This document shows positions 1-64,000 of a stretch of DNA of 64,000 nt, in pieces. A program made the translations under genes and the position numbers. The notes below the pieces were generated by a model. The model was not told where the DNA came from. It did no database searches and worked only from the letters and a program-made list of their open reading frames with translations. Origin of the DNA: a virus. Each line of letters starts with the position of its first letter. Positions within the stretch are counted from its first letter, which is position 1. The stretch lies in IMG/VR virus record IMGVR_UViG_3300009448_000011, positions 41,688-105,687 of that record; one strand, given 5' to 3'.

Positions 1-139
1 TAAGTACCCTTTATTTTTAGAAAAACAAAACGGACAATCTACTGTACCTTTATTTTTATTAAATCCAATATTTAACTCCATCCAGCTATTACTTTCTCTT
101 GCTAATTCAATTCTATTTAAAAATAAGGAATCCATATTT

Positions 140-2380
140 TTATTGTATCCATTTTAAATACGAAGGATCTATAAAACAACATTTAATTAAATCTTCAGGA
201 GTTCCTACGATAACAAGTCCTTCGGGAGTTTTAACTCTACTCAAAGCAGTATAAATCATGCCACTTTGTTTAGATAAGAATCTTTGTCCCTCGCCGTTAA
301 TACATAATTGAACTTTATCTAAGGTAAGTCCTTGAACTCTGTGTATAGTAGCCGCGCTAGCTAATCTAGCTCTCATAACAGTTAACTTTCCTATGGCTTC
401 TTGTTTGTTTGCAAAACGATTTTTACTAAAATCAAAATGAAGTAATTCTTGAGGTTTTAAAAATATTTCTTTATTTTTTCTAAGTAATGAAAGATATAAA
501 GTATTTTTCCATAAATCAGTAACTATGGCAGTATCCCCGTTAGCAAACCCTTCTTTTAAATTATTATATAATAATTGAACTAATGAACCTTTTTTAACTT
601 CTAGCTTTAAAGGAAAATTATTCCAAGTAGGATGGGGCACACCTGTTAAAGTTGCATAATAACACCTACTTTCTCCTCGTAGTCTTTCAAGACAAATTTT
701 ATTATGCATTTCTACTTCATTATTTGTTGAAAAAAAAGTAGTACCTCTAAAATAACTATCTACTTCTGGCACAAAACTAATATTATTTTTAAGCCAATCT
801 AAACATTCATGAATTTTTCCTTTTCTTATACAACTTAAAGCTTCTATAAACTCTTTATTATCTTGTCTTTTAACTTCTGTTAAATACTTTATTTCAAATC
901 TTTGCCAACATTTAGCTCTAAAAATAGGGGCCCCTTCTACTGGGGCTAATTGGGCTAAATCTCCACTAATTAATAATCCTAAATCTTTATTATAGTCTTT
1001 ATTAAATCTATCTAAAGATAAAACAATTAAATCTAATACGCTGGCGCTTATTAAGGAAATTTCATCAATTACTATATTATTATATTTCTTAGCAATCTTA
1101 CTTAATGATTTATCTATTGTTTTTGTACAAAACGCTCTTAATAAACTTTCTGCATTAAAATATCCTAACGCTGAATTAATAGTGGTAGCTTCTGTAGCAT
1201 CTCTAATAGATCCTAAATTTAAAGCAGCTATCCCTGTGGTAGCAGTTCTTAACGCAAATTTAGGATCTTCTTGTATTTTTGAGTTTATATAATAACTATT
1301 ATGTGTGACTACAAAGTTTTCCACTACATATGTGTGTAAAGGATTTTCTACCTGTATACATCTGCCATCTTTTTTTCCTACATAAATTATGTCAACTATT
1401 TTTTTATTTAAAATATCTCCTATTTTTCCTTCTATAAATAAGTCACTTTTTCGTTGTAATGAAAATATATTTAAATTAATTCTAATAGAAACATTGTATT
1501 CTGTTGGAAAATTTTCATTACCTATATATTGTTCTAATTTAGCTATACCCCCTAACGATCTAACTAAAAACATTACATCATTTGCTAATTTATTAGATGT
1601 AGTATTAAATGTCATTTTTTTAACTTTAGAAGGGCTTAAATTAATATCTCCCCTACTATCCATTAATCCTTTTAATATTTTTAATCTATCTGAAATTGAC
1701 GAATATAAATAGTTATTAGGAATAAATTTACAGGAATTATAAAACCACAATAAACCTAAATCTGAAAGATATTGTTTTATTTCACTAGATAGCGTAAATG
1801 TACCTGAAGACTTATTTAAAGGTGTTTGTAATAATGTAGTTTTAATATTTAAAGGTAATAAGTTATCAAAAATAAGTTTAATTTCTATTGCATCTTTTAA
1901 AGGACAACTAACTGTTATTTGTTCCTGAAAATTTCCATTTCCTAACATATATCCTAATATATAAGGATGTAATGTTAACAGTTGTGCGTTTATATTAATA
2001 GGACTACATAAAGGAATAGAATATTTATAGCTTTTTATTTTATTATCACTTTTAAAATCTTTTAACATTTCTTTTGTAGAAAGCACTTTATACTTATTTC
2101 TCTTTAATGATTTTAAGTTTGTTGTTTGTACTTTCCATAAATGATCTTCACAAGCTTCTATAAACGTGTCGTCATTAAATACTACTTTATATATATTTAA
2201 GTCTTTTCCTTCCCATATATTTAAAATTTTAGTGGGATTTCCATCCTCACATATTACTTCACTATTAATTGTTAATTCTTTATTCTTAATATATCCTTCA
2301 GGCGTTAACACTAATGTTTCATTTGTTAGTAATTTTCCAGTTCCTGCTGAACCAAATAAAGCGTTTAATCTAGTTTCCAT
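140..2380 (-). CDS. Pif1/RecD-like SF1B DNA helicase containing an intein
   Basis: Walker A GSAGTGK|S is split by the intein; also TATTGIAA, IVIDEIS, GDLAQL, RQDN, TIHRVQGLTL and YTALSR. Confidence 0.9.
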   Translation of the reverse strand: METRLNALFGSAGTGKLLTNETLVLTPEGYIKNKELTINSEVICEDGNPTKILNIWEGKDLNIYKVVFNDDTFIEACEDHLWKVQTTNLKSLKRNKYKVLSTKEMLKDFKSDNKIKSYKYSIPLCSPININAQLLTLHPYILGYMLGNGNFQEQITVSCPLKDAIEIKLIFDNLLPLNIKTTLLQTPLNKSSGTFTLSSEIKQYLSDLGLLWFYNSCKFIPNNYLYSSISDRLKILKGLMDSRGDINLSPSKVKKMTFNTTSNKLANDVMFLVRSLGGIAKLEQYIGNENFPTEYNVSIRINLNIFSLQRKSDLFIEGKIGDILNKKIVDIIYVGKKDGRCIQVENPLHTYVVENFVVTHNSYYINSKIQEDPKFALRTATTGIAALNLGSIRDATEATTINSALGYFNAESLLRAFCTKTIDKSLSKIAKKYNNIVIDEISLISASVLDLIVLSLDRFNKDYNKDLGLLISGDLAQLAPVEGAPIFRAKCWQRFEIKYLTEVKRQDNKEFIEALSCIRKGKIHECLDWLKNNISFVPEVDSYFRGTTFFSTNNEVEMHNKICLERLRGESRCYYATLTGVPHPTWNNFPLKLEVKKGSLVQLLYNNLKEGFANGDTAIVTDLWKNTLYLSLLRKNKEIFLKPQELLHFDFSKNRFANKQEAIGKLTVMRARLASAATIHRVQGLTLDKVQLCINGEGQRFLSKQSGMIYTALSRVKTPEGLVIVGTPEDLIKCCFIDPSYLKWIQ
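1298..2332 (-). mobile_element. Intein (345 aa), class 3-like, with degenerate LAGLIDADG domain
   Basis: Starts LLTNETLVLT after GTGK and ends VVTHN|S; block B ACEDHLW and block F GRCIQV; LAGLIDADG-like YILGYMLGNG and LKGLMDSRG. Confidence 0.85.
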
Positions 2381-2598
2381 TATAAAGAAGTCCTTTTCAA
2401 ATTATCTACTGAAAGTTTTTTAACAATAGTATCGCCGTGCACCCAAGCAAGCTCATGTTCATTCAAATAAATTTGTTTATATAAGTCAATCATTTTAGCA
2501 AATAATTCTGTATATTCCATACCACTTTGAGTTTTAACAAAGTTGATAAAATAGGAGGATTCTCCTTTTAATACAAGTGTAATAGTAAGTTCATTCAT
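2380..2598 (-). CDS. Hypothetical protein
   Basis: Short ORF abutting the helicase start. Confidence 0.5.
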   Translation of the reverse strand: MNELTITLVLKGESSYFINFVKTQSGMEYTELFAKMIDLYKQIYLNEHELAWVHGDTIVKKLSVDNLKRTSL

Positions 2599-2610
2599 TT
2601 TTTAAAGAAT

Positions 2611-2883
2611 TTAAAATCCTAATTGAATTTTATTTAAATTGTCAAATAAATTGTTATGTGTTTTGGTATCCAGTATTAAATTAGTAAAATTCAAAGACTG
2701 ATTAAACCTTAAAGCTTGCGCGGGTGTTAAACTAACACAATATAAATTAAGATCTTTATGTGTATTTATCCTAGCCCTTAATTCTAATTTTGATAAATTT
2801 TCTTTACTTAAAATTAATTCTGTATCAAATCTTTTTAGTACAGAAGAATACAAAAATACATAAATTTTTTCTTGAGATTTCAT
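2611..2883 (-). CDS. Hypothetical protein
   Basis: ORF in the same-strand gene string. Confidence 0.5.
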   Translation of the reverse strand: MKSQEKIYVFLYSSVLKRFDTELILSKENLSKLELRARINTHKDLNLYCVSLTPAQALRFNQSLNFTNLILDTKTHNNLFDNLNKIQLGF

Positions 2884-2935
2884 GTTATAAAAAAAAAGGG
2901 GCTCCCCCCTCTAAATATTAAATTAATTCGAAAAT

Positions 2936-3730
2936 TTAAACTAGTGAATTAAATTGTGTAAATATTCCTTGCCAACGCCAATCAAATTCAATTTCAGGCA
3001 TCCAATATATTCCTTTATGTTTATCACTATAATTAGTAGAAGGCTTAGTTCCCCAAGGATCATAGATTAAGAATCCTTTAGTTTTATCATAATCAACAAT
3101 TACAATAATATGCCCCCCAGCTCTAAAACTTTTTGTTAAACCTTTGTGGTAAATATTAACACAAGTAATTTTAGTTTTATCTAATTCTTCTAAAAGTGCT
3201 TTTTTACCTGCATTGGAATACTTACATTTAACTCCAAAAGACTTACAAACATTATGTACTATATCCCATGAAGCAGAATTGTTATTAGCATATTTTCCAT
3301 ATTTATTAGAATATACCCTAGTAACAAATTCATTGTCATTTACTAACTGCCCTTTATTATTTTTTCTTAATATAAAATCTACATACATTGAGTGGCTAGA
3401 AGAACTACAAGAAATTGCCCAAGATTGAACATTATCTCTTTGACTAAAATACTTAATAGATAAATCTTCTGCTTTTTGTGTATTTTGTTGAAATAAATTA
3501 GTCCGCCATAACGCAATAAACTTATCAAGCGTTGGTTTACTTAATTGTAATTCTAACCAACTTAGATCTGCCTCTGTAGCCTCAATCCAATCAGAACTTT
3601 TTATTAACTTTAATTTTGTAGCCGCAGGAGTCTTTAATAATAAATTACCCAGATACTCTACTGCCTCAATTTGATGCGGTTCTTTTTTATAATACTTCTT
3701 AACATTAATAAGCGATATATTTGTGCTCAT
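2936..3730 (-). CDS. C39-like cysteine peptidase domain protein (possible cell-wall hydrolase)
   Basis: YFSQRDN..SCSSSS, GGHIIVIVDYD and YDPWG give a Cys/His/Asp pattern. Confidence 0.7.
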   Translation of the reverse strand: MSTNISLINVKKYYKKEPHQIEAVEYLGNLLLKTPAATKLKLIKSSDWIEATEADLSWLELQLSKPTLDKFIALWRTNLFQQNTQKAEDLSIKYFSQRDNVQSWAISCSSSSHSMYVDFILRKNNKGQLVNDNEFVTRVYSNKYGKYANNNSASWDIVHNVCKSFGVKCKYSNAGKKALLEELDKTKITCVNIYHKGLTKSFRAGGHIIVIVDYDKTKGFLIYDPWGTKPSTNYSDKHKGIYWMPEIEFDWRWQGIFTQFNSLV

Positions 3731-4214
3731 CTATTTCTATTTACTTCTATTTTTACATTTTACATTTTACATTTTAAGTTAAAATTAACGGTAAAAAGTA
3801 ATTAAAACATTAAAATTAAAATTAAAATAAATTTTCTAATTAATTCAAAACATACTCTTACTACTTTTTCAATAAAAGAATAAAAAGGATTTAATACATA
3901 TATCTGCACAATAATTAGTGTTTGTTCAGGATAATGTAAAAAGTAAAAATACCCTTCTTTTACTTTATTTATTAAGTTTTTCATAAGCTTTTTATTATTT
4001 TTTTAATGGTAATTAATTTACCTAAAATTTTAATACTTGGTTTTTTGTTTTGTAAGACACAATATAGACAATATTTTAACCAAGTCTCTCTACAAAAGTA
4101 AGCACAATACATATGTACGTATATACTTACAGATAATTTGTTTAATAAAGATTTCATTTTTTTAATTAAATGAGAATTCCCCCGTCAAGCAAGTGCGCTA
4201 TAACGGTGGATAGT

Positions 4215-4631
4215 TCACATTAGGCGTATTTTCAATTCAGTATATTTTAAATTATGGGATAGTTTAAAAACTTCTACGTCATATAAACAACAGATCTTTT
4301 CAAACACATCATAACCTTTCCAAGTACTTAAGCCTTTGCCAAACAAAACAATTAATAATTTTTTAGGAGGATTAAAAAAATAAGAATAACACAAAATTTG
4401 GCCTAGGGCTTCTTTTGCATTAGTATATATTTTGAATTCTACTATATATTTTTGAGTAACTAGATCAATATAACCTAAAGGAGTTTTAACTTCTGATTTT
4501 CCTAAATGTCTAAAATTATCTACACATTGTTTTTCTTGACCTTTATTAGGTGTTTTAATTTTACGGGGCTTTTTTGCTTTAATTAAGGCATTAGCTAGTA
4601 ATTGTTGTCTAGGTGACGTAGGCTTAGTCAT
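4215..4631 (-). CDS. Small PD-(D/E)XK family nuclease
   Basis: SEVKTPLGYIDLVTQKYIVEFK...ALGQILCY. Confidence 0.65.
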   Translation of the reverse strand: MTKPTSPRQQLLANALIKAKKPRKIKTPNKGQEKQCVDNFRHLGKSEVKTPLGYIDLVTQKYIVEFKIYTNAKEALGQILCYSYFFNPPKKLLIVLFGKGLSTWKGYDVFEKICCLYDVEVFKLSHNLKYTELKIRLM

Positions 4632-5181
4632 TTAAAATAGTAAACACAAGGTCATATATAGCATCTGTAAATAATTGCGAACCATCATTTTGTATTACAG
4701 TAGTACATATATCAGGCCCTAAATCTAAATAGCTTCTACTATCCCCGTTAAATGTATGCCCTTCTCTTTCAATTTTTACTAGAATTATATTATGAGCTCC
4801 GTATTCTTTTATTAACACTTCAGCTTCTTCTGTGAATCCACTATCAGAAATAACAATTAATTTATTGTTATACTCTTTTAATTCTTCTGCTAAGATTTTA
4901 CCAAATATATTTTTTCCATGAGTTGGTTTAAAATATAATTCAGATACATTTATATATGCTTGACGTGGTGTAATTCCATAAAAGTCACAATTAGGAAGAT
5001 CTTTTACTTCTTCATAATAATTATAAGGACGATTAATAAATCCATATAAGGCATGAGTCTTTTCTTTAAGGATGCCTGCAAATTTTACTTGTCTAGTATT
5101 TTTAAAAGTTTTAACTATATAAGTTGCTGCAAAATCTTTGCCACTACTAGGTGGCCCATTAAGTAATATAATTTTCATCAA
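4624..5181 (-). CDS. Deoxynucleoside monophosphate kinase-like P-loop protein
   Basis: LNGPPSSGKD, KFAGILKE, TPRQ, ISDSGF..E. Confidence 0.75.
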   Translation of the reverse strand: MMKIILLNGPPSSGKDFAATYIVKTFKNTRQVKFAGILKEKTHALYGFINRPYNYYEEVKDLPNCDFYGITPRQAYINVSELYFKPTHGKNIFGKILAEELKEYNNKLIVISDSGFTEEAEVLIKEYGAHNIILVKIEREGHTFNGDSRSYLDLGPDICTTVIQNDGSQLFTDAIYDLVFTILND

Positions 5182-5240
5182 ATAACAATATAAATTTTTT
5201 TGTAATCAATTCCCTTCAGACATACCTATCCTATGTCAAC

Positions 5241-6836
5241 TTAATTCTTGCTCTCCAATTGAGTAGTTTTATTATTAACTTTTAAGCCAGCGTATTCGTC
5301 TTTTATAGCCTTAATGGTTATATTAATTAAGTCAGCATATGCCTTTGCAACTTCACATTTAATAACTGAAACATTATTAATTTTGTGAAATATTAATTGT
5401 TGCGATAATTCTTCGTTAGGTTGTTCGTTAATAGGAAAAGCAGAACCTGAAATTGTGGCGAATCCAAATTGATCAATATTAACTACTGTTTTGTTATCAA
5501 CACCTAGTGCTTGATTAAGTAACAAAACATTATTATATGAAACTCTTGCTTCAACTTTAGACATAGGTTTTAATTCAATTTGTAATATATTAGACAATTG
5601 TTTTAATTTAATTAAAGCTGAACTTAATAGAATACCGCCATCGTGTTGATACGATACAGATTCATTATGCAAATCTTTCAAATATTCTCTTTCATATCTT
5701 TGAAGATTCTCAGATGTTTTGGCCATTTTGGAAAATGATTTACAAGTTTGCATCCATTTGCTTAATTTCTTTGTAAACTTTTTAAGTGCAGTACCTAGCA
5801 CTATTAATACTTTCAATTGACCAAGGAAGTTCAACTTACCTGCAATTTCATCATTCAAAATTAACTTTTGCAAAGTAAATCTATTTTTAGACGCCACTTT
5901 GTTAAGAGTTCTAGGAATACGCGCACCGTTCAAAACACTTAAAAATGCAATTTTTAAACTTCCTTTTGTTAATTCAGGAATATTAATTTCATTATTAAGA
6001 ATTCCTTCTAGCCCACTAGAGTCAAACATTTTTGTTAAATGTTGATGTGCAATAGTAATATGACATTTAACTGCGTCAACATTAATAGTCTCAGCTCCTG
6101 ACATCGAGTAAGACCTTAATTCTTTTGATAGATTCAAATAGCCGCCGCCAACCTCATACAATCTACAACCCTGTACAGGTTCAATATACTCAGGAATATA
6201 CTTAAATATACCACTTGAAAAATCTCTTGAAGTAGTACGCGCCAACATTGCTTGAAAACACCGTATATTGTGCGCCAACTTTAATTTTAAACTTTTTCTT
6301 TTTTTTAAATTTGTTTGTTGTTTAAACTCGGTATGAATATTTCGTAATCCCGCTATAATACCAAAAGCATTAAAAGGACATTCTTTCTGATCTTTGAATT
6401 TAAATCTATTTTTTTTAATTAAAGATTTTGCACTCAACGAAACATTTTCCAAAACAGAATAAGTACGTTTTTTTAAACCACTTTTAACCAACAATTCTTT
6501 AATTGCCAAATCATCTAAAGTTTCAATCACAATAGGTGCAACTTTAAAAGCTGTACAAAAATGACGATATTGATTATATCCTGATTTTGTAATTAAACCT
6601 TTGGCGATTAAAGAATTAACATTGGCGCCTTGAAAAAACTTTTGTTTAAAAGACCAAGGAATAGGCACGCCTAGCCAATTATCATCTTTGTTTACAGCCA
6701 AATTATTTAAATGACAATTTAACAAATGAATGAACCACATTTTTGTTTTTTCATTTTCACCCAATAACAAATCTTGCAAATATTCATTTTGCAATTTATA
6801 GACTCTTAAAGAACATTGAGTGAATAATTTAGTCAT
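5241..6836 (-). CDS. Unknown 531-aa protein with possible degenerate polymerase-palm motifs
   Basis: Long ORF; RLY..., NVDAVKCH and YQHDG are reminiscent of PolA/RNAP motifs. Confidence 0.35.
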   Translation of the reverse strand: MTKLFTQCSLRVYKLQNEYLQDLLLGENEKTKMWFIHLLNCHLNNLAVNKDDNWLGVPIPWSFKQKFFQGANVNSLIAKGLITKSGYNQYRHFCTAFKVAPIVIETLDDLAIKELLVKSGLKKRTYSVLENVSLSAKSLIKKNRFKFKDQKECPFNAFGIIAGLRNIHTEFKQQTNLKKRKSLKLKLAHNIRCFQAMLARTTSRDFSSGIFKYIPEYIEPVQGCRLYEVGGGYLNLSKELRSYSMSGAETINVDAVKCHITIAHQHLTKMFDSSGLEGILNNEINIPELTKGSLKIAFLSVLNGARIPRTLNKVASKNRFTLQKLILNDEIAGKLNFLGQLKVLIVLGTALKKFTKKLSKWMQTCKSFSKMAKTSENLQRYEREYLKDLHNESVSYQHDGGILLSSALIKLKQLSNILQIELKPMSKVEARVSYNNVLLLNQALGVDNKTVVNIDQFGFATISGSAFPINEQPNEELSQQLIFHKINNVSVIKCEVAKAYADLINITIKAIKDEYAGLKVNNKTTQLESKN

Positions 6837-6843
6837 TCAGATA

Positions 6844-7284
6844 TTATAACACATGTTTAAGATGAAGGTGAGAAAAAATAGAATCAAGGTTAGAACATTT
6901 TTCAAAATTAAGAAAAAAAGGATGGTGATAGAATTTTGGAGGGAGTCCCACCAAAATTACTCGTTTTCCAAGTTCTAGGGCCATGCCCAATTCCAGTAGA
7001 GTGCCTATCATAGGAAGATGCCCCAAAGTATCTACCTTTGCAATGATGATATCTGAGTGTTTAATGTCCCAGCGATCACGTCGTAGAATATACAAAGGAT
7101 TGGTGGTTAAGTTCGCATCATTTAAAATTTCGGTAGAAAGATATTCAAGTGAATTTAAATAGCGAGTAGGTGACAAAACATTATATCCGTATTTTGTTAA
7201 TGAAGTCCCAAGAGTTTCTCGCCACTGAGTAGCTTCCTTAAAAATTAATCCGTTAATACTGCCTGCCAAATAGACTGTTTTCAT
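6844..7284 (-). CDS. Nucleoside 2-deoxyribosyltransferase family protein
   Basis: VYLAGSI, RDRWDIKHSDIIIA, GTLLELGMA. Confidence 0.8.
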   Translation of the reverse strand: MKTVYLAGSINGLIFKEATQWRETLGTSLTKYGYNVLSPTRYLNSLEYLSTEILNDANLTTNPLYILRRDRWDIKHSDIIIAKVDTLGHLPMIGTLLELGMALELGKRVILVGLPPKFYHHPFFLNFEKCSNLDSIFSHLHLKHVL

Positions 7285-7288
7285 TATT

Positions 7289-7723
7289 TTAAAGTTTTTT
7301 TTCCTGATAAGAACCCGACAATATTAAATCACCTTGACTTAAATCTTTGTTTTGTTTGTACCCAAAAGTCCGCCTTGTTTTAAAAGAATCGTTTAAAAAT
7401 ACAATTTTTTCATCAAAAATGACATTATTATAGATTGTAAGTGTATGCAATACTTTGTGTGAAATAGAAAGAATGCGGGAAGTAGTAGGATGAGAGGTAA
7501 AGTAGCCAGAGCCCCGTTGTATTTGAGTATCGTCGTTAAAAGTACAATTAAAAGAACCTTTGCCGTTAATGGAAGACCAAACAACGTCATAATAGTTAAC
7601 AAAAGGATTAGTCCAAGTAAAGGTAGTAATGAAACTTTTGATAGTGCCGGAAGTAGGATAAAGATAAGTACGATGACTTTCCCAAGTACCCAAACTGCGA
7701 TTAAAAAAAGAAGTTAATTTCAT
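7289..7723 (-). CDS. CpcS/CpeS/CpcV-type phycobiliprotein lyase
   Basis: FFNRSLGTWESHRTY N-terminus, RGSGY, FDEKI, KTRRT and GSYQEK fit the S-type lyase pattern. Confidence 0.7.
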   Translation of the reverse strand: MKLTSFFNRSLGTWESHRTYLYPTSGTIKSFITTFTWTNPFVNYYDVVWSSINGKGSFNCTFNDDTQIQRGSGYFTSHPTTSRILSISHKVLHTLTIYNNVIFDEKIVFLNDSFKTRRTFGYKQNKDLSQGDLILSGSYQEKKL

Positions 7724-9219
7724 AAAAGGTTAATATTTTCTTTACCATATATAGTAGTAGCAATTTGAATTCTATTTTGGGATTGATTTTTAAACCAAAA
7801 CTGAGTATCTATAAAATCAATAACAGTAGGAAATTGTTTGCCGTCTTTCTTACGTAATAAACGGCCGACGCGTTGTATAAAATCATTACTAGATTTACCT
7901 GCGGCGGCCAAAATAATACTAGAAAGACTAGGAATATTGATACCTGCAGTAAGAACTTTAGGACCAGCAATAACGCCATTTATTTTACTATCCTTTAAAT
8001 CTTGAATAATAAGTTCTCTTTTTTTCTTAGAAAGATAGCCACTAATAATAGGAAAATTCAAACCATGTTGTGATAAGAGAGAAGAAATAATATCAGCATG
8101 ATTGCCATCGCCTTTAACTTTATTAACAATAATAATAATAGGACCTTGTTTCTTATTAACTTCTTCAATTGCTTTAGTAACAATAATATGATTACGACCT
8201 GAATTATTTATAATTAAATTATTATAAACAAGAGGTAAAATTTTATATCTATGAGAGTCAGAAAGAGTACTAATATTAGCGGCATTTTTTTGCAAAGAAG
8301 TAGGTAAAAACCCTTTAGGAGAAGTATAGAAATAAAATTTAGGTTGCATTATAATATTTTGTTGTATTAAATCCAGTTCAGAGATAGTACAAATACGAGA
8401 ACCAAAAAAGGCTTCTAAAAAGAGAGAGTGAGGGCCAACAATGTCGGGAGTAGCAGAAAAAGCCAAAGAAATGCGGCGATTAGTTAAGTGTTCAATTAAA
8501 GATTGAAAAGTAGGATTACAAGTTAAATGACATTCATCAGTCAACAAAACATCGACAGAATTTAAATAAGATTTTGATTTAGATAAATTAGATAAAGAAT
8601 TAGGAATACCGACAGTGACATCATTAAAGATATAATGTCCATCGCCGACAATACCGATATTAATTAAAGGAGAATGAGAGAGAGAAAAATAGTCATTAAT
8701 ATCGTGAGTCATTTGATATAACAAATTAATAGTAGGAACTGTAATTAATACTTTCAAATGATCTTGAGTAAATATTTTAACTAATTCGCCGATACAGAAA
8801 CTTTTCCCAGAACTAGTAGGAGATTTTACAATGCCGCGTTTAAATTGTAAACAAGAGGTTACAATTTGTTTTTGGTGAGGACGTAAGATAGAGCTAAGAG
8901 AGAGAGAGTGAGGAATATATTTAGGAATAGTAGAAACAATTTCCAAATCAGAGCGTGAAATAACGGTATTATCGTCCCAAATATCTGTTAAGAGTCTAGA
9001 AATAAAACCTGAGTACAAAAAAACATCCCAAGTATTATTATTATTTTTAGTAGCTTTAAAGAGATATTTTTTAGTAGCGGCAAGAGTCAAACAATTAGGA
9101 CTAAAAAGAGATAGAGTAGCTTCATCAATAAAGTGTACTAATTCTTTAGATAAATACTCTACATACTCTCGGGGACATTCTTTCAATATAGAATATGTAG
9201 GTGAATATTTTATTTTCAT
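7720..9219 (-). CDS. SF2 DExH helicase (UvsW-like)
   Basis: LRPHQ, SPTSSGKS, DECH, SATP, GINIPSL, QRVGRLLR. Confidence 0.9.
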   Translation of the reverse strand: MKIKYSPTYSILKECPREYVEYLSKELVHFIDEATLSLFSPNCLTLAATKKYLFKATKNNNNTWDVFLYSGFISRLLTDIWDDNTVISRSDLEIVSTIPKYIPHSLSLSSILRPHQKQIVTSCLQFKRGIVKSPTSSGKSFCIGELVKIFTQDHLKVLITVPTINLLYQMTHDINDYFSLSHSPLINIGIVGDGHYIFNDVTVGIPNSLSNLSKSKSYLNSVDVLLTDECHLTCNPTFQSLIEHLTNRRISLAFSATPDIVGPHSLFLEAFFGSRICTISELDLIQQNIIMQPKFYFYTSPKGFLPTSLQKNAANISTLSDSHRYKILPLVYNNLIINNSGRNHIIVTKAIEEVNKKQGPIIIIVNKVKGDGNHADIISSLLSQHGLNFPIISGYLSKKKRELIIQDLKDSKINGVIAGPKVLTAGINIPSLSSIILAAAGKSSNDFIQRVGRLLRKKDGKQFPTVIDFIDTQFWFKNQSQNRIQIATTIYGKENINLL

Positions 9220-9362
9220 ATGACATATTTAATCTTTTTAAATACCAGTTAATATATTTTAACACAATTTTTATTTTACCTAAAACATATTAACTAGTTA
9301 ATTTAAAAAAAATAAATTAAAGAGGGAGAGAGAGAGAAGTTAAGGAAGAATAATATATTTAA

Positions 9363-10616
9363 TTAAAAAGGCATACTATCGAGATCATAATCAGAAGGCT
9401 GAGAGATAGTACGAATAGAAGGAGAAGGAGAAGGAGAAGGAGAGGAAGGGACATTAATAGTACCATCGACTTGAATAGAAGTAGAAGGTTCAAGAGTTAA
9501 AGATTCAATAGTAGGAGAAGGAACTTCAACGGACCAAGATTTAAAAGCACGAGAATACTCAGGAATAAAAACTGCGCCGAGACTTCCAAAATGAGCTTGA
9601 AAGAGAGGAGAAGGGCCAGGGCTTTTGCGATAAGTCAAAGAAAGATAGTGAAATACAGGATTACGGAGGGGATCACGAGAATTTTTAAATTGGAAATGTA
9701 AGTCGCGACAATAAGATTCAAAACCAACGACAGAAAGATCAGGATCTCTTTTACCATTAGAGGATTTAATAGAGCGACCTTGAATATTAGTTTTACTTAA
9801 AGGAACTTCCATAAAAACAAATTCGCCAATATTGTTGCCATTAAGATCTAAAAGAGAAGAAACAGGATAGCTAACATTAGACATAACATAAGAAGATTTG
9901 CCATTAGCATCAGTTGTTTTAACATTTTTACGAACAAGGACTTCAAAAACAGCGAGATAAAGTTTGCCACGAGGGTCGCAAGAAATACGTTTATCAGAAC
10001 CACCGTCACCAATACCGGGAATAACTTCAGTAGAGAAGCCACATTTAATACAATCAGAACAACTAGTAGTTTTTTCGCCTCTATAACCGACTAAGCCCAA
10101 TTTTTCCACAGAAGGATTAGGTTTAGTATTATTAACAGACCATTTATTAGTAGACATATCCTTTTCAAAAGCATACTTCATACCATAAGGAACAGTAGGA
10201 AGAGCTTTAATTAATTGACCTTTCTCTGTATAGCCAAGAACAGAACAAAGAACATTTGTTTTTTCACCATCAAAATATCTTAATTCATCACGTTGTTGAT
10301 AGAGCATTACAGCGCCACGAAGTTCAATTACATTACCTAATTCAATAGGCTCACCACCTTCTTCTTTAGGAGGTAGAAATAGATATTCACTTTCTCTAAT
10401 AGAGGGATTACCATCATTATGTAAAGAAGTCCATTTAATAACACCATCAGATTTATGTGTATCAAAAACACTTCTAATTTTTTTAGGACGAGAATAAGAA
10501 GTAGATTTTTTACTACCACCTCCTGAATAAAAATCAGAAGAACTATCCAAGTTAATATTTAATTCTTCCGCCAATAACAATAAATCATTATTATTTGTTT
10601 TAATTAAATCCGACAT
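9363..10616 (-). CDS. Putative ssDNA-binding or annealing protein
   Basis: Lies in the replication cluster; Pro/Ser linker and acidic-aromatic C-terminus DYDLDSMPF. Confidence 0.4.
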   Translation of the reverse strand: MSDLIKTNNNDLLLLAEELNINLDSSSDFYSGGGSKKSTSYSRPKKIRSVFDTHKSDGVIKWTSLHNDGNPSIRESEYLFLPPKEEGGEPIELGNVIELRGAVMLYQQRDELRYFDGEKTNVLCSVLGYTEKGQLIKALPTVPYGMKYAFEKDMSTNKWSVNNTKPNPSVEKLGLVGYRGEKTTSCSDCIKCGFSTEVIPGIGDGGSDKRISCDPRGKLYLAVFEVLVRKNVKTTDANGKSSYVMSNVSYPVSSLLDLNGNNIGEFVFMEVPLSKTNIQGRSIKSSNGKRDPDLSVVGFESYCRDLHFQFKNSRDPLRNPVFHYLSLTYRKSPGPSPLFQAHFGSLGAVFIPEYSRAFKSWSVEVPSPTIESLTLEPSTSIQVDGTINVPSSPSPSPSPSIRTISQPSDYDLDSMPF

Positions 10617-10635
10617 TTTAAATTTCCTTATTTGA

Positions 10636-11463
10636 TTAATTTAGATTAAATAAATTACGAACAGTAGAAACAGTTAAGTTTGAATAATTATGTACTACAT
10701 AATCAAAAATAAATACAGCTTCTTGTATTCTTATTTTTCCTTTATAGAACGCATCTTTAAAAATCATGTAATATAAAAGTAATTGAGGAGCATAAGTTTC
10801 GAGACTTTTAAAAACCTGAGAATTATTATGAGGGCCTCGTATAAAAAGTAGAAACAAATCAGTTGTGTTTATATGTAATAAATACTTTTTAGAATCAGTG
10901 GCATACATATTTAATAAATAAGTTTTAGAAGCATCGCTTGTTTTATTATATAGAAAATCCAAATCTGGAATAGAAAATTTTTTATTACCTCGTTCTTGAT
11001 AAAGAAAAAATAAATAACGAACTTCATTTTTCCATTTAGTAGGATTAGAGTTAAATTTTTTTATACAATATTCTGACCAAAAATAAGGCCAAGCATCTAT
11101 ATCTAAAATAGAAGACACACATAAAATTTCATGTTGATATTGCAGAGGACATAAAGAAAATTCTGTTACCCCTTCTAACTCTAAAAATCGTTTATATACC
11201 TTAGTATTTTTAATTATTAAATACGTTTTATTATTCTTATTTTGCCTATACTCTTTTTTTAATATTTCTTCTCCTTCATAATTAACAATATAAATAGTCA
11301 TATTAAGTTCTCCTAAAGAATCATAAGAAACACTATTAAGGAGAGTATTAGAAATATGTAGTAGAGAATTAGTAGTAGAAAAAGAGAGTAATTTTTGTTC
11401 TACATTAGTATTAAGAATATGATATTTTACAAGATTAAAAGGAGAATTACTAATTATTAACAT
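10636..11463 (-). CDS. Hypothetical protein (possible clamp-loader small subunit)
   Basis: Overlaps the 3' end of the clamp-loader gene; function inferred from position only. Confidence 0.3.
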   Translation of the reverse strand: MLIISNSPFNLVKYHILNTNVEQKLLSFSTTNSLLHISNTLLNSVSYDSLGELNMTIYIVNYEGEEILKKEYRQNKNNKTYLIIKNTKVYKRFLELEGVTEFSLCPLQYQHEILCVSSILDIDAWPYFWSEYCIKKFNSNPTKWKNEVRYLFFLYQERGNKKFSIPDLDFLYNKTSDASKTYLLNMYATDSKKYLLHINTTDLFLLFIRGPHNNSQVFKSLETYAPQLLLYYMIFKDAFYKGKIRIQEAVFIFDYVVHNYSNLTVSTVRNLFNLN

Positions 11464-12694
11464 AATACTTTAGATATTCCGACCAAGTAGTAAAAGAAAA
11501 ATTAGCCATTTTAATTGGCTTTGAAGTTAAAGGTTTTCCAACCAATTTTTCTAATTGAGAAGTAACTAGTTTACTAACTTTTACTACATTTAAACTTTGA
11601 GGTGGAGATTGAGATTGAGATTGATTTAAAGATTGAGATTGAGATTGAGATTGAGATTGAGATGAAAGAGATAATAAACATTTACCTTGATAAAGTTTAA
11701 AAATAGAAACAACAGGAATTTTATAAGAAGATTGAAGCCAAAAAGACAAAGAACTAAGAAAGTGAATACCTTCGAGATTCAAATTTTGAGAAACCAAAAA
11801 GGATAAAAAATAAGAAATAGCAACTTCTTCATTAGTTAAAATAGTTTTAAAAAAAGAAGAGGTATTATCCCAAGAGTTAGATTGAAGACTAAGAAGTAAA
11901 GAGTGACAAGATTCAAGATTCAAGCCGCCTAATTTTTCAGAAGAAATATGAGAAGGAGTTAAGAGAGAAAGAGAGCCTTCAGATTTAGTAATAAAATACT
12001 GTAAAGTTTGCCAAGCTTTTCTAACATTACCGTTAGACAAATAGGCGATTAAATCAGCACAAGAAGGATGAAGATCCGAATAAAAAAATTGAAGTTTAGA
12101 ACTAATAGAAGAAGAAGAAATAGGAGATAAAGAAAGTTCAATACAGCGACTTTCGATAGCCTCTCTAACGATAGAATCCATTTTATCTAAATCCATAGAA
12201 ATCAAAATAACGGTAACATTATCAAGAGCAAATTCTAAGGAATCAAGAAAGGGGCTAATAGATTGACGAGAAGCAGATTGAACTTCATCAATAATAATAA
12301 ATCTACGATTATTATCATGTCTAACATTATCATGAGTTAAAACTGTAGTAGATTTAGTAAGACTAATTAAATCAGAAACAGCTTCCTTAAACACTGAAGC
12401 TTCTGTAATAGAATAATAAGTAATATTAGGATGTTGATTTTTATGTATGGTTTTAGAACAAGAAGAACAGTGATTACAAGGTTGAAAATCGTGTTCTAAA
12501 CGTTGTTCACAAAGAGTAGCTTTAACATAGAGTTGAGCAATAGTAGTTTTACCTGAGCCACTACCGCCACTAATAATCAAGCCACTAGGATGTTTATTAG
12601 TTTTAATAACAGATTTCAAATAATTAGCGGCGCCATCTTGTTCTAGATATTCATCCCAAGTAGAGGGACGATAGTCATTAATAGAGTTAGTCAT
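11450..12694 (-). CDS. Clamp loader AAA+ subunit (DnaX gamma/tau-like)
   Basis: YRPSTWDEY, GGSGSGKTT, C..PCNHCSSC zinc module, IIDEVQ, SRC motif. Confidence 0.85.
   Translation of the reverse strand: MTNSINDYRPSTWDEYLEQDGAANYLKSVIKTNKHPSGLIISGGSGSGKTTIAQLYVKATLCEQRLEHDFQPCNHCSSCSKTIHKNQHPNITYYSITEASVFKEAVSDLISLTKSTTVLTHDNVRHDNNRRFIIIDEVQSASRQSISPFLDSLEFALDNVTVILISMDLDKMDSIVREAIESRCIELSLSPISSSSISSKLQFFYSDLHPSCADLIAYLSNGNVRKAWQTLQYFITKSEGSLSLLTPSHISSEKLGGLNLESCHSLLLSLQSNSWDNTSSFFKTILTNEEVAISYFLSFLVSQNLNLEGIHFLSSLSFWLQSSYKIPVVSIFKLYQGKCLLSLSSQSQSQSQSQSLNQSQSQSPPQSLNVVKVSKLVTSQLEKLVGKPLTSKPIKMANFSFTTWSEYLKYYVNN
11605..11662. repeat. (GAGATT)n hexamer repeat encoding a Ser-Gln linker
   Basis: Tandem gagatt units. 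Confidence 0.8.
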
Positions 12695-13491
12695 AAAGTT
12701 TCTTTTAAACCCATTACATTATTATAATTTGTAACAACCAATTTTTTAATTAAGATCATATCTTGATTCCAATGCCAAGTAGGAGAGCCCACAATAACAG
12801 GTTTAATAGGTTTAGTAGATTGAACAGAGAGTTTACCTTTTAGATTTAGGCTACTAGAAGAAATGTCCATAGCAGTATAGCGAGAGATGTCGAGAGGATT
12901 AAAAGTAATTAAAGTAGGGTGAGTAGAATTATAAGTAAAGACGGTACGACGACTAGAATAGAGTTTTTGATTGGGATGTAATAATTTAGCAGCTTCAGTG
13001 CCACAAAGTAAAATAGGGCAAGTAGGATTATATTTAGAAATAACATTTATTTCTTTTTCGAGCCATTTTATTTTACAAGAGCGAATATAGTGATCTTTAA
13101 TATCAACTTTATCGCCTCTAGAATCAAAAGGACTGCATTTAAGTATATTAGTAAAAGCAATTTTATCATAGAAAGGTTTTAAAGTTTGTGGAAAATGAAC
13201 ATCCCAATCAAAATGAAAGATAGTAGAATATTGAAAAAAGCGGCCGGCATTAGGCTTATCTATAGATTCTGTTTTAAGATTAGGAGCAAAACTAAAACCC
13301 TTTTTAAGTTCTTCTCGAGAAGGAAAAGGAGCAATAATAATTAAATTAACATTAGAAAGGCCGCCAAAAGTATGACCACCGATTGCGGAGCCACAAGAAA
13401 GAGCACAATTATTACAATTAGAATCAAAATCTGGTAATAGTCTATAAACTCTTTTAGAAGGAGGAGAAGAAGGCAAGTGACCTTTAAGCAT
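12691..13491 (-). CDS. Uracil-DNA glycosylase family 4-like protein
   Basis: CNNCAL Fe-S motif, PSREE, AG, FTNILKC, WLEKEI, LCGTEA. Confidence 0.6.
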   Translation of the reverse strand: MLKGHLPSSPPSKRVYRLLPDFDSNCNNCALSCGSAIGGHTFGGLSNVNLIIIAPFPSREELKKGFSFAPNLKTESIDKPNAGRFFQYSTIFHFDWDVHFPQTLKPFYDKIAFTNILKCSPFDSRGDKVDIKDHYIRSCKIKWLEKEINVISKYNPTCPILLCGTEAAKLLHPNQKLYSSRRTVFTYNSTHPTLITFNPLDISRYTAMDISSSSLNLKGKLSVQSTKPIKPVIVGSPTWHWNQDMILIKKLVVTNYNNVMGLKETL

Positions 13492-13502
13492 AAATAATAG
13501 AA

Positions 13503-13892
13503 TCAGACATATTGTTTAAAAACAGAGGAATTTACTTCAAACAAATCAATAAAAGAAGTTTGTAAGACAACTAAATTAGCAATAGGAAAAAGAGGGTCAA
13601 GAGTAAGAGGTTGTGTAGATAGCAAAGAGAGAGACAAAGAAGTAGATTGTTTAGGGGCAACAACTTGACAAGAATCGACAATAGAACAAAGAGGTAAAAG
13701 AGGTAAAAGAGTATATAACAAAGTAATAGGGGATTCACTATAAAGAAGAACGCCTAAATCTAAAGTAGTAATTAAATTTGGAGATAAAGTAAGAGAAAAA
13801 GGAGAATAGACTTTATAGCCAGTAGGCAGACAAAATTCTAACTGACTATTATGGCTAGAAATTGTTTTAGTAAAAATTATTTTATTTATCAT
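13503..13892 (-). CDS. Degenerate trimeric dUTPase-like protein (start moved to 13892)
   Basis: LSPNLITTLDLGV, IVDS and PIANLVV resemble the dUTPase fold; the moved start removes the overlap with the HNH gene. Confidence 0.45.
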   Translation of the reverse strand: MINKIIFTKTISSHNSQLEFCLPTGYKVYSPFSLTLSPNLITTLDLGVLLYSESPITLLYTLLPLLPLCSIVDSCQVVAPKQSTSLSLSLLSTQPLTLDPLFPIANLVVLQTSFIDLFEVNSSVFKQYV

Positions 13893-13905
13893 AGTTGTAA
13901 AAGAA

Positions 13906-14508
13906 TCACAAAAATTTAAGAGACATATTAAAAATAAGTTTGGATTGTTGAAAAGGAAGATTAAGCAACAATTCTTTAAACAAATCGGCCCCAAAGTTTT
14001 GACTAGTGGCCTTAATAGATCTGATGAGAAGTTCACAAAAGTTCCCAACGCCAAACAAATTAACGCGATCAATATCAAATTTAACTTCTGCGTTATGGTA
14101 GTAGGCACTAGTAGAACAGCAAACAGAAGTAATATCAGCGATAACTTTGTTATTTGTGGGGGTAGTATACCAAAGATTGGAAATATGATTATCAGAAGGA
14201 TTGTGATTTAAGTGATGAACTTCCACAGAACCTTTCAAAATCTTATGACCAAAATAGAGTTTTTTCCAACCTTTCCAGACATATAGAACTACTTGATGCA
14301 TGCCCACAATTTGTTTTTTCTTGTTTGAGGCATGTAGTTTAAAGAAACAAGCATTTTTCAACAATTTAAACAAGGCTGGATTTTGGGTTTGAGTTAAAAA
14401 CTTATAGCCATTTTTGTTAACAAAAAACCTAGCAGAAGGCAACAAAGTTTTAATTTTCTCTAATTTAACTTTGAGACTTTTTATACTTTGATTGTTAAAT
14501 TGTTCCAT
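13906..14508 (-). CDS. HNH endonuclease (copy 1)
   Basis: MHQVV...EVHHLNHNPSDNHISNL. Confidence 0.85.
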   Translation of the reverse strand: MEQFNNQSIKSLKVKLEKIKTLLPSARFFVNKNGYKFLTQTQNPALFKLLKNACFFKLHASNKKKQIVGMHQVVLYVWKGWKKLYFGHKILKGSVEVHHLNHNPSDNHISNLWYTTPTNNKVIADITSVCCSTSAYYHNAEVKFDIDRVNLFGVGNFCELLIRSIKATSQNFGADLFKELLLNLPFQQSKLIFNMSLKFL

Positions 14509-14547
14509 GATTTTTTATTATTTTTATTATTTTAATTATTTTAATTA

Positions 14548-14866
14548 AAAAATAAAAGCAATCAGAAATAGATCTAATTGCTTTTAAAGTAGTATTAAGT
14601 GCGCCTTTAACTGTATTTTAATAATTCGGATAGTCACAGTAAAACTATCTATGCTTTCCTACTGCACAACCATTTAAACAAAACTTTTAAAAAAAGTAAA
14701 ATCTAAGGGGCTCTGGACTAGGTGATGGGTGCCTATCCCTTCTGATGATTAAAGTCGAGTCTTCTAGACAGATATTTAATTTTAAGGTAACAAGTAAAGG
14801 CTAAGATTAATATCTATACTCCTAATCAGGACAATATAGATATTAATCTTAGAAATATTATAACAT
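14548..14866 (-). ncRNA. Candidate structured ncRNA or leader upstream of the HNH gene
   Basis: Extended -10 TGTTATAAT near 14865-14857, perfect 18-bp inverted repeat (14801-14818/14835-14852), GC-richer core, terminal hairpin with U tract. Confidence 0.35.
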
Positions 14867-14880
14867 AAAATTACTTAAAA

Positions 14881-16053
14881 TTAACAATTAGCCTCATAAA
14901 TAATAACATCACTAGAGACGTCATCTTGTTTATGAGAACACAAATGAATAACTTTAATAGGAGTTGAGTTTTTAACATCAATTTTTTTAATATTAATTTG
15001 AACAGTATCAAGAGGAAGAATTTTATGTTTAGGGCCACCCATAGCGCGAAGAGCTTTAATAATATGGCCAACAGAAAGATTAATTTTCTCAAAAATACCT
15101 TGAGTAGAAACTTTCAAAGAAGAAGGAATAATAATATTACTTTTACTACTATCAATTTTAATATGAAATTGGGAGAGTTCGAGATCAACTTCAAAGTTAA
15201 TAATATTAGTTTCAGTAGAATCATAACTTTGCCATTTAATACTTTCAGTAATATCTTCATATTCGACTTGAATAAAGGAATTACAAGGTTGAGAAATAAT
15301 AGTATCAACTTTAAGAACAATATTATTAGGAGAATTATCAACTATAAAACACATTTCGCCTTCATTAGAATAAAACTTAAGAGAGTTAAGAGAAGAGCTA
15401 AAAGAAAGCATTACCTGATCGCCGAGGAGAGGAATAATACGAAGAAGAGCGGGTCTAATAGCGCCTTTAAAATGGCCAGTACTATTAGTAGAAGTAATAG
15501 ATTTATAGCGAATATAGCTAGTTTCAGTAAATTGAACATACATAAAGATAGTAGAAGAATTAGTAGTAACAAATATTTCTCTATCATTATAAGAATTAGC
15601 ACAAGCAATAGGAATCAAGTCCAAGAAATAAGAAAGAGAGGGACAAATATCGACATAAGAAAGAGGATCAAATAATTTATCAGAAAGAAGACTATCTTGA
15701 CTAAAATATTGATTATCAACAATAGAGCCAAAAGGTTTCATTTCATAATGTAAAAGATTATTATTACTAGAGATTTCCAAGCCATATTTAGGATTAAGCT
15801 TAGCAGTCATTGCTTTTAATTTATTAGAGAGAACAATTTGGCGACCTTCTTCAACAATATCAACTAAAAGTTTCAATTTAACAGAATGACTAGTCAAATC
15901 AACAGTAGTAATTTCGAGAGTCCCTTCCGCTTTATTTGTTTTTAACTCAATACATTGTTCCACACTATTAAGTTGTTTTCTTATACTAGGAATCGAGCAA
16001 ATAGCATTAATGATTTTTTTATAATCAGCTATATTTTCTATTCTAACTTTCAT
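14881..16053 (-). CDS. Sliding clamp (DnaN beta-like)
   Basis: 390 aa; N-terminus LEITTVDLTSH..VEEG; located near the clamp loader. Confidence 0.55.
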   Translation of the reverse strand: MKVRIENIADYKKIINAICSIPSIRKQLNSVEQCIELKTNKAEGTLEITTVDLTSHSVKLKLLVDIVEEGRQIVLSNKLKAMTAKLNPKYGLEISSNNNLLHYEMKPFGSIVDNQYFSQDSLLSDKLFDPLSYVDICPSLSYFLDLIPIACANSYNDREIFVTTNSSTIFMYVQFTETSYIRYKSITSTNSTGHFKGAIRPALLRIIPLLGDQVMLSFSSSLNSLKFYSNEGEMCFIVDNSPNNIVLKVDTIISQPCNSFIQVEYEDITESIKWQSYDSTETNIINFEVDLELSQFHIKIDSSKSNIIIPSSLKVSTQGIFEKINLSVGHIIKALRAMGGPKHKILPLDTVQINIKKIDVKNSTPIKVIHLCSHKQDDVSSDVIIYEANC

Positions 16054-16093
16054 AATATTATTTATATTCTTTATTATTAATAATCAATTACAT

Positions 16094-16123
16094 TTGACAT
16101 ACTAAGTTATGGTATGTTATACT
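16094..16123 (+). promoter_or_regulatory. Sigma70-type promoter of cassette copy 1
   Basis: TTGACA-18 nt-TATACT with extended -10 TG. Confidence 0.7.
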
Positions 16124-16147
16124 TTAAAAAAGGAAAAAGAGAATAGA

Positions 16148-16732
16148 ATGAATTTAGAAACTTGTCAAAACTTAAGCTTGATAATAGAAAAAGACCAAAC
16201 AATTGAAGTAATTGAAATTTGGGCAAAAGTATTATATATAAGAAGAAGCAAAGGAAGAAATTCATTTTATTCGAAGAAAGGAATAACAAAAGAAACAGAA
16301 GGAATATTTTGTAATAACTTAAAAGTTTCAGAAAATTATAAAAGCCTTTTTAAAAAATACCACCCCGATTTAAACAAAGGAAAAGAAAGTTATGTTGACA
16401 TTTCAAAAAACATTAATAGATGGAAAAACTTATTACTTGAGAGTGGACAAAGAGAGTTTGATCAACAATTATATACAGAGCTTATTGAGTTTTGTGGACC
16501 ACTCACATCCATTTTCACTATTGGAACCAGAGCAAGTTTTATCGCAAAACAAACGTGCGGATCTATCAACATCCCTCAATTTAGTTCTGAACAGGAATTT
16601 GTTGAGTGGAAAGCAGCGCCAAAGCAAGTTGCTTCCAGGCAAGCGTTCCTTGATAGCCAACTTACTAGAGCTCAAATCATCAAAAAGTACGGTAAATCCT
16701 ACTATGATTATGAAAGAGATCTTCCTTTTTAA
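16148..16732 (+). CDS. Cassette ORF-A copy 1 (IEIW domain, partial J-domain, PF tail)
   Basis: MNLETCQNL aligns with the other copies; YKSLFKKYHPDLNKG; ends ERDLPF. Confidence 0.75.
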   Translation: MNLETCQNLSLIIEKDQTIEVIEIWAKVLYIRRSKGRNSFYSKKGITKETEGIFCNNLKVSENYKSLFKKYHPDLNKGKESYVDISKNINRWKNLLLESGQREFDQQLYTELIEFCGPLTSIFTIGTRASFIAKQTCGSINIPQFSSEQEFVEWKAAPKQVASRQAFLDSQLTRAQIIKKYGKSYYDYERDLPF

Positions 16733-17138
16733 TCCTGACCAGGACACTATAATACGTCCTTACGGATTAGAAAAAAATCAAATGTATAGTAATTATATGC
16801 CAACGGGCAAAGAAAGCAAAAATTATTTAAGGAGTTACATTAATAAAGCAGAATCTTTAGGGATCAAAGTCAAAGCTTTCAATTTTAACATTTGCGGTCC
16901 TGTTGTCACACAAGAAGCTATTGAATTCGCCAATTACATGAATATTGCAATTAAAGAATTAAATGGAGTGAAAATACAAATCAATGTATTCACTTTGGAA
17001 CAATTAATCAAAGAATTAATGACAAATATAAATGGAAACAAATGGTTCATCACTTCGCAAGTTCCAAGTATATGCTGGGGAAAAGATCAGGTACAATATT
17101 TAATTTCAGAAAAAAAAGCTATATTAACAGAAAGTTAA
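16392..17138 (+). CDS. Cassette ORF-B copy 1, PD-(D/E)XK endonuclease (free-standing)
   Basis: E...EPEQ..KRADL...LLELK; homologous to the three other copies. Confidence 0.7.
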   Translation: MLTFQKTLIDGKTYYLRVDKESLINNYIQSLLSFVDHSHPFSLLEPEQVLSQNKRADLSTSLNLVLNRNLLSGKQRQSKLLPGKRSLIANLLELKSSKSTVNPTMIMKEIFLFNPDQDTIIRPYGLEKNQMYSNYMPTGKESKNYLRSYINKAESLGIKVKAFNFNICGPVVTQEAIEFANYMNIAIKELNGVKIQINVFTLEQLIKELMTNINGNKWFITSQVPSICWGKDQVQYLISEKKAILTES

Positions 17139-17222
17139 CGTTCTGATTCATCTATTCCTTCAGACTTATCAATTTTATTCATTTCGCCCCAAAGACCATC
17201 TAAATTTTCTTCATCAGAACCC

Positions 17223-17696
17223 TCATTGTTCTGATGATTCTTTTTTTTTCTCAACCTTACTAAAGTCTTCAGTTACAGTATTAAAAATTTTAATAATAGC
17301 TTGTTTTTCTTGTAGAAACTTCATTAAGGCACTTGTTAGTGAAGTATTACATTCACTAACAACATGCATAGAATATTCAAGATAAAGATCATCAGGGTTC
17401 AAAGAACTAAGAGAAAGAATACCTTCAAGACCAGGCTGAACACTCATAATAATATTAATCAAAAAATCGGGGCTTATAAAAAGAGGAACTTCTATAGGCA
17501 AAACAATACGAATTAAATGATTAGATAAAGGATAAATTTGAGAAAAACCGTACGAAGTTTCTCCTTCAATTAACCACCCTTTATCTTCTAAAAATTTAAC
17601 ATTACAAAATTCTAAATATTGAAATAATATTTTATTATTACGAATAGAAAGCATATATTCGTAAGGATTAAAATTAGGATTAGGAGTAGAAAGCAT
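17223..17696 (-). CDS. Hypothetical protein (may extend to 17135 by frameshift)
   Basis: ORF with an A9 run before the stop and an acidic continuation in the +1 frame. Confidence 0.55.
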   Translation of the reverse strand: MLSTPNPNFNPYEYMLSIRNNKILFQYLEFCNVKFLEDKGWLIEGETSYGFSQIYPLSNHLIRIVLPIEVPLFISPDFLINIIMSVQPGLEGILSLSSLNPDDLYLEYSMHVVSECNTSLTSALMKFLQEKQAIIKIFNTVTEDFSKVEKKKESSEQ

Positions 17697-17719
17697 ATAT
17701 TCGTAAGGATTAAAATTAG
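17645..17719. repeat. 33-bp direct repeat (42-bp period)
   Basis: tagaaagcatatattcgtaaggattaaaattag at 17645-17677 and 17687-17719. Confidence 0.85.
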
Positions 17720-17751
17720 TTTTAAAAAAATTGACTTTTTGTTATTTTGAT

Positions 17752-19306
17752 TTACCTAAAATAGCAGAATGCCCCCATCAGAACGGTACTCCGTTTGGTG
17801 GCGGGATGAATGCGAGTGAGGCGACGATTGCCTGTCCTCCTTCCGAGATCTACCGATTGTCGGGATTGTCGGACAGGCATAAGGAGACGAACAAATTCAT
17901 TGCTTATTCAATGTTTTATCTGAGTTTTTCTGGATAAAATTATGCTATCATAGTTTCATGATAGTTAGAGAAGCCAAGCTAAAATACGGTACAGCAGAGC
18001 AATATTCTGCCATTGATAAAGCCATCCGAACAGCACAGTTCATTCGGAACAAAGCCGTTCGCTATTGGATGGACAATCAAGGTACGAGTAAAGCCGATCT
18101 GTACAGTATCTGCAAAGACTTGGCTAAAGAGTTTGACTTTGCTAAAAAGCTTAACTCCGCTGCTCGTCAGGCTAGTGCTGAACGTGCTTGGGTTGCTATC
18201 TCTAGCTTCTACACCCGATGCAAAAAGCGGCTCACTCCAGTTGGGTCTCCCAACCATGGAAGTAAGACAAAACAAGGCGTAGGCAAGAAAGGTTTTCCAA
18301 AGTTTAAGAAACATTGTCGTTCTGTTGAGTATAAGGTTTCAGGATGGAAACTATCGAAAGATTGCAAATCGATCGCATTCACTGATGGTTTTGAGATTGG
18401 AACATTATCGATATTTTGCAACAATGAAACTCAAGAAGACTTGCATAGGCTGAAAATTAATCGTGTGCGGATCGTGCGGAGAGCAGACGGGTATTATGCC
18501 CAATTCTGTTTTGATGCAGATCGTAAAGAGCAAGGGGAATATTCAGGCAATGTTGTCGGATTGGATTTAGGGTTGAAGTTTTTCACCAAAGACCAAAACG
18601 ATAATGCTGTAATATATCCACAGTTCTTGAGAAAGGCCCAGATGCAACTCAAGAAAACTCAACGTCGATTAAGCAAGAAATTTGTGAAGGGTGCCAAACC
18701 CCAATCAAACAACTACCACAAGGCGCAAAAACAACTAGGAAGAATTCATCTCAAAATTCAACGCCAGCGAAAAGATTGGGCGATAAAAGCCGCCCGAAAC
18801 GTAGTGATATCTAACGATGTCGTGGTGTATGAAAATTTGAAGATTGCGAACATGGTCAAAAATCATCATTTGGCTAAGTCAATTTCCGATGCTGGTTGGT
18901 ATCAATACACTCAATGGCTGGACTACTATGGCAAGATTTGGGATAAAGCAGTTGTGGCAGTATCGCCAAACTATACGTCTCAAGATTGCTCTAATTGCGG
19001 TCATCGAGTGAAAAAGTCTCTTAGTACCAGAACGCACTCATGCCCCAACTGCAAAATTGAAATTTGTCGCGATACGAATGCGGCTTTGAATATCTTGCAC
19101 AAGGGATTGAACATTCTTGGTGTTGAGTGGGACAAAAACAGTACTTCTGGGCAAGAAGGATCTGCCTCTGAGAATGAGGGAAAGCGCGGGGAGAGATGTA
19201 CCTCTACAGTCGATGAGTAATTAAAGACTGCAAGTAATTCTCTGTGAACCGCGAATAAGAATCCCCCGCTATATCGGTACTTCGATTAGCGGCGGGAGTA
19301 TGTCAA
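17752..19306 (+). mobile_element. IS200/IS605-family tnpB-only element (IS1341-like)
   Basis: Preceded by TTGAT and ends in TCAA; related subterminal hairpins at about 17772-17805 and 19263-19296; GC visibly higher than the flanks. Confidence 0.85.
17958..19220 (+). CDS. tnpB: RNA-guided endonuclease TnpB
   Basis: RuvC motifs GLDLGL, VVYENL and RDTNAA; zinc finger CSNCG..CPNC; GFPKFKK. Confidence 0.93.
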   Translation: MIVREAKLKYGTAEQYSAIDKAIRTAQFIRNKAVRYWMDNQGTSKADLYSICKDLAKEFDFAKKLNSAARQASAERAWVAISSFYTRCKKRLTPVGSPNHGSKTKQGVGKKGFPKFKKHCRSVEYKVSGWKLSKDCKSIAFTDGFEIGTLSIFCNNETQEDLHRLKINRVRIVRRADGYYAQFCFDADRKEQGEYSGNVVGLDLGLKFFTKDQNDNAVIYPQFLRKAQMQLKKTQRRLSKKFVKGAKPQSNNYHKAQKQLGRIHLKIQRQRKDWAIKAARNVVISNDVVVYENLKIANMVKNHHLAKSISDAGWYQYTQWLDYYGKIWDKAVVAVSPNYTSQDCSNCGHRVKKSLSTRTHSCPNCKIEICRDTNAALNILHKGLNILGVEWDKNSTSGQEGSASENEGKRGERCTSTVDE

Positions 19307-19349
19307 AAAAAGTCAATGAAAAAAGTAAAAAAATTAATAGTTAAAAAAA

Positions 19350-19772
19350 TTAATAGTTAAAAATATCTATAGTTGTATTATTGTTAGTTCGTTTAAAGAT
19401 ATAACTATTATTTTGATAGAGGGTGTATTCTTTTAATTGAATACCAGGAGTGATCAAGTCATAATCAAAAGCAACAATAGCATAGCCAGTGCCATCATTA
19501 ATAGTCCAGGTTATATAGAACTTACTTTTCAAATATTGATCATAGCTAGTATCCATGTCGTAGTAGATACCGTAGGGGGTAGTATTTTCCAGGTAAATTT
19601 GGCTAGAAGAAGTAGCACAATAATTCGATTCTGTCAAACCCAACCACATATTATCGGGAGAACAAGTATTTTGAGAATTTGGCTCGGTTAATTGAAGTTC
19701 TGCAGAGGCAGAAGAACCGCTGATCAAAATACTTAAAATAACTACAATGCCGATTTTCAAATTATTAAACAT
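19350..19772 (-). CDS. Secreted hypothetical protein
   Basis: N-terminal signal-peptide-like segment. Confidence 0.55.
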   Translation of the reverse strand: MFNNLKIGIVVILSILISGSSASAELQLTEPNSQNTCSPDNMWLGLTESNYCATSSSQIYLENTTPYGIYYDMDTSYDQYLKSKFYITWTINDGTGYAIVAFDYDLITPGIQLKEYTLYQNNSYIFKRTNNNTTIDIFNY

Positions 19773-19900
19773 TATTTTTTTTATAGTAAATAGTGAATAT
19801 TAAATAAATTACATATTTTCAATTAAAGCAGCAAAATGTCCTCCTTCGGACTAGTATTCCAGTTAAAGGAGGGTAAGGAAGTAATGTTAACAATTTTTTT

Positions 19901-20503
19901 TCATTTAGCGGCCCAACTAGTACCCAATTTACATTCTGCTTTAGAAGGAAAATCAGGCACTAATTTATGTAATAATTCATCCATTGCTTTTTTCATTCCT
20001 AATTCTTGTGCAGCAGCATATTCATAAGAAATATCTTGAAATTTATATTCAGGAATATAAACTTCCCCATCTTTTCTTACATTTACTACTTCACCTTGTC
20101 CAGGGATATAAGTAATACATTCATCATGAACTAAGCCTACGATATAGCCTGGAGAAGAATGTTGTTTATACTTAGTATTAAGCTGAGTAAAAAACTGATC
20201 GATATAATGTGCGGCGCGTTTTGTCATAATACTAGAAAGGCCTTGTATAATGGTATTACAACCTTTACGCATAGTAGCGCCATCATTTTCTATTCCGTGA
20301 GCATTACCTTCGCCAACGAAATAGCGTCTATTTGTTATAGGACATTGTACCCATTTTTGATATCTAGCCAAAGAACTAGTATTATCAATATAGACTTGCA
20401 ATTCTGGAAATAAATTAAAATAGTTTTTAAGAAGTTGTTCAGCAACCTTAATATCTATTTGAAGAGCGGTAGAAATTCTATTAGCACTTCCACCATAAAT
20501 TAC
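19901..20503 (-). CDS. polA: PolA polymerase subunit, exon 3
   Basis: VIYGG, NTIIQG and motif C VHDE; the exon begins after the intron's terminal G at 20504. Confidence 0.9.
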   Translation of the reverse strand, partial: VIYGGSANRISTALQIDIKVAEQLLKNYFNLFPELQVYIDNTSSLARYQKWVQCPITNRRYFVGEGNAHGIENDGATMRKGCNTIIQGLSSIMTKRAAHYIDQFFTQLNTKYKQHSSPGYIVGLVHDECITYIPGQGEVVNVRKDGEVYIPEYKFQDISYEYAAAQELGMKKAMDELLHKLVPDFPSKAECKLGTSWAAK

Positions 20504-20556
20504 CTTAAACCCTAAATTTTCATCTAGGTTTGGACTATACCTTTTAATGTAATTAT

Positions 20557-20586
20557 TTGACATACATTAAAACACCGTGTTATAAT
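20557..20586 (+). promoter_or_regulatory. Sigma70-type promoter of cassette copy 2
   Basis: TTGACA-18 nt-TATAAT with extended -10 TG. Confidence 0.8.
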
Positions 20587-20613
20587 TAGTATAACAAAGA
20601 AACATTTTAGATA

Positions 20614-21192
20614 ATGGACATACAAACAGCGGCGAATTTACAAGAATTAATAGAACAAGATCCTTTAATAGAATTAATCGAAATATGGGATAAAGTTTTA
20701 TACATAAGAAAAGTAAAAGGCCGAGGAAGGTTTCATACTAAAAAAAATATTACTTTGTTAAAAAGTGGAATATACATCAATACAAAATATATACTCCAAG
20801 AATACAAAAGACTTCAAAAAAAATATCACCCTGATTTAAACAAAGGAAAAAAAAATTATGTTGAAATTTCAAAAAGCATTAATCAATGGAAAGACTTATT
20901 ATTTGAATGTGACGAAAGAGAACTCAATAGAACAGTATATCAGTTACTTATTACAACATGTGGACCGCTCACATCCATTTTCAGCATTGGAAAATCAGCA
21001 GACTTTATTTGGGGGCAAGAGGCCGGATTTCTCCACATCCCTAGATTTAATTCTGAACAGGAATTCAAGGAATGGAAAATTCCCTTTAGGAATTGGGCGG
21101 AAAAACTCGATGATTGCCGATTGCCTAGAAGTAAAAGGAAGTTCTCAGATGTTGAGCACTACGGAGTTAATGAAAGAGATCTTCCTTTTTGA
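20614..21192 (+). CDS. Cassette ORF-A copy 2
   Basis: IEIWDKVLYIRK, YKRLQKKYHPDLNKG; ends ERDLPF. Confidence 0.75.
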   Translation: MDIQTAANLQELIEQDPLIELIEIWDKVLYIRKVKGRGRFHTKKNITLLKSGIYINTKYILQEYKRLQKKYHPDLNKGKKNYVEISKSINQWKDLLFECDERELNRTVYQLLITTCGPLTSIFSIGKSADFIWGQEAGFLHIPRFNSEQEFKEWKIPFRNWAEKLDDCRLPRSKRKFSDVEHYGVNERDLPF

Positions 21193-21589
21193 TGCAGCAG
21201 AAACTATTGTTCCTACTTATGATGTTTCTATGTCTGATTTTCAATCTCAATATTTTCCATTGGGGAAAGAAAGCAAGAATTATTTCAGAAGTTATGTGCA
21301 GGAAGCACTTAATAGAGGCATCAAAGTGAAATCATTTACTTTTTGGTTTGCGGGCCCTCTAGTGTCTATTGAAGCCATCAAATTTTCTATTTATTGGAAT
21401 CGCGTGATCAAACAAATAGGTGGAATTCAAGTAGAAATCAAAGTTTTGTCTTTGGAACAATTAATTAATTACATCATTTCCAATATTCCAACAAAAAAAT
21501 GGTATGTATTAAATCAACATCCTTCTGTTTGTATGAGTAGAGCGCAGGTTGAAGCTCTAATAGAAGCTCAACTAGCCATTTTAGTATAA
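20858..21589 (+). CDS. Cassette ORF-B copy 2, PD-(D/E)XK endonuclease
   Basis: LENQ..KRPDFS...CLEVK. Confidence 0.75.
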   Translation: MLKFQKALINGKTYYLNVTKENSIEQYISYLLQHVDRSHPFSALENQQTLFGGKRPDFSTSLDLILNRNSRNGKFPLGIGRKNSMIADCLEVKGSSQMLSTTELMKEIFLFDAAETIVPTYDVSMSDFQSQYFPLGKESKNYFRSYVQEALNRGIKVKSFTFWFAGPLVSIEAIKFSIYWNRVIKQIGGIQVEIKVLSLEQLINYIISNIPTKKWYVLNQHPSVCMSRAQVEALIEAQLAILV

Positions 21590-21616
21590 TCTTTTAATAT
21601 CTAATTATCTTTAAGT

Positions 21617-21649
21617 CGCCTTGTACATTAATGTATTTAGGCGTTTTTT
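21617..21649 (+). terminator. Intrinsic terminator of cassette copy 2
   Basis: cgcct...aggcg hairpin followed by T6. Confidence 0.7.
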
Positions 21650-21787
21650 ATTATGTATTCTTAAAAGTCTCTGAACCATTTTATAAACTTTCATTTATAG
21701 CTGGCTGCTGATTGACATATAGTATTTTTTAAACTACTTAGTGTTCCAGCAATTGAGTGTTTTTTACTTCACCATAATTTACAATTT

Positions 21788-22051
21788 AGTGAAGCCGCAG
21801 ACTTTACCACGGTCTCTTCTTGTCCATCCATTCATATCTTTTTTAGCTTCTTTAATAACATTCCATTTAGGAACAGTAGCTAATTCAGGGTACATTCCAA
21901 TAGCCGAAACTACATGAAGATCCCCGTCAGGATTAGGATATGTTTCTTTTGTATGTGGATTAATAAGAAAGGGATTATGCACTTCGGCATCGAAAAACGC
22001 ATTAATCATTCTCTCTATTTTTGCTATACAAGCAATAGCTCTTACTTCTTG
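21788..22051 (-). CDS. polA: PolA polymerase subunit, exon 2
   Basis: QEVRAIA...GDLH...RDRGKVCGFT. Confidence 0.9.
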
Positions 22052-22271
22052 CAATATAGTTTTATTCTATACTGGCACTACTCTTCACCATCTCTATTAA
22101 GTACAGGTGTTTTACGTCAGTGCTCTACTCTTGCCCAATTAATATAATAGAATAATAGTTCTAATTAATTTGCTAGATCGGGATTAGTTTACTATCACTT
22201 TCCCCGAATTGGTAAAATATTTTTTATACTATTTCTAATATAAACGACCCTTTTTTATTGTATTTATTTGT

Positions 22272-22300
22272 TTGACATTCAGCCATATAAGAGATACAAT
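22272..22300 (+). promoter_or_regulatory. Sigma70-type promoter of cassette copy 3
   Basis: TTGACA-17 nt-TACAAT. Confidence 0.8.
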
Positions 22301-22327
22301 AAAAAAAAGACAAAAAACAAATAAGGT

Positions 22328-22900
22328 ATGGATGCTCAAACTTGTAGAAACCTACAAACATTAATTGATAAAGATAATAATATTGAACTCATAGAAATAT
22401 GGGCCAAGGTACTTTATCTAAGAATGAAAAAAGGAAAAAACAAGTTTTGCAGTAAAAAAGGAATAACTAATTTAAGCTCAGGAATTTATTTAAACTTAAC
22501 TAACTTTAAAAATGAATACACAAAATTGCAACGAAAATATCACCCAGACAAAAATGCAAAACATTTTGAAATTTCAAAAGGTATTAATCAATGGAAAGCA
22601 TTTATATTTGAATGTGACAAACGAGAACTTAATAGAACAGAACTTAATACATTACTTGAATCATGTCCCCCCAACACATCCTTATTCTCTCTTAGAGAAC
22701 CAGCAAGTTATTTACAACAACAAGAGACCGGACTTTTCAACCACCTTGACGACATTGCCAGGCACTATTGGGCCACTGTTACGCCTAAGCAAAGAGCTGA
22801 GGCAGAAGCTAGGGAAGAAGAATGGCTTGCTCGTCGATGTGGTAGAAACAAAGATGGAAGTAAATACGTCGACCCTTATGAAGGAACTTGTCCCTTTTAA
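22328..22900 (+). CDS. Cassette ORF-A copy 3
   Basis: IEIWAKVLYLRMKKG, LQRKYHPDKN; ends YEGTCPF. Confidence 0.75.
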   Translation: MDAQTCRNLQTLIDKDNNIELIEIWAKVLYLRMKKGKNKFCSKKGITNLSSGIYLNLTNFKNEYTKLQRKYHPDKNAKHFEISKGINQWKAFIFECDKRELNRTELNTLLESCPPNTSLFSLREPASYLQQQETGLFNHLDDIARHYWATVTPKQRAEAEAREEEWLARRCGRNKDGSKYVDPYEGTCPF

Positions 22901-23300
22901 AGAAGATGCACAACAATTTGTTGATTCATCTTTTAGAAAGGAACAATTTACTTTTAATGCAGAACGCGTTGTCAATTATAAATGTTACATAAGCAATTAT
23001 GTGAAAGCTGTTCAACAAAAAAAAGGTAAAGTAAAACAAATTACTTTTGCTTTTGTAGCTCCAAAAATAACAGTAGATGCATATGAATTGGCGTGGATTT
23101 TAACACATAGTCCAATTTACAATAATATTGGTGGCGTTAAAATCATAGTAGAATTATATACATTAGAAGCTTTTATCGAAAAACTGATTAATATAATCCC
23201 AGCCAATAAATGGTTCATTAAAAGTTCAATTCCTTTTAATTGTGTAAATGGGAGAGATGTAGATCTTCTAGTTAAAGAAAATAGAGCTATTATTATTTAA
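22512..23300 (+). CDS. Cassette ORF-B copy 3, PD-(D/E)XK endonuclease
   Basis: LENQ..KRPDFS...VVETK. Confidence 0.75.
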   Translation: MNTQNCNENITQTKMQNILKFQKVLINGKHLYLNVTNENLIEQNLIHYLNHVPPTHPYSLLENQQVIYNNKRPDFSTTLTTLPGTIGPLLRLSKELRQKLGKKNGLLVDVVETKMEVNTSTLMKELVPFKEDAQQFVDSSFRKEQFTFNAERVVNYKCYISNYVKAVQQKKGKVKQITFAFVAPKITVDAYELAWILTHSPIYNNIGGVKIIVELYTLEAFIEKLINIIPANKWFIKSSIPFNCVNGRDVDLLVKENRAIII

Positions 23301-23326
23301 TTTATTTATTTTTTATCTTTAGTAAT

Positions 23327-23356
23327 AAACTCAGTATATAGGTGTATACTGAGTTT
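23327..23356 (+). terminator. Probable terminator hairpin of cassette copy 3
   Basis: aaactcagtata/tatactgagttt inverted repeat followed by T-rich sequence. Confidence 0.6.
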
Positions 23357-23373
23357 CAATTTATATTTAGTTA

Positions 23374-23460
23374 AGCCGAGTAATCACTAATACCCACACA
23401 CATACCTTTAGGCGCCGCACCTAAAGCTTTTCTTACCGTTGTTGTAATTTCATATGACAT
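23374..23460 (-). CDS. polA: PolA polymerase subunit, exon 1 (29 codons, missing from the ORF track)
   Basis: MSYEITTTVRKALGAAPKGMCVGISDYSA; the spliced product is 29+88+200 = 317 aa. Confidence 0.85.
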
Positions 23461-23522
23461 ATTTAATTTTAAATTTGGTTTAATTAATGAAAAAGAATAA
23501 ATAGCAATAGAATTAAAATATT

Positions 23523-23876
23523 TTAAACAATATTATGTTTCAACAAAACAAGAATGATTTGTTTAATAATATCGCCATGACAATCATTAGGTTTGCACCA
23601 ACAAGCAAGTTTAAAATCTACCCCTTTTTTTTCTAATTGAGCTAAGCGAATCAATTCATCATAAACAGAGCCTTTTTTCAAAGAATACATTTGAAGAATC
23701 CAGGCCTTATAGAGCTGTAGACTTTCTGCAAGAGTTCTATTATGTCTAACTGCATAAGGATTATTTAAAGGGCTAGCTTTTAAATTGTAATAAGCATTTT
23801 TACGGCCAATGTAGATAATATCTTCGCCAACAAATCCGTCTTTTTTCCCATTGATAATGTGCATAGAGTTGTTCAA
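23523..23876 (-). CDS. DUF4326-like protein
   Basis: IYIGR..SPLNNPY...LACWCKPNDCHGDII. Confidence 0.8.
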   Translation of the reverse strand: MNNSMHIINGKKDGFVGEDIIYIGRKNAYYNLKASPLNNPYAVRHNRTLAESLQLYKAWILQMYSLKKGSVYDELIRLAQLEKKGVDFKLACWCKPNDCHGDIIKQIILVLLKHNIV

Positions 23877-23883
23877 TTAAATA

Positions 23884-25173
23884 TCAAAATTGATGTTGAT
23901 CAATAGAAATAACAGCAAGAGTAGAAGAAACTTGTTGTAAATTAGCAGAGCCACTAGAACTCATGCGACCTGTACTAGAACCTATAGAAGAAAAACCGAC
24001 ATGTACGTTATTAGTAGTACTATTAATAATAGAGTTATACTTCAAACATTCAGACCAAAGTTTACTATATTTTTTATAACGTAACAAATTTTTAATTAAA
24101 TTAATATGACTATATTTAGAAATCAAATAATTCTCATCAAATAAAGGTTCTTTTTCTTCATCAAGGGCTTCTTGTTTTAGTAGATCAAGATATAATTTTA
24201 TTTCATCTGCTTGCAAGCTAGATAAAGAAGCGCCGCCTAATTTAGTCAAATAATCATTAATAAAAGAAACTAAGCCCTTATTATTATTAAGTAAAGTTTT
24301 GACTTTATCAGGAATAACATACTTAAGTTCCCAATGACCTTGAGCATTAAGATCAGTATCAGTATAGATAGTAAAACCTAATTCATGTACTAAATAAGAT
24401 CTATGAAGATTAGTTTGTTCTTCGGCATAAGAAGTAATCTTAGCTAATAGAGAAGTATCGAGACACATGCCGTAATATTCCATTTTTGCACAAATAACAG
24501 TAGCTTGCTGATCTGATTCGTATGCAAATTGTTGATGAAGAAGATCAAGTTGAGTTTTAAATAAATAATAACCTTCAATTAATATAGAATTAATAGAAGA
24601 AAGTTTAGGAGCGCCAACATCTAAAGCGGCATAACCTAATTGGCTAGTAGTTAAAGGTCGTTCACCCCAAGAACTAGTAGCTTCACTTTTATCGAGATGG
24701 ATATCAAAATAATCCCTTGCTAAATCTTTAAGACCATGGCCTCTAAATATAGAAGCTTTCATTCCTGTAGTAATGGCCAAACTTTTCATTAAAGTCAAAG
24801 AACAAACAGTATTAACGGGCCAGGATTTAAACTCGTTATAAAATTGTTTTAAATCAAATTGACTATAGTGAAGTATTTTTAATATATTTTCATTAAGCAA
24901 TACTTTTGTATTAAATAAAGATTTAGCAGAAGAACTCAATAATATAAAATCTAAAATATAAGGAATAGAATGATTTATACTATTTAATTGAACTAAAGAT
25001 ATTTTAGAACTATGAGGATCCAAAGCACTAGGATTTACTTTAGATAAATCAATCATAGTTTCAGTATCCAGTGCAATTTCCTTACTTTCTACACAAAAAT
25101 CAATTATTGCCTCTATATCTTTATCTTCTGTTACATAATAAATATCAATTTCCGCTGTTTCTATTAATTTCAT
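23884..25173 (-). CDS. polA: PolA N-terminal subunit (3'-5' exonuclease and thumb)
   Basis: ALDTET, FDLK, YAALDV, TGRMSS..NLQQ; the ORF stops before motif A. Confidence 0.88.
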   Translation of the reverse strand: MKLIETAEIDIYYVTEDKDIEAIIDFCVESKEIALDTETMIDLSKVNPSALDPHSSKISLVQLNSINHSIPYILDFILLSSSAKSLFNTKVLLNENILKILHYSQFDLKQFYNEFKSWPVNTVCSLTLMKSLAITTGMKASIFRGHGLKDLARDYFDIHLDKSEATSSWGERPLTTSQLGYAALDVGAPKLSSINSILIEGYYLFKTQLDLLHQQFAYESDQQATVICAKMEYYGMCLDTSLLAKITSYAEEQTNLHRSYLVHELGFTIYTDTDLNAQGHWELKYVIPDKVKTLLNNNKGLVSFINDYLTKLGGASLSSLQADEIKLYLDLLKQEALDEEKEPLFDENYLISKYSHINLIKNLLRYKKYSKLWSECLKYNSIINSTTNNVHVGFSSIGSSTGRMSSSGSANLQQVSSTLAVISIDQHQF

Positions 25174-25235
25174 ATTAAAAAAAATATATAATTCTAATTA
25201 AATATTTAATTAGAGTATATAATATAGAATTAGGA

Positions 25236-25679
25236 TTAAGAAGACAAAGTAGAAATATCTTGTTTCAAAGATTCTATTTCAGAAGAAACAGCTAAAGAAT
25301 TAAAATCAAATTCAACAGAAGAAGAAAGGTCAGGATTAGGGGAAGAATCTTGTTGAAGTTGTTGAGAGACATAAGAATCTGCATCAAAAACAGAAAAGCC
25401 AGAAGATTGATCTAGAGAATTGGGGGCAACTCTAGGAATAGAGGGGGCCTCAGTAGAAATAGTGACTTGATTTTTGTCAGTATAACGAGGTTGAAAAGGA
25501 GAATCATTAGAGGAAGAAAGAGAAGAGTTGCGAGAATATAAAGAAGATGTAGAGCTTTTAACTGCTTCTGCGGCGGTATTTAAGATACAATCAATTTGAT
25601 ATGTTTTCTCTATTAATTCTTTCCGAGCAGCAACTAATTCTGAAACAGACATAGTTTTATAAGATTTCTTTTTTATCAT
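25236..25679 (-). CDS. Hypothetical Ser-rich protein
   Basis: ORF between recA and polA. Confidence 0.5.
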   Translation of the reverse strand: MIKKKSYKTMSVSELVAARKELIEKTYQIDCILNTAAEAVKSSTSSLYSRNSSLSSSNDSPFQPRYTDKNQVTISTEAPSIPRVAPNSLDQSSGFSVFDADSYVSQQLQQDSSPNPDLSSSVEFDFNSLAVSSEIESLKQDISTLSS

Positions 25680-25684
25680 AGGAT

Positions 25685-26779
25685 TTAAGAAAGATTTAGA
25701 ATAGAATTTAATTGAAGTTGGAGATCGAGATAAGAGTCGGGATGTTCCAAATAATAGTCGTAAACTTTTTGAAGACCTGCGACTTTTTTATCTAAATGAG
25801 GAACATAGAACCAAGCACCGTGTTGTTGAATAATATTTGCATCAAGAGATAAATTAACGGTATCAGCAAAAACATCAACACCTGCTATTATAGTATCATT
25901 TCGTTTAATAGGAAAAATAAAAGGAATTTCCACTTTTTTAAAGGGGGTAGAGGTTTTATTTTTAACAGCTTGAATAGAAACAATTTGACCTATTTTTTCT
26001 TTAGCGTCTTCAAGCCAACTAACACGATTTAAATCTAATCTAACAGAACAATAATAGTGAACAGCTCTACCTCCACAAGTAGTAGATTTAGAACCATAAC
26101 CAAGAAGATTCTGACCACGTTCTTGATTAAGTAAGATAATAGAAATATTACGTTCAGCAGCAAGAGTAACTAATTGTTTAAGAGCATTACTCATTAAGCG
26201 TGCTAAAGAACCAATCATAGTAGTACCCATTTCTTTTTTTTCATCTAGATCGCCACTAGGAACAAGAGCTGCTACAGAATCAAGAACAATTAAATTTAGT
26301 ACAGGATTACCAGCACTATCTTGTAATTTTATACCTGTTCGTATAGCCTCTAGAGCTTCTTCTGCAGAATTAGGTGCAAAGGTACAAAGTTTATCTAAAT
26401 TAACGCCACAATATATCATAAAGTCAGGATCTATAGCATGTTCAGCATCGACCCACATACAAAGTTTGTTTTGTTTTTGATAACTAGAAACAATATGGGA
26501 AGCCAAAGTACTTTTACCAACACTAGTATCTCCAAAAATCTCTATAATTCTGCCTACGGGGAGACCGCCGCCCAAAACGTTATTTAAACTTAAACAATCT
26601 AATTTAACTCTACCGACGCTTTCAAATTTATTTTTATTACGAAATCCAGCATATTGAGTACCAAACTTTTTACTAAGAGTTTTATCAAATAATTCTAAAG
26701 ATTCAAAGTCAGTTTCAGGTAGATCAGTTTCAAGTAGATCAGTTTCAAGTAGATCAGTTTCAGGTAGATTTTTTTTCAT
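25685..26779 (-). CDS. recA: RecA recombinase
   Basis: GGLPVGRIIEIFGDTSVGKST, DAEHA, DSVAAL, ARLMS, KNK; N-terminal ETDL(L/P) repeats. Confidence 0.93.
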   Translation of the reverse strand: MKKNLPETDLLETDLLETDLPETDFESLELFDKTLSKKFGTQYAGFRNKNKFESVGRVKLDCLSLNNVLGGGLPVGRIIEIFGDTSVGKSTLASHIVSSYQKQNKLCMWVDAEHAIDPDFMIYCGVNLDKLCTFAPNSAEEALEAIRTGIKLQDSAGNPVLNLIVLDSVAALVPSGDLDEKKEMGTTMIGSLARLMSNALKQLVTLAAERNISIILLNQERGQNLLGYGSKSTTCGGRAVHYYCSVRLDLNRVSWLEDAKEKIGQIVSIQAVKNKTSTPFKKVEIPFIFPIKRNDTIIAGVDVFADTVNLSLDANIIQQHGAWFYVPHLDKKVAGLQKVYDYYLEHPDSYLDLQLQLNSILNLS

Positions 26780-27542
26780 CTTTAAAATTAGTAATAGAGT
26801 TATATAAATAAATTAATTCAAAAAAAGTAGATTCAGACATACCAACATAGGAACCGACTTTATTTGTATATATATAGCAAAAATTACTACCAAAACTATT
26901 ATCAAAAGACTGAGTAGTAATTTTGGGCAATTCTTGTAGAGCAAAAAGGTAAGAAGAAGAAGGAGAAGAAGAAGTTAAAGTAAATAGAAATTTATAGATG
27001 CCCTGAGAAAAAGATTGAAAATGGTGTATAAGTAATAAAGGAAAAGTAGTTAAAAAAGTAGTCCAAATAGTAATAAAAGTTTTATAATCTAAATAAAAAT
27101 AAGAGTTATGAGTAAGGACTAAATGAATAATAATAAGTTTAATATTCTGAGAATAAGATTCTTTGTATTCTTTTAAAGAAGGTAAAAAAGAAGAAGTAGA
27201 TTTAAATCTACATTTAATTTCCACTTTAAGTTTACCTATATTGGATAAATAGAGAGAAGCATCGCCATCGCCATTAATAGAACCACTACCTCTAGTAGGA
27301 TTAAAAAAAGGTAAATTTTTTATAACAACTAATTCTTTAGTCTTACCCAATTTACTATAAGAGACTGCTTTAGATTTTTGAACAATATTTGCGGGATGTT
27401 TATTAATATCTTTATTAATAGGAGAATATAGTAAATACTTACTTTTTAAATTAGCTTTACATTCATGACATCTAGTTTCATAGTTTTTACAATTCAAAAA
27501 ATATTCAGCGGGACAGTTCTTTAATATAATTTCTTCTAACAT
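26760..27542 (-). CDS. Putative Holliday-junction resolvase or PD-(D/E)XK nuclease
   Basis: GSGSINGDGD...VEIK. Confidence 0.45.
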   Translation of the reverse strand: MLEEIILKNCPAEYFLNCKNYETRCHECKANLKSKYLLYSPINKDINKHPANIVQKSKAVSYSKLGKTKELVVIKNLPFFNPTRGSGSINGDGDASLYLSNIGKLKVEIKCRFKSTSSFLPSLKEYKESYSQNIKLIIIHLVLTHNSYFYLDYKTFITIWTTFLTTFPLLLIHHFQSFSQGIYKFLFTLTSSSPSSSYLFALQELPKITTQSFDNSFGSNFCYIYTNKVGSYVGMSESTFFELIYLYNSITNFKDEKKST

Positions 27543-28067
27543 ATGACTACTAATTTAAATTTAAAATATTCTATTACATTTAGTGCAGCCACAAAAGTAA
27601 TAGACAATAATGCTGAATTTTCATCTGAGGATATAGCGCAACAACAATTACAATTCAATAGCAATAGTTTAATTAATTCTGCGGCAAAAAGAATAGAGAT
27701 ACAATTATACCCTACACCTTATTTAACTCCGTCTATACATAGAGTATATGATTTAGATTTAAATTCTTTAAAAATTGGGTTTCTGAGAATGATTTATATT
27801 AAATCAGAAACCCAATTTTTATATTCAACAGCAGACAGTTTAATTAATTTAGGAACTGCACCTAGAGAATTAACACAATGTTATGTAATAGATAAAGGAT
27901 TCATGCCTTCACCTACTATATTCACCCCAGATATTCCTTATGCTAAATTTATTAGATTAATCAATCCTCTTGAAATTAATGGAGGAGGTTCAGGAAATAG
28001 TGAGGCAGATATTCCTATACTAGTTAGTTTATTAATTGTGTCTACGCCTGCTACTCCCCTTATTTAA
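27543..28067 (+). CDS. Hypothetical protein
   Basis: 174-aa ORF filling the gap between divergent genes. Confidence 0.55.
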   Translation: MTTNLNLKYSITFSAATKVIDNNAEFSSEDIAQQQLQFNSNSLINSAAKRIEIQLYPTPYLTPSIHRVYDLDLNSLKIGFLRMIYIKSETQFLYSTADSLINLGTAPRELTQCYVIDKGFMPSPTIFTPDIPYAKFIRLINPLEINGGGSGNSEADIPILVSLLIVSTPATPLI

Positions 28068-28354
28068 ATGGTAGGTTTATAAACAACAGGTTCTGCCGCC
28101 TCTTTATCACGTAAACCTACATAAATAAAAGGATTGCCTTTAAAAGAGGTAGATTTAATATATTCTCTATAGCCTGCGGGAACTATAAAACTAACTTCTA
28201 GATTAGTATTAGGTCTCATTTTTTTACCATTTAACTCTTTAAATTCACCACTAATAATAGTCAAAGTTTTATTATTATAGGGATTTTGTAGTTCAGTTCT
28301 AATAATCATATCTTCGTCACCAGGCAAAGAAAAATCAAAATCATCAATATCCAT
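28064..28354 (-). CDS. Hypothetical protein
   Basis: ORF. Confidence 0.5.
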   Translation of the reverse strand: MDIDDFDFSLPGDEDMIIRTELQNPYNNKTLTIISGEFKELNGKKMRPNTNLEVSFIVPAGYREYIKSTSFKGNPFIYVGLRDKEAAEPVVYKPTI

Positions 28355-28355
28355 A

Positions 28356-28781
28356 TCAACTTCTCCTAATATTATTTAATTCACTAAGTAGTAATTTCAT
28401 AAAAACGGGGTTATTTTTTCTAAAATCATCTGTGTATTCTTCTAAATTAACACAAGCTAAATCTTTAAAATACGCAATATTTTTATTAGTTTGAATTACT
28501 GCAATGTTGCTCCAATCTTTTAAAACAACAGTATTAAAAGCAACATTATATCTTTCTTCATAAGCTAAACGATAATAAGTTTCTGTAGATAAACAAAAAG
28601 CTATTTCTTTTGTTAGTTTATGACAACTAATTTTACGCATAGCTTGTGTTAATGAATATATAGGAATAAGAGAAGGATTTCTTTTACGAGTAAAGAACCC
28701 TTTTTTTATTAACTTTAATAATAACTTTTCTTTGGTATTTTTTATATGTGGCACATTTAGTAGCATAAGAATTAACTTCAC
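28356..28781 (-). CDS. Hypothetical protein (true start probably downstream)
   Basis: ORF overlaps the 3' end of DHFR. Confidence 0.4.
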   Translation of the reverse strand: MKLILMLLNVPHIKNTKEKLLLKLIKKGFFTRKRNPSLIPIYSLTQAMRKISCHKLTKEIAFCLSTETYYRLAYEERYNVAFNTVVLKDWSNIAVIQTNKNIAYFKDLACVNLEEYTDDFRKNNPVFMKLLLSELNNIRRS

Positions 28782-29238
28782 TAAAAAGGTTATTTATACT
28801 AGCAGGATACTCATCTAACTTAACAATATCTCCTTCTATTTTAATAACTTCTTCTTTATTAATAATAGTTAAATATAATTCATCCCATATATTTAATGTT
28901 TGTTTATATATCGAACCTCCTCCTATAATAAAAATATCTTTAGTAGGATATTTTAATTGGGCGCTTTCTATTGCATAAAAAATATCTGTAAAAACACAAG
29001 CATGAGTATTTTCTATTAAATTAAAAGTTCCAGTTTTACTTATTACATAATTTATTCTATTAGGTAAGCACTTTTTACCCAAACTTTCCCAAGTATTTCG
29101 ACCCATGATTACGACATTATTAGTAGTAAGCTGTTTAAAATGTTTTAAATCTTCAGAAACATTCCAAGGAATAGAGTTATTACAACCAATAATTCCATCT
29201 TCATTTATAGCAACAATTGCAATAATTTTAGTACTCAT
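28684..29238 (-). CDS. folA: Dihydrofolate reductase
   Basis: IPWNVSEDLKHFK, VIMGRNTWESL, LPNRINYVIS, IIGGGSIY. Confidence 0.93.
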   Translation of the reverse strand: MSTKIIAIVAINEDGIIGCNNSIPWNVSEDLKHFKQLTTNNVVIMGRNTWESLGKKCLPNRINYVISKTGTFNLIENTHACVFTDIFYAIESAQLKYPTKDIFIIGGGSIYKQTLNIWDELYLTIINKEEVIKIEGDIVKLDEYPASINNLFSEVNSYATKCATYKKYQRKVIIKVNKKRVLYS

Positions 29239-29635
29239 CCTAATTCTTAATAATAGTTAAACTCATGTGTTTCCTCATTAAATACCAGTAAATTACCCTT
29301 ATATTTTTTTAAAGATTGTCGTACAGGGGTATATTCTTTTGTATTTTTTGTTTTTAATTTGGCAATTGCCAGACGTAAACTAGTCATTAAATCATCAGAC
29401 ATAATATTAATTCCTTATTTTTAAAAATTGATATTATATTCCGTTCAGTCTTTCCTCAAAATAACAGGAAGATTGTTATGAACAAAAGGAATATAATAAT
29501 TTTGTTTATTGTGTATTTTGTACAAAGCAACATCATAAAAGTGGATATGTTTATGTACTACCCAAACACCCCACAAATTTTCCAATTCAATCTCATCCGT
29601 AAGTCTAAATGTATCATTAATATCTATCATAGAAA

Positions 29636-30454
29636 TTAAAGAGCCAAAGGTAATTTAATAATAGGGCCACTTTGATAATTAATTAATTTAAAGTGATCTA
29701 AAGTAAAATCTTGAATATTGTTAACAATATCAATTATTTCGACTTGAGGATTTGAATAAGATTTGCGTTCCATAGATTTAAGGGGCTCGATATGATTATT
29801 ATAAATATGTAAATCATTCATATAATAAGTAAGAGTACCAGGTATTTTATTAGTAAGAATAGACAACATAATAAGTAGAAGGGAATAACTAACCCAATTA
29901 TGTTGTAGTCCACAACCTACGTCATTGGAACGCTGTAAAGTAGACATATGTAGTACATTATTATTATCAACTATTAATTGAGTAGTTAAACCATGACAAA
30001 CATATAAGCTACCTAAGTCAGCGTGGGAAGGATTATAAGTAGTCAATAAAATACGTCTACTAAAAGGGGAGGTTTTAATAGTATGAATAACATTATGTAA
30101 TTGATTAATGCCTTGATGATTAAAATCAGTAAGTTGAGTGCCGTACATAGGACCTATTGTGCCATCGTTTTGAGCAAAATCTTGCCACCACTTATAAGCA
30201 GAACCGCCATAGGATTTTAAATCTGCTATAGAATTACTACCACTAATAAACCAAAGTAATTCTCTTAAAGTATTTTTAAAAGAAGCATGTTTACAAGTAA
30301 TAAGAGGAAAACTTTGCATTAAATTAAACTTAACCATATGGCCAAATATTCGTTTAGTACCGACACCGGTTCTATCGTTATGATCTTCGCCATAAGTTAA
30401 AATCGCGTCAATTATATCAAAATAAGCTTGATCTGCGGGGGTAATTTCATTCAT
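29636..30454 (-). CDS. thyA: Thymidylate synthase
   Basis: DRTGVGT, ELLWFISG, GPMYG, VCH, QRSND, DLHIYNNH. Confidence 0.93.
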   Translation of the reverse strand: MNEITPADQAYFDIIDAILTYGEDHNDRTGVGTKRIFGHMVKFNLMQSFPLITCKHASFKNTLRELLWFISGSNSIADLKSYGGSAYKWWQDFAQNDGTIGPMYGTQLTDFNHQGINQLHNVIHTIKTSPFSRRILLTTYNPSHADLGSLYVCHGLTTQLIVDNNNVLHMSTLQRSNDVGCGLQHNWVSYSLLLIMLSILTNKIPGTLTYYMNDLHIYNNHIEPLKSMERKSYSNPQVEIIDIVNNIQDFTLDHFKLINYQSGPIIKLPLAL

Positions 30455-30526
30455 ATATGATTACTAATTACTATATTTTTTTTCTTATTATAATAGGAAC
30501 AACTTAATTACTTATATATATATATT

Positions 30527-31309
30527 ATGTCTAGACGTAAAAAAGCTCAAGCCTTTATTGAACAAGCTCACGCTAATTTTACTAATGAAAATGCAAAGTT
30601 ATATTCAGCGCATTCAAAAATAGAAACTACAACATATATAAGAAGTGTTAATGTTCACCAAAAACAATTTGTTAAATCAATTAAAAACAATATTTTAACG
30701 TTAGGCAGTGCTCCTGCGGGTTGTGGAAAAACCCTATTAGCGTTATTTACAGGAATACAACTAATTAATGATAAAGAATCTCCCATTGAAAAAATCTTAT
30801 ATGTTAGGGCTAACATTGATGATAGAGAAGAAAAAGAGTTAGGGGCGCTACCCGGGGAACTTTTAGATAAAACTAAACATTTAGCTTACCCCATCCTAGA
30901 TAATTTAGAAATGTTTATGAAAAAAGAAGCAGTAGAGAGTGCCTTAACTTCTTCTAAAATAGAAGTACTTCCTTTCCAAATGATGAGAGGTAGAAGTTTT
31001 CATAATACATTTGTAATACTTGACGAAACACAAAACGCAACAAAAAAACAATTAAAAACATTAATGACGAGGTTATGTGAAACATCGAAATTAATAATTA
31101 TTGGAGATCCAAGCCAATGTGATATAGATGCGTTTAAGAATGGATTAATTGATTTAGAATGGCGGTTAAATAAAAAAGCAAATACAAGTATTACAGAAGA
31201 AAACAAATATCAAGCACAAGTTAATTATGGAGTAATACACTTTGATTATGAAGATATACTTAGATCAGAGTTAACCAAATTTGCAATAGATTTATATAAT
31301 ATTAAGTAG
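30527..31309 (+). CDS. phoH: PhoH family protein
   Basis: APAGCGKT, MRGRSF, LDETQN, TRL, GDPSQCD. Confidence 0.92.
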   Translation: MSRRKKAQAFIEQAHANFTNENAKLYSAHSKIETTTYIRSVNVHQKQFVKSIKNNILTLGSAPAGCGKTLLALFTGIQLINDKESPIEKILYVRANIDDREEKELGALPGELLDKTKHLAYPILDNLEMFMKKEAVESALTSSKIEVLPFQMMRGRSFHNTFVILDETQNATKKQLKTLMTRLCETSKLIIIGDPSQCDIDAFKNGLIDLEWRLNKKANTSITEENKYQAQVNYGVIHFDYEDILRSELTKFAIDLYNIK

Positions 31310-31373
31310 TCAATCCTAGCTAGTGATATACTTAGGGAGTCAATAAATACACTTTTTATAAAAATACAAAATA

Positions 31374-32885
31374 ATGGTAGATCCGTTAAAAATTGCGGTC
31401 AAAGGAAGTCCTTTAACTTGTGATGAATTTGATGAAGCATTAGACATATTACAAAATAGAGCTAACCACGTAGGAACTCAAAGTTGTAATACTATTAATG
31501 ATTTAGATGTATGTTTAATAACTTCTAGTACAGTAATTGCTATTAATACATCTATAAGCCAAACAACAGCAAGAGTAACTAATTTAGAAAATACATTATC
31601 TGCTAGTGGGAGTATTGCTAATGATTTAAATACATTGGAAGCAACATTAACGGCAGATATAAATCAAAATAGAGCGTCTATTACTGCGCTTGAAACAGAA
31701 GTTGATTTATTACAAACTAATGTACAAGGAGTTGAATTTAATTTAGCCAGCCTAACTACGTTAGTTACTAGTAATAAATCTGATTTAGAAATTCAGATAG
31801 ATAATGTTGAAGCAGTTAATGTTACACAAAATGCTCGATTAACCACAGTAGAAAATAGAGCTACTGTATTAAATAGTAATATATTAAGTGAAGCAGCAGC
31901 GAGACAATTAAAAGATAATAGTCTTCAAGCAGAAGTAGATGCAGAAGAAATTAATAGAATTAACGATATATCTACGGTGAATTTAAGTATTGTAGATGAA
32001 ATTACTGCAAGGACTGCAGGAGACGTAAGTTTAAATAATAGTATTACTGCTACAAATCTTGCAATTGACACTAAAATACTTACTGAAAAAAATGCACGTA
32101 TTGCGGCGGATGCAAATTTACAAGTAGAAATTAATAATTTAGCTAGTTCTTTAACTAATGCAATACCTACAGGGACCATATTACCTTATGCAGGTAATTT
32201 TAATACTATACCTAGTGGATATTTATTATGCGCAGGGGCTGCAATTTCTCGTACAACGTATTCTAATCTGTTTAATATTATAAATACTAGATACGGAATA
32301 GGAAATGGAACAACTACGTTTAATATTCCTGATTTAAGAGATAAAACTTTATATGGGGCTTTTGCGGGCAACTTAGATAGTTCGCCCCCAATAATAGGCG
32401 AGAATGTTAAAGCTATTACAGTAGGAAACTTACCACCTCATAGCCATACAGTATCTGCAGGAAATCATAGTCATGAAGTAGATACAGATCATTTCCATGG
32501 ATTATATATACATAATCATACCCATACTAGTGGTAATGTGGGAAGCCATAGTCATAGTTTAAATCCTTATCGTAAAGTAGCTTTGGGCGGAGGAAATAAT
32601 GATGAAGCAGGTGCAGAATTAACTACCATACCTGTTAATGATGGTAGTAGTAATGTTTATCCTAATACTGCTGCTGCGGTTGCTTCAGGACCAGTTATTA
32701 ATGCCTCACCTGTACAAATATATCCACCACCTTTCACAGGAATAAATAAAACAGACAATGGAGGAGGAGTTAAGGTAACAAACCTTAATGGAGGATATAC
32801 AACATCTACATCTACAATAGGGAGTAATGTTGATTTTGATGTTAGACAGGCAGGGTTACGTGTAAACTTTATGATTAAAAGCTAA
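31374..32885 (+). CDS. Tail fibre protein with collar domain
   Basis: Coiled-coil repeats, PTGTILPYAG..GYLLCAG..TTFNIPDLR collar motif, HxH repeats. Confidence 0.85.
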   Translation: MVDPLKIAVKGSPLTCDEFDEALDILQNRANHVGTQSCNTINDLDVCLITSSTVIAINTSISQTTARVTNLENTLSASGSIANDLNTLEATLTADINQNRASITALETEVDLLQTNVQGVEFNLASLTTLVTSNKSDLEIQIDNVEAVNVTQNARLTTVENRATVLNSNILSEAAARQLKDNSLQAEVDAEEINRINDISTVNLSIVDEITARTAGDVSLNNSITATNLAIDTKILTEKNARIAADANLQVEINNLASSLTNAIPTGTILPYAGNFNTIPSGYLLCAGAAISRTTYSNLFNIINTRYGIGNGTTTFNIPDLRDKTLYGAFAGNLDSSPPIIGENVKAITVGNLPPHSHTVSAGNHSHEVDTDHFHGLYIHNHTHTSGNVGSHSHSLNPYRKVALGGGNNDEAGAELTTIPVNDGSSNVYPNTAAAVASGPVINASPVQIYPPPFTGINKTDNGGGVKVTNLNGGYTTSTSTIGSNVDFDVRQAGLRVNFMIKS

Positions 32886-33478
32886 TGCATAAAACAATTA
32901 AATATTATAATGATAAATTTGATATTGATGGAATACAATTTCCAAATTCAATAGTTAAAACAACTAAACCGTCTTTTGCCTGCGAAGATGAAATAAAAGA
33001 ATTATTTTATAAAGAAGCGTCAGGTCAAAATCAAATAGTGTTTAAAGATGATTCTATAAAAAATATTTCTGATTTTGACCCTTTTTATAATGAATTAATA
33101 TTATTAGCTTCTTATTTTGAATTTGAATATAAAGAAATTTTATTTAAAGAAACTCAAATAATTATAGATAAACCGCTTCCTATTGTAGATTTTAAAGAAC
33201 TTTTTGCGCACGACATTACTGCAAAAAAACAAAGTATTAAGATAAAAATAGTAGAAGAATTAATAGGAAAAGAAATACTAACAGATAAATTTTATTTTAA
33301 TATCCTAGATAGATTGAAAAAAACTTTATTAATTCAAAGTGATTGGACTCAACTACCCGATGTTCAATCTTCTTTTTCTGATGAAGAAAAACAATCCTGG
33401 ATTATGTATAGGTTATCGTTACGTAATTTAGATAATGTTACAGATCCTTTAAAAGCAAGATTGCCTAAATACCCTTAA
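32885..33478 (+). CDS. Tail fibre assembly chaperone
   Basis: SDWTQLPDV...W..YR..LRNL...P. Confidence 0.75.
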   Translation: MHKTIKYYNDKFDIDGIQFPNSIVKTTKPSFACEDEIKELFYKEASGQNQIVFKDDSIKNISDFDPFYNELILLASYFEFEYKEILFKETQIIIDKPLPIVDFKELFAHDITAKKQSIKIKIVEELIGKEILTDKFYFNILDRLKKTLLIQSDWTQLPDVQSSFSDEEKQSWIMYRLSLRNLDNVTDPLKARLPKYP

Positions 33479-33489
33479 TTTCAACTTCA

Positions 33490-35856
33490 TTAAAACATTT
33501 TGTGAAGATTTAATTTGTGTTCCATTAAATTAATATAAAATAAAAAATCTTTTTCTTCTATACTAATTTCCGATTGAAAATAATTTTTAACACGGTAGTA
33601 TTTAAGAAAAGGAAGTTTAGTTAAATAATCCTGACATTCATTATATATATATATACATTCTTTTTGTATTTTTAAGGGTACTTTAAGGTCAACAAAAAGT
33701 TCATTATATCCTTTTTGTTGTAAACTTTTCTTCATTAATTGTAAATCATTATTAATTAATAAAGCATAGCTTTCTAATTCTTTATTGTTATTTAAATATT
33801 TTAGTGCTCCCTGATATTGATTATTTAAGTAACCAAATAAACTATTTTTTTCAGACAAGTTTTTATAATTAAAAAGAAGAAAAACTTCTTGATGATTTTG
33901 GAAGTAATAGTAAATAAAAAGATTTAGGCCTAAGAGATTTAAATTAGATTGATGAATTAAATAATCTTGTTTAATAACGTCTAACAAATTAACCCAATTA
34001 GAGCTAGTGAAATTCTTAGTTAAAGTAGGGATATAGTAAATATTAGATATAGAAATTTTTTTATAAATTAAATAGTTATTTAATCTTTCTATAAAATTTT
34101 GGATAACTTCTGGATATCTAGTAGTAATACCTAAATTTAGAAAAGGCACTAAATTCTGGGATAATTCTTCTTCATTTAAAAAATAACAAGTGCGAAGGGG
34201 AGCTTTTAACACTTTTATTTCTTTACACCACGCGCCTAAACCTCGAGCTCTTTCTCTTTGTTTAGTTTTGTGTAATTGTAATATAGTAAATACATTTGTA
34301 TTAGAAGGTTTTTTTTTAACAAAAGGATTATCTTCATTAAATTCTTTAATAATATTAGATAAATATACTGTATCTAAAGTTCTAAGAATCCATGGTTGTA
34401 CTTTATCTAAATCTACAGAAGAAACACAAATAAAATTAGTGTCACTTAATTGTTCCCTATTTTTTTGGATATAAGCTTTTAAATATTTTTTATAATTATT
34501 ATATTTACTATCTTGTACACATAATATATACTTATTTTTTCCTGTATAAATAGTACTAGTTTGTATTTTATTTAATACATCAATTTCTTTAGATTTTAAT
34601 TTAGACCAGGATTTATCTAATTTATAGACTTTAAAAGTATCAGGGAGTTCTTTTTCGATAAAAATAGCATAAAACTTATCAAAAGAAAGGTTTTCAGGTT
34701 GCCAAGTTAATAAACTTAAAAATTTTGTACGTAATATATTAGGATAATTTACATAAGAAATAGTTGCGGAAATAAAGTCAGGGTTATGAATTAAATCAAT
34801 ACGCAAATATTTATAAAATTCTATAAAAAAAAGATATAAATATTGATAAAGTTCTAAGCAAGTTTTTTTAGTATATTGTAAATTTTCTCTAGAGGCAGAA
34901 ATATCTAAAGTACCTATAGGGACGTTAATCTCAAAAGAATACAAACATAAAACGTCAATAAATGTAAAAAACAACTCAGTATTTTTTAGATTGTCTATGT
35001 AATAAGGACAATTAGTAGTTATATAATATAAAACTTCGGGTGTAATATTACTAAAAGAACTTTTTAATAATTCTAAATCTAATTTATAAGGAATATCATA
35101 TATAACGACTACGTGTTTACAACCGTGTTTAGCTTCCCAATAATTAGTATCTACTAATAATAACGACCATAGTTTACCAAAATAGTTATAAGTATTTGTT
35201 TTTAAAGTTAAACGAGCTTCTAAAGTTTTATTTAAAAAATTAAACTTACTTTTAGTATATGTTAAATACAAAGATAAGCTTTTGAAAATATGAGTTAAAT
35301 CTTTTGTATTAAAAGGAACACTAACTTTTGTTCCAGGTAAAAACTCAATAATATTACTATCATTTTCTTCTAATAAAGTTAAAGAGCCTACCCGAGACTC
35401 ATCAATATATTGAACCCATTTTCTATAAATATTTATATTATTTTCTACAGTATAAGTTTCAATCCAAAAATGATCAGAATAAGCTAAAGCAGATTTACTA
35501 CCTAAGCCCCAACCACCTTGAAGATTATTATCTTCTCTTTTATCAGATTTTCCCATTTTAGAATACACATTAAAAATAATATCTTTATCCATAGAGTGGC
35601 CATAATCTCTTATAGAAAAGATATTAGACCCAAAGAGATATTCAATATTAATATCTATGGGAAGATCTATGTTAGCTTTTGTATGCGCGTCTACTGCATT
35701 GCTATAGAGTTCTCGTACAAAAGAAGAAATAGGATCTGTATAAATATTATTCCTCAATAAATTCATAATAGTTGAGGTATTTTCTAAATCTAGACTCATT
35801 TGTGTAGAAAGTTTCCCTTCAAAATGTCTAGACGTATTAACATTATTTAATTTCAT
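33490..35856 (-). CDS. rIIA-like GHKL/HSP90-type ATPase protein
   Basis: IYTDP..VRELYSNAVDAH, IRDYG, GGWGLGSKS, SASRENL. Confidence 0.8.
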   Translation of the reverse strand: MKLNNVNTSRHFEGKLSTQMSLDLENTSTIMNLLRNNIYTDPISSFVRELYSNAVDAHTKANIDLPIDINIEYLFGSNIFSIRDYGHSMDKDIIFNVYSKMGKSDKREDNNLQGGWGLGSKSALAYSDHFWIETYTVENNINIYRKWVQYIDESRVGSLTLLEENDSNIIEFLPGTKVSVPFNTKDLTHIFKSLSLYLTYTKSKFNFLNKTLEARLTLKTNTYNYFGKLWSLLLVDTNYWEAKHGCKHVVVIYDIPYKLDLELLKSSFSNITPEVLYYITTNCPYYIDNLKNTELFFTFIDVLCLYSFEINVPIGTLDISASRENLQYTKKTCLELYQYLYLFFIEFYKYLRIDLIHNPDFISATISYVNYPNILRTKFLSLLTWQPENLSFDKFYAIFIEKELPDTFKVYKLDKSWSKLKSKEIDVLNKIQTSTIYTGKNKYILCVQDSKYNNYKKYLKAYIQKNREQLSDTNFICVSSVDLDKVQPWILRTLDTVYLSNIIKEFNEDNPFVKKKPSNTNVFTILQLHKTKQRERARGLGAWCKEIKVLKAPLRTCYFLNEEELSQNLVPFLNLGITTRYPEVIQNFIERLNNYLIYKKISISNIYYIPTLTKNFTSSNWVNLLDVIKQDYLIHQSNLNLLGLNLFIYYYFQNHQEVFLLFNYKNLSEKNSLFGYLNNQYQGALKYLNNNKELESYALLINNDLQLMKKSLQQKGYNELFVDLKVPLKIQKECIYIYNECQDYLTKLPFLKYYRVKNYFQSEISIEEKDFLFYINLMEHKLNLHKMF

Positions 35857-35912
35857 TTGTAAAATTTGTTAAAAATATTAAAGAAGGTTTCAATACGACC
35901 TTCCTTAATAAT

Positions 35913-38285
35913 TTAAGTTTTAATAATATATAGTGCTTTACCGGCAGTTTTAGGAACTTCCACTGTTGTATTAATGACCCACAATAAATTAGTATTTTTA
36001 ATTTGGGAAGCAGTAGGAAAAACACAATAACCATCTGAAGCAATAATGCTTAAAATAGGGGTATATTTTTTAATACCGTAAAGTAGAGGAGTTACCATAT
36101 CAGTGCCCCCACCACCTTCAGCGCGAATCCACCCGTTTTTAATTTTATCTAAAAAGTTAGCGCCATCAGCTTTAACAATATATTCACTACGAACTTTTGT
36201 ATCTGCAAAAATCAAAGCAATTTCTACATTAGTTTGTGTTTGAACATTTTGTATTTCTGTACAAAACATAGTTAATTCTTCTTCATTAAAACAAGAACCA
36301 CTAGTATCTATTATTACTAACATTTTATCTAGACCCTTTTTATTTAAAAGACCAGGCATATAAACATTAGGGTTAGGTAAAGAGCCCATTCTTCTTGCAG
36401 GTTTACTCCACGTTTGTTCTAAAACAGGCATACACCTTTTAATTAAATATTTACGTAATTCTACATGCCAAGAAATTTGAGGTTTATAAACATCAGGATT
36501 AACTTTACCTAATATAGAATTGTTAGAATTAAGTGATTGAGCTTTAGCCCTATTATATCTTTGTGTCCATTGAAAATCATCTATTTGTGAAGAAGTAGAA
36601 TCTTCTTTATTGGCTTCTTTTATATCATCGCCTGCAAATAATGTATGTTTGCTTGCTAATTTTTTAGATAATTCTTCTACTTCTTTTTCTAATTTTTCTA
36701 ATACACTTTCTTCATTATTAGAAGAATCAGGAGGTTTTTTACTATTATTAGCCTTGCCCCCTTTTTTTTTATTTTGGGACTTTGACTGATTTTCTACTTG
36801 TTTTTGTAAATTATCTCGTAATGTTTTAATTAAATATTCATATAAACTTTCTGAGGTCCAGTGACTAAAATGTTTTCTTTCACTTTGCGCAATATTACAC
36901 TCAGAATATATACTCTCTAAATTAACTACTTCTTTTTTATTTAAATATAAATAGGAGGGTGATCCTACTTTTTGTTCATCTTTAAATCCAATACTTTCAT
37001 TTATAATTGCATCACAATTATGAGTCACTACATTACTTGCAAGATATATGTGCGTTTCAGTTTCAATGTTATACACTAATCCTTCATAATATTGCTTAGA
37101 AATATGTTTAATAGGAGTTAATATATAATCCTTAGTAGTTTTCCATATTTGACTATTATTTACATTTCTAGAAGATTTAGTAGTTTTAATATATGACAGT
37201 AAATAGCCACTTTCTACATAATCAATAGTTAAAAATTTATTATGTTTTGCAAATAATAATTGTAATTGTCTAGCTAATAAATTTGAAGATGTCCACGCAG
37301 TTAATTTATTTTTATTTCGGTGCCCTTCCCCATCAAAATAACCTTTAATAAAACTAGCAGTTAAATTATTAGGTAAATCTAAAAGCCAATTCGGCAATTC
37401 TGTTTTTTCTTTTATTAAAATTGAATTACAAATAGATACAATATAATAATAGTAGGAAAGAAAAGTAGAAGAAATTAAGGCTAAAGAATTAAAATAAGAT
37501 GAGATTCGATTATTTGGAATTAAATCAAAAGAACCTTTAGCCAGAAAATAGCCTATGGAATATAATAAATCATTTGTAAGGAGAAAGTTAGAAGGAAAAG
37601 GAGGGAGAATAGGAGGAATTAAAGAAGAATGAAGTTTAGGGATACATAAATAATCTTGAGTAATATTTAACTCTTGTGCTGTTTTCCAACTATAATTAAT
37701 TTGGTTATTAGAGTTAAAGTTAGCAACGTAAAAAGGATGATCTTGGGTAGCTTCAATATTCAAACAACCAGTGGGTTTAATAGTATACATATCATCTTGA
37801 TATATATTTTCCATAGTGTTTGTAATAGTGCCGCCAACTAAAGTGGTATCGCCTATGATTAAATCTTCTATATTCTTGAAACCTTCTAAGGTAAGAATAG
37901 GTTCTCCTGGTTTAAAACAAGCAATATTATATAAATTGCTAATTCTTTTTTTACCACGTATACAATGTCTAAATACAATATGAAGCATTTCATGAATAAT
38001 AACTGCACATTGTACAGGAATTTCTAATGAAAAAAATCTATCAGCAAAAAACATTTCATCGCCATTAGTATAAGCCACCTGTTCAAAATAAGGGTGAGAA
38101 TCAGGGACTACAGAACTAGGAACAAAAGTCAATAAGCCTTGTAGAGAATTATCTTCACATATAATACGAGCTCTTAAATTATGTAAAATCCTAATTTTTT
38201 TATCATAAGAAATATTAGAAGGAGGAAAACTATCTGCTAATTTTTCATCAGACATAGAAAATAAAGAAGTTTCAATCATAGTCAA
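35913..38285 (-). CDS. DUF2201-type metallopeptidase-like/VWA protein with intein
   Basis: AYTNG, HEMLH, NIA|CDAIIN, DTSGS, GGGGTD. Confidence 0.85.
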   Translation of the reverse strand: MTMIETSLFSMSDEKLADSFPPSNISYDKKIRILHNLRARIICEDNSLQGLLTFVPSSVVPDSHPYFEQVAYTNGDEMFFADRFFSLEIPVQCAVIIHEMLHIVFRHCIRGKKRISNLYNIACFKPGEPILTLEGFKNIEDLIIGDTTLVGGTITNTMENIYQDDMYTIKPTGCLNIEATQDHPFYVANFNSNNQINYSWKTAQELNITQDYLCIPKLHSSLIPPILPPFPSNFLLTNDLLYSIGYFLAKGSFDLIPNNRISSYFNSLALISSTFLSYYYYIVSICNSILIKEKTELPNWLLDLPNNLTASFIKGYFDGEGHRNKNKLTAWTSSNLLARQLQLLFAKHNKFLTIDYVESGYLLSYIKTTKSSRNVNNSQIWKTTKDYILTPIKHISKQYYEGLVYNIETETHIYLASNVVTHNCDAIINESIGFKDEQKVGSPSYLYLNKKEVVNLESIYSECNIAQSERKHFSHWTSESLYEYLIKTLRDNLQKQVENQSKSQNKKKGGKANNSKKPPDSSNNEESVLEKLEKEVEELSKKLASKHTLFAGDDIKEANKEDSTSSQIDDFQWTQRYNRAKAQSLNSNNSILGKVNPDVYKPQISWHVELRKYLIKRCMPVLEQTWSKPARRMGSLPNPNVYMPGLLNKKGLDKMLVIIDTSGSCFNEEELTMFCTEIQNVQTQTNVEIALIFADTKVRSEYIVKADGANFLDKIKNGWIRAEGGGGTDMVTPLLYGIKKYTPILSIIASDGYCVFPTASQIKNTNLLWVINTTVEVPKTAGKALYIIKT
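37017..37919 (-). mobile_element. Intein (301 aa) with LAGLIDADG-like domain
   Basis: Starts CFKPG, has ATQDHPF and FIKGYFDGEG, ends VVTHN|C. Confidence 0.9.
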
Positions 38286-38685
38286 TTCCTAATAATTCTG
38301 TTAAAGCAAACTGAGCATCAAATAATTGAATAGTGTTAGGTCTACTAAACTCAAATAAATATTGTTGAAATACGCCTAAAGATTTTTCATAATATTTTTC
38401 AACAATAGCATTTACAATAAGTTTTTCATCAAATAAAAAAGTAATTTCTTGGTATTGAGCTGCGGTGCCTAAATAGACAGTAAATCTAATAGTAGGATCT
38501 ACTACATCAACTCCCTGACTATTTTGATAAGTAGGAAAAAATATCAAAACAGCAAATTTTACTATATCTTCGTGTGTAAAATTACGAGAAGATAGAATTT
38601 CATACCCTCGATTAGTAAAACTATAGTAAGCCAATAATTCTGCTATTACTTTTAATTTGTTTTTATATTCTAAGTTTTTTGTCAC
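38272..38685 (-). CDS. Hypothetical protein
   Basis: ORF between the AAA+ and VWA genes. Confidence 0.55.
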   Translation of the reverse strand: MTKNLEYKNKLKVIAELLAYYSFTNRGYEILSSRNFTHEDIVKFAVLIFFPTYQNSQGVDVVDPTIRFTVYLGTAAQYQEITFLFDEKLIVNAIVEKYYEKSLGVFQQYLFEFSRPNTIQLFDAQFALTELLGIDYD

Positions 38686-38715
38686 GGGGAGTTTCTCCTT
38701 ATATAATTTTAAAAA

Positions 38716-39507
38716 TTAAACAGATATTAAATCACTAAAAGCTTGCATATGTTCTTTGCGCATTGCTTTATATGCCTCAGACTTACCAATTTTGTAGGGT
38801 AGTTTTTTATTATCTATTTTTTGTGCTTTACTAAATAGAGTAATCACACTTGTCACTAAAATTTCTTTACGAGGTAAATTATCTTCAATACTTCCTAATA
38901 CATTAAATACATAACATGCCGCTATAAATTCTTCTTCTGTTTTACAATACGACGGTAATGAATAACTTAATCCATATAAACCAGTTATTTTAGTAGGAAG
39001 AATATTTTTAATTAAGCGATCATCTTGGAGGACACCTAGACGAATATATTCAGACATAGGGGCAAGGCTAGCTAATTCTTCAATAACAAAAAAGAATTCA
39101 TGAGCAGTAGCGGCGCCTAAAAGACCTGGTAAAATAATTTTTAATTGTTGTTCATCAGTAATTTTCTCCATAATATTGGAACATTTTTCCCATGAACGGC
39201 TAGAAGGATTAATTTTATCATCATTATCTGCGACTGATTTAAAACCTTCGTCAAGAAATTCAGGACGAGCTCTTAAAAAAGCTTTAATAGAAGGAATAAT
39301 AGGGCGGCCGTTTTCTGCGCGATGGGCTTCCCATTTTAACCAAGCATTTACAGAAGTCATTACGTCAAAATGAATAAAACGATCTGAGATAGCACTAGAT
39401 AACTCATAGGCTATAGCACCATCTTCTACTCTATTTCCTGCTGCAATAATCATTACATTATCAGGAACTTTATATTTATCAATTTTTCTATCTAATATTA
39501 ATTCGTA
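38716..39507 (-). CDS. MoxR-like AAA+ ATPase, exon 2
   Basis: YELILDR, IAAGNR, DRF, SSRSWE. Confidence 0.88.
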   Translation of the reverse strand, partial: YELILDRKIDKYKVPDNVMIIAAGNRVEDGAIAYELSSAISDRFIHFDVMTSVNAWLKWEAHRAENGRPIIPSIKAFLRARPEFLDEGFKSVADNDDKINPSSRSWEKCSNIMEKITDEQQLKIILPGLLGAATAHEFFFVIEELASLAPMSEYIRLGVLQDDRLIKNILPTKITGLYGLSYSLPSYCKTEEEFIAACYVFNVLGSIEDNLPRKEILVTSVITLFSKAQKIDNKKLPYKIGKSEAYKAMRKEHMQAFSDLISV

Positions 39508-39752
39508 CATTAATATACCTTTAATTTTCATTAAAGAACGGAATACATTTTAATCTTTACTATATTTATATAGTATTAAGACTTGGACACTCTAGGTAAA
39601 ATTATAGTCTGTTTAACTTAAGACATCATTTACTACTCTCTACATTATTATTAAACATTACTTTAATAATTAACACGGGATTACCTTATAGTTTCCTACT
39701 TAGGTTTCCCCGTTAGCCTAATCTCTATTTGTTCTTTTTTGATTAAACCCTA

Positions 39753-39781
39753 TTGACTTATTAAAACCAATACATTATAAT
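39753..39781 (+). promoter_or_regulatory. Sigma70-type promoter of cassette copy 4
   Basis: TTGACT-17 nt-TATAAT. Confidence 0.8.
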
Positions 39782-39820
39782 ATATTTAAATACACACACA
39801 TTTACAAATAAGAAATTCAA

Positions 39821-40411
39821 GTGGACATACAAAGTTGTAAAAATCTTCAAGCATTAATTGATAAAGACAATAATATTGAACTCATAGAAATATGGGCTAA
39901 TATATTGTATTTAAGAATGCGAAAAGGAAAAAACAAATTTTGTAGTAAAAAAAGAATAACTAATTTAAAAGAAGGTGTTTATTTAAATATCTATACTTTT
40001 TCTAAAAATGAATACAAACAATTACAGCAAAAATATCACCCTGACACCAGCTCAAAATATTTACACATTTCAAAAAGTCTTAATCAATGGAAAGATTTAT
40101 TATCTAGATGTGACTACAGAGTCCAAAATAGAAGCATATATCTTGACATTGCTGCAACATATTCCAACAACCCATCCATATTCTCTATTGAAAAATCAAT
40201 TAGAATATTCAGTATGGCAAAAGAGGCCCGACTTTTCGACGGACTACTCGAGGATACCGCAGAGTGGGCAGAAGGATGTGATGAAGCCTGGCTCGCTCAA
40301 CAAAGAGCTGAGAGCCAATCTAGGTGGAAAGAATGGTCTAACTGGCAACGTGGTCGAGATAAAGAAGGAAATAAAATTAGAGACACTTATGACGGAACTC
40401 TTCCTTTTTAA
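39821..40411 (+). CDS. Cassette ORF-A copy 4
   Basis: IEIWANILYLRMRKG, LQQKYHPDTS; ends YDGTLPF. Confidence 0.75.
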   Translation: MDIQSCKNLQALIDKDNNIELIEIWANILYLRMRKGKNKFCSKKRITNLKEGVYLNIYTFSKNEYKQLQQKYHPDTSSKYLHISKSLNQWKDLLSRCDYRVQNRSIYLDIAATYSNNPSIFSIEKSIRIFSMAKEARLFDGLLEDTAEWAEGCDEAWLAQQRAESQSRWKEWSNWQRGRDKEGNKIRDTYDGTLPF

Positions 40412-40814
40412 TACAGAAGAAGAAGTATTTCTTGCTCCTCTCGGTAAAACTCACGATCAATTTCTAAAAGAAAATCCTATAGAAACTTCTTCATCTAAAA
40501 TGTATATACTTGCCACTAAACTTCATGCACAAAAATTAGGATTTAAACTAAAAAGATTAAATATGACTTTTGTGGCGCCTCTTGTTTCTAACAAAGCATT
40601 ACAATATGAACAATATCATAACAAAGCTATTAAAAATATAGGAGGAATTGCAGTAGATTTAAAAGTATTTACCTTAGAACAATTCATTAATGAATTATTT
40701 ACTTTAATTCCCGACAGTAAATGGTACATAAAAGATAATCATATTCCTTTTATCGCCTTGTCAAAATCTAAAGTAGAAATATTACAAGAAAATAATTTAG
40801 CCGTTATAATGTAA
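40008..40814 (+). CDS. Cassette ORF-B copy 4, PD-(D/E)XK endonuclease
   Basis: LKNQ..KRPDFS...VVEIK. Confidence 0.75.
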   Translation: MNTNNYSKNITLTPAQNIYTFQKVLINGKIYYLDVTTESKIEAYILTLLQHIPTTHPYSLLKNQLEYSVWQKRPDFSTDYSRIPQSGQKDVMKPGSLNKELRANLGGKNGLTGNVVEIKKEIKLETLMTELFLFNTEEEVFLAPLGKTHDQFLKENPIETSSSKMYILATKLHAQKLGFKLKRLNMTFVAPLVSNKALQYEQYHNKAIKNIGGIAVDLKVFTLEQFINELFTLIPDSKWYIKDNHIPFIALSKSKVEILQENNLAVIM

Positions 40815-40832
40815 TCATATTCATTTTTATTT

Positions 40833-40876
40833 AAATCTCTCTTATTGTGTTATTGCTTTAAGAGAGATTTTTATTT
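40833..40876 (+). terminator. Terminator hairpin of cassette copy 4
   Basis: aaatctctctta/taagagagattt followed by a T-rich tail. Confidence 0.65.
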
Positions 40877-40939
40877 GGTACGCAATAGTTTGCCCAGTTT
40901 TACTTATATATTTCTATATAAGGTGCCTACGAATATTTA

Positions 40940-41305
40940 AGCACTTGCTTGTAAACGCGGTTCAGCCGCACTTAATTCATCTAGAAAAATAATACAACCT
41001 TCTTTACCCCAACTAGCAATCATTTCTTCTGTTGGTAAAAATTCAGGTAAATAATAAATAGTTTTTTTACTTTCTTGATGTAGATAAGGAAGTCCTGTTA
41101 AATCAGTACTATCCATTCTAGTAAGTCTTAAATCAATTAGCCCCCAATTTAATTCTGTAGCTATTTGTCTTACAATATCAGATTTACCACAACCAGGTTG
41201 TCCATGTATATATACAGCATTTTTACGTAAGTCTGTATCTTTTGCCATTGTTAAAATACAATTTTTAATTAAATCAGGCGTAGTGGGAATAGTATTAATT
41301 GTCAT
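40940..41305 (-). CDS. MoxR-like AAA+ ATPase, exon 1
   Basis: Walker A GQPGCGKS, DLTGLP, Walker B IFLDEL; the spliced product is 385 aa. Confidence 0.88.
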
Positions 41306-41544
41306 GTTTTTTCCTATATAAAAAATTAAATCAATTATTTTTCCAAAAGAAGACTTTCAGTTTGACTGATGAGATGAATTTTGGTTAAGAATAGTAGAAG
41401 CAATAAGATAAATATCCTTGCCAATAGCGACAGGCTTCCCATGCCACTTAGTGACCAAAGCTTGCATTAAACTTTCATTAAGAATTAACGTTAATTCTAA
41501 TTTAAGTAATTCAGAAGGTTGAATGTTTTTTTGATTTTGAAATG

Positions 41545-42714
41545 TCATAATTTTTTTTCAGTTTTATACAAAATTTTCACAATAGGAAATCTCAAACTTC
41601 CTTCAGGGGTTTTCCCAAAAAATTTAACGGTAACAATTCCCCCAATATATTGTTCTTTTTCTTCTAGAACTTTTCTACAAAAATCCCAAGAACCCGCCAT
41701 ATTGGGGTAGACTAGTATGTCATTAACAGAAATCATAATTTTCGCAGCCATACCCGCATTATTGCCGTCGCCTTCAATGATATCCAAAATAGTAAATTCG
41801 GCATCTTGAAATTGTTTAACTTTAAGCAAATCTTTTGTTCTTGTATTTTGTTGATATTTAGCATTTATTTTTCTCAAGATTGCGCCTTCATAGCCTTGTT
41901 GTACAAATTTATTATGCATTCTAGTAACTTCTGTTAAATCTTTAACATAAGAACCCTCAAGTAAAACAACAGAAGAAGGAAATTCTAAAGATAAATTATT
42001 TAATAAAAGAGCTCGTTCTTTATATATAGAATGATTAATAAGATCATAAACAAAAAAAGAAATACTTTTTCTAATTAATTGTTGTTCAGTATTATCTTGT
42101 TTTAATTCTCTTCTAATTGTGCCTGAGATAACATCAAAACCCAGAGTGTGATTATATAATTCTCCATCTAAAATTACATGAGGATATGTATTAAAAAATT
42201 GCTGCATAGGTTGTGTAATATGAGGTGCCCCTAAAATCAAAGCACCGTTTCTACTATATGCGCCATCTTTAGAAAGAATCATTCTAATGCCATCAAGTTT
42301 TCTTTGAATTATTATTCCGTCTCTAAACTCAGTAGTAGAAGGAATATTATTTTTAATTTTAGAGTTTTTAGACTCTGGATTAAAAGTTTCAGAATAATAA
42401 GTCGCGGCCAACATAGGTTTTATAAATGTAGGTTTATATAAATCATTTTTAGAGATAACATAAGAACCTTTAGAGGTTTTATGGTTATATTTAGCTTTTA
42501 TTTCTTTTGAAGCTTGTTGAAATGAATTAAGAGCATTTTTTTTACCTGTGTTTGTAGCAATAGCAGTAGTCCATGCACTAATAGTGTATTGTCCTAATTC
42601 GAGACCACTAACTGTTCTATAACGTTCTCCTTCTTGTTCAACAAACCATTCTAATATTTTTCCTGAAAGATTCAGTTTGTATAAAACAGGATGCACTAAG
42701 TTAACAATATTCAT
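41545..42714 (-). CDS. ATP-dependent DNA ligase
   Basis: KPMLA, KLDGIR, LDGELY, EGAILR, LLKVK, LRFP. Confidence 0.93.
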   Translation of the reverse strand: MNIVNLVHPVLYKLNLSGKILEWFVEQEGERYRTVSGLELGQYTISAWTTAIATNTGKKNALNSFQQASKEIKAKYNHKTSKGSYVISKNDLYKPTFIKPMLAATYYSETFNPESKNSKIKNNIPSTTEFRDGIIIQRKLDGIRMILSKDGAYSRNGALILGAPHITQPMQQFFNTYPHVILDGELYNHTLGFDVISGTIRRELKQDNTEQQLIRKSISFFVYDLINHSIYKERALLLNNLSLEFPSSVVLLEGSYVKDLTEVTRMHNKFVQQGYEGAILRKINAKYQQNTRTKDLLKVKQFQDAEFTILDIIEGDGNNAGMAAKIMISVNDILVYPNMAGSWDFCRKVLEEKEQYIGGIVTVKFFGKTPEGSLRFPIVKILYKTEKKL

Positions 42715-43117
42715 TTTAAGTTTTTTTCAGTTAAGTTAAAAAAACATTCCACTTAATTTTAAGTGGAATATCTACATTTATAATTAATTAATTAATTAAT
42801 TATAAGAAATAATTTTGGAATCAAGGTTTGTAATTAAATTAATAGCTACTACTGTTTTAAATTCAGTTTGTAGTTCTATTTGCATAAAATAATCAATAGA
42901 TTCATTTAAACACTTAAATTGATAGCACCACATAGTAGCATTATTAATTATGTGTGATTTAGTAGAAAGACAAAACCAATTATCTTCGTGAGTCAAAAGT
43001 TGAAAAAGATGGGGAGAAATGTGAAGGCCGCCCATTTTATAAGTAGCCTTAATAGTAGAAGTAATAATATATTTTAATTCTTCTTTCATTAATTAATTAA
43101 TTAAATCAGGGGGTGTA

Positions 43118-46075
43118 TTAAGCTTCACAAGAAGAACATTCTTGAAAAGAAGAAGTAACAGGAGAAAGAGAAGGAACAGAGTTTAGAGAAGAAGTGTTAT
43201 AAGATTTATTATTATTAATATTAGTAAATTCTAATAAATCATGATAGCCGCCAATAAAATGACCTTCTAGCCAAATTTGAGGAACAGTGTTCCAAGTAAA
43301 ATGTGTAACAGTATCAAGAGAATACTCAGAATAAGAAATACCTAAAGTAGTAAATAATTCTTTTGCTTTAGTACAATAAATACAATCAGGTTTAGTAATA
43401 ATATGTGCTTTATTTTTTACTTTATCAATTATTTTTTCACTAGAAGATTTAGTATAGTAAGTACTTTTAACACCACTTTTCCAGGTTTTAAAAATCAAAT
43501 CATTTAGTTTTTTAATAGGAATATTAGGATGAACAAATCTATTAAGAGATTGACCTTGATCAATATAAGGAGTTCTATCTGCGGCTTGAATAAGAAGAGC
43601 TTCAGGATCTATTTCGCGAGCAGTAGCAAATAATAGTTTTTCATTAATGTCTAAAAAGTCTAAATGAAAAACAGAGCCATTATGATAAAGAATACTATCC
43701 CAAACTTCATAAGTATTTTTATTTTTAGTTTCTAATAAAGCTTCAAGCATATGATTTTTTCTAATAAAAGAACCTTTGGCTTGTTTTGCAGTATAACTAT
43801 TACTATCACTAGGTTCTATACCAGGACTATGAGCGCCACTAATTACACAATTAGTTCTAGTAGGAGCGGTTGCTCTTAATAAGGAATGACGCATTTTTGT
43901 GCCTTCAGACCATTCACATCCCCCATACTCTAGGTACATATCCCTACTAGCTTTTTCAGTTAATTGTTTAATATATTTATGTATTTCTATATTAAGATTT
44001 CTACTATCAAAAGAATGAAAAGGAAGATTTTTCTGTTGATATAAATAAGCTAAACCCATAGTACCAATACCTAATGCGCGACCTTTTTGAGCACTACGAA
44101 CAGCATTAGCTAAGCCTGGTTCTTTACTACCCCTAAAAATAAAATCATCCATAACAGCATCTAATAAATATACTGCTAATTCAGGTACAGTTTTATTTGT
44201 ATTTTGAGATTTATAATCTTTCCAATCTTCCCATAAAGATAAATTTAAAGAACATAAACAACATACAAAAGTATGGAGAGGGTCTGCGTATTCTAAAATC
44301 TCGGCACAATTTCCCACTAAAATACCGTTAAACATACCTAAATTTCTTAAAGGTTCTGTAAAACAATAAGTATCCTCTGTATATGAAAGATGTTCAACTT
44401 TTTTTATTTTAATAAATTGAGTTGCCTCTCGATTAGCTTTGCTACTCTTAATGCATAATCTATGGCAATTTAAACCTAGCTTTAATAAAGTCTCTACTCC
44501 AGAAGAAGCTATAACAAGTCTATAACATTCTTTACAATTAAATTCACGTAAAAGACCTGTACCATTATTTGCAGGCAAGAAGTAGATTCCTTCTGTTTTA
44601 TTTTTAGTTATTTTGGAATAAACCCCTAACATTTGAAGAAACAATTGTACTTCTTTTATAAAAGGTAAATTTATAGAAGTTATTTGTAAACCCTGAGTAT
44701 TGTATTGTTTATTAGTTAATAAACAACCATCTGAGTCTAAAAGTCCTGCAAACCAATCTAATCTACTTTGTAAACTATACGTTACATTAGGGATAAAAAA
44801 TTTAGAAAATAAAGTAGTATAATTTCCTACTAATCTATCAGAACATTTTGACTCAGTAAACTTACAAGTAAATAAGTGGGCTAATTTTTTCTTTTTTCCG
44901 TATAAATAAATTTGTTGTTTATTTTTTACTTTAGTACCGTCTCCAGTATAAAAGCCATTAGCATACGCATTTTCTAAAATTTTGTCACCTTGTTGTAATA
45001 AAGGCAACTCAAATTTTATTAATTTATCATTTACTAATAAATCTTGTGCGTCTTTAATTACAATATTTTTTTTAGAGCCTGAGTGCAAATGAAATTTATG
45101 GTAAGGAGTACAAATTAGTTCTTGTCCAGAATCAGTAGTAATTTTCAATAAAGATTGATTAACTCCTGTTTTGTACACAGTAGTTTGAGAAAATACTTCT
45201 CCATTCCAAACTTCAATTGTCTTATTTTCTAATTCTTTAATAGGAATATGCCCTTCACTAGTTAATATTTTTGTATCACCTACTACGCATAAGTTAGAAG
45301 TTTTAATAAATAAATTATGTAATTTATAGGCTTCACTTCTTTGATTATTAACATTATCAATAAACAATAAATAGGGAGTTCCTACTTTTAGATTCATTTC
45401 TAATGTTTTGCCCCAAATCTTATGGGCTTTCTCATCTCCTGCTAACACTTTTTGCATAAAAGCATCTGTAATAGTAAAAGCAATATTGCTATCTAACATA
45501 TTACGAGGATCTCCTTCCAAATGATCTTTTGCTAATAAAAAATCATAAGCATCTGGATGTTCTATTGGAATATAATGCGCAAATGATCCTCTACGTGTAT
45601 TTCCTTGTGATACTGAACTAGAACAAAGATCAAATTGTTTAGCCCAAGTTAAAACAGAACCACTAGTACCATTATTTTTACCTATAGGACTACCGGCGGG
45701 TCTAAGATCACCATAATATAAACCATGACCGCCCCCTGCTTTAGAAAGAAGAGCAGCTTCTCGTAAAGATTTATAAATACCGTCAACACTATCGGAAATG
45801 ACTGCGCTAAAACAAGAAATAGCTTGGCCTTTATTAGTGCCAAAATTAGAAGCAACAGGAGTAGAAAGACCTATATAAGCTTTATAAAGAACATCAAAAA
45901 AATCTTGCTGAAGTTCAGGTTTATTAAGATATTTAGCAGCAGTATGAGCTACTCTAAGATAAAGATCGCGAGGACATTCACCGGGTAATAAATAACCTGC
46001 TTCAAGTGTACGAAGTCCTTCGTCACTTAACCAGTGAGGACAAGGAGCATAAGAACTTACATTTAATTTTTCCAT
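43118..46075 (-). CDS. nrdA: Class Ia ribonucleotide reductase alpha subunit with intein and fused glutaredoxin
   Basis: STP, SCF, SNL|C.E, APT, DQGQS, KSTYY; CIYC/TVPQIW glutaredoxin domain; terminal CSSC. Confidence 0.93.
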   Translation of the reverse strand: MEKLNVSSYAPCPHWLSDEGLRTLEAGYLLPGECPRDLYLRVAHTAAKYLNKPELQQDFFDVLYKAYIGLSTPVASNFGTNKGQAISCFSAVISDSVDGIYKSLREAALLSKAGGGHGLYYGDLRPAGSPIGKNNGTSGSVLTWAKQFDLCSSSVSQGNTRRGSFAHYIPIEHPDAYDFLLAKDHLEGDPRNMLDSNIAFTITDAFMQKVLAGDEKAHKIWGKTLEMNLKVGTPYLLFIDNVNNQRSEAYKLHNLFIKTSNLCVVGDTKILTSEGHIPIKELENKTIEVWNGEVFSQTTVYKTGVNQSLLKITTDSGQELICTPYHKFHLHSGSKKNIVIKDAQDLLVNDKLIKFELPLLQQGDKILENAYANGFYTGDGTKVKNKQQIYLYGKKKKLAHLFTCKFTESKCSDRLVGNYTTLFSKFFIPNVTYSLQSRLDWFAGLLDSDGCLLTNKQYNTQGLQITSINLPFIKEVQLFLQMLGVYSKITKNKTEGIYFLPANNGTGLLREFNCKECYRLVIASSGVETLLKLGLNCHRLCIKSSKANREATQFIKIKKVEHLSYTEDTYCFTEPLRNLGMFNGILVGNCAEILEYADPLHTFVCCLCSLNLSLWEDWKDYKSQNTNKTVPELAVYLLDAVMDDFIFRGSKEPGLANAVRSAQKGRALGIGTMGLAYLYQQKNLPFHSFDSRNLNIEIHKYIKQLTEKASRDMYLEYGGCEWSEGTKMRHSLLRATAPTRTNCVISGAHSPGIEPSDSNSYTAKQAKGSFIRKNHMLEALLETKNKNTYEVWDSILYHNGSVFHLDFLDINEKLLFATAREIDPEALLIQAADRTPYIDQGQSLNRFVHPNIPIKKLNDLIFKTWKSGVKSTYYTKSSSEKIIDKVKNKAHIITKPDCIYCTKAKELFTTLGISYSEYSLDTVTHFTWNTVPQIWLEGHFIGGYHDLLEFTNINNNKSYNTSSLNSVPSLSPVTSSFQECSSCEA
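44309..45289 (-). mobile_element. RIR1-type intein (327 aa) with LAGLIDADG endonuclease
   Basis: Starts CVVGDT, has CTPYH, GFYTGDG and AGLLDSDG, ends ILVGN|C. Confidence 0.9.
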
Positions 46076-47101
46076 TTATTTTACAAAAGTAGAATGTTTT
46101 TGATTAGCCCAATTAAAGTCAACGTTACTATAATTAAAATTATTAAAATCTTGTTTTAAAAGACTAGTATAATTATCACCATTGATTGCTTGCGCAAAAA
46201 AGTCGTGTGAAGATTGTCCAATTACTTCATTTAAAAACCAATTAGAAATATTGTACGCTCTTTTATCAAAACTAAAAATAGGCGTTAATCCTAATGCTTC
46301 TAATCTATTATTAGCCCTTAGATACATGTATTGTTTTAAATCTTCACTATTAATAAAAGGTAAAAGTCTATTGTTAAATATTTGATTAATAAAATTAAAT
46401 TCATTATCTAATACAGTTCTAAACCCTTCATATATTAATTCTTCTTCTTCTTCTGTTATTCCTTTTTCTAATACTAAATCTTTGAATAATGCACAACCCA
46501 TATCACTATGTGTCATTTCATCAGATATACTCCAACTAATAATTTGAGCTAATCCTTTATATCTTCCATTACGAGATAAAGATAACAGAACTGCAAAACT
46601 AGAAAATAAAGCGACGCCTTCTCCCGCACCACTAAATACTGCAAGAGATACTAATTTATTAGGATGCTCTACAAAATATTCTATTTTTGTTTTAGTCGTA
46701 GGATCATCAAGAAACGCATTATAATCATTTAATCCTAAACAATCACTTAAATGAGAATATGCCTGACTATGGATAACTTCAAAAAAAGCAAAAGCTCTAC
46801 ACGCCGCTACAATCTCGTGTTTAGGAAATATTTTAGGCACTATGTCTGACCAATAATCCCCTATTCGTGTTTCTAAAATAGTAAACCCTTTTAAAATACC
46901 TTGAATAATTTCTTGTTCTTCTATACTCCCTGTTTGATAATTAAGAATATCACTATTCATGTCTACTGTTTCTACACGCCATACCGTAGATAACGCTTGT
47001 TTAAAATACTCAAAATATTTGGGATGTGAAAACGGTTTATACGCAACCCTAAGGTCTTGTATTCCTAAATTATAAGTATTGTTTATTTCTATATGTGACA
47101 T
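46076..47101 (-). CDS. nrdB: Ribonucleotide reductase beta subunit
   Basis: EVIHSQAY, EGVALFSSF, DEMTH, DFF. Confidence 0.93.
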   Translation of the reverse strand: MSHIEINNTYNLGIQDLRVAYKPFSHPKYFEYFKQALSTVWRVETVDMNSDILNYQTGSIEEQEIIQGILKGFTILETRIGDYWSDIVPKIFPKHEIVAACRAFAFFEVIHSQAYSHLSDCLGLNDYNAFLDDPTTKTKIEYFVEHPNKLVSLAVFSGAGEGVALFSSFAVLLSLSRNGRYKGLAQIISWSISDEMTHSDMGCALFKDLVLEKGITEEEEELIYEGFRTVLDNEFNFINQIFNNRLLPFINSEDLKQYMYLRANNRLEALGLTPIFSFDKRAYNISNWFLNEVIGQSSHDFFAQAINGDNYTSLLKQDFNNFNYSNVDFNWANQKHSTFVK

Positions 47102-48142
47102 TTAATCTTTCTATTTTAATTTTTTATTAATCAATTTAACTTTTGACATCATTAATTATACTTTTCTGTATACGTTAATATTTCACTCAAATACTCATTA
47201 TCCCCCACTATATCGTAATATTTTAGTGAAGGGTTTGTAATATGAGGTACTACGTCTCCACTAAAAGAACCAAAAATATCATAAATTTCTAAATTAGGGC
47301 CGGGATCGGAGGCAACAAATTGAAATAAATAACTAGAACAATATGCATGTTGTTCGTTATTTATTATTAACACTTTATTGTAATAGTCTTGTGTATTTTC
47401 AGTAATACGTACTATAGCAAAAGGTAGATTTTCAAATAGAATAGTAACAAGATAAGCATAAGTGATTTCTTTAAAAGGTTCTAGGGGGCGTTTAATCAAA
47501 TGTTGATTTAACCATTTAATTTTTACTTTATTTTGATTTTTTAAATTAGTTTTTGTAGTAATATTAGGCGCCCCTGAAATACCTAATCCTGCAAACAAAT
47601 CTGTATATTGTCCTATATAACTATTAATATTAGTATTAGAGTTAGTAGTAAGCAATATTTGGGCCAAGTAATCATTAATATTCATTATGAATATAATTCA
47701 TCTATTAATTGTAATTTATTTTTCCAGGATAATAAATTACCTGAGTCAATTAAGTTCAAATTTACTTTTAATAATTTAAATAAAGAATCTTGATTATGAA
47801 ACGTCATGTCATAATAAATTTCTGTATCCATATTTTTTAAAACAGGCTCTATTTCTAGTTCTTTTTCTAAATAAATAAAAATATTAGGTTTAACTGTTAT
47901 TTTATTTTGGATATATAAAAAATTAGTATTATTGAAGATTTCTTGGGCACTATAGACACAGATTCTATATTCAAAAGGAAAGGTCCAAATTCCTGATTTT
48001 AAGAAAAAATTATTACTATCAGGATTATTAGAACTAGTATTAAAACATAAACCATCAGTATAAACTGTAACATCTACTCCATTAATAGGAAAACTAATAC
48101 TCATGTGAAAAGTTTTTTTTTGTATATAATCGACGTGTTAAT

Positions 48143-48742
48143 TTAAACATATTTTAAATTAATTTCTTTTAATTGTTCAAAAGTAACAGGTCTATAATTT
48201 ACAATTTCTACACAACTATTTAAATATCGCATGTCTTTTTTATGTTCCTTTTTAATATGATAATCATGAGTATGTCCCGCTATATTATAATCAAACCTAA
48301 CTTTTCCTTCTAAATGTATTTGAGGGCCTAAAAAACTAGGATGGATAGGAACATGTGATAAAATACATTTAATTTTAGGTAAATATAATACTCCGTATAT
48401 TTTATCAAAACACTCTATGTATGTATTAATATCACTCTTATTATCATGATTTCCCATAATTAAATGTTTTGATCCTTTTTTCATATATTTTAAAATCTGA
48501 GGCCCCCTTTTTTTATCTAACCAAACATCTCCTAAAAAGTATACAATATCGTTATCTTTAACAATAGAATTGTAATTATCTACCATTACTTTTTCACATG
48601 CGTACATAGAACTAAATGAACGCATATTTCTATCACCATCTGCAGAAGGAAATTTATATGCATTGGAGTGTCCCAAATGAAGATCTCCCCAAAAGTAAAT
48701 ATTTCTAATCATATTTTTAAATCCCTGTATATTAATTGTCAC
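48143..48742 (-). CDS. Metallophosphoesterase
   Basis: GDLHLGH, LGD, GNHD, SHVP, GHTH. Confidence 0.88.
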   Translation of the reverse strand: MTINIQGFKNMIRNIYFWGDLHLGHSNAYKFPSADGDRNMRSFSSMYACEKVMVDNYNSIVKDNDIVYFLGDVWLDKKRGPQILKYMKKGSKHLIMGNHDNKSDINTYIECFDKIYGVLYLPKIKCILSHVPIHPSFLGPQIHLEGKVRFDYNIAGHTHDYHIKKEHKKDMRYLNSCVEIVNYRPVTFEQLKEINLKYV

Positions 48743-49861
48743 GGCTTATAATATTCCATTCGCACAATCTGTTCATCCAAATAATCTTCATATTGATGTT
48801 GTAGAACAGCTTCTCTAAATAGAAATTCATTATATAAAAATTGTGCATAATTATTATAAGAAACCCCATTATAAGATTTAAAATCTTGTATTAATGGAAA
48901 TATTTTGCTTGTTTGAATCGCAATACTTATATCTCTTAAACATAATAATATATGATTATCTTCTAATTCCCAAATAGGAATTTCTACTTTATGTAAAGAT
49001 AACCATTTAATATTTTTATATAACAATCTATTTTCACTTAATTCATTTAATGAAGTTGAACTTGATAGTTTAAATTGTAAGTCAATCATAGTTAATCCCA
49101 AAGATGAGGGTAAGGGTATATAGGGTACGAAATATTTTTATAATCTATAAAAAACGGTATATAAACTGCCAGTTCTCTTTTCCAATAAAAAGTTCCGATT
49201 TCAAATCTATTTTTAAAAGTATTAAATGTAAGTCTTTCTAAATAATATTCTTGTTCCATTTTTTTTAAATATAAATTTTCAAAAAATTCATTTTTAGAAA
49301 AAACTTCTTTTCTGGCACTAATTAGTTTATCATCCCATGCGCTTGCTATCTGTTTTATTTTTTTATCAGTATAATATCCTTCTTCTCTTAATTCTTCTGC
49401 AGATTTTTCTAACCCTTTTTTATAATTTTTGGTCTTAGGTCTTGCAAAATAATGTGCGTGTTCTATATTTCTTCTAGTTCTAGACATATGAATACCTAAG
49501 TTCCCTTAATCTTTCAAGTACAAAGTCTTGTCTTTACAAGTTTTAAATTTACAGGCTTCTACTACACTAAAATCATCAGTGCCGTCTAATCTAGAATACT
49601 TCACAATGAAACAATTAAAACTAACTAAACCTGTTTCCATATTATAATTATCTAGAGCTTCTCCTAAAGCAATCCATATGTGGTCATATTCTGCTACACA
49701 TTTTTGTTTACCCCTACACCTAGTAATTTGAACTTCTTTTAAACATGCTTTATTATTTTTAATTAAACTAATTTTACCGACAATTCTTAATTTGATTCTT
49801 TTTTCATAAAATTTTTCTAATTCTATTCGATACATTTTTAACTAAAACCTTTTTGTTAATA

Positions 49862-50476
49862 TTAAAATTCCTCACAAAGTCCTTTTAATTTTGATATTAT
49901 TAGATCTACCGGATCAATAATACGTCTGGGTTTAAATGTTTCTTGAAACTCTTTTTTAATGATTGAGTAATGCGAACACCCCAACAAAATAGTAGAAGTA
50001 CACGCAATATTTAAACGCTCAGTATATTGCATTAAATTGTGGGTAATTAACCCTCCTTTTTCAATATCACTAGACAATATGCTACAAGGAACTTCTATGC
50101 AATAATTAAATCGGCCACTATTTATTGTTTTGGGTGTTGCAAAAATTGTTGTGTTATTTGTTAAAAAAGGTAAACATGTAATTAAATCTAGAACAAGAGT
50201 ATTAGGCTTACTTAAAGATTTTAAAAACTCTAAGCAGTTACTAGACAAAGTCATACAAGCCACAATGATTATATCTGGCTTACCTTTGCTATAGATGTAA
50301 TCCATATGTAATTTGCATAAAACACATAATCTTTCCGTAGAAATATTGGAATAAGTTTCAAATATCAAAGGGGCATACCTGATAGTTGTAATCGAAGGAA
50401 ACAAAATATTTAATTGTTGTTCTAGATATTTGCCGCCCGCCCCAGAATCAATCACCCCAATTGTCGTAAATTTCAT
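49862..50476 (-). CDS. Glutamate racemase-like protein
   Basis: IGVIDSGAGG, IVACMT, ATPKTINSG, LGCSHY; both catalytic Cys present. Confidence 0.75.
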   Translation of the reverse strand: MKFTTIGVIDSGAGGKYLEQQLNILFPSITTIRYAPLIFETYSNISTERLCVLCKLHMDYIYSKGKPDIIIVACMTLSSNCLEFLKSLSKPNTLVLDLITCLPFLTNNTTIFATPKTINSGRFNYCIEVPCSILSSDIEKGGLITHNLMQYTERLNIACTSTILLGCSHYSIIKKEFQETFKPRRIIDPVDLIISKLKGLCEEF

Positions 50477-50559
50477 TTTAAATAACCTGCTTATTTTTTT
50501 CCTAGATTAATGTATTAAATTAAAAAAGCGTTGTCAATATATTAATACAAAACCTTTTT

Positions 50560-51057
50560 ATGAATTTTAATTTTAAAGATACTGTTGAAAAATTATTAAA
50601 TAGAAAAGCTACTAATTTAATAACTAAAGTAGTGGAAGCCCCTATTGAGATTACAGAAACATCAGAAGAAGCATCGACAGAAATAAAAACAGAAGGTGCT
50701 CTTCAAACTGATAACTATCTAACGTTAATAGAATTAATTAAATTAACTTCTCAATCAAGTATAAAAACTCAACCTACCCAAAGTTTATTTACTGCTAAAT
50801 CTGTTTTAATAGTATTTGCTTTTTTATTAACTAGTATTCTTGTTCAGTTAGATAACGCTTTAGCTGATGATGTTTTTTCCTTTAAAGAAGGTATTCAAGT
50901 AGCTATTGCTCTAATTGGGGCCATATCTACAGTAGCTGCTAGAGGTTCTGAAGGAAATACAGGAATATATACCCCTAATTATATGCTTGGTTTAAATAAA
51001 GAAGATTATTCTTCCAATATTTCTGATAATACAAATTCTGAAACTACTTTTTTTTAA
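50560..51057 (+). CDS. Two-TM membrane protein (holin-like)
   Basis: Two hydrophobic helices. Confidence 0.4.
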   Translation: MNFNFKDTVEKLLNRKATNLITKVVEAPIEITETSEEASTEIKTEGALQTDNYLTLIELIKLTSQSSIKTQPTQSLFTAKSVLIVFAFLLTSILVQLDNALADDVFSFKEGIQVAIALIGAISTVAARGSEGNTGIYTPNYMLGLNKEDYSSNISDNTNSETTFF

Positions 51058-51800
51058 TTTTTAATTAATTTAATTTGGCTAAATGCTTTATCTAAATTGT
51101 ATATTTTAAATATAAAATAATCTAAATTTACTAGCCAATCATACACATCTTTTGCTAGCCATATATATTGCGTTTTATATGGCATTATTAACATGTGTTT
51201 TTCTAAATCTTCTTTTATATCTTTTAATTTAACTGTTGTATTTATTTCTTTTAATATTTGTCGTACAGTTACCGCTTTTATAAGATTAGGTTTACTTGAT
51301 AAAGCAAGTCTTTTATAAAAACATAAATGAGGCGTTAAACTAGCATATTTCTCTGAAAAAATATTAGGCGGATAATTTATATATTTATTGATGCTATCTA
51401 AGTAAGGATATAATGTGTCTTTTTGCTCCATATGATATTTGTATAACGTATATTCATATAATAGCTGCGACACCGAAAATAAACTCATTTTACAAAAAAT
51501 ACGATTTATTAACGTATTATTTAATGTTCTATACGCTGCTTTTAGCAGAAATCCTCTCTTTACATACTTCCTGCTCAGCCCTTTTCCTTGTCCTAACACA
51601 TCTATATAACTATTTAAATTGGTAATATATTCTGAGATTGCTTCTCTACTAGAAAAAGTATAATTATGAAAAAATATTATATATTCTTCTTTAGAAGCTA
51701 AATATTTAAATTCTCCTGTGCAATGGCATAGTAAAACAAAATAAGAAACTTCTATAGGTTTTTTATTTATATAAATTTTATAAGTTTTTTCTAAATACAT
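51054..51800 (-). CDS. Hypothetical protein
   Basis: 248-aa ORF. Confidence 0.55.
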   Translation of the reverse strand: MYLEKTYKIYINKKPIEVSYFVLLCHCTGEFKYLASKEEYIIFFHNYTFSSREAISEYITNLNSYIDVLGQGKGLSRKYVKRGFLLKAAYRTLNNTLINRIFCKMSLFSVSQLLYEYTLYKYHMEQKDTLYPYLDSINKYINYPPNIFSEKYASLTPHLCFYKRLALSSKPNLIKAVTVRQILKEINTTVKLKDIKEDLEKHMLIMPYKTQYIWLAKDVYDWLVNLDYFIFKIYNLDKAFSQIKLIKN

Positions 51801-52230
51801 TTGTTTTTTTCTTAAATGCGAATATCGATAATAGCATACAAAGTGAAACTATTAAATTGTATACAAAATGTAATTCCAATCGGGGTAGCAAAAATGATCC
51901 TATACTTATTCGGTCCTTTAAAGGAATTTTGTTTAACCATTGATTTAACAAAATTACATGCTCCAAATAATGATACGTTTGTATCCCTATCCCTACATTC
52001 CACCAAAATTTGTTGGTAACTTTGTAGTAGAAATAATTCATCCCTACCAACATATATATTGCAAAAAAATAATGTAGTAATTCATTTTGTATTAATAACG
52101 GATACTTTAAACCAATTAAACCTAAACAATCAAGTCTAGGCCAGTTTAAAAAGTATAATTGGTATACTTGCGCTAAGTGTTCACAAAAATGAATTAATAC
52201 AATTATTAAAAAAAGAAAATAGGTAAACAT
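51778..52230 (-). CDS. Membrane protein with conserved-looking His motifs
   Basis: HFCEH, ELLH, HYLEH and ELHFVYN within TM segments. Confidence 0.55.
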   Translation of the reverse strand: MFTYFLFLIIVLIHFCEHLAQVYQLYFLNWPRLDCLGLIGLKYPLLIQNELLHYFFAIYMLVGMNYFYYKVTNKFWWNVGIGIQTYHYLEHVILLNQWLNKIPLKDRISIGSFLLPRLELHFVYNLIVSLCMLLSIFAFKKKTNVFRKNL

Positions 52231-53763
52231 TAATTAAAATTTTGTAATAATTGTTCTATCTGTTTAGCCAAATCTTTTAACTCAGCCCTAGATAATTCTT
52301 GTCTGGGTTTTTTGGGTACATGCGTTACTTCTTTACGCTCTACAGGAATAACGTCTGTCATTCCTATAGTATATAACCAAGTATTTAAACATCTTTTATC
52401 ATATTTAACATTAACTTCTAACCCTAAACGAGCGGCTTCTAACTTTGCTTGACGCATAGTTATTTTTTTAACTTTTTTGTTTTTTTTCATCTGTAATTCT
52501 AAGTATTTAATTAGTTTAAAATTAAAAATCTTTATAGCAAAATTGTTATAAAGATTTTTGAAGTCTATGTATATTTTTTTAATCTAGAACATTTCAAGCG
52601 AATTATCTAGCATATACTCTAGGGAGGCATTACTTGCTTCTGCAACAACTTCTAACTCTAACGAATTTAATCCTAAAGATATTACTGAAGCATTTTGTAC
52701 ATCTATGAAAGAATTAGAACTTTCTGTAACAGTAGTATAACTATCATTAGATACTCCTTCCATATTGTTTACTGCGTTTAAAAAAGCTTCTTCAAAAGAA
52801 GTGCCTTCACTATTTTCTAGTACATTATTATTAATATTTTGTAAATTAGAATTAATAAGATTATTAATACTATTCACTACATTTACTTGTTGAGTAGTAA
52901 TTTGTTCTAATGTATTTTCATACAATTCATTGAAATTATTACTTAACCCATAATCTATATTAGGCGGTATATCCATATCAGGATTAATTATACAACTCAT
53001 TATGTTTTTAATTTAATATTTTTAATTATTTAAGCGTAGTTATTATGTTTAAAAAAAAAACACATAACGTATTTGTTTGGTGTAAGTATTTCACTTAAGA
53101 ATCAAAAATAGTATCAAAATTTTGATTAACACTTACTACAGGGGGTACTTTTTGAGGTGTAACAATATCGGCAATTTCGTAGTCATCCAAAAAATCCCCG
53201 ACAATTGTATCAACAATTAAATCTTTTGTATTTTTAAATTTATTTAAATTTACCCTTAGATTTTTTGTTTTTTTTAATAAGGTCATTAAAGTTTGTTTTT
53301 CTTCATCAGAAACATAAGTATTAAAAATAAATACAAGAGTAGTAAATAGAACTAGGTAAGGATGATCCAAAGTGAATAACAAAAATCCGGAGGCTAGCAA
53401 ATATTTAAGTATATTTTTCATTTAAATTTTTAATATGTGGGTTGGGTTTCAATCCAATCTTTAGTGTAGGAAGCCAAAATTAAGTCTTGTTGAACAAAAG
53501 TATAGCCTTGTATATTTTCTACAATGAATATATGTTTACGTTTAAAAAAAGTAACAAGATTTTCTCCAAACATAAGTTCACCAATTAAGTAGTTTTTAAC
53601 ACTACCGTTAAATTGGCCAAAATAATAAAGATAAGAAGAAGGTTCTGCTGAATTTTTTGTAGTGGAACTACCTGAAAAAAACTGACAATATTGTTTTTTA
53701 AAAATTCTATATAGTTTTTGTTCAAGTAGAATACTAGGAGTAAGGGAGGTTATTTTGTTTAAT

Positions 53764-54132
53764 TTAAACTTCTGCGTCATAAAAAGCGTTTTTAAAAATA
53801 GAATAAGCTTGATTTAAAATTGCAAAAGCATTAGGGTGCCCATCCCTATCAGGATGAAATGTTTTAGATAAAGTTTTATACTTTTGTTTTATAGTAAATA
53901 AAGAATCGTTACTAGAAAAGTTTAAAATTTTTATTGCTTTAGTAGCAGCTACTACAGGATCATCCCCAAAATATTCTTCTGGTAATATGTTAATCCATTC
54001 TGATTGGGGGCCTAAAATTTTACTAATATTCTTAAAAGAACTTTTTTTATATATAGGGGCTCCTTTACCAGTAGTAAGATAGATAATAGTTTTTTTAAAT
54101 CTTCGATCTAATAATTTAATGTTTATGTTCAT
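53764..54132 (-). CDS. DnaJ J-domain protein
   Basis: IKQKYKTLSKTFHPDRDG..FAILNQAY. Confidence 0.8.
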   Translation of the reverse strand: MNINIKLLDRRFKKTIIYLTTGKGAPIYKKSSFKNISKILGPQSEWINILPEEYFGDDPVVAATKAIKILNFSSNDSLFTIKQKYKTLSKTFHPDRDGHPNAFAILNQAYSIFKNAFYDAEV

Positions 54133-54158
54133 TTGTAAGTGTGGGTGTAAAATAGGGG

Positions 54159-55052
54159 TTAAAAAGTAGATATTATTTTATCTATAGTTTTTTCATGAGA
54201 CTGAATTAAACATTTAGCATCTAGAGTTAAATGTTCAAAATTCCGATAAGATACATCATCAATATCATCATTTGCATGTAGTAACTGAGTATCCAAATTA
54301 TAGTAAGTTAAGCTTTCATTAGAGTACAACATAGTAGTAATATTAGTTTGGCCACTAGTAAAAATATTAAAACAAGGTCCAATCCATTTATAAGGATTAG
54401 ATCCTTTTATAAAATCATAATTTCGAGTAGTTATTCCTGTGCCAATATCCACAATAGCCAAGTCTTGCAATTTAATATTTTTATTGAGAGCCAATTTAAT
54501 ACCTATAGAGGTAGGATTATTAGCACAAAAAGCACCATCAATTAAGATCATATTGTGATAGACGTAAGGATCCCAATATATAGGAGCGGCACTAGAAGCA
54601 ATAACACTATCAACTAGATTAAAATCGTTCACCAAGAAATATTTCTCATTATTTTCATATTCTAATGTATTAAAAATAACTGCCTTACTATTTTTAATAT
54701 CATAAGAAGTAGCTGCAAAATCAAAATTAATTACAGAAGTTTTATTTTGGAGCAATAAATTTAAAGCTTCTATTTTTTTAGAAGTATTATACAAAGAAGT
54801 TGCAAAGCCGCCTAAATTAAATTTATTAGGATAAAACAAAGAATGTTTTAGTGTATGTCTAAATATGTCACCAATATACCATGCGGGTAAATTGTCTAAT
54901 AATAATCCAATCAAAGCACCACTACTTGTTCCCACTATTAAATCAAACATGTCAGATATCTTTTTACCTGATGTTTTCTCAATATAGGCTAATACTTCTA
55001 AAGTTAAATATCCTCTAGAACCTCCCCCACTTAATGCTAATATTTTGTACAT
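54159..55052 (-). CDS. Patatin-like phospholipase
   Basis: LSGGGSRG, GTSSG, ASSAAP, IDGA..ANNP. Confidence 0.9.
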   Translation of the reverse strand: MYKILALSGGGSRGYLTLEVLAYIEKTSGKKISDMFDLIVGTSSGALIGLLLDNLPAWYIGDIFRHTLKHSLFYPNKFNLGGFATSLYNTSKKIEALNLLLQNKTSVINFDFAATSYDIKNSKAVIFNTLEYENNEKYFLVNDFNLVDSVIASSAAPIYWDPYVYHNMILIDGAFCANNPTSIGIKLALNKNIKLQDLAIVDIGTGITTRNYDFIKGSNPYKWIGPCFNIFTSGQTNITTMLYSNESLTYYNLDTQLLHANDDIDDVSYRNFEHLTLDAKCLIQSHEKTIDKIISTF

Positions 55053-55732
55053 AGTTTTGTGTGTTAATTAAAAATCAATTCCAAAGATTGAGATAGAATT
55101 TAGAAAAGAGAGAGAGACCACGTTTACATCGAGACAAATTTAGTTTATCTTGTAGAAAAGCTTTTTTATATAATTCTTCATCAGTATAAATAAGGTCAAT
55201 AGTTTTAAAGACAAAAGAAGAAGGGAGAGAAGAAGGGAGAGAATTAAATTGTACATCTGCAATATAGTGAGAAGAGACAGAGGGATATCCGCGTTCTATA
55301 TAACTAAAAGTCCAGACTAATTCTTCTAAAAGTTCATTCCAAGCATAACTATCTTCTAACTCAGAAGGATAACTATAATTATCCACCCAATTTTTTAAAT
55401 ATAATAAACGGGGTAAAATATACCTAGCAAAATGAATATCTAAAGCCCAACATTGTTCTTCTAGTTCAGGTATCATTAAGTGGATCTCCGTTAATATTTA
55501 CTACAGTATATTTTTGTTTTAAACAAAGGCGAAAAGTTTCCAATCCTCTTGAAGCTCCTGTAATATTCAAATCAGGAACAAAACACTTAGAAGTAGTATA
55601 CAATTTCCAAGAACCCAAGTTTTCTAAGGTAGGTTCAAAGACAAATAACTCAATAGTTCCTTCTTCAGATCGTTTCCATTGAACTTTGTTTTTAATCATG
55701 GATTTTAATTAAGGGTTAATGTATTAAAAATA

Positions 55733-56062
55733 TCACATCAAATATTTAATATTATATTCAAGGATGAGCCACATTTTTTGGATATAATTTGCATTAATAT
55801 ATTCTTCAGTCCAAGTCAACAAATTACCAAATTGTTGTTTTAATTTAGGGGAAGCGTTTAAAGCATTAAAATTAGAAGTAGTAAAGTAACAATTTCCAGG
55901 TTCACCCCAATAGATAGAATGTTTACTACAAAACCTGCAACTTCCTTTAAGAAAATAAATACACAAACAATTAGAAAAAACTCTAATTGCAATTACTTCT
56001 TTACCTGTTTCTTGTGAAATAGTTAAAGCTAGTGCATTAACTAATTTAAATATTTTAGTCAT
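55733..56062 (-). CDS. Hypothetical protein resembling the ORF-A N-terminal domain
   Basis: IAIRVFSNCLCIYFLKGSCRFCSKH compared with IEIWAKVLYLRMKKGKNKFCSKK. Confidence 0.5.
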   Translation of the reverse strand: MTKIFKLVNALALTISQETGKEVIAIRVFSNCLCIYFLKGSCRFCSKHSIYWGEPGNCYFTTSNFNALNASPKLKQQFGNLLTWTEEYINANYIQKMWLILEYNIKYLM

Positions 56063-56140
56063 TTTATTAATTTATATAAATATAAAAAATATCTGTGTAT
56101 GTAAAAGTAATATACAGATATTAAAAGAGGAGAAATTAAA

Positions 56141-56362
56141 TTAAAATAAAGTTGATTTTAGAATAGAAGCAAAGGTGTGATCTTTGTAAGCGAGGTGTAC
56201 AAAAAGATCTTTACAGAGATCTATTGCTTGTTCTCGAGAGAGTAAATTTGCGGATTCAATTTGTTGTCTAATCATAAAAGATTTATGTAGAGATAATTTT
56301 GCAATTATTTGATTACGACTTTCATCATTAGAAGGTGAATTTAAATTTGGGGGTTGTAACAT
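56141..56362 (-). CDS. nblA: Phycobilisome degradation protein NblA
   Basis: LSLHKSFMIR...LSREQAIDLCKDLF.HL..KD..F..ILK follows the NblA pattern. Confidence 0.8.
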   Translation of the reverse strand: MLQPPNLNSPSNDESRNQIIAKLSLHKSFMIRQQIESANLLSREQAIDLCKDLFVHLAYKDHTFASILKSTLF

Positions 56363-56377
56363 AGAGAGTGAGTGAGT

Positions 56378-57223
56378 TTAAATAAGAAATAATTTAATTT
56401 CTGCTTTGCGTCTATTAACTAAACCTTGTAGAATTTTATTATTGCCACCTTTAGTCCACATTAAAAAACAATCAGCAGCGACAGAATAATTTTTATTATT
56501 TAATTCTTTTAATAAAGTAGATCTTACAAAATTTGCGACACCAATATTGTAAATTAAAGAAGTTAAAGCATCAAACATTCCTTGTGTAATAGGAACGGAA
56601 ACATAGAGCTTAAGTGCGGATTCAAACTGAGCTAAATCAGCTTTAAAATAGAGATCAGCTTGTTGTGTAGTAATAATGGAGCCTAACTTAACAGGGGCAC
56701 CATTAATACGAGTAGTACCATAACCAATAGTAATAGGAAGTCCATCAAAAGAGCCGGGATCCTTATAAGCTTTTAAACTTAAGCCTTCAAAAAAGTGCAT
56801 TAATTTGAGGCCTGGAAGTTGGATAGAATAAGTAGAAACAGGGTTATAAATACTAACTGGAAGTAAAGGGGGCAAAGTAAAAAGAGAGAGGTAAGGAGAA
56901 TTATGTAAAGGAAGAGGAGGTAAATTTCCAATTACTCTACTAATGGAGTCTAGAGAATAATCAATGGAATGAAGTTCCTCAAAATGTTTAGTTAATCTTG
57001 CTAGTAATAAAGAGAGACAAAGAAGTCTTTGTTCTAGAACAGGTTTAATGCCCACTACATTATTATAAGTAGCATCTAAGGGAGGTTTAGGGGGAAGTGC
57101 AGATACTGTACGAAGAGCGGCGTCTAATGTAATATCTAAAGGTTGTGTTAAATTAGAGGCATTTTTTTTCAAATAAGAAATAGCTAGTGTTCTATAAATA
57201 TTCAAATCTTTCATTTTTTTCAA
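56378..57223 (-). CDS. GH24 lysozyme (endolysin)
   Basis: FEGLSLKAYKD, TIGYGTT, FDALTSLIYNIG, GLVNRRKAE. Confidence 0.92.
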   Translation of the reverse strand: MKKMKDLNIYRTLAISYLKKNASNLTQPLDITLDAALRTVSALPPKPPLDATYNNVVGIKPVLEQRLLCLSLLLARLTKHFEELHSIDYSLDSISRVIGNLPPLPLHNSPYLSLFTLPPLLPVSIYNPVSTYSIQLPGLKLMHFFEGLSLKAYKDPGSFDGLPITIGYGTTRINGAPVKLGSIITTQQADLYFKADLAQFESALKLYVSVPITQGMFDALTSLIYNIGVANFVRSTLLKELNNKNYSVAADCFLMWTKGGNNKILQGLVNRRKAEIKLFLI

Positions 57224-57902
57224 TTACCTTGACATAAGTAGTGGATATATATTATATCAAGATAACAAAAAAAAGGATTAAACAATAATCAAAGAAGAAT
57301 CCTGACAAAGTTTTTGAACAATCAATTTAGGAGTAATAGAGTTATGTGGGTTGGGTTTCAATTCAGGAGAATTCAAAAAATGAATTCTATCGGCCCAACT
57401 TTTAATAAAATAACTTTTAATAGTAGTATTAATACCGACATTAATTAATTTCAAATAATGAGTTTTAGAGATATAGGCACAATCCATAGATAATTCCAAA
57501 GAATGACCTACAGTAATTTGATCAATAATGTCATGTTGAGAAACAATAGAGCCATCAGGGTTAAATTTATAGCTAATTTCAAGAATCAAACGTTCTTCTT
57601 TAACATCAGGATATAAGCTAAGTTTAGTAACAGTAGAAGTAGTGTTGTTTAAATTAATTAAATTAACAGCCAACCTAACAGAGCCATATTTTAAGGGAAC
57701 GTCATTAATTAAAACACCAGTGCGTTCTGCTTGTTTTTGTCTTTCAATATGACATGCAACTTTGGATAAAACTATTCCTTGAGCAATAAACTTCATAATT
57801 ATTTTTCCTATATAAATTAAGTTAATTATGTTTCGACTTAAAAAAAGAAAAGATATTATTTCGAAATAATATCTTTTATTAAGTAGTAATGTGTGAGTTG
57901 AA

Positions 57903-58679
57903 TTAGAAACGAAGACCTACAAAACCAGTAATAACAGGGTTAGAGGAATTAGAACCCGAGAGAGGAAGTTTAAGATCAAGACCAGTAACAGTATTTTTAG
58001 AGAGATTAAGATCTAAGCCAGCATTAAGAATAGGAACAACATCACTAGAGCCAGTTAATTGACCGCCATTATTCCAATTAGCAGCAGAGCCAGCACCAGC
58101 ATAGACACTAAAAGTATCAGATAGAGAGGCATCAATAGTAGCAGAAACACCTGCAGTAGAATCAGACATAACAAAAGGACGAACTGAAATACTAAAAGTA
58201 TCTGACAAGGAAACTACTTGAAATTTACCTAAAAGGTGTACATTAGAGACGTCGTCAGAATTTTCATTAGAGACGCCGTAGCCTAGACCTAAAGCAAGAT
58301 AGTTATTATTTTGAACAAGAGATTTTGCTTTAATTTGATCAATTTCAGTTAAAGCTTGCATAAGAACAATTTGCTGATTTACTAGTTCTTCATACAACAA
58401 ATTATTTTCTAATGTAATAGATTCTAATACTTTAGCTTCTAAGAGATCTAAACCTTGAAGTAAAGAGTGAGCATATTCTTGACGAGTAAGGGTAGAAGAA
58501 GGGCGAAAAGAGCCGTCGGGATAACCGGACATAATACCGAGATCAAGAAGAGTTTGAACGCTTTCTTTGGACCAAGGAGCAATGTGAGAGTCATCAGTAT
58601 AAGGAGTAGCGCCAGAAGGAGCAGCAAAACTAAGAATTAAAGCAACAGTAGATAAAGAGGCAAAAATTTGATTACGCAT
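57903..58679 (-). CDS. SLH-domain outer-membrane beta-barrel protein
   Basis: Signal peptide, SLH motif GIMSGYPDGSFRP..LTRQE, coiled coil, beta-strands ending GLRF. Confidence 0.8.
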   Translation of the reverse strand: MRNQIFASLSTVALILSFAAPSGATPYTDDSHIAPWSKESVQTLLDLGIMSGYPDGSFRPSSTLTRQEYAHSLLQGLDLLEAKVLESITLENNLLYEELVNQQIVLMQALTEIDQIKAKSLVQNNNYLALGLGYGVSNENSDDVSNVHLLGKFQVVSLSDTFSISVRPFVMSDSTAGVSATIDASLSDTFSVYAGAGSAANWNNGGQLTGSSDVVPILNAGLDLNLSKNTVTGLDLKLPLSGSNSSNPVITGFVGLRF

Positions 58680-58759
58680 AATAATAATAAGTATAAGTAT
58701 ATGTATTAAATCAATTAAAGGAATTAAATCAATTAAAGGAATTAAAGGAATTAAAGAAA

Positions 58760-59455
58760 TTAAGAAGGATAATCGTGTTGTAATTTATCGTAGAGATATT
58801 GAAAAATCAAATGAGGAGAATCCACAAAAAGTTGTTGAGTAGAAGGGTCTGCCAAATACATTTCGAGAAAGACATTATCTTCTAAAAAAGAATGAGGAAG
58901 AAGGGGAGAAGGCCAAAGTTTAATATAGGAACCAGATTTATAGCCATGATGTTGTCTAAAAAGATTCAAAACATTTTTACTAACATACATTTTAAAAATA
59001 GAATCATGAGAAAGATTCAAATGAGTACAAAGGGAGGCCAAGAGAGACAAATAGGAAGGATCACGTTGTAAAAGAGAAAGAACGAAAGATTCTGTAGAAA
59101 GAAGAATAGAATGTGTAGAGAGAGGAGAAGGAGAGAGAGGAGAAGGATGAAGATAGAAATGTTGATAAAAATCCTGAGCAGCATTAAGTCTAAGGCCCAA
59201 ATATTGATCTTCAATATATTTAGACAAAATAAAATGAATAATATCAAGACATTCAATTTGAGCTTGAGGTAAGTTAAAAGAGTGTTGTTTCCACCATTTA
59301 TAGCCAACATGATCGACCAATTCTGCACATTCAACCCAAGCTGCTCTAAGCCAATCATGACTGTTATCTTTCCAATTAGGATCAACAATAGAATTCAAAT
59401 TTTCTTGCAAAAGAAACATTGTCTGTACTTGTTGAAATTCTTTTATATTTTGCAT
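58760..59455 (-). CDS. Dimeric (all-alpha) dUTPase
   Basis: ECAELVDHVGYKWWK, ECLDIIHF, KNVLNLFRQHHGY, EDN. Confidence 0.88.
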   Translation of the reverse strand: MQNIKEFQQVQTMFLLQENLNSIVDPNWKDNSHDWLRAAWVECAELVDHVGYKWWKQHSFNLPQAQIECLDIIHFILSKYIEDQYLGLRLNAAQDFYQHFYLHPSPLSPSPLSTHSILLSTESFVLSLLQRDPSYLSLLASLCTHLNLSHDSIFKMYVSKNVLNLFRQHHGYKSGSYIKLWPSPLLPHSFLEDNVFLEMYLADPSTQQLFVDSPHLIFQYLYDKLQHDYPS

Positions 59456-59637
59456 TAATTTTTGATTTAAAGAAGGAGTAAGAGAGAAAGAAGGGCCAAG
59501 AGATTAAAATAGTTCATTAGGGCCATGCTGATTAAACCTATTGAGCTCATTACGATAAGAGATCAAAGATTGACGTTGAGAAATCAAATTAGAGATAACA
59601 ATTTGTTGAGAGTCAATGAGACGTTGAAGATCGCCGA

Positions 59638-60258
59638 CTATATGAGCCATGTTATAGGATGGTGGTAAAGAGGAAAGAATGTGTCTAAACTGTTTGATGT
59701 TTTCTTTAGCCATTGTTTAAATTTAGAAATATTTATTATTTTTTTAAAAGTAGAAGAACTTGCTTTAAGAGTACGAATCAAGACATACATTACAAAATGT
59801 TTAATATTTTGTACAGAACGACCTTGTTTGTTCCAAAAAGGAATAGAGTGCAATTTACGAAGAACGCCCATGCCTTTAAAAGAGGAACGAAAAGTTTTAA
59901 TATACTTACACAATCTACGTTGTAATGTAGAGATTTCGGTATGAAGAAGGCGAGGAATATAGACCAAGTTAGAGGAAGAATTATCCAAAGTATTGCCATT
60001 CAAGTGATGAATTTCGACTTCAGAGCTATCACAAACAAAGCCACGTTTAAGGGCATGAACACCGCCACAATGAAAGAAGGCAACAATTTGGTGGTAATAG
60101 ACCAAGTAGCCATTATTTTTAATATTAAAAGAAAAAAAGCCAGAAGAAAGCAACCAAGATTTAAGAGGTAAATTTTGTTTTAAATTAAGGTTAAAGGCCT
60201 TATAGCGTTGGGGCCATTTACCAATTAAAGAAGAGTGAAAAGAGTGTAATTCTTGCAT
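59638..60258 (-). CDS. HNH endonuclease (copy 2; start moved to 60258)
   Basis: YHQIVA...EIHHLNGNTLDNSSSNL; similar to 13906-14508. Confidence 0.85.
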   Translation of the reverse strand: MQELHSFHSSLIGKWPQRYKAFNLNLKQNLPLKSWLLSSGFFSFNIKNNGYLVYYHQIVAFFHCGGVHALKRGFVCDSSEVEIHHLNGNTLDNSSSNLVYIPRLLHTEISTLQRRLCKYIKTFRSSFKGMGVLRKLHSIPFWNKQGRSVQNIKHFVMYVLIRTLKASSSTFKKIINISKFKQWLKKTSNSLDTFFPLYHHPITWLI

Positions 60259-60307
60259 TATTATACAATTAGGAGATAGGAAAAAGAGGAGGAAAAAAAA
60301 GCATCTA

Positions 60308-60419
60308 TTGCCTTTGACACAAAATGCTACCATTTAACAGATGATTTAATTTAGGGAGAGGATTAGACAAAAGAAAACACCTGTTGCCTTTGACACAAAA
60401 TGCTACCATTTAACAGATG
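60308..60419. repeat. Exact 36-nt direct repeat x2 separated by 40 nt
   Basis: ttgcctttgacacaaaatgctaccatttaacagatg at 60308 and 60384. Confidence 0.9.
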
Positions 60420-60752
60420 TTTTAATTTAATTTACCCATACTTATTTTTGACACAAGTGTGAGCAAAGCCTCAATATTTTTTTACTAACCGGGAAAAGAT
60501 TAACGTCTGGTGTAAGTAAGAGTACTTATCTTTATTTTATACTTTTAAGTAATTGAGCCAAGGGAACAAAAACAAAATGAAAGACCAACGGGTTAGGCCG
60601 GATTTGTATCCCCCTCGTGTTAAAAATCTTAGAACGAATCTAGATTTAGAGTAGGGCCACCACTTAACTAATAATCAAGTTAAGATTCGTCAACCGACAT
60701 AAATATATAATAACACAAAGAAATTAAAAAAGCAAAGAAGAATAATTTATGT

Positions 60753-61217
60753 TTAAGGAAGAATATAGATGGGATCAAAATAAGTAACAAAAGAAGAAAA
60801 CTCTAAAATATCGGATGGAGACATACGAACACAACCGCCCAAACTTTCTTGTTGAGAAAGGGAAATAGAAGGAGTAGGAGTTTGATGAAAGCCAATATGA
60901 ATACCTTGTGTAGTAGTAAGAATACCGATCCAAATAGGACCTAGAGGATGAGAATTTTTTTCAAATATTTGTTTAGTAAAAGGATTTTGCCATGTAAAGC
61001 CGTGAGTATACTTAGTTAAAACAAAAAAAGGACCACCAAGAGGAGTAGGATGAGTTTTATTTCCTGTAGCTACAGGCCAACATTTATCAGCTTTAGTACT
61101 ACAGACTACTTTTGAAGTTAAATGTAAATAGATAGAGTTAATGTTTTGATTTTGAGCAGAGGCAGGAGAAACATAAAGGGGTAAAAGAAGAAGAAGTAAA
61201 ATAAATAATTTTTTCAT
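60753..61217 (-). CDS. L,D-transpeptidase (YkuD) family protein
   Basis: Signal peptide, PVATG..PTP.G, PLGPIWI, GFHQT...GGCVRM. Confidence 0.82.
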   Translation of the reverse strand: MKKLFILLLLLLPLYVSPASAQNQNINSIYLHLTSKVVCSTKADKCWPVATGNKTHPTPLGGPFFVLTKYTHGFTWQNPFTKQIFEKNSHPLGPIWIGILTTTQGIHIGFHQTPTPSISLSQQESLGGCVRMSPSDILEFSSFVTYFDPIYILP

Positions 61218-61271
61218 TTAAGGTTAAGTTTAAGATTTAAACTTGAGGTGTGGAGTATGTGACAAGAGGAG

Positions 61272-61940
61272 TTAAAAACCAGCAGGAACTACAGAAGGTA
61301 CATCTAATTTTGCAGCTAATTGTGAAAGCATTAAACGTAATTCAGCATTATCTTTACGTAATTGATCAAGTTCTAAATTAGTAGGAGGAACAACAAGAGG
61401 AGGAGAAATAGGAGGAGAAATACGGGGAACAATATCGGATTTACAATTTTTAAGTAAAAGAAGAGAACCACTATGATTAATTATATTGTAGTTTTCTTTA
61501 TCGACATTTGCACATACAGAAGCATAAGTTTGTTCAAAAGCCAATAAATCACTTTTAACTTGTGTATCCAAAGCACTTTTAACTAATTTTCTAGAAGCAC
61601 CACCTAAGGGAACATTTAGACCTAAAACTACTTGATATTCGCTATTAGAATCACCATATTTAGAGCCAACAAAATTCAAATTTAGAGTTGTTTCAGGAAT
61701 TTTAAAAGAATTATATTCAAGTCTATTACTATTATTATTAACTTGAATATTTTGAAGACTGCTACTTTGGCTACTACTAGAATCTGCGCTAGAATCTGCA
61801 TCAGATTTAGTAGATTGATTTTGGTTTAATTTACCAATATTAGTAGTATTATCTTGATTTTGATTTTGATTTTGATTTTGTTGTTGTACTGGAGTAGTAA
61901 TAACAACAGGGGGAGTAGAAGGTGGAACAGGAATAGTCAT
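61272..61940 (-). CDS. Hypothetical low-complexity protein
   Basis: QN repeats and a C-terminal coiled coil. Confidence 0.55.
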   Translation of the reverse strand: MTIPVPPSTPPVVITTPVQQQNQNQNQNQDNTTNIGKLNQNQSTKSDADSSADSSSSQSSSLQNIQVNNNSNRLEYNSFKIPETTLNLNFVGSKYGDSNSEYQVVLGLNVPLGGASRKLVKSALDTQVKSDLLAFEQTYASVCANVDKENYNIINHSGSLLLLKNCKSDIVPRISPPISPPLVVPPTNLELDQLRKDNAELRLMLSQLAAKLDVPSVVPAGF

Positions 61941-63290
61941 ATTTTTAAATTAATGGTTAAAATTCTAGATCAGCAGCAACAAAGCCTTTATAAGTAAAGT
62001 ATTTATTTAAATTACAAATAGGAGCTGTTAAAAATTGGCGTATTCGAATATTAATAAGCTTATCAGTAATAATAGAGTGACCTAAATCAAAATAATTATC
62101 ATCGTCATCTTTTGTTAAAGATAACAATTTAACTTTACTAGCAGCAACAAGGCTAAAATATTCATGAGGAATCATGACGTCTGTGGAAAATTTATAAAGC
62201 CAAGGACTATGAGGATTATTAGGTAAACAATATTTATTTTGAGAAAAAGGTCTAGAATTATAGACTAAACCATCTTTTACATATATTGTAGTCAAAAAAC
62301 AATTAACTCGTTGCATAATAAATATCATTTAAGAGATGTATAACATAAGATTTTATTAAAGGGTCTTGAAGACCCCTATCATTACAAAATTTCTTATCTT
62401 CATTGAGTAGATATAGAATTAATTGTTCAAAGAAAGAAAAATAGTGATCAAAAAAAGAACAATTAATTTGATTACCCAAAACAAGTAGTTCCAAATAATC
62501 CAAGAAAAAAATCTGCAATAAATTAGTTTTAGAAACTAATTCTTTATAGGAATTTAAAACATTATCATTATTATGAGAGTTTTTATTGAGAAATAGAGGA
62601 GCCCGGCTTAATAAGGATAAAATTTCAGGACTGCGCCCGCCATAATATCGTAATTGTAATTCTCGTATATTACCAAGTAATTCAGTGTACATTATTTGTT
62701 AAATTAAAGAAAAGCTGAGCTTGTTTTTCTTCGTGTCGAGCCGCTCTTAATTTAAGCTTACGGGTACTAAATTCTTTAGCAATTTTAAGATAAACTTGAT
62801 TTTCTGGTAAATTCTGCCATTCTAATAAAGAAATTTCAGTATCAGGGGTTAAAGCTTGTAATCGTTTAATTTCGGCAAGAACGGTAAGACTTTGCAACAA
62901 AGGAGATTTAACAGTGTGACTAACAAAGTCACACAATTCTTTTAATTCTTTTTTAGATAAAATTGGTTTATGAATTTCCATATTAATTGACTTTTAAAAA
63001 TTGATAAAAAATAGTTGCAAGTAAAACAAGTAAGTTTAAGATAAGGCTAGTATACACAAAATCTTCCATATTAATTTTCTATTAAGGATTGTAGTTTTAA
63101 ATATTTTTGATACTGAAGTTCGTCTTGAGTAGTCCACACAATGCCAGGCACTTGATTATTTCTAATTGCGAGCATAGCTTCTTCCCCATTTTCAAATAGT
63201 GTTAATTTTTTATTTGGGGGTACAAAGCCTTCTGCAGTGAGATAATTAATATCTTTTTTCAACTGTTCGTATTTTTCTTTATTCATATTT

Positions 63291-63650
63291 TTAAATGTAA
63301 TGAAAATGTTTTAAATTTGTTTTAGAAATTAATACAGATTCTTGATTAAAATGTTGTTTAAAAAGAGAACCTAATTGTAACAAAGTAAAATAATCAGCTT
63401 CATTAGAAGAAATAGAAGAAATAATTAAACTATTTTCCAAAAAAGTTGTTTTATTTAGAGAGGTATAAACCCCTTTAGCATTAACAATAGTAACGTTAAT
63501 TTCACTTTTTTCAGCAAAATCCAATATATAATTAAGTACTTCGTGCTCAGAATAAGTGAAATAATTTTCAGATTGAAGGCCAACATACAAGTCAACTTTA
63601 AACATAGTCAGTTCAATGGCGCAACAAAAGATTTTTTCTAAGCGCATCAT
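63291..63650 (-). CDS. DUF3574/SAM-lyase-like small protein
   Basis: LYVGL...TIVNAKGVY...EN...FNQESVL. Confidence 0.45.
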   Translation of the reverse strand: MMRLEKIFCCAIELTMFKVDLYVGLQSENYFTYSEHEVLNYILDFAEKSEINVTIVNAKGVYTSLNKTTFLENSLIISSISSNEADYFTLLQLGSLFKQHFNQESVLISKTNLKHFHYI

Positions 63651-64000
63651 TTTGCAAAGAATTAATCAAGATAAGAACTTGCCAGTCAAATAGTAAAGGA
63701 TTTTTGATAGGGGGGCTAGATGTTAAACAATATCCCCAAGATTCATTATTTACAAAAATATGAGGGTATAACACATATTTTTTGTTTTTTGGACAAATTA
63801 ATTTCATATTTTTATTTAAATATAAGAAAAACATATAACTGCTATAATTTTTTAATTAAAACAGTTATATGTTTTTAAATAGTGCAAAAAGAGTATTAAA
63901 AAATATATTTATATATATTAAAAACGGTTACCAACTTCATGAGTAAAGTTGAGGCCAGTGAAATTAAAACCAGATTCTGTAGTAATTGTTGCATTTTCAG

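Follow-up and report, generated by a model that had tools for sequence, protein, structure and literature searches.

A J-domain-like phage protein with an SSB-tip-like C-terminal tail, encoded in overlap with a probable nuclease gene in a four-copy cassette

Polyomavirus large T antigen recruits host Hsp70 to a specific complex by means of an HPD-containing J-domain, and gp2.5 of phage T7 is a phage SSB that carries an acidic, Phe-terminated tail. J-domain proteins have also been described from phages: Rki (ORF 057w) of the T4-like phage RB43 is a type III J-domain protein acting on host DnaK (PMC3486835), and DnaJ homologs are present in large aquatic phages (PMC12619734). In Shewanella oneidensis, the C-terminal 21 residues of the J-domain protein AtcJ bind AtcC, with its J-domain binding DnaK (PMC6715715). 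Acidic tails terminating in Phe occur on bacterial SSB (DDDIPF) and on prophage DUF669 SSBs (PMC5872125, PMC13687109); DUF669 proteins are non-canonical phage SSBs, those of prophages having DDDIPF-like ends (PMC13687109). Two-gene homing modules formed by a CcdA/HicB-like antitoxin and a PacI-like endonuclease have been described in the ‘moraphages’ (PMC12619734). Phage J-domain proteins, SSB-like tails on phage SSBs and homing-nuclease modules with an accessory antitoxin are already known. In a limited search of the full-text literature, neither a pairing of a J-domain protein with a homing-type nuclease nor a phage protein other than an SSB with an SSB-tip-like tail was found; because the search was limited, this absence is weak evidence. 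The locus compared with these systems here encodes ORF-A, a small protein with a predicted J-domain core and an SSB-tip-like C-terminal peptide, in deep overlap with ORF-B, a probable nuclease.

The cassette, the probable nuclease and the overlapping frames

The window (the whole stretch of DNA that was analysed, 64,000 nucleotides) is part of a 105.7-kb virus record of 29% GC with an estimated completeness of 62%. The only sequencing run with the whole stretch is a groundwater metagenome, and the virus is probably a groundwater phage; no RNA run was listed among the sequencing runs containing the stretch. Four ORF-A/ORF-B pairs were identified in the window, all located on the plus strand amid mostly minus-strand phage genes:

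16109..16732, plus strand: ORF-A copy 1, likely start 16148, ending in ERDLPF
16392-17138, plus strand: ORF-B copy 1
20614..21192, plus strand: ORF-A copy 2, ending in ERDLPF, the copy used for the structure model
20858-21589, plus strand: ORF-B copy 2
22272..22300, plus strand: sigma-70-like promoter of cassette 3 (TTGACA, 17 nt, TACAAT; 11 of 12 consensus positions, a match to consensus only)
22328..22900, plus strand: ORF-A copy 3, ATG to TAA, 190 aa, ending in EGTCPF
22512..23300, plus strand: ORF-B copy 3, 262 aa, in the +1 frame relative to ORF-A, overlap of 389 nt
23327..23356, plus strand: terminator-like hairpin 3' of ORF-B copy 3
39821..40411, plus strand: ORF-A copy 4, GTG start, ending in DGTLPF
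40008-40814, plus strand: ORF-B copy 4

Across the copies ORF-A and ORF-B overlap by 335 to 404 nt. DNA similarity between copies begins at the ORF-A start and stops at the ORF-B stop, and DNA comparison of the four copies found no terminal repeats common to them. The cassette is a self-contained mobile element present in four copies. Because copy 3 is preceded by the promoter-like sequence and followed by the hairpin, it looks like one transcription unit, in which ORF-A would be co-transcribed with the probable nuclease gene. Rfam searches (at gathering thresholds and with E-values up to 1) identified no intron or other RNA family either in positions 15500-25500 or in the whole window. Megablast and tblastn against a phage collection gave no match, and no related loci were confirmed in viral, metagenome or genome contigs.

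The long form of ORF-B copy 3 is predicted to fold as one confident domain (AF2 pLDDT 86.8, pTM 0.83). Foldseek comparison of this model showed the catalytic domain of EcoRII to be its best PDB match (prob 0.87, E 6e-3), with Nt.BspD6I, NucS and SduA being other top matches. The protein possesses a PD-(D/E)xK motif (KRPDF ... VETK), and long-form relatives called independently on other contigs (P0031, P0032 and P0035) conserve KRPDF(S/G)T...[V/L]E[I/L/V/T]K, the PD-(D/E)xK signature, inside the overlap. Searches against PHROGs, PADLOC and NCBIfam returned nothing informative. Nuclease function is a supported prediction because of the single-domain fold and the matches to restriction-type nucleases, and ORF-B is probably a PD-(D/E)xK nuclease of restriction-endonuclease-like fold; the conserved motif and these matches bear out, as probable, the earlier note's description of it as a nuclease. 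A shorter ORF-B, with the Met of MKEI immediately ahead of the ORF-A stop as its start, was considered and rejected: relatives have F or L instead of this Met, and the catalytic PD...ExK residues lie upstream of it.

Within the overlap, the frames of both ORF-A and ORF-B are free of stops over 111-134 codons in four of four copies, with the third frame containing many stops. For ordinary genes of the phage, stops amount to 8% in the +1 frame and 16% in the +2 frame, and the longest off-frame open run is 80 codons. On synonymous recoding of ORF-B using the codon usage of the phage, the ORF-A frame was open in 0 of 5000 trials per copy; the reverse test, where ORF-A was recoded and ORF-B had to be open, gave values of 0 to 0.003. 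Both frames of the overlap are real: they are open beyond chance and each is under a constraint of its own.

These constraints differ along the overlap in the comparison of the four paralogs. All three codon positions are conserved in the stretch encoding the HPD and helix III of ORF-A; in 22616-22735 the pattern of constraint is that of ORF-B, with most variation at the third position of its codons; and the last stretch of the overlap is variable in both frames. Over the overlap as a whole ORF-B is the more constrained frame. Substitutions were also counted between positions 22557-22901 and a relative of roughly 90% identity (the P0006/P0029 locus), for which 31 substitutions are listed:

15 substitutions: non-synonymous in ORF-A, synonymous in ORF-B
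12 substitutions: non-synonymous in both ORF-A and ORF-B
3 substitutions: synonymous in ORF-A, non-synonymous in ORF-B
1 substitution: synonymous in both ORF-A and ORF-B

Non-synonymous changes total 27 of 31 in ORF-A vs 15 of 31 in ORF-B. Because 27 of the 31 alter ORF-A, change at the protein level is near-free in the linker between its J-domain core and its tail, yet no stop ever appears there. Some of the ‘conserved’ motifs of ORF-A read as by-products of ORF-B: GRNKDG, for example, is VETKME (containing the ExK of ORF-B) read one base earlier.

The J-domain core of ORF-A and its N-terminal domain

ORF-A belongs to a family of 22 proteins found among 5.8 billion, with 18 of the 22 encoded outside this genome and five of the family on one 282-kb contig. 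Relatives share an identity of only 33 to 54%; the four proteins of the window are 34-51% identical. The layout of copy 3 is as follows:

22328..22498, plus strand: ORF-A residues 1-57, basic N-terminal alpha/beta domain of a helix and four strands, no overlap with ORF-B
22499..22666, plus strand: ORF-A residues 58-113, J-domain core comprising helix II, HPD (22541-22549), helix III and the start of helix IV
22667..22870, plus strand: ORF-A residues 114-181, predicted-disordered linker, poorly conserved and overprinted on the catalytic half of ORF-B
22871..22900, plus strand: ORF-A tail DPYEGTCPF and stop codon, an SSB-tip-like C-terminal peptide

A degenerate form of the KYHPD pattern has four matches in the window (16355, 20821, 22535 and 40031, all on the plus strand), each falling inside one ORF-A paralog, with an expected count of 0 in 100 shuffles. 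The earlier note had reported a ‘partial’ J-domain, with Y..L..KYHPD followed by a helix in every copy, and copy ends of ERDLPF, ERDLPF, EGTCPF and DGTLPF. Alignment of the four ORF-A paralogs confirmed both the motif and the ends; the helix corresponds to helix III in the family profile alignment and to helix 80-98 of the structure model described below. ‘Partial’ is fair wording because the canonical helix I was not detected, the homologous portion starting with helix II and reaching into helix IV.

The AlphaFold (AF2) model was built for ORF-A copy 2 from the 22-sequence alignment. It is confident over residues 1-98 (pLDDT about 90) and consists of a helix (3-15), four strands within 19-55, a second helix (60-70), the HPD (72-74) and a third helix (80-98), with pLDDT falling below 50 at residues 127-143 and 161-192, in the linker and tail. 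All 22 relatives keep the HPD (H72-P73-D74), which lies between the helices 60-70 and 80-98, without any variation; Y64, the K/R that follows and the I..N.WK..L in the succeeding helix come close to this. Helix II is basic and reads EYK.LQ.KY, with the K/R kept. Against the Pfam DnaJ profile (PF00226), the four copies score 13.4 to 24.4 bits vs a cut-off of 27.8 (E 3e-5 to 0.09), the matches spanning about positions 15-59 of 63; relative P0007 carries a precomputed PF00226 match. Searching PDB with the 22-member family profile gave 49 matches, all of them J-domains (best hit DNAJA1, E 8e-7), and the alignment to DNAJA1 covers helix II, the HPD and all of helix III and reaches the ‘SD..KRE.Y’ turn of helix IV. 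Structural comparison points the same way: the antiparallel hairpin of helix II and helix III is present in the AF2 model (pLDDT 88 to 92), and Foldseek superposes it on the J-domain of DnaK-bound DnaJ (5nro_B) with an rmsd of 2.2 A over 43 residues and 40% identity, at a poor global E-value. A Foldseek-independent search (VIA) placed several J-domains in its top rows, at a Z of only about 3. Beyond the weak DnaJ and HscB matches, searches of ORF-A against PHROGs, PADLOC and NCBIfam yielded nothing informative. Taken from the profile alignments and the model, these results indicate that ORF-A holds a homologous J-domain core made up of helix II, helix III and the beginning of helix IV.

The Pfam alignments begin at profile positions 15 to 18, leaving the canonical helix I uncovered. 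The model has a beta strand (52-55) in its place, and a helix at 106-116, seen in one prediction, is possibly helix IV. Preceding the core, the N-terminal domain is the best-conserved part of ORF-A in the 22-sequence alignment, with I19, I22, W25, L29, Y30, R32, G36, F40, K43 and G52 invariant and a net charge of +1 to +6. Its fold had no match when the ORF-A model was searched with PDB Foldseek, VIA (wide) and BFVD, where either E 0.001 was not reached or Z was at most 3.1. ORF-A was also considered as an SSB itself and this was rejected: it has no SSB match in Pfam or NCBIfam and no OB fold in the model, which shows a helix and four short strands followed by helices, the SSB likeness being confined to the tail.

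A sub-threshold Pfam score, a missing canonical helix I and an N-terminal domain more conserved than the J-like region would all suit a degenerate remnant that does no work with DnaK, ORF-A acting instead purely through its basic N-terminal domain, for example to bind nucleic acid or to regulate the cassette. But HPD, Y64, K/R65 and the Ile/Trp of helix III are kept at 33 to 54% identity, as is typical of working J-domains, and we consider such a remnant improbable. For a J-domain that does work with DnaK, the partner would be that of the host, because the virus record contains no Hsp70 gene.

The C-terminal tail and the frame in which it is selected

Among the 22 relatives, ORF-A ends in PF in fourteen, in PW in three, P0012 and P0019 among them, and in PFL in one. 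Four lack the tail: P0020-P0022, which are the members that diverge most, and P0017. When the 17 sequences ending in P-[F/W] are anchored at their ends, the consensus is [D/Y][P/D][Y/F][E/D][G/R][D/T][L/I]P[F/W]. The last nine residues have a mean net charge of -1.8 vs +2.6 for the thirty preceding them, and the tail is less acidic than DDDIPF. Some members come very close to the Escherichia coli tip (DFDDDIPF), examples being PFDGDLPF and KDSDLPF, and in several of them five or six residues agree with the SSB tip (as in PFDGDLPF vs DFDDDIPF). An end of P-[F/W/Y] is found in 5 of the 170 ORFs of at least 60 aa in the record, these being the four copies of ORF-A and one protein of the replication module:

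9363..10616, minus strand: SSB candidate, 417 aa, replication module, with a Ser/Pro low-complexity linker followed by SDYDLDSMPF

This gene is located between those of a helicase (7720-9219) and a clamp loader (11450-12694). The earlier note had compared the ORF-A tail with it as the phage's own SSB ending in DLDSMPF. The end of the protein (...SPSPSPSPSIRTISQPSDYDLDSMPF) is as described and the PF tail holds; as an SSB the protein stays a candidate, no sequence method having given such a match. Searches of Pfam, NCBIfam, PADLOC and PDB sequences returned no match to it, its only hit being an unnamed PHROG, and the canonical SSB (PF00436) was not found anywhere in the virus record. Its look-alikes by ESM are in the Pam3_Gp34, DUF5895 and DUF669 clusters (score 0.89 to 0.91, TM at most 0.52); the likeness to DUF669 is a lead only.

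Two further observations concern these C-termini. Phe is a common final residue in this 29% GC genome, being that of 15% of ORFs. The beta-clamp motif QL[S/D]LF was tried for the ORF-A tail and rejected by eye, there being no Q and no L-x-L-F pattern.

As the tail lies in the overlap, its residues also have to be read against ORF-B. ORF-A C-termini were paired with ORF-B proteins by codon compatibility, that is, by whether one DNA string can encode both frames; DNA was available for the four window paralogs and one relative, with the codons of the remaining relatives being deduced. The pairs P0007/P0024, P0010/P0034, P0013/P0033, P0016/P0036 and P0018/P0037 are compatible over 15-20 codons, with at most the ORF-B start codon failing, and P0014/P0030 is compatible over the 9 codons present. 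The deduced codons of the last two tail residues and their readings in the two frames are:

Tail Pro: CCT, CCC, CCA; P in ORF-A; L, P, H in ORF-B
Terminal aromatic: TTT, TTC, TGG; F, F, W in ORF-A; F, S, G in ORF-B

The changes between these codons are silent or conservative in ORF-A and radical in ORF-B. The register of the tail relative to the E[L/I]F motif of ORF-B also varies. The shift is a single codon for the pairs P0018/P0037 and P0014/P0030. For P0016/P0036 it amounts to about five to six codons, and the stop of ORF-A overlaps the conserved Glu of ORF-B; for P0010/P0034 it is about 19 codons, with ORF-B reading TFPFNK...QELFLYN, which looks like a duplication of the segment followed by the use of one copy in each frame.

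The PF end might be explained as a by-product of the ORF-B motif MKE[I/L]F[L/P]F in the overlapping frame. The four copies have highly conserved DNA near the ORF-A stop, ORF-B has invariant M, E and F residues there, and it is ORF-B that is the more constrained frame overall; furthermore, the G/R and D/T at tail positions -5 and -4 are dictated by the invariant Glu and the Ile/Leu of ORF-B. For the end itself this explanation is largely refuted and very improbable: Pro wobble is silent in ORF-A but gives L, P or H in ORF-B, the change of F to W in ORF-A is one of F to G in ORF-B, TTC in ORF-A corresponds to S in ORF-B, and the tail persists after shifts of 1, about 5 to 6 and about 19 codons against the ORF-B motif. 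Because the Pro and aromatic codon variants change the ORF-B residue, and because of the register shifts, the tail is not an ORF-B by-product; the codon patterns indicate that P-[F/W] is kept by selection in the frame of ORF-A. The earlier note's SSB-like tail is upheld as acidic-x-[L/I]-P-[F/W]-COOH, kept in 17 to 18 of 22 members on a predicted-disordered linker. The note had also envisaged that the tail might come from the ORF-B frame only and be lost in homologs; the codon variants, the shifts in register and this retention rule that out.

The same codons could instead be conserved at the RNA level, with CCN-TTT-TAA serving for programmed +1 frameshifting, by which ORF-A would be joined to the C-terminal half of ORF-B. 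The frame of ORF-B is the +1 frame, and because four of four window copies read CC[T/C] TTT T[A/G]A, re-pairing of tRNA-Phe in +1 before the stop is possible. The ends deduced for P0014 (TTC-TAA), P0016 (TTC-TGA) and P0018 (TGG-TGA) are not slippery, however, and ORF-B has no need of a frameshift, because its long form, which has its own start, carries PD...ExK and folds as one domain. This explanation too is given very little credence, and selection for the ORF-A tail as a peptide is the reading followed below.

A proposed role for ORF-A and its relation to known systems

We propose, as somewhat less than an even chance, that ORF-A is a DnaK adaptor travelling with a nuclease cassette, a specialised, type III-like J-domain protein that combines a J-domain with an SSB-tip-like docking tail. 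In this model the invariant HPD loop of the J-domain core would engage host DnaK, and the linker would owe its existence solely to a reading frame that stays open over the 5' half of ORF-B. The tail would plug into a pocket that normally takes an SSB-type tip. Candidate partners are host SSB-interacting enzymes (exonucleases, helicases and mediators), which would favour repair after the cut, and proteins of the phage replisome that may also read the tail of the SSB candidate. The sharing of an acidic, Phe-ended tail by gp2.5 and gp4 of phage T7 is a precedent for a replisome partner. The third candidate, by analogy with AtcJ, is the cassette nuclease ORF-B. The J-domain would then trigger ATP hydrolysis by DnaK at the tail partner, and as an outcome repair and turnover may be helped after the nuclease cut, or the nuclease restrained. 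The earlier note had suggested that ORF-A may recruit DnaK or repair proteins to the nuclease or its cut site, or may neutralise it; both motifs on which this rested are borne out, while the function itself is still a hypothesis. The parts of this model differ in their strength: given the adaptor, the tail is quite likely a functional docking motif and the J-domain rather probably works with DnaK, and a pocket of SSB-tip type is possible if somewhat doubtful. A more specific version, in which a selfish nuclease cassette has its own Hsp70 adaptor and an SSB-tip mimic born by overprinting couples DnaK to the SSB network or replisome at the break, is speculative and on present evidence unlikely; if true, it would make the cassette's adaptor the first of a new class among homing accessory factors and a clear case of a short linear motif arising in an overprinted frame.

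If the tail docks on ORF-B alone, its likeness to SSB would be coincidental, and ORF-A would hand ORF-B over to DnaK or mask it in the manner of an antitoxin or immunity protein. AtcJ, encoded first in its operon, does bind an operon partner through its C-terminal peptide (PMC6715715), multi-copy modules of a homing endonuclease and an antitoxin occur in large aquatic phages (PMC12619734), and the deep overlap forces ORF-A and ORF-B to be inherited and expressed together. However, the agreement of several members with the SSB tip in five or six residues would then be fortuitous, and the sole other PF-ended ORF of the genome is the SSB candidate. Docking on ORF-B with a coincidental SSB likeness is regarded as unlikely.

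Homing and selfish nucleases are usually seen as single-protein elements. Were the adaptor model correct, a dedicated chaperone adaptor would mean that such elements can manage the aftermath of their own cut (turnover of the enzyme, processing of the ends or control of toxicity). For a non-SSB protein, an SSB-tip-like peptide would likewise be a new route for a phage element to the SSB interaction hub. The overprinted disordered extension, which keeps an open frame and a two-residue terminal anchor, would be a compact natural case of motif birth by overprinting.

Each of the known systems resembles the cassette in part. Like ORF-A, Rki is a small phage protein with a J-domain containing HPD as its only recognisable module, and it is not a general co-chaperone (PMC3486835). 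Rki has a complete N-terminal J-domain of about 63% similarity to the J-domains of E. coli, whereas the core of ORF-A is internal, has no recognisable helix I and is far more divergent. Furthermore, Rki has neither a nuclease cassette nor an SSB-like tail, and a sequence relation between the two proteins is seen only in the J-domain. AtcJ and ORF-A are alike in being short J-domain proteins encoded first in an operon with a C-terminal peptide as partner-binding element, the binding data being those of AtcJ and the ORF-A part being read from its sequence; the tail of AtcJ is unlike SSB, its gene is a cellular cold-adaptation gene and no gene overlap is involved. With the SSB tip, ORF-A shares a disordered linker, an acidic peptide, [I/L]-P-F-COOH and an aromatic residue about 7 positions before the end, with the Pro and terminal aromatic conserved. 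It differs in possessing no OB fold or other known ssDNA-binding domain, in a tip of net charge -1 to -3 vs -4, in tolerating W, and in that the tip sits on a J-domain protein.

The modules of moraphages are similarly multi-copy, selfish nuclease modules with a second small gene that is thought to regulate or offset the nuclease; there the accessory gene encodes an antitoxin fold, whereas here it encodes a predicted J-domain protein and shares 335 to 404 nt with the nuclease gene. Large T antigen is comparable as a viral DNA-transaction protein with an HPD J-domain recruiting host Hsp70, the recruitment being that of large T, but it belongs to a eukaryotic system, carries its J-domain in fusion with a helicase and is unrelated to ORF-A.

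Overlap of the ORF-A and ORF-B reading frames

ORF-A encodes a J-domain (HPD) protein with an SSB-like PF tail, and ORF-B, a probable PD-(D/E)xK nuclease, overlaps it in the +1 frame. The ORF-A motif GR[N/D]K[D/E]G (window 22820-22850, and in the paralogs) is the catalytic [V/L]E.K motif of ORF-B read one base earlier, and not all conserved ORF-A motifs within the overlap are due to selection on ORF-A. Comparison of copy 3 with the approximately 90% identical locus encoding the relatives P0006 (ORF-A) and P0029 (ORF-B) showed a compensated frameshift at window 22617-22622, consisting of one base inserted after 22617 and one base deleted at 22622. A few residues are thereby altered in both proteins simultaneously (ECDKRELN to ECEHREFS in ORF-A; NVTNENLI to NVSTENLV in ORF-B).

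In another pair of relatives from outside the window, P0010/P0034, the ORF-B sequence reads ...TVTFPFNKEEYMLTIPKLFQELFLYN. Its first FPFN is overlaid by the end of ORF-A (DSDLPF-stop), and the usual ELF motif of ORF-B lies 15 codons further on. This arrangement looks like a small tandem duplication by which the constraints of the two frames became uncoupled.

Genes surrounding the cassettes

Features neighbouring the ORF-A/ORF-B cassettes
17958-19220, plus strand: 420-aa ORF matching PHROG transposase families (phrog_506, E 1e-81)
19901-20563, minus strand: C-terminal piece of the polymerase
21779-22054, minus strand: middle piece of the polymerase, with QEVRAIA motif
23523-23876, minus strand: 117-aa ORF between the N-terminal polymerase piece and cassette 3
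23884-25173, minus strand: exonuclease/N-terminal part of the polymerase
40937-41305, minus strand: 122-aa ORF in which the AAA ATPase domain is limited to its N-terminal portion (Walker A)

At least three pieces on the minus strand (window 19901-25173) make up a family-A DNA polymerase, and cassettes 2 and 3, which are encoded on the opposite strand, separate these pieces. A search of this region with Rfam (E up to 1) found neither a group I nor a group II intron. The 117-aa ORF matches phrog_464 (unknown function), as well as portions of PHROGs of the 'DNA repair' and NrdA-like kinds, and is possibly intron or intervening-sequence cargo. Near cassette 1, the transposase-like ORF represents a further mobile element within the replication region.

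The 122-aa AAA ORF directly adjoins cassette 4, which may split another gene; 38716-39531 (minus strand), for which no Pfam match was obtained, is a possible downstream piece of that gene.

An ORF adjacent to the SSB candidate

Feature flanked by the SSB candidate and the clamp-loader gene
10636-11463, minus strand: 275-aa ORF

This ORF gave no match in PHROG or Pfam. Judged by its position, it could encode a sliding clamp, which is among the candidates for reading acidic aromatic C-terminal tails.
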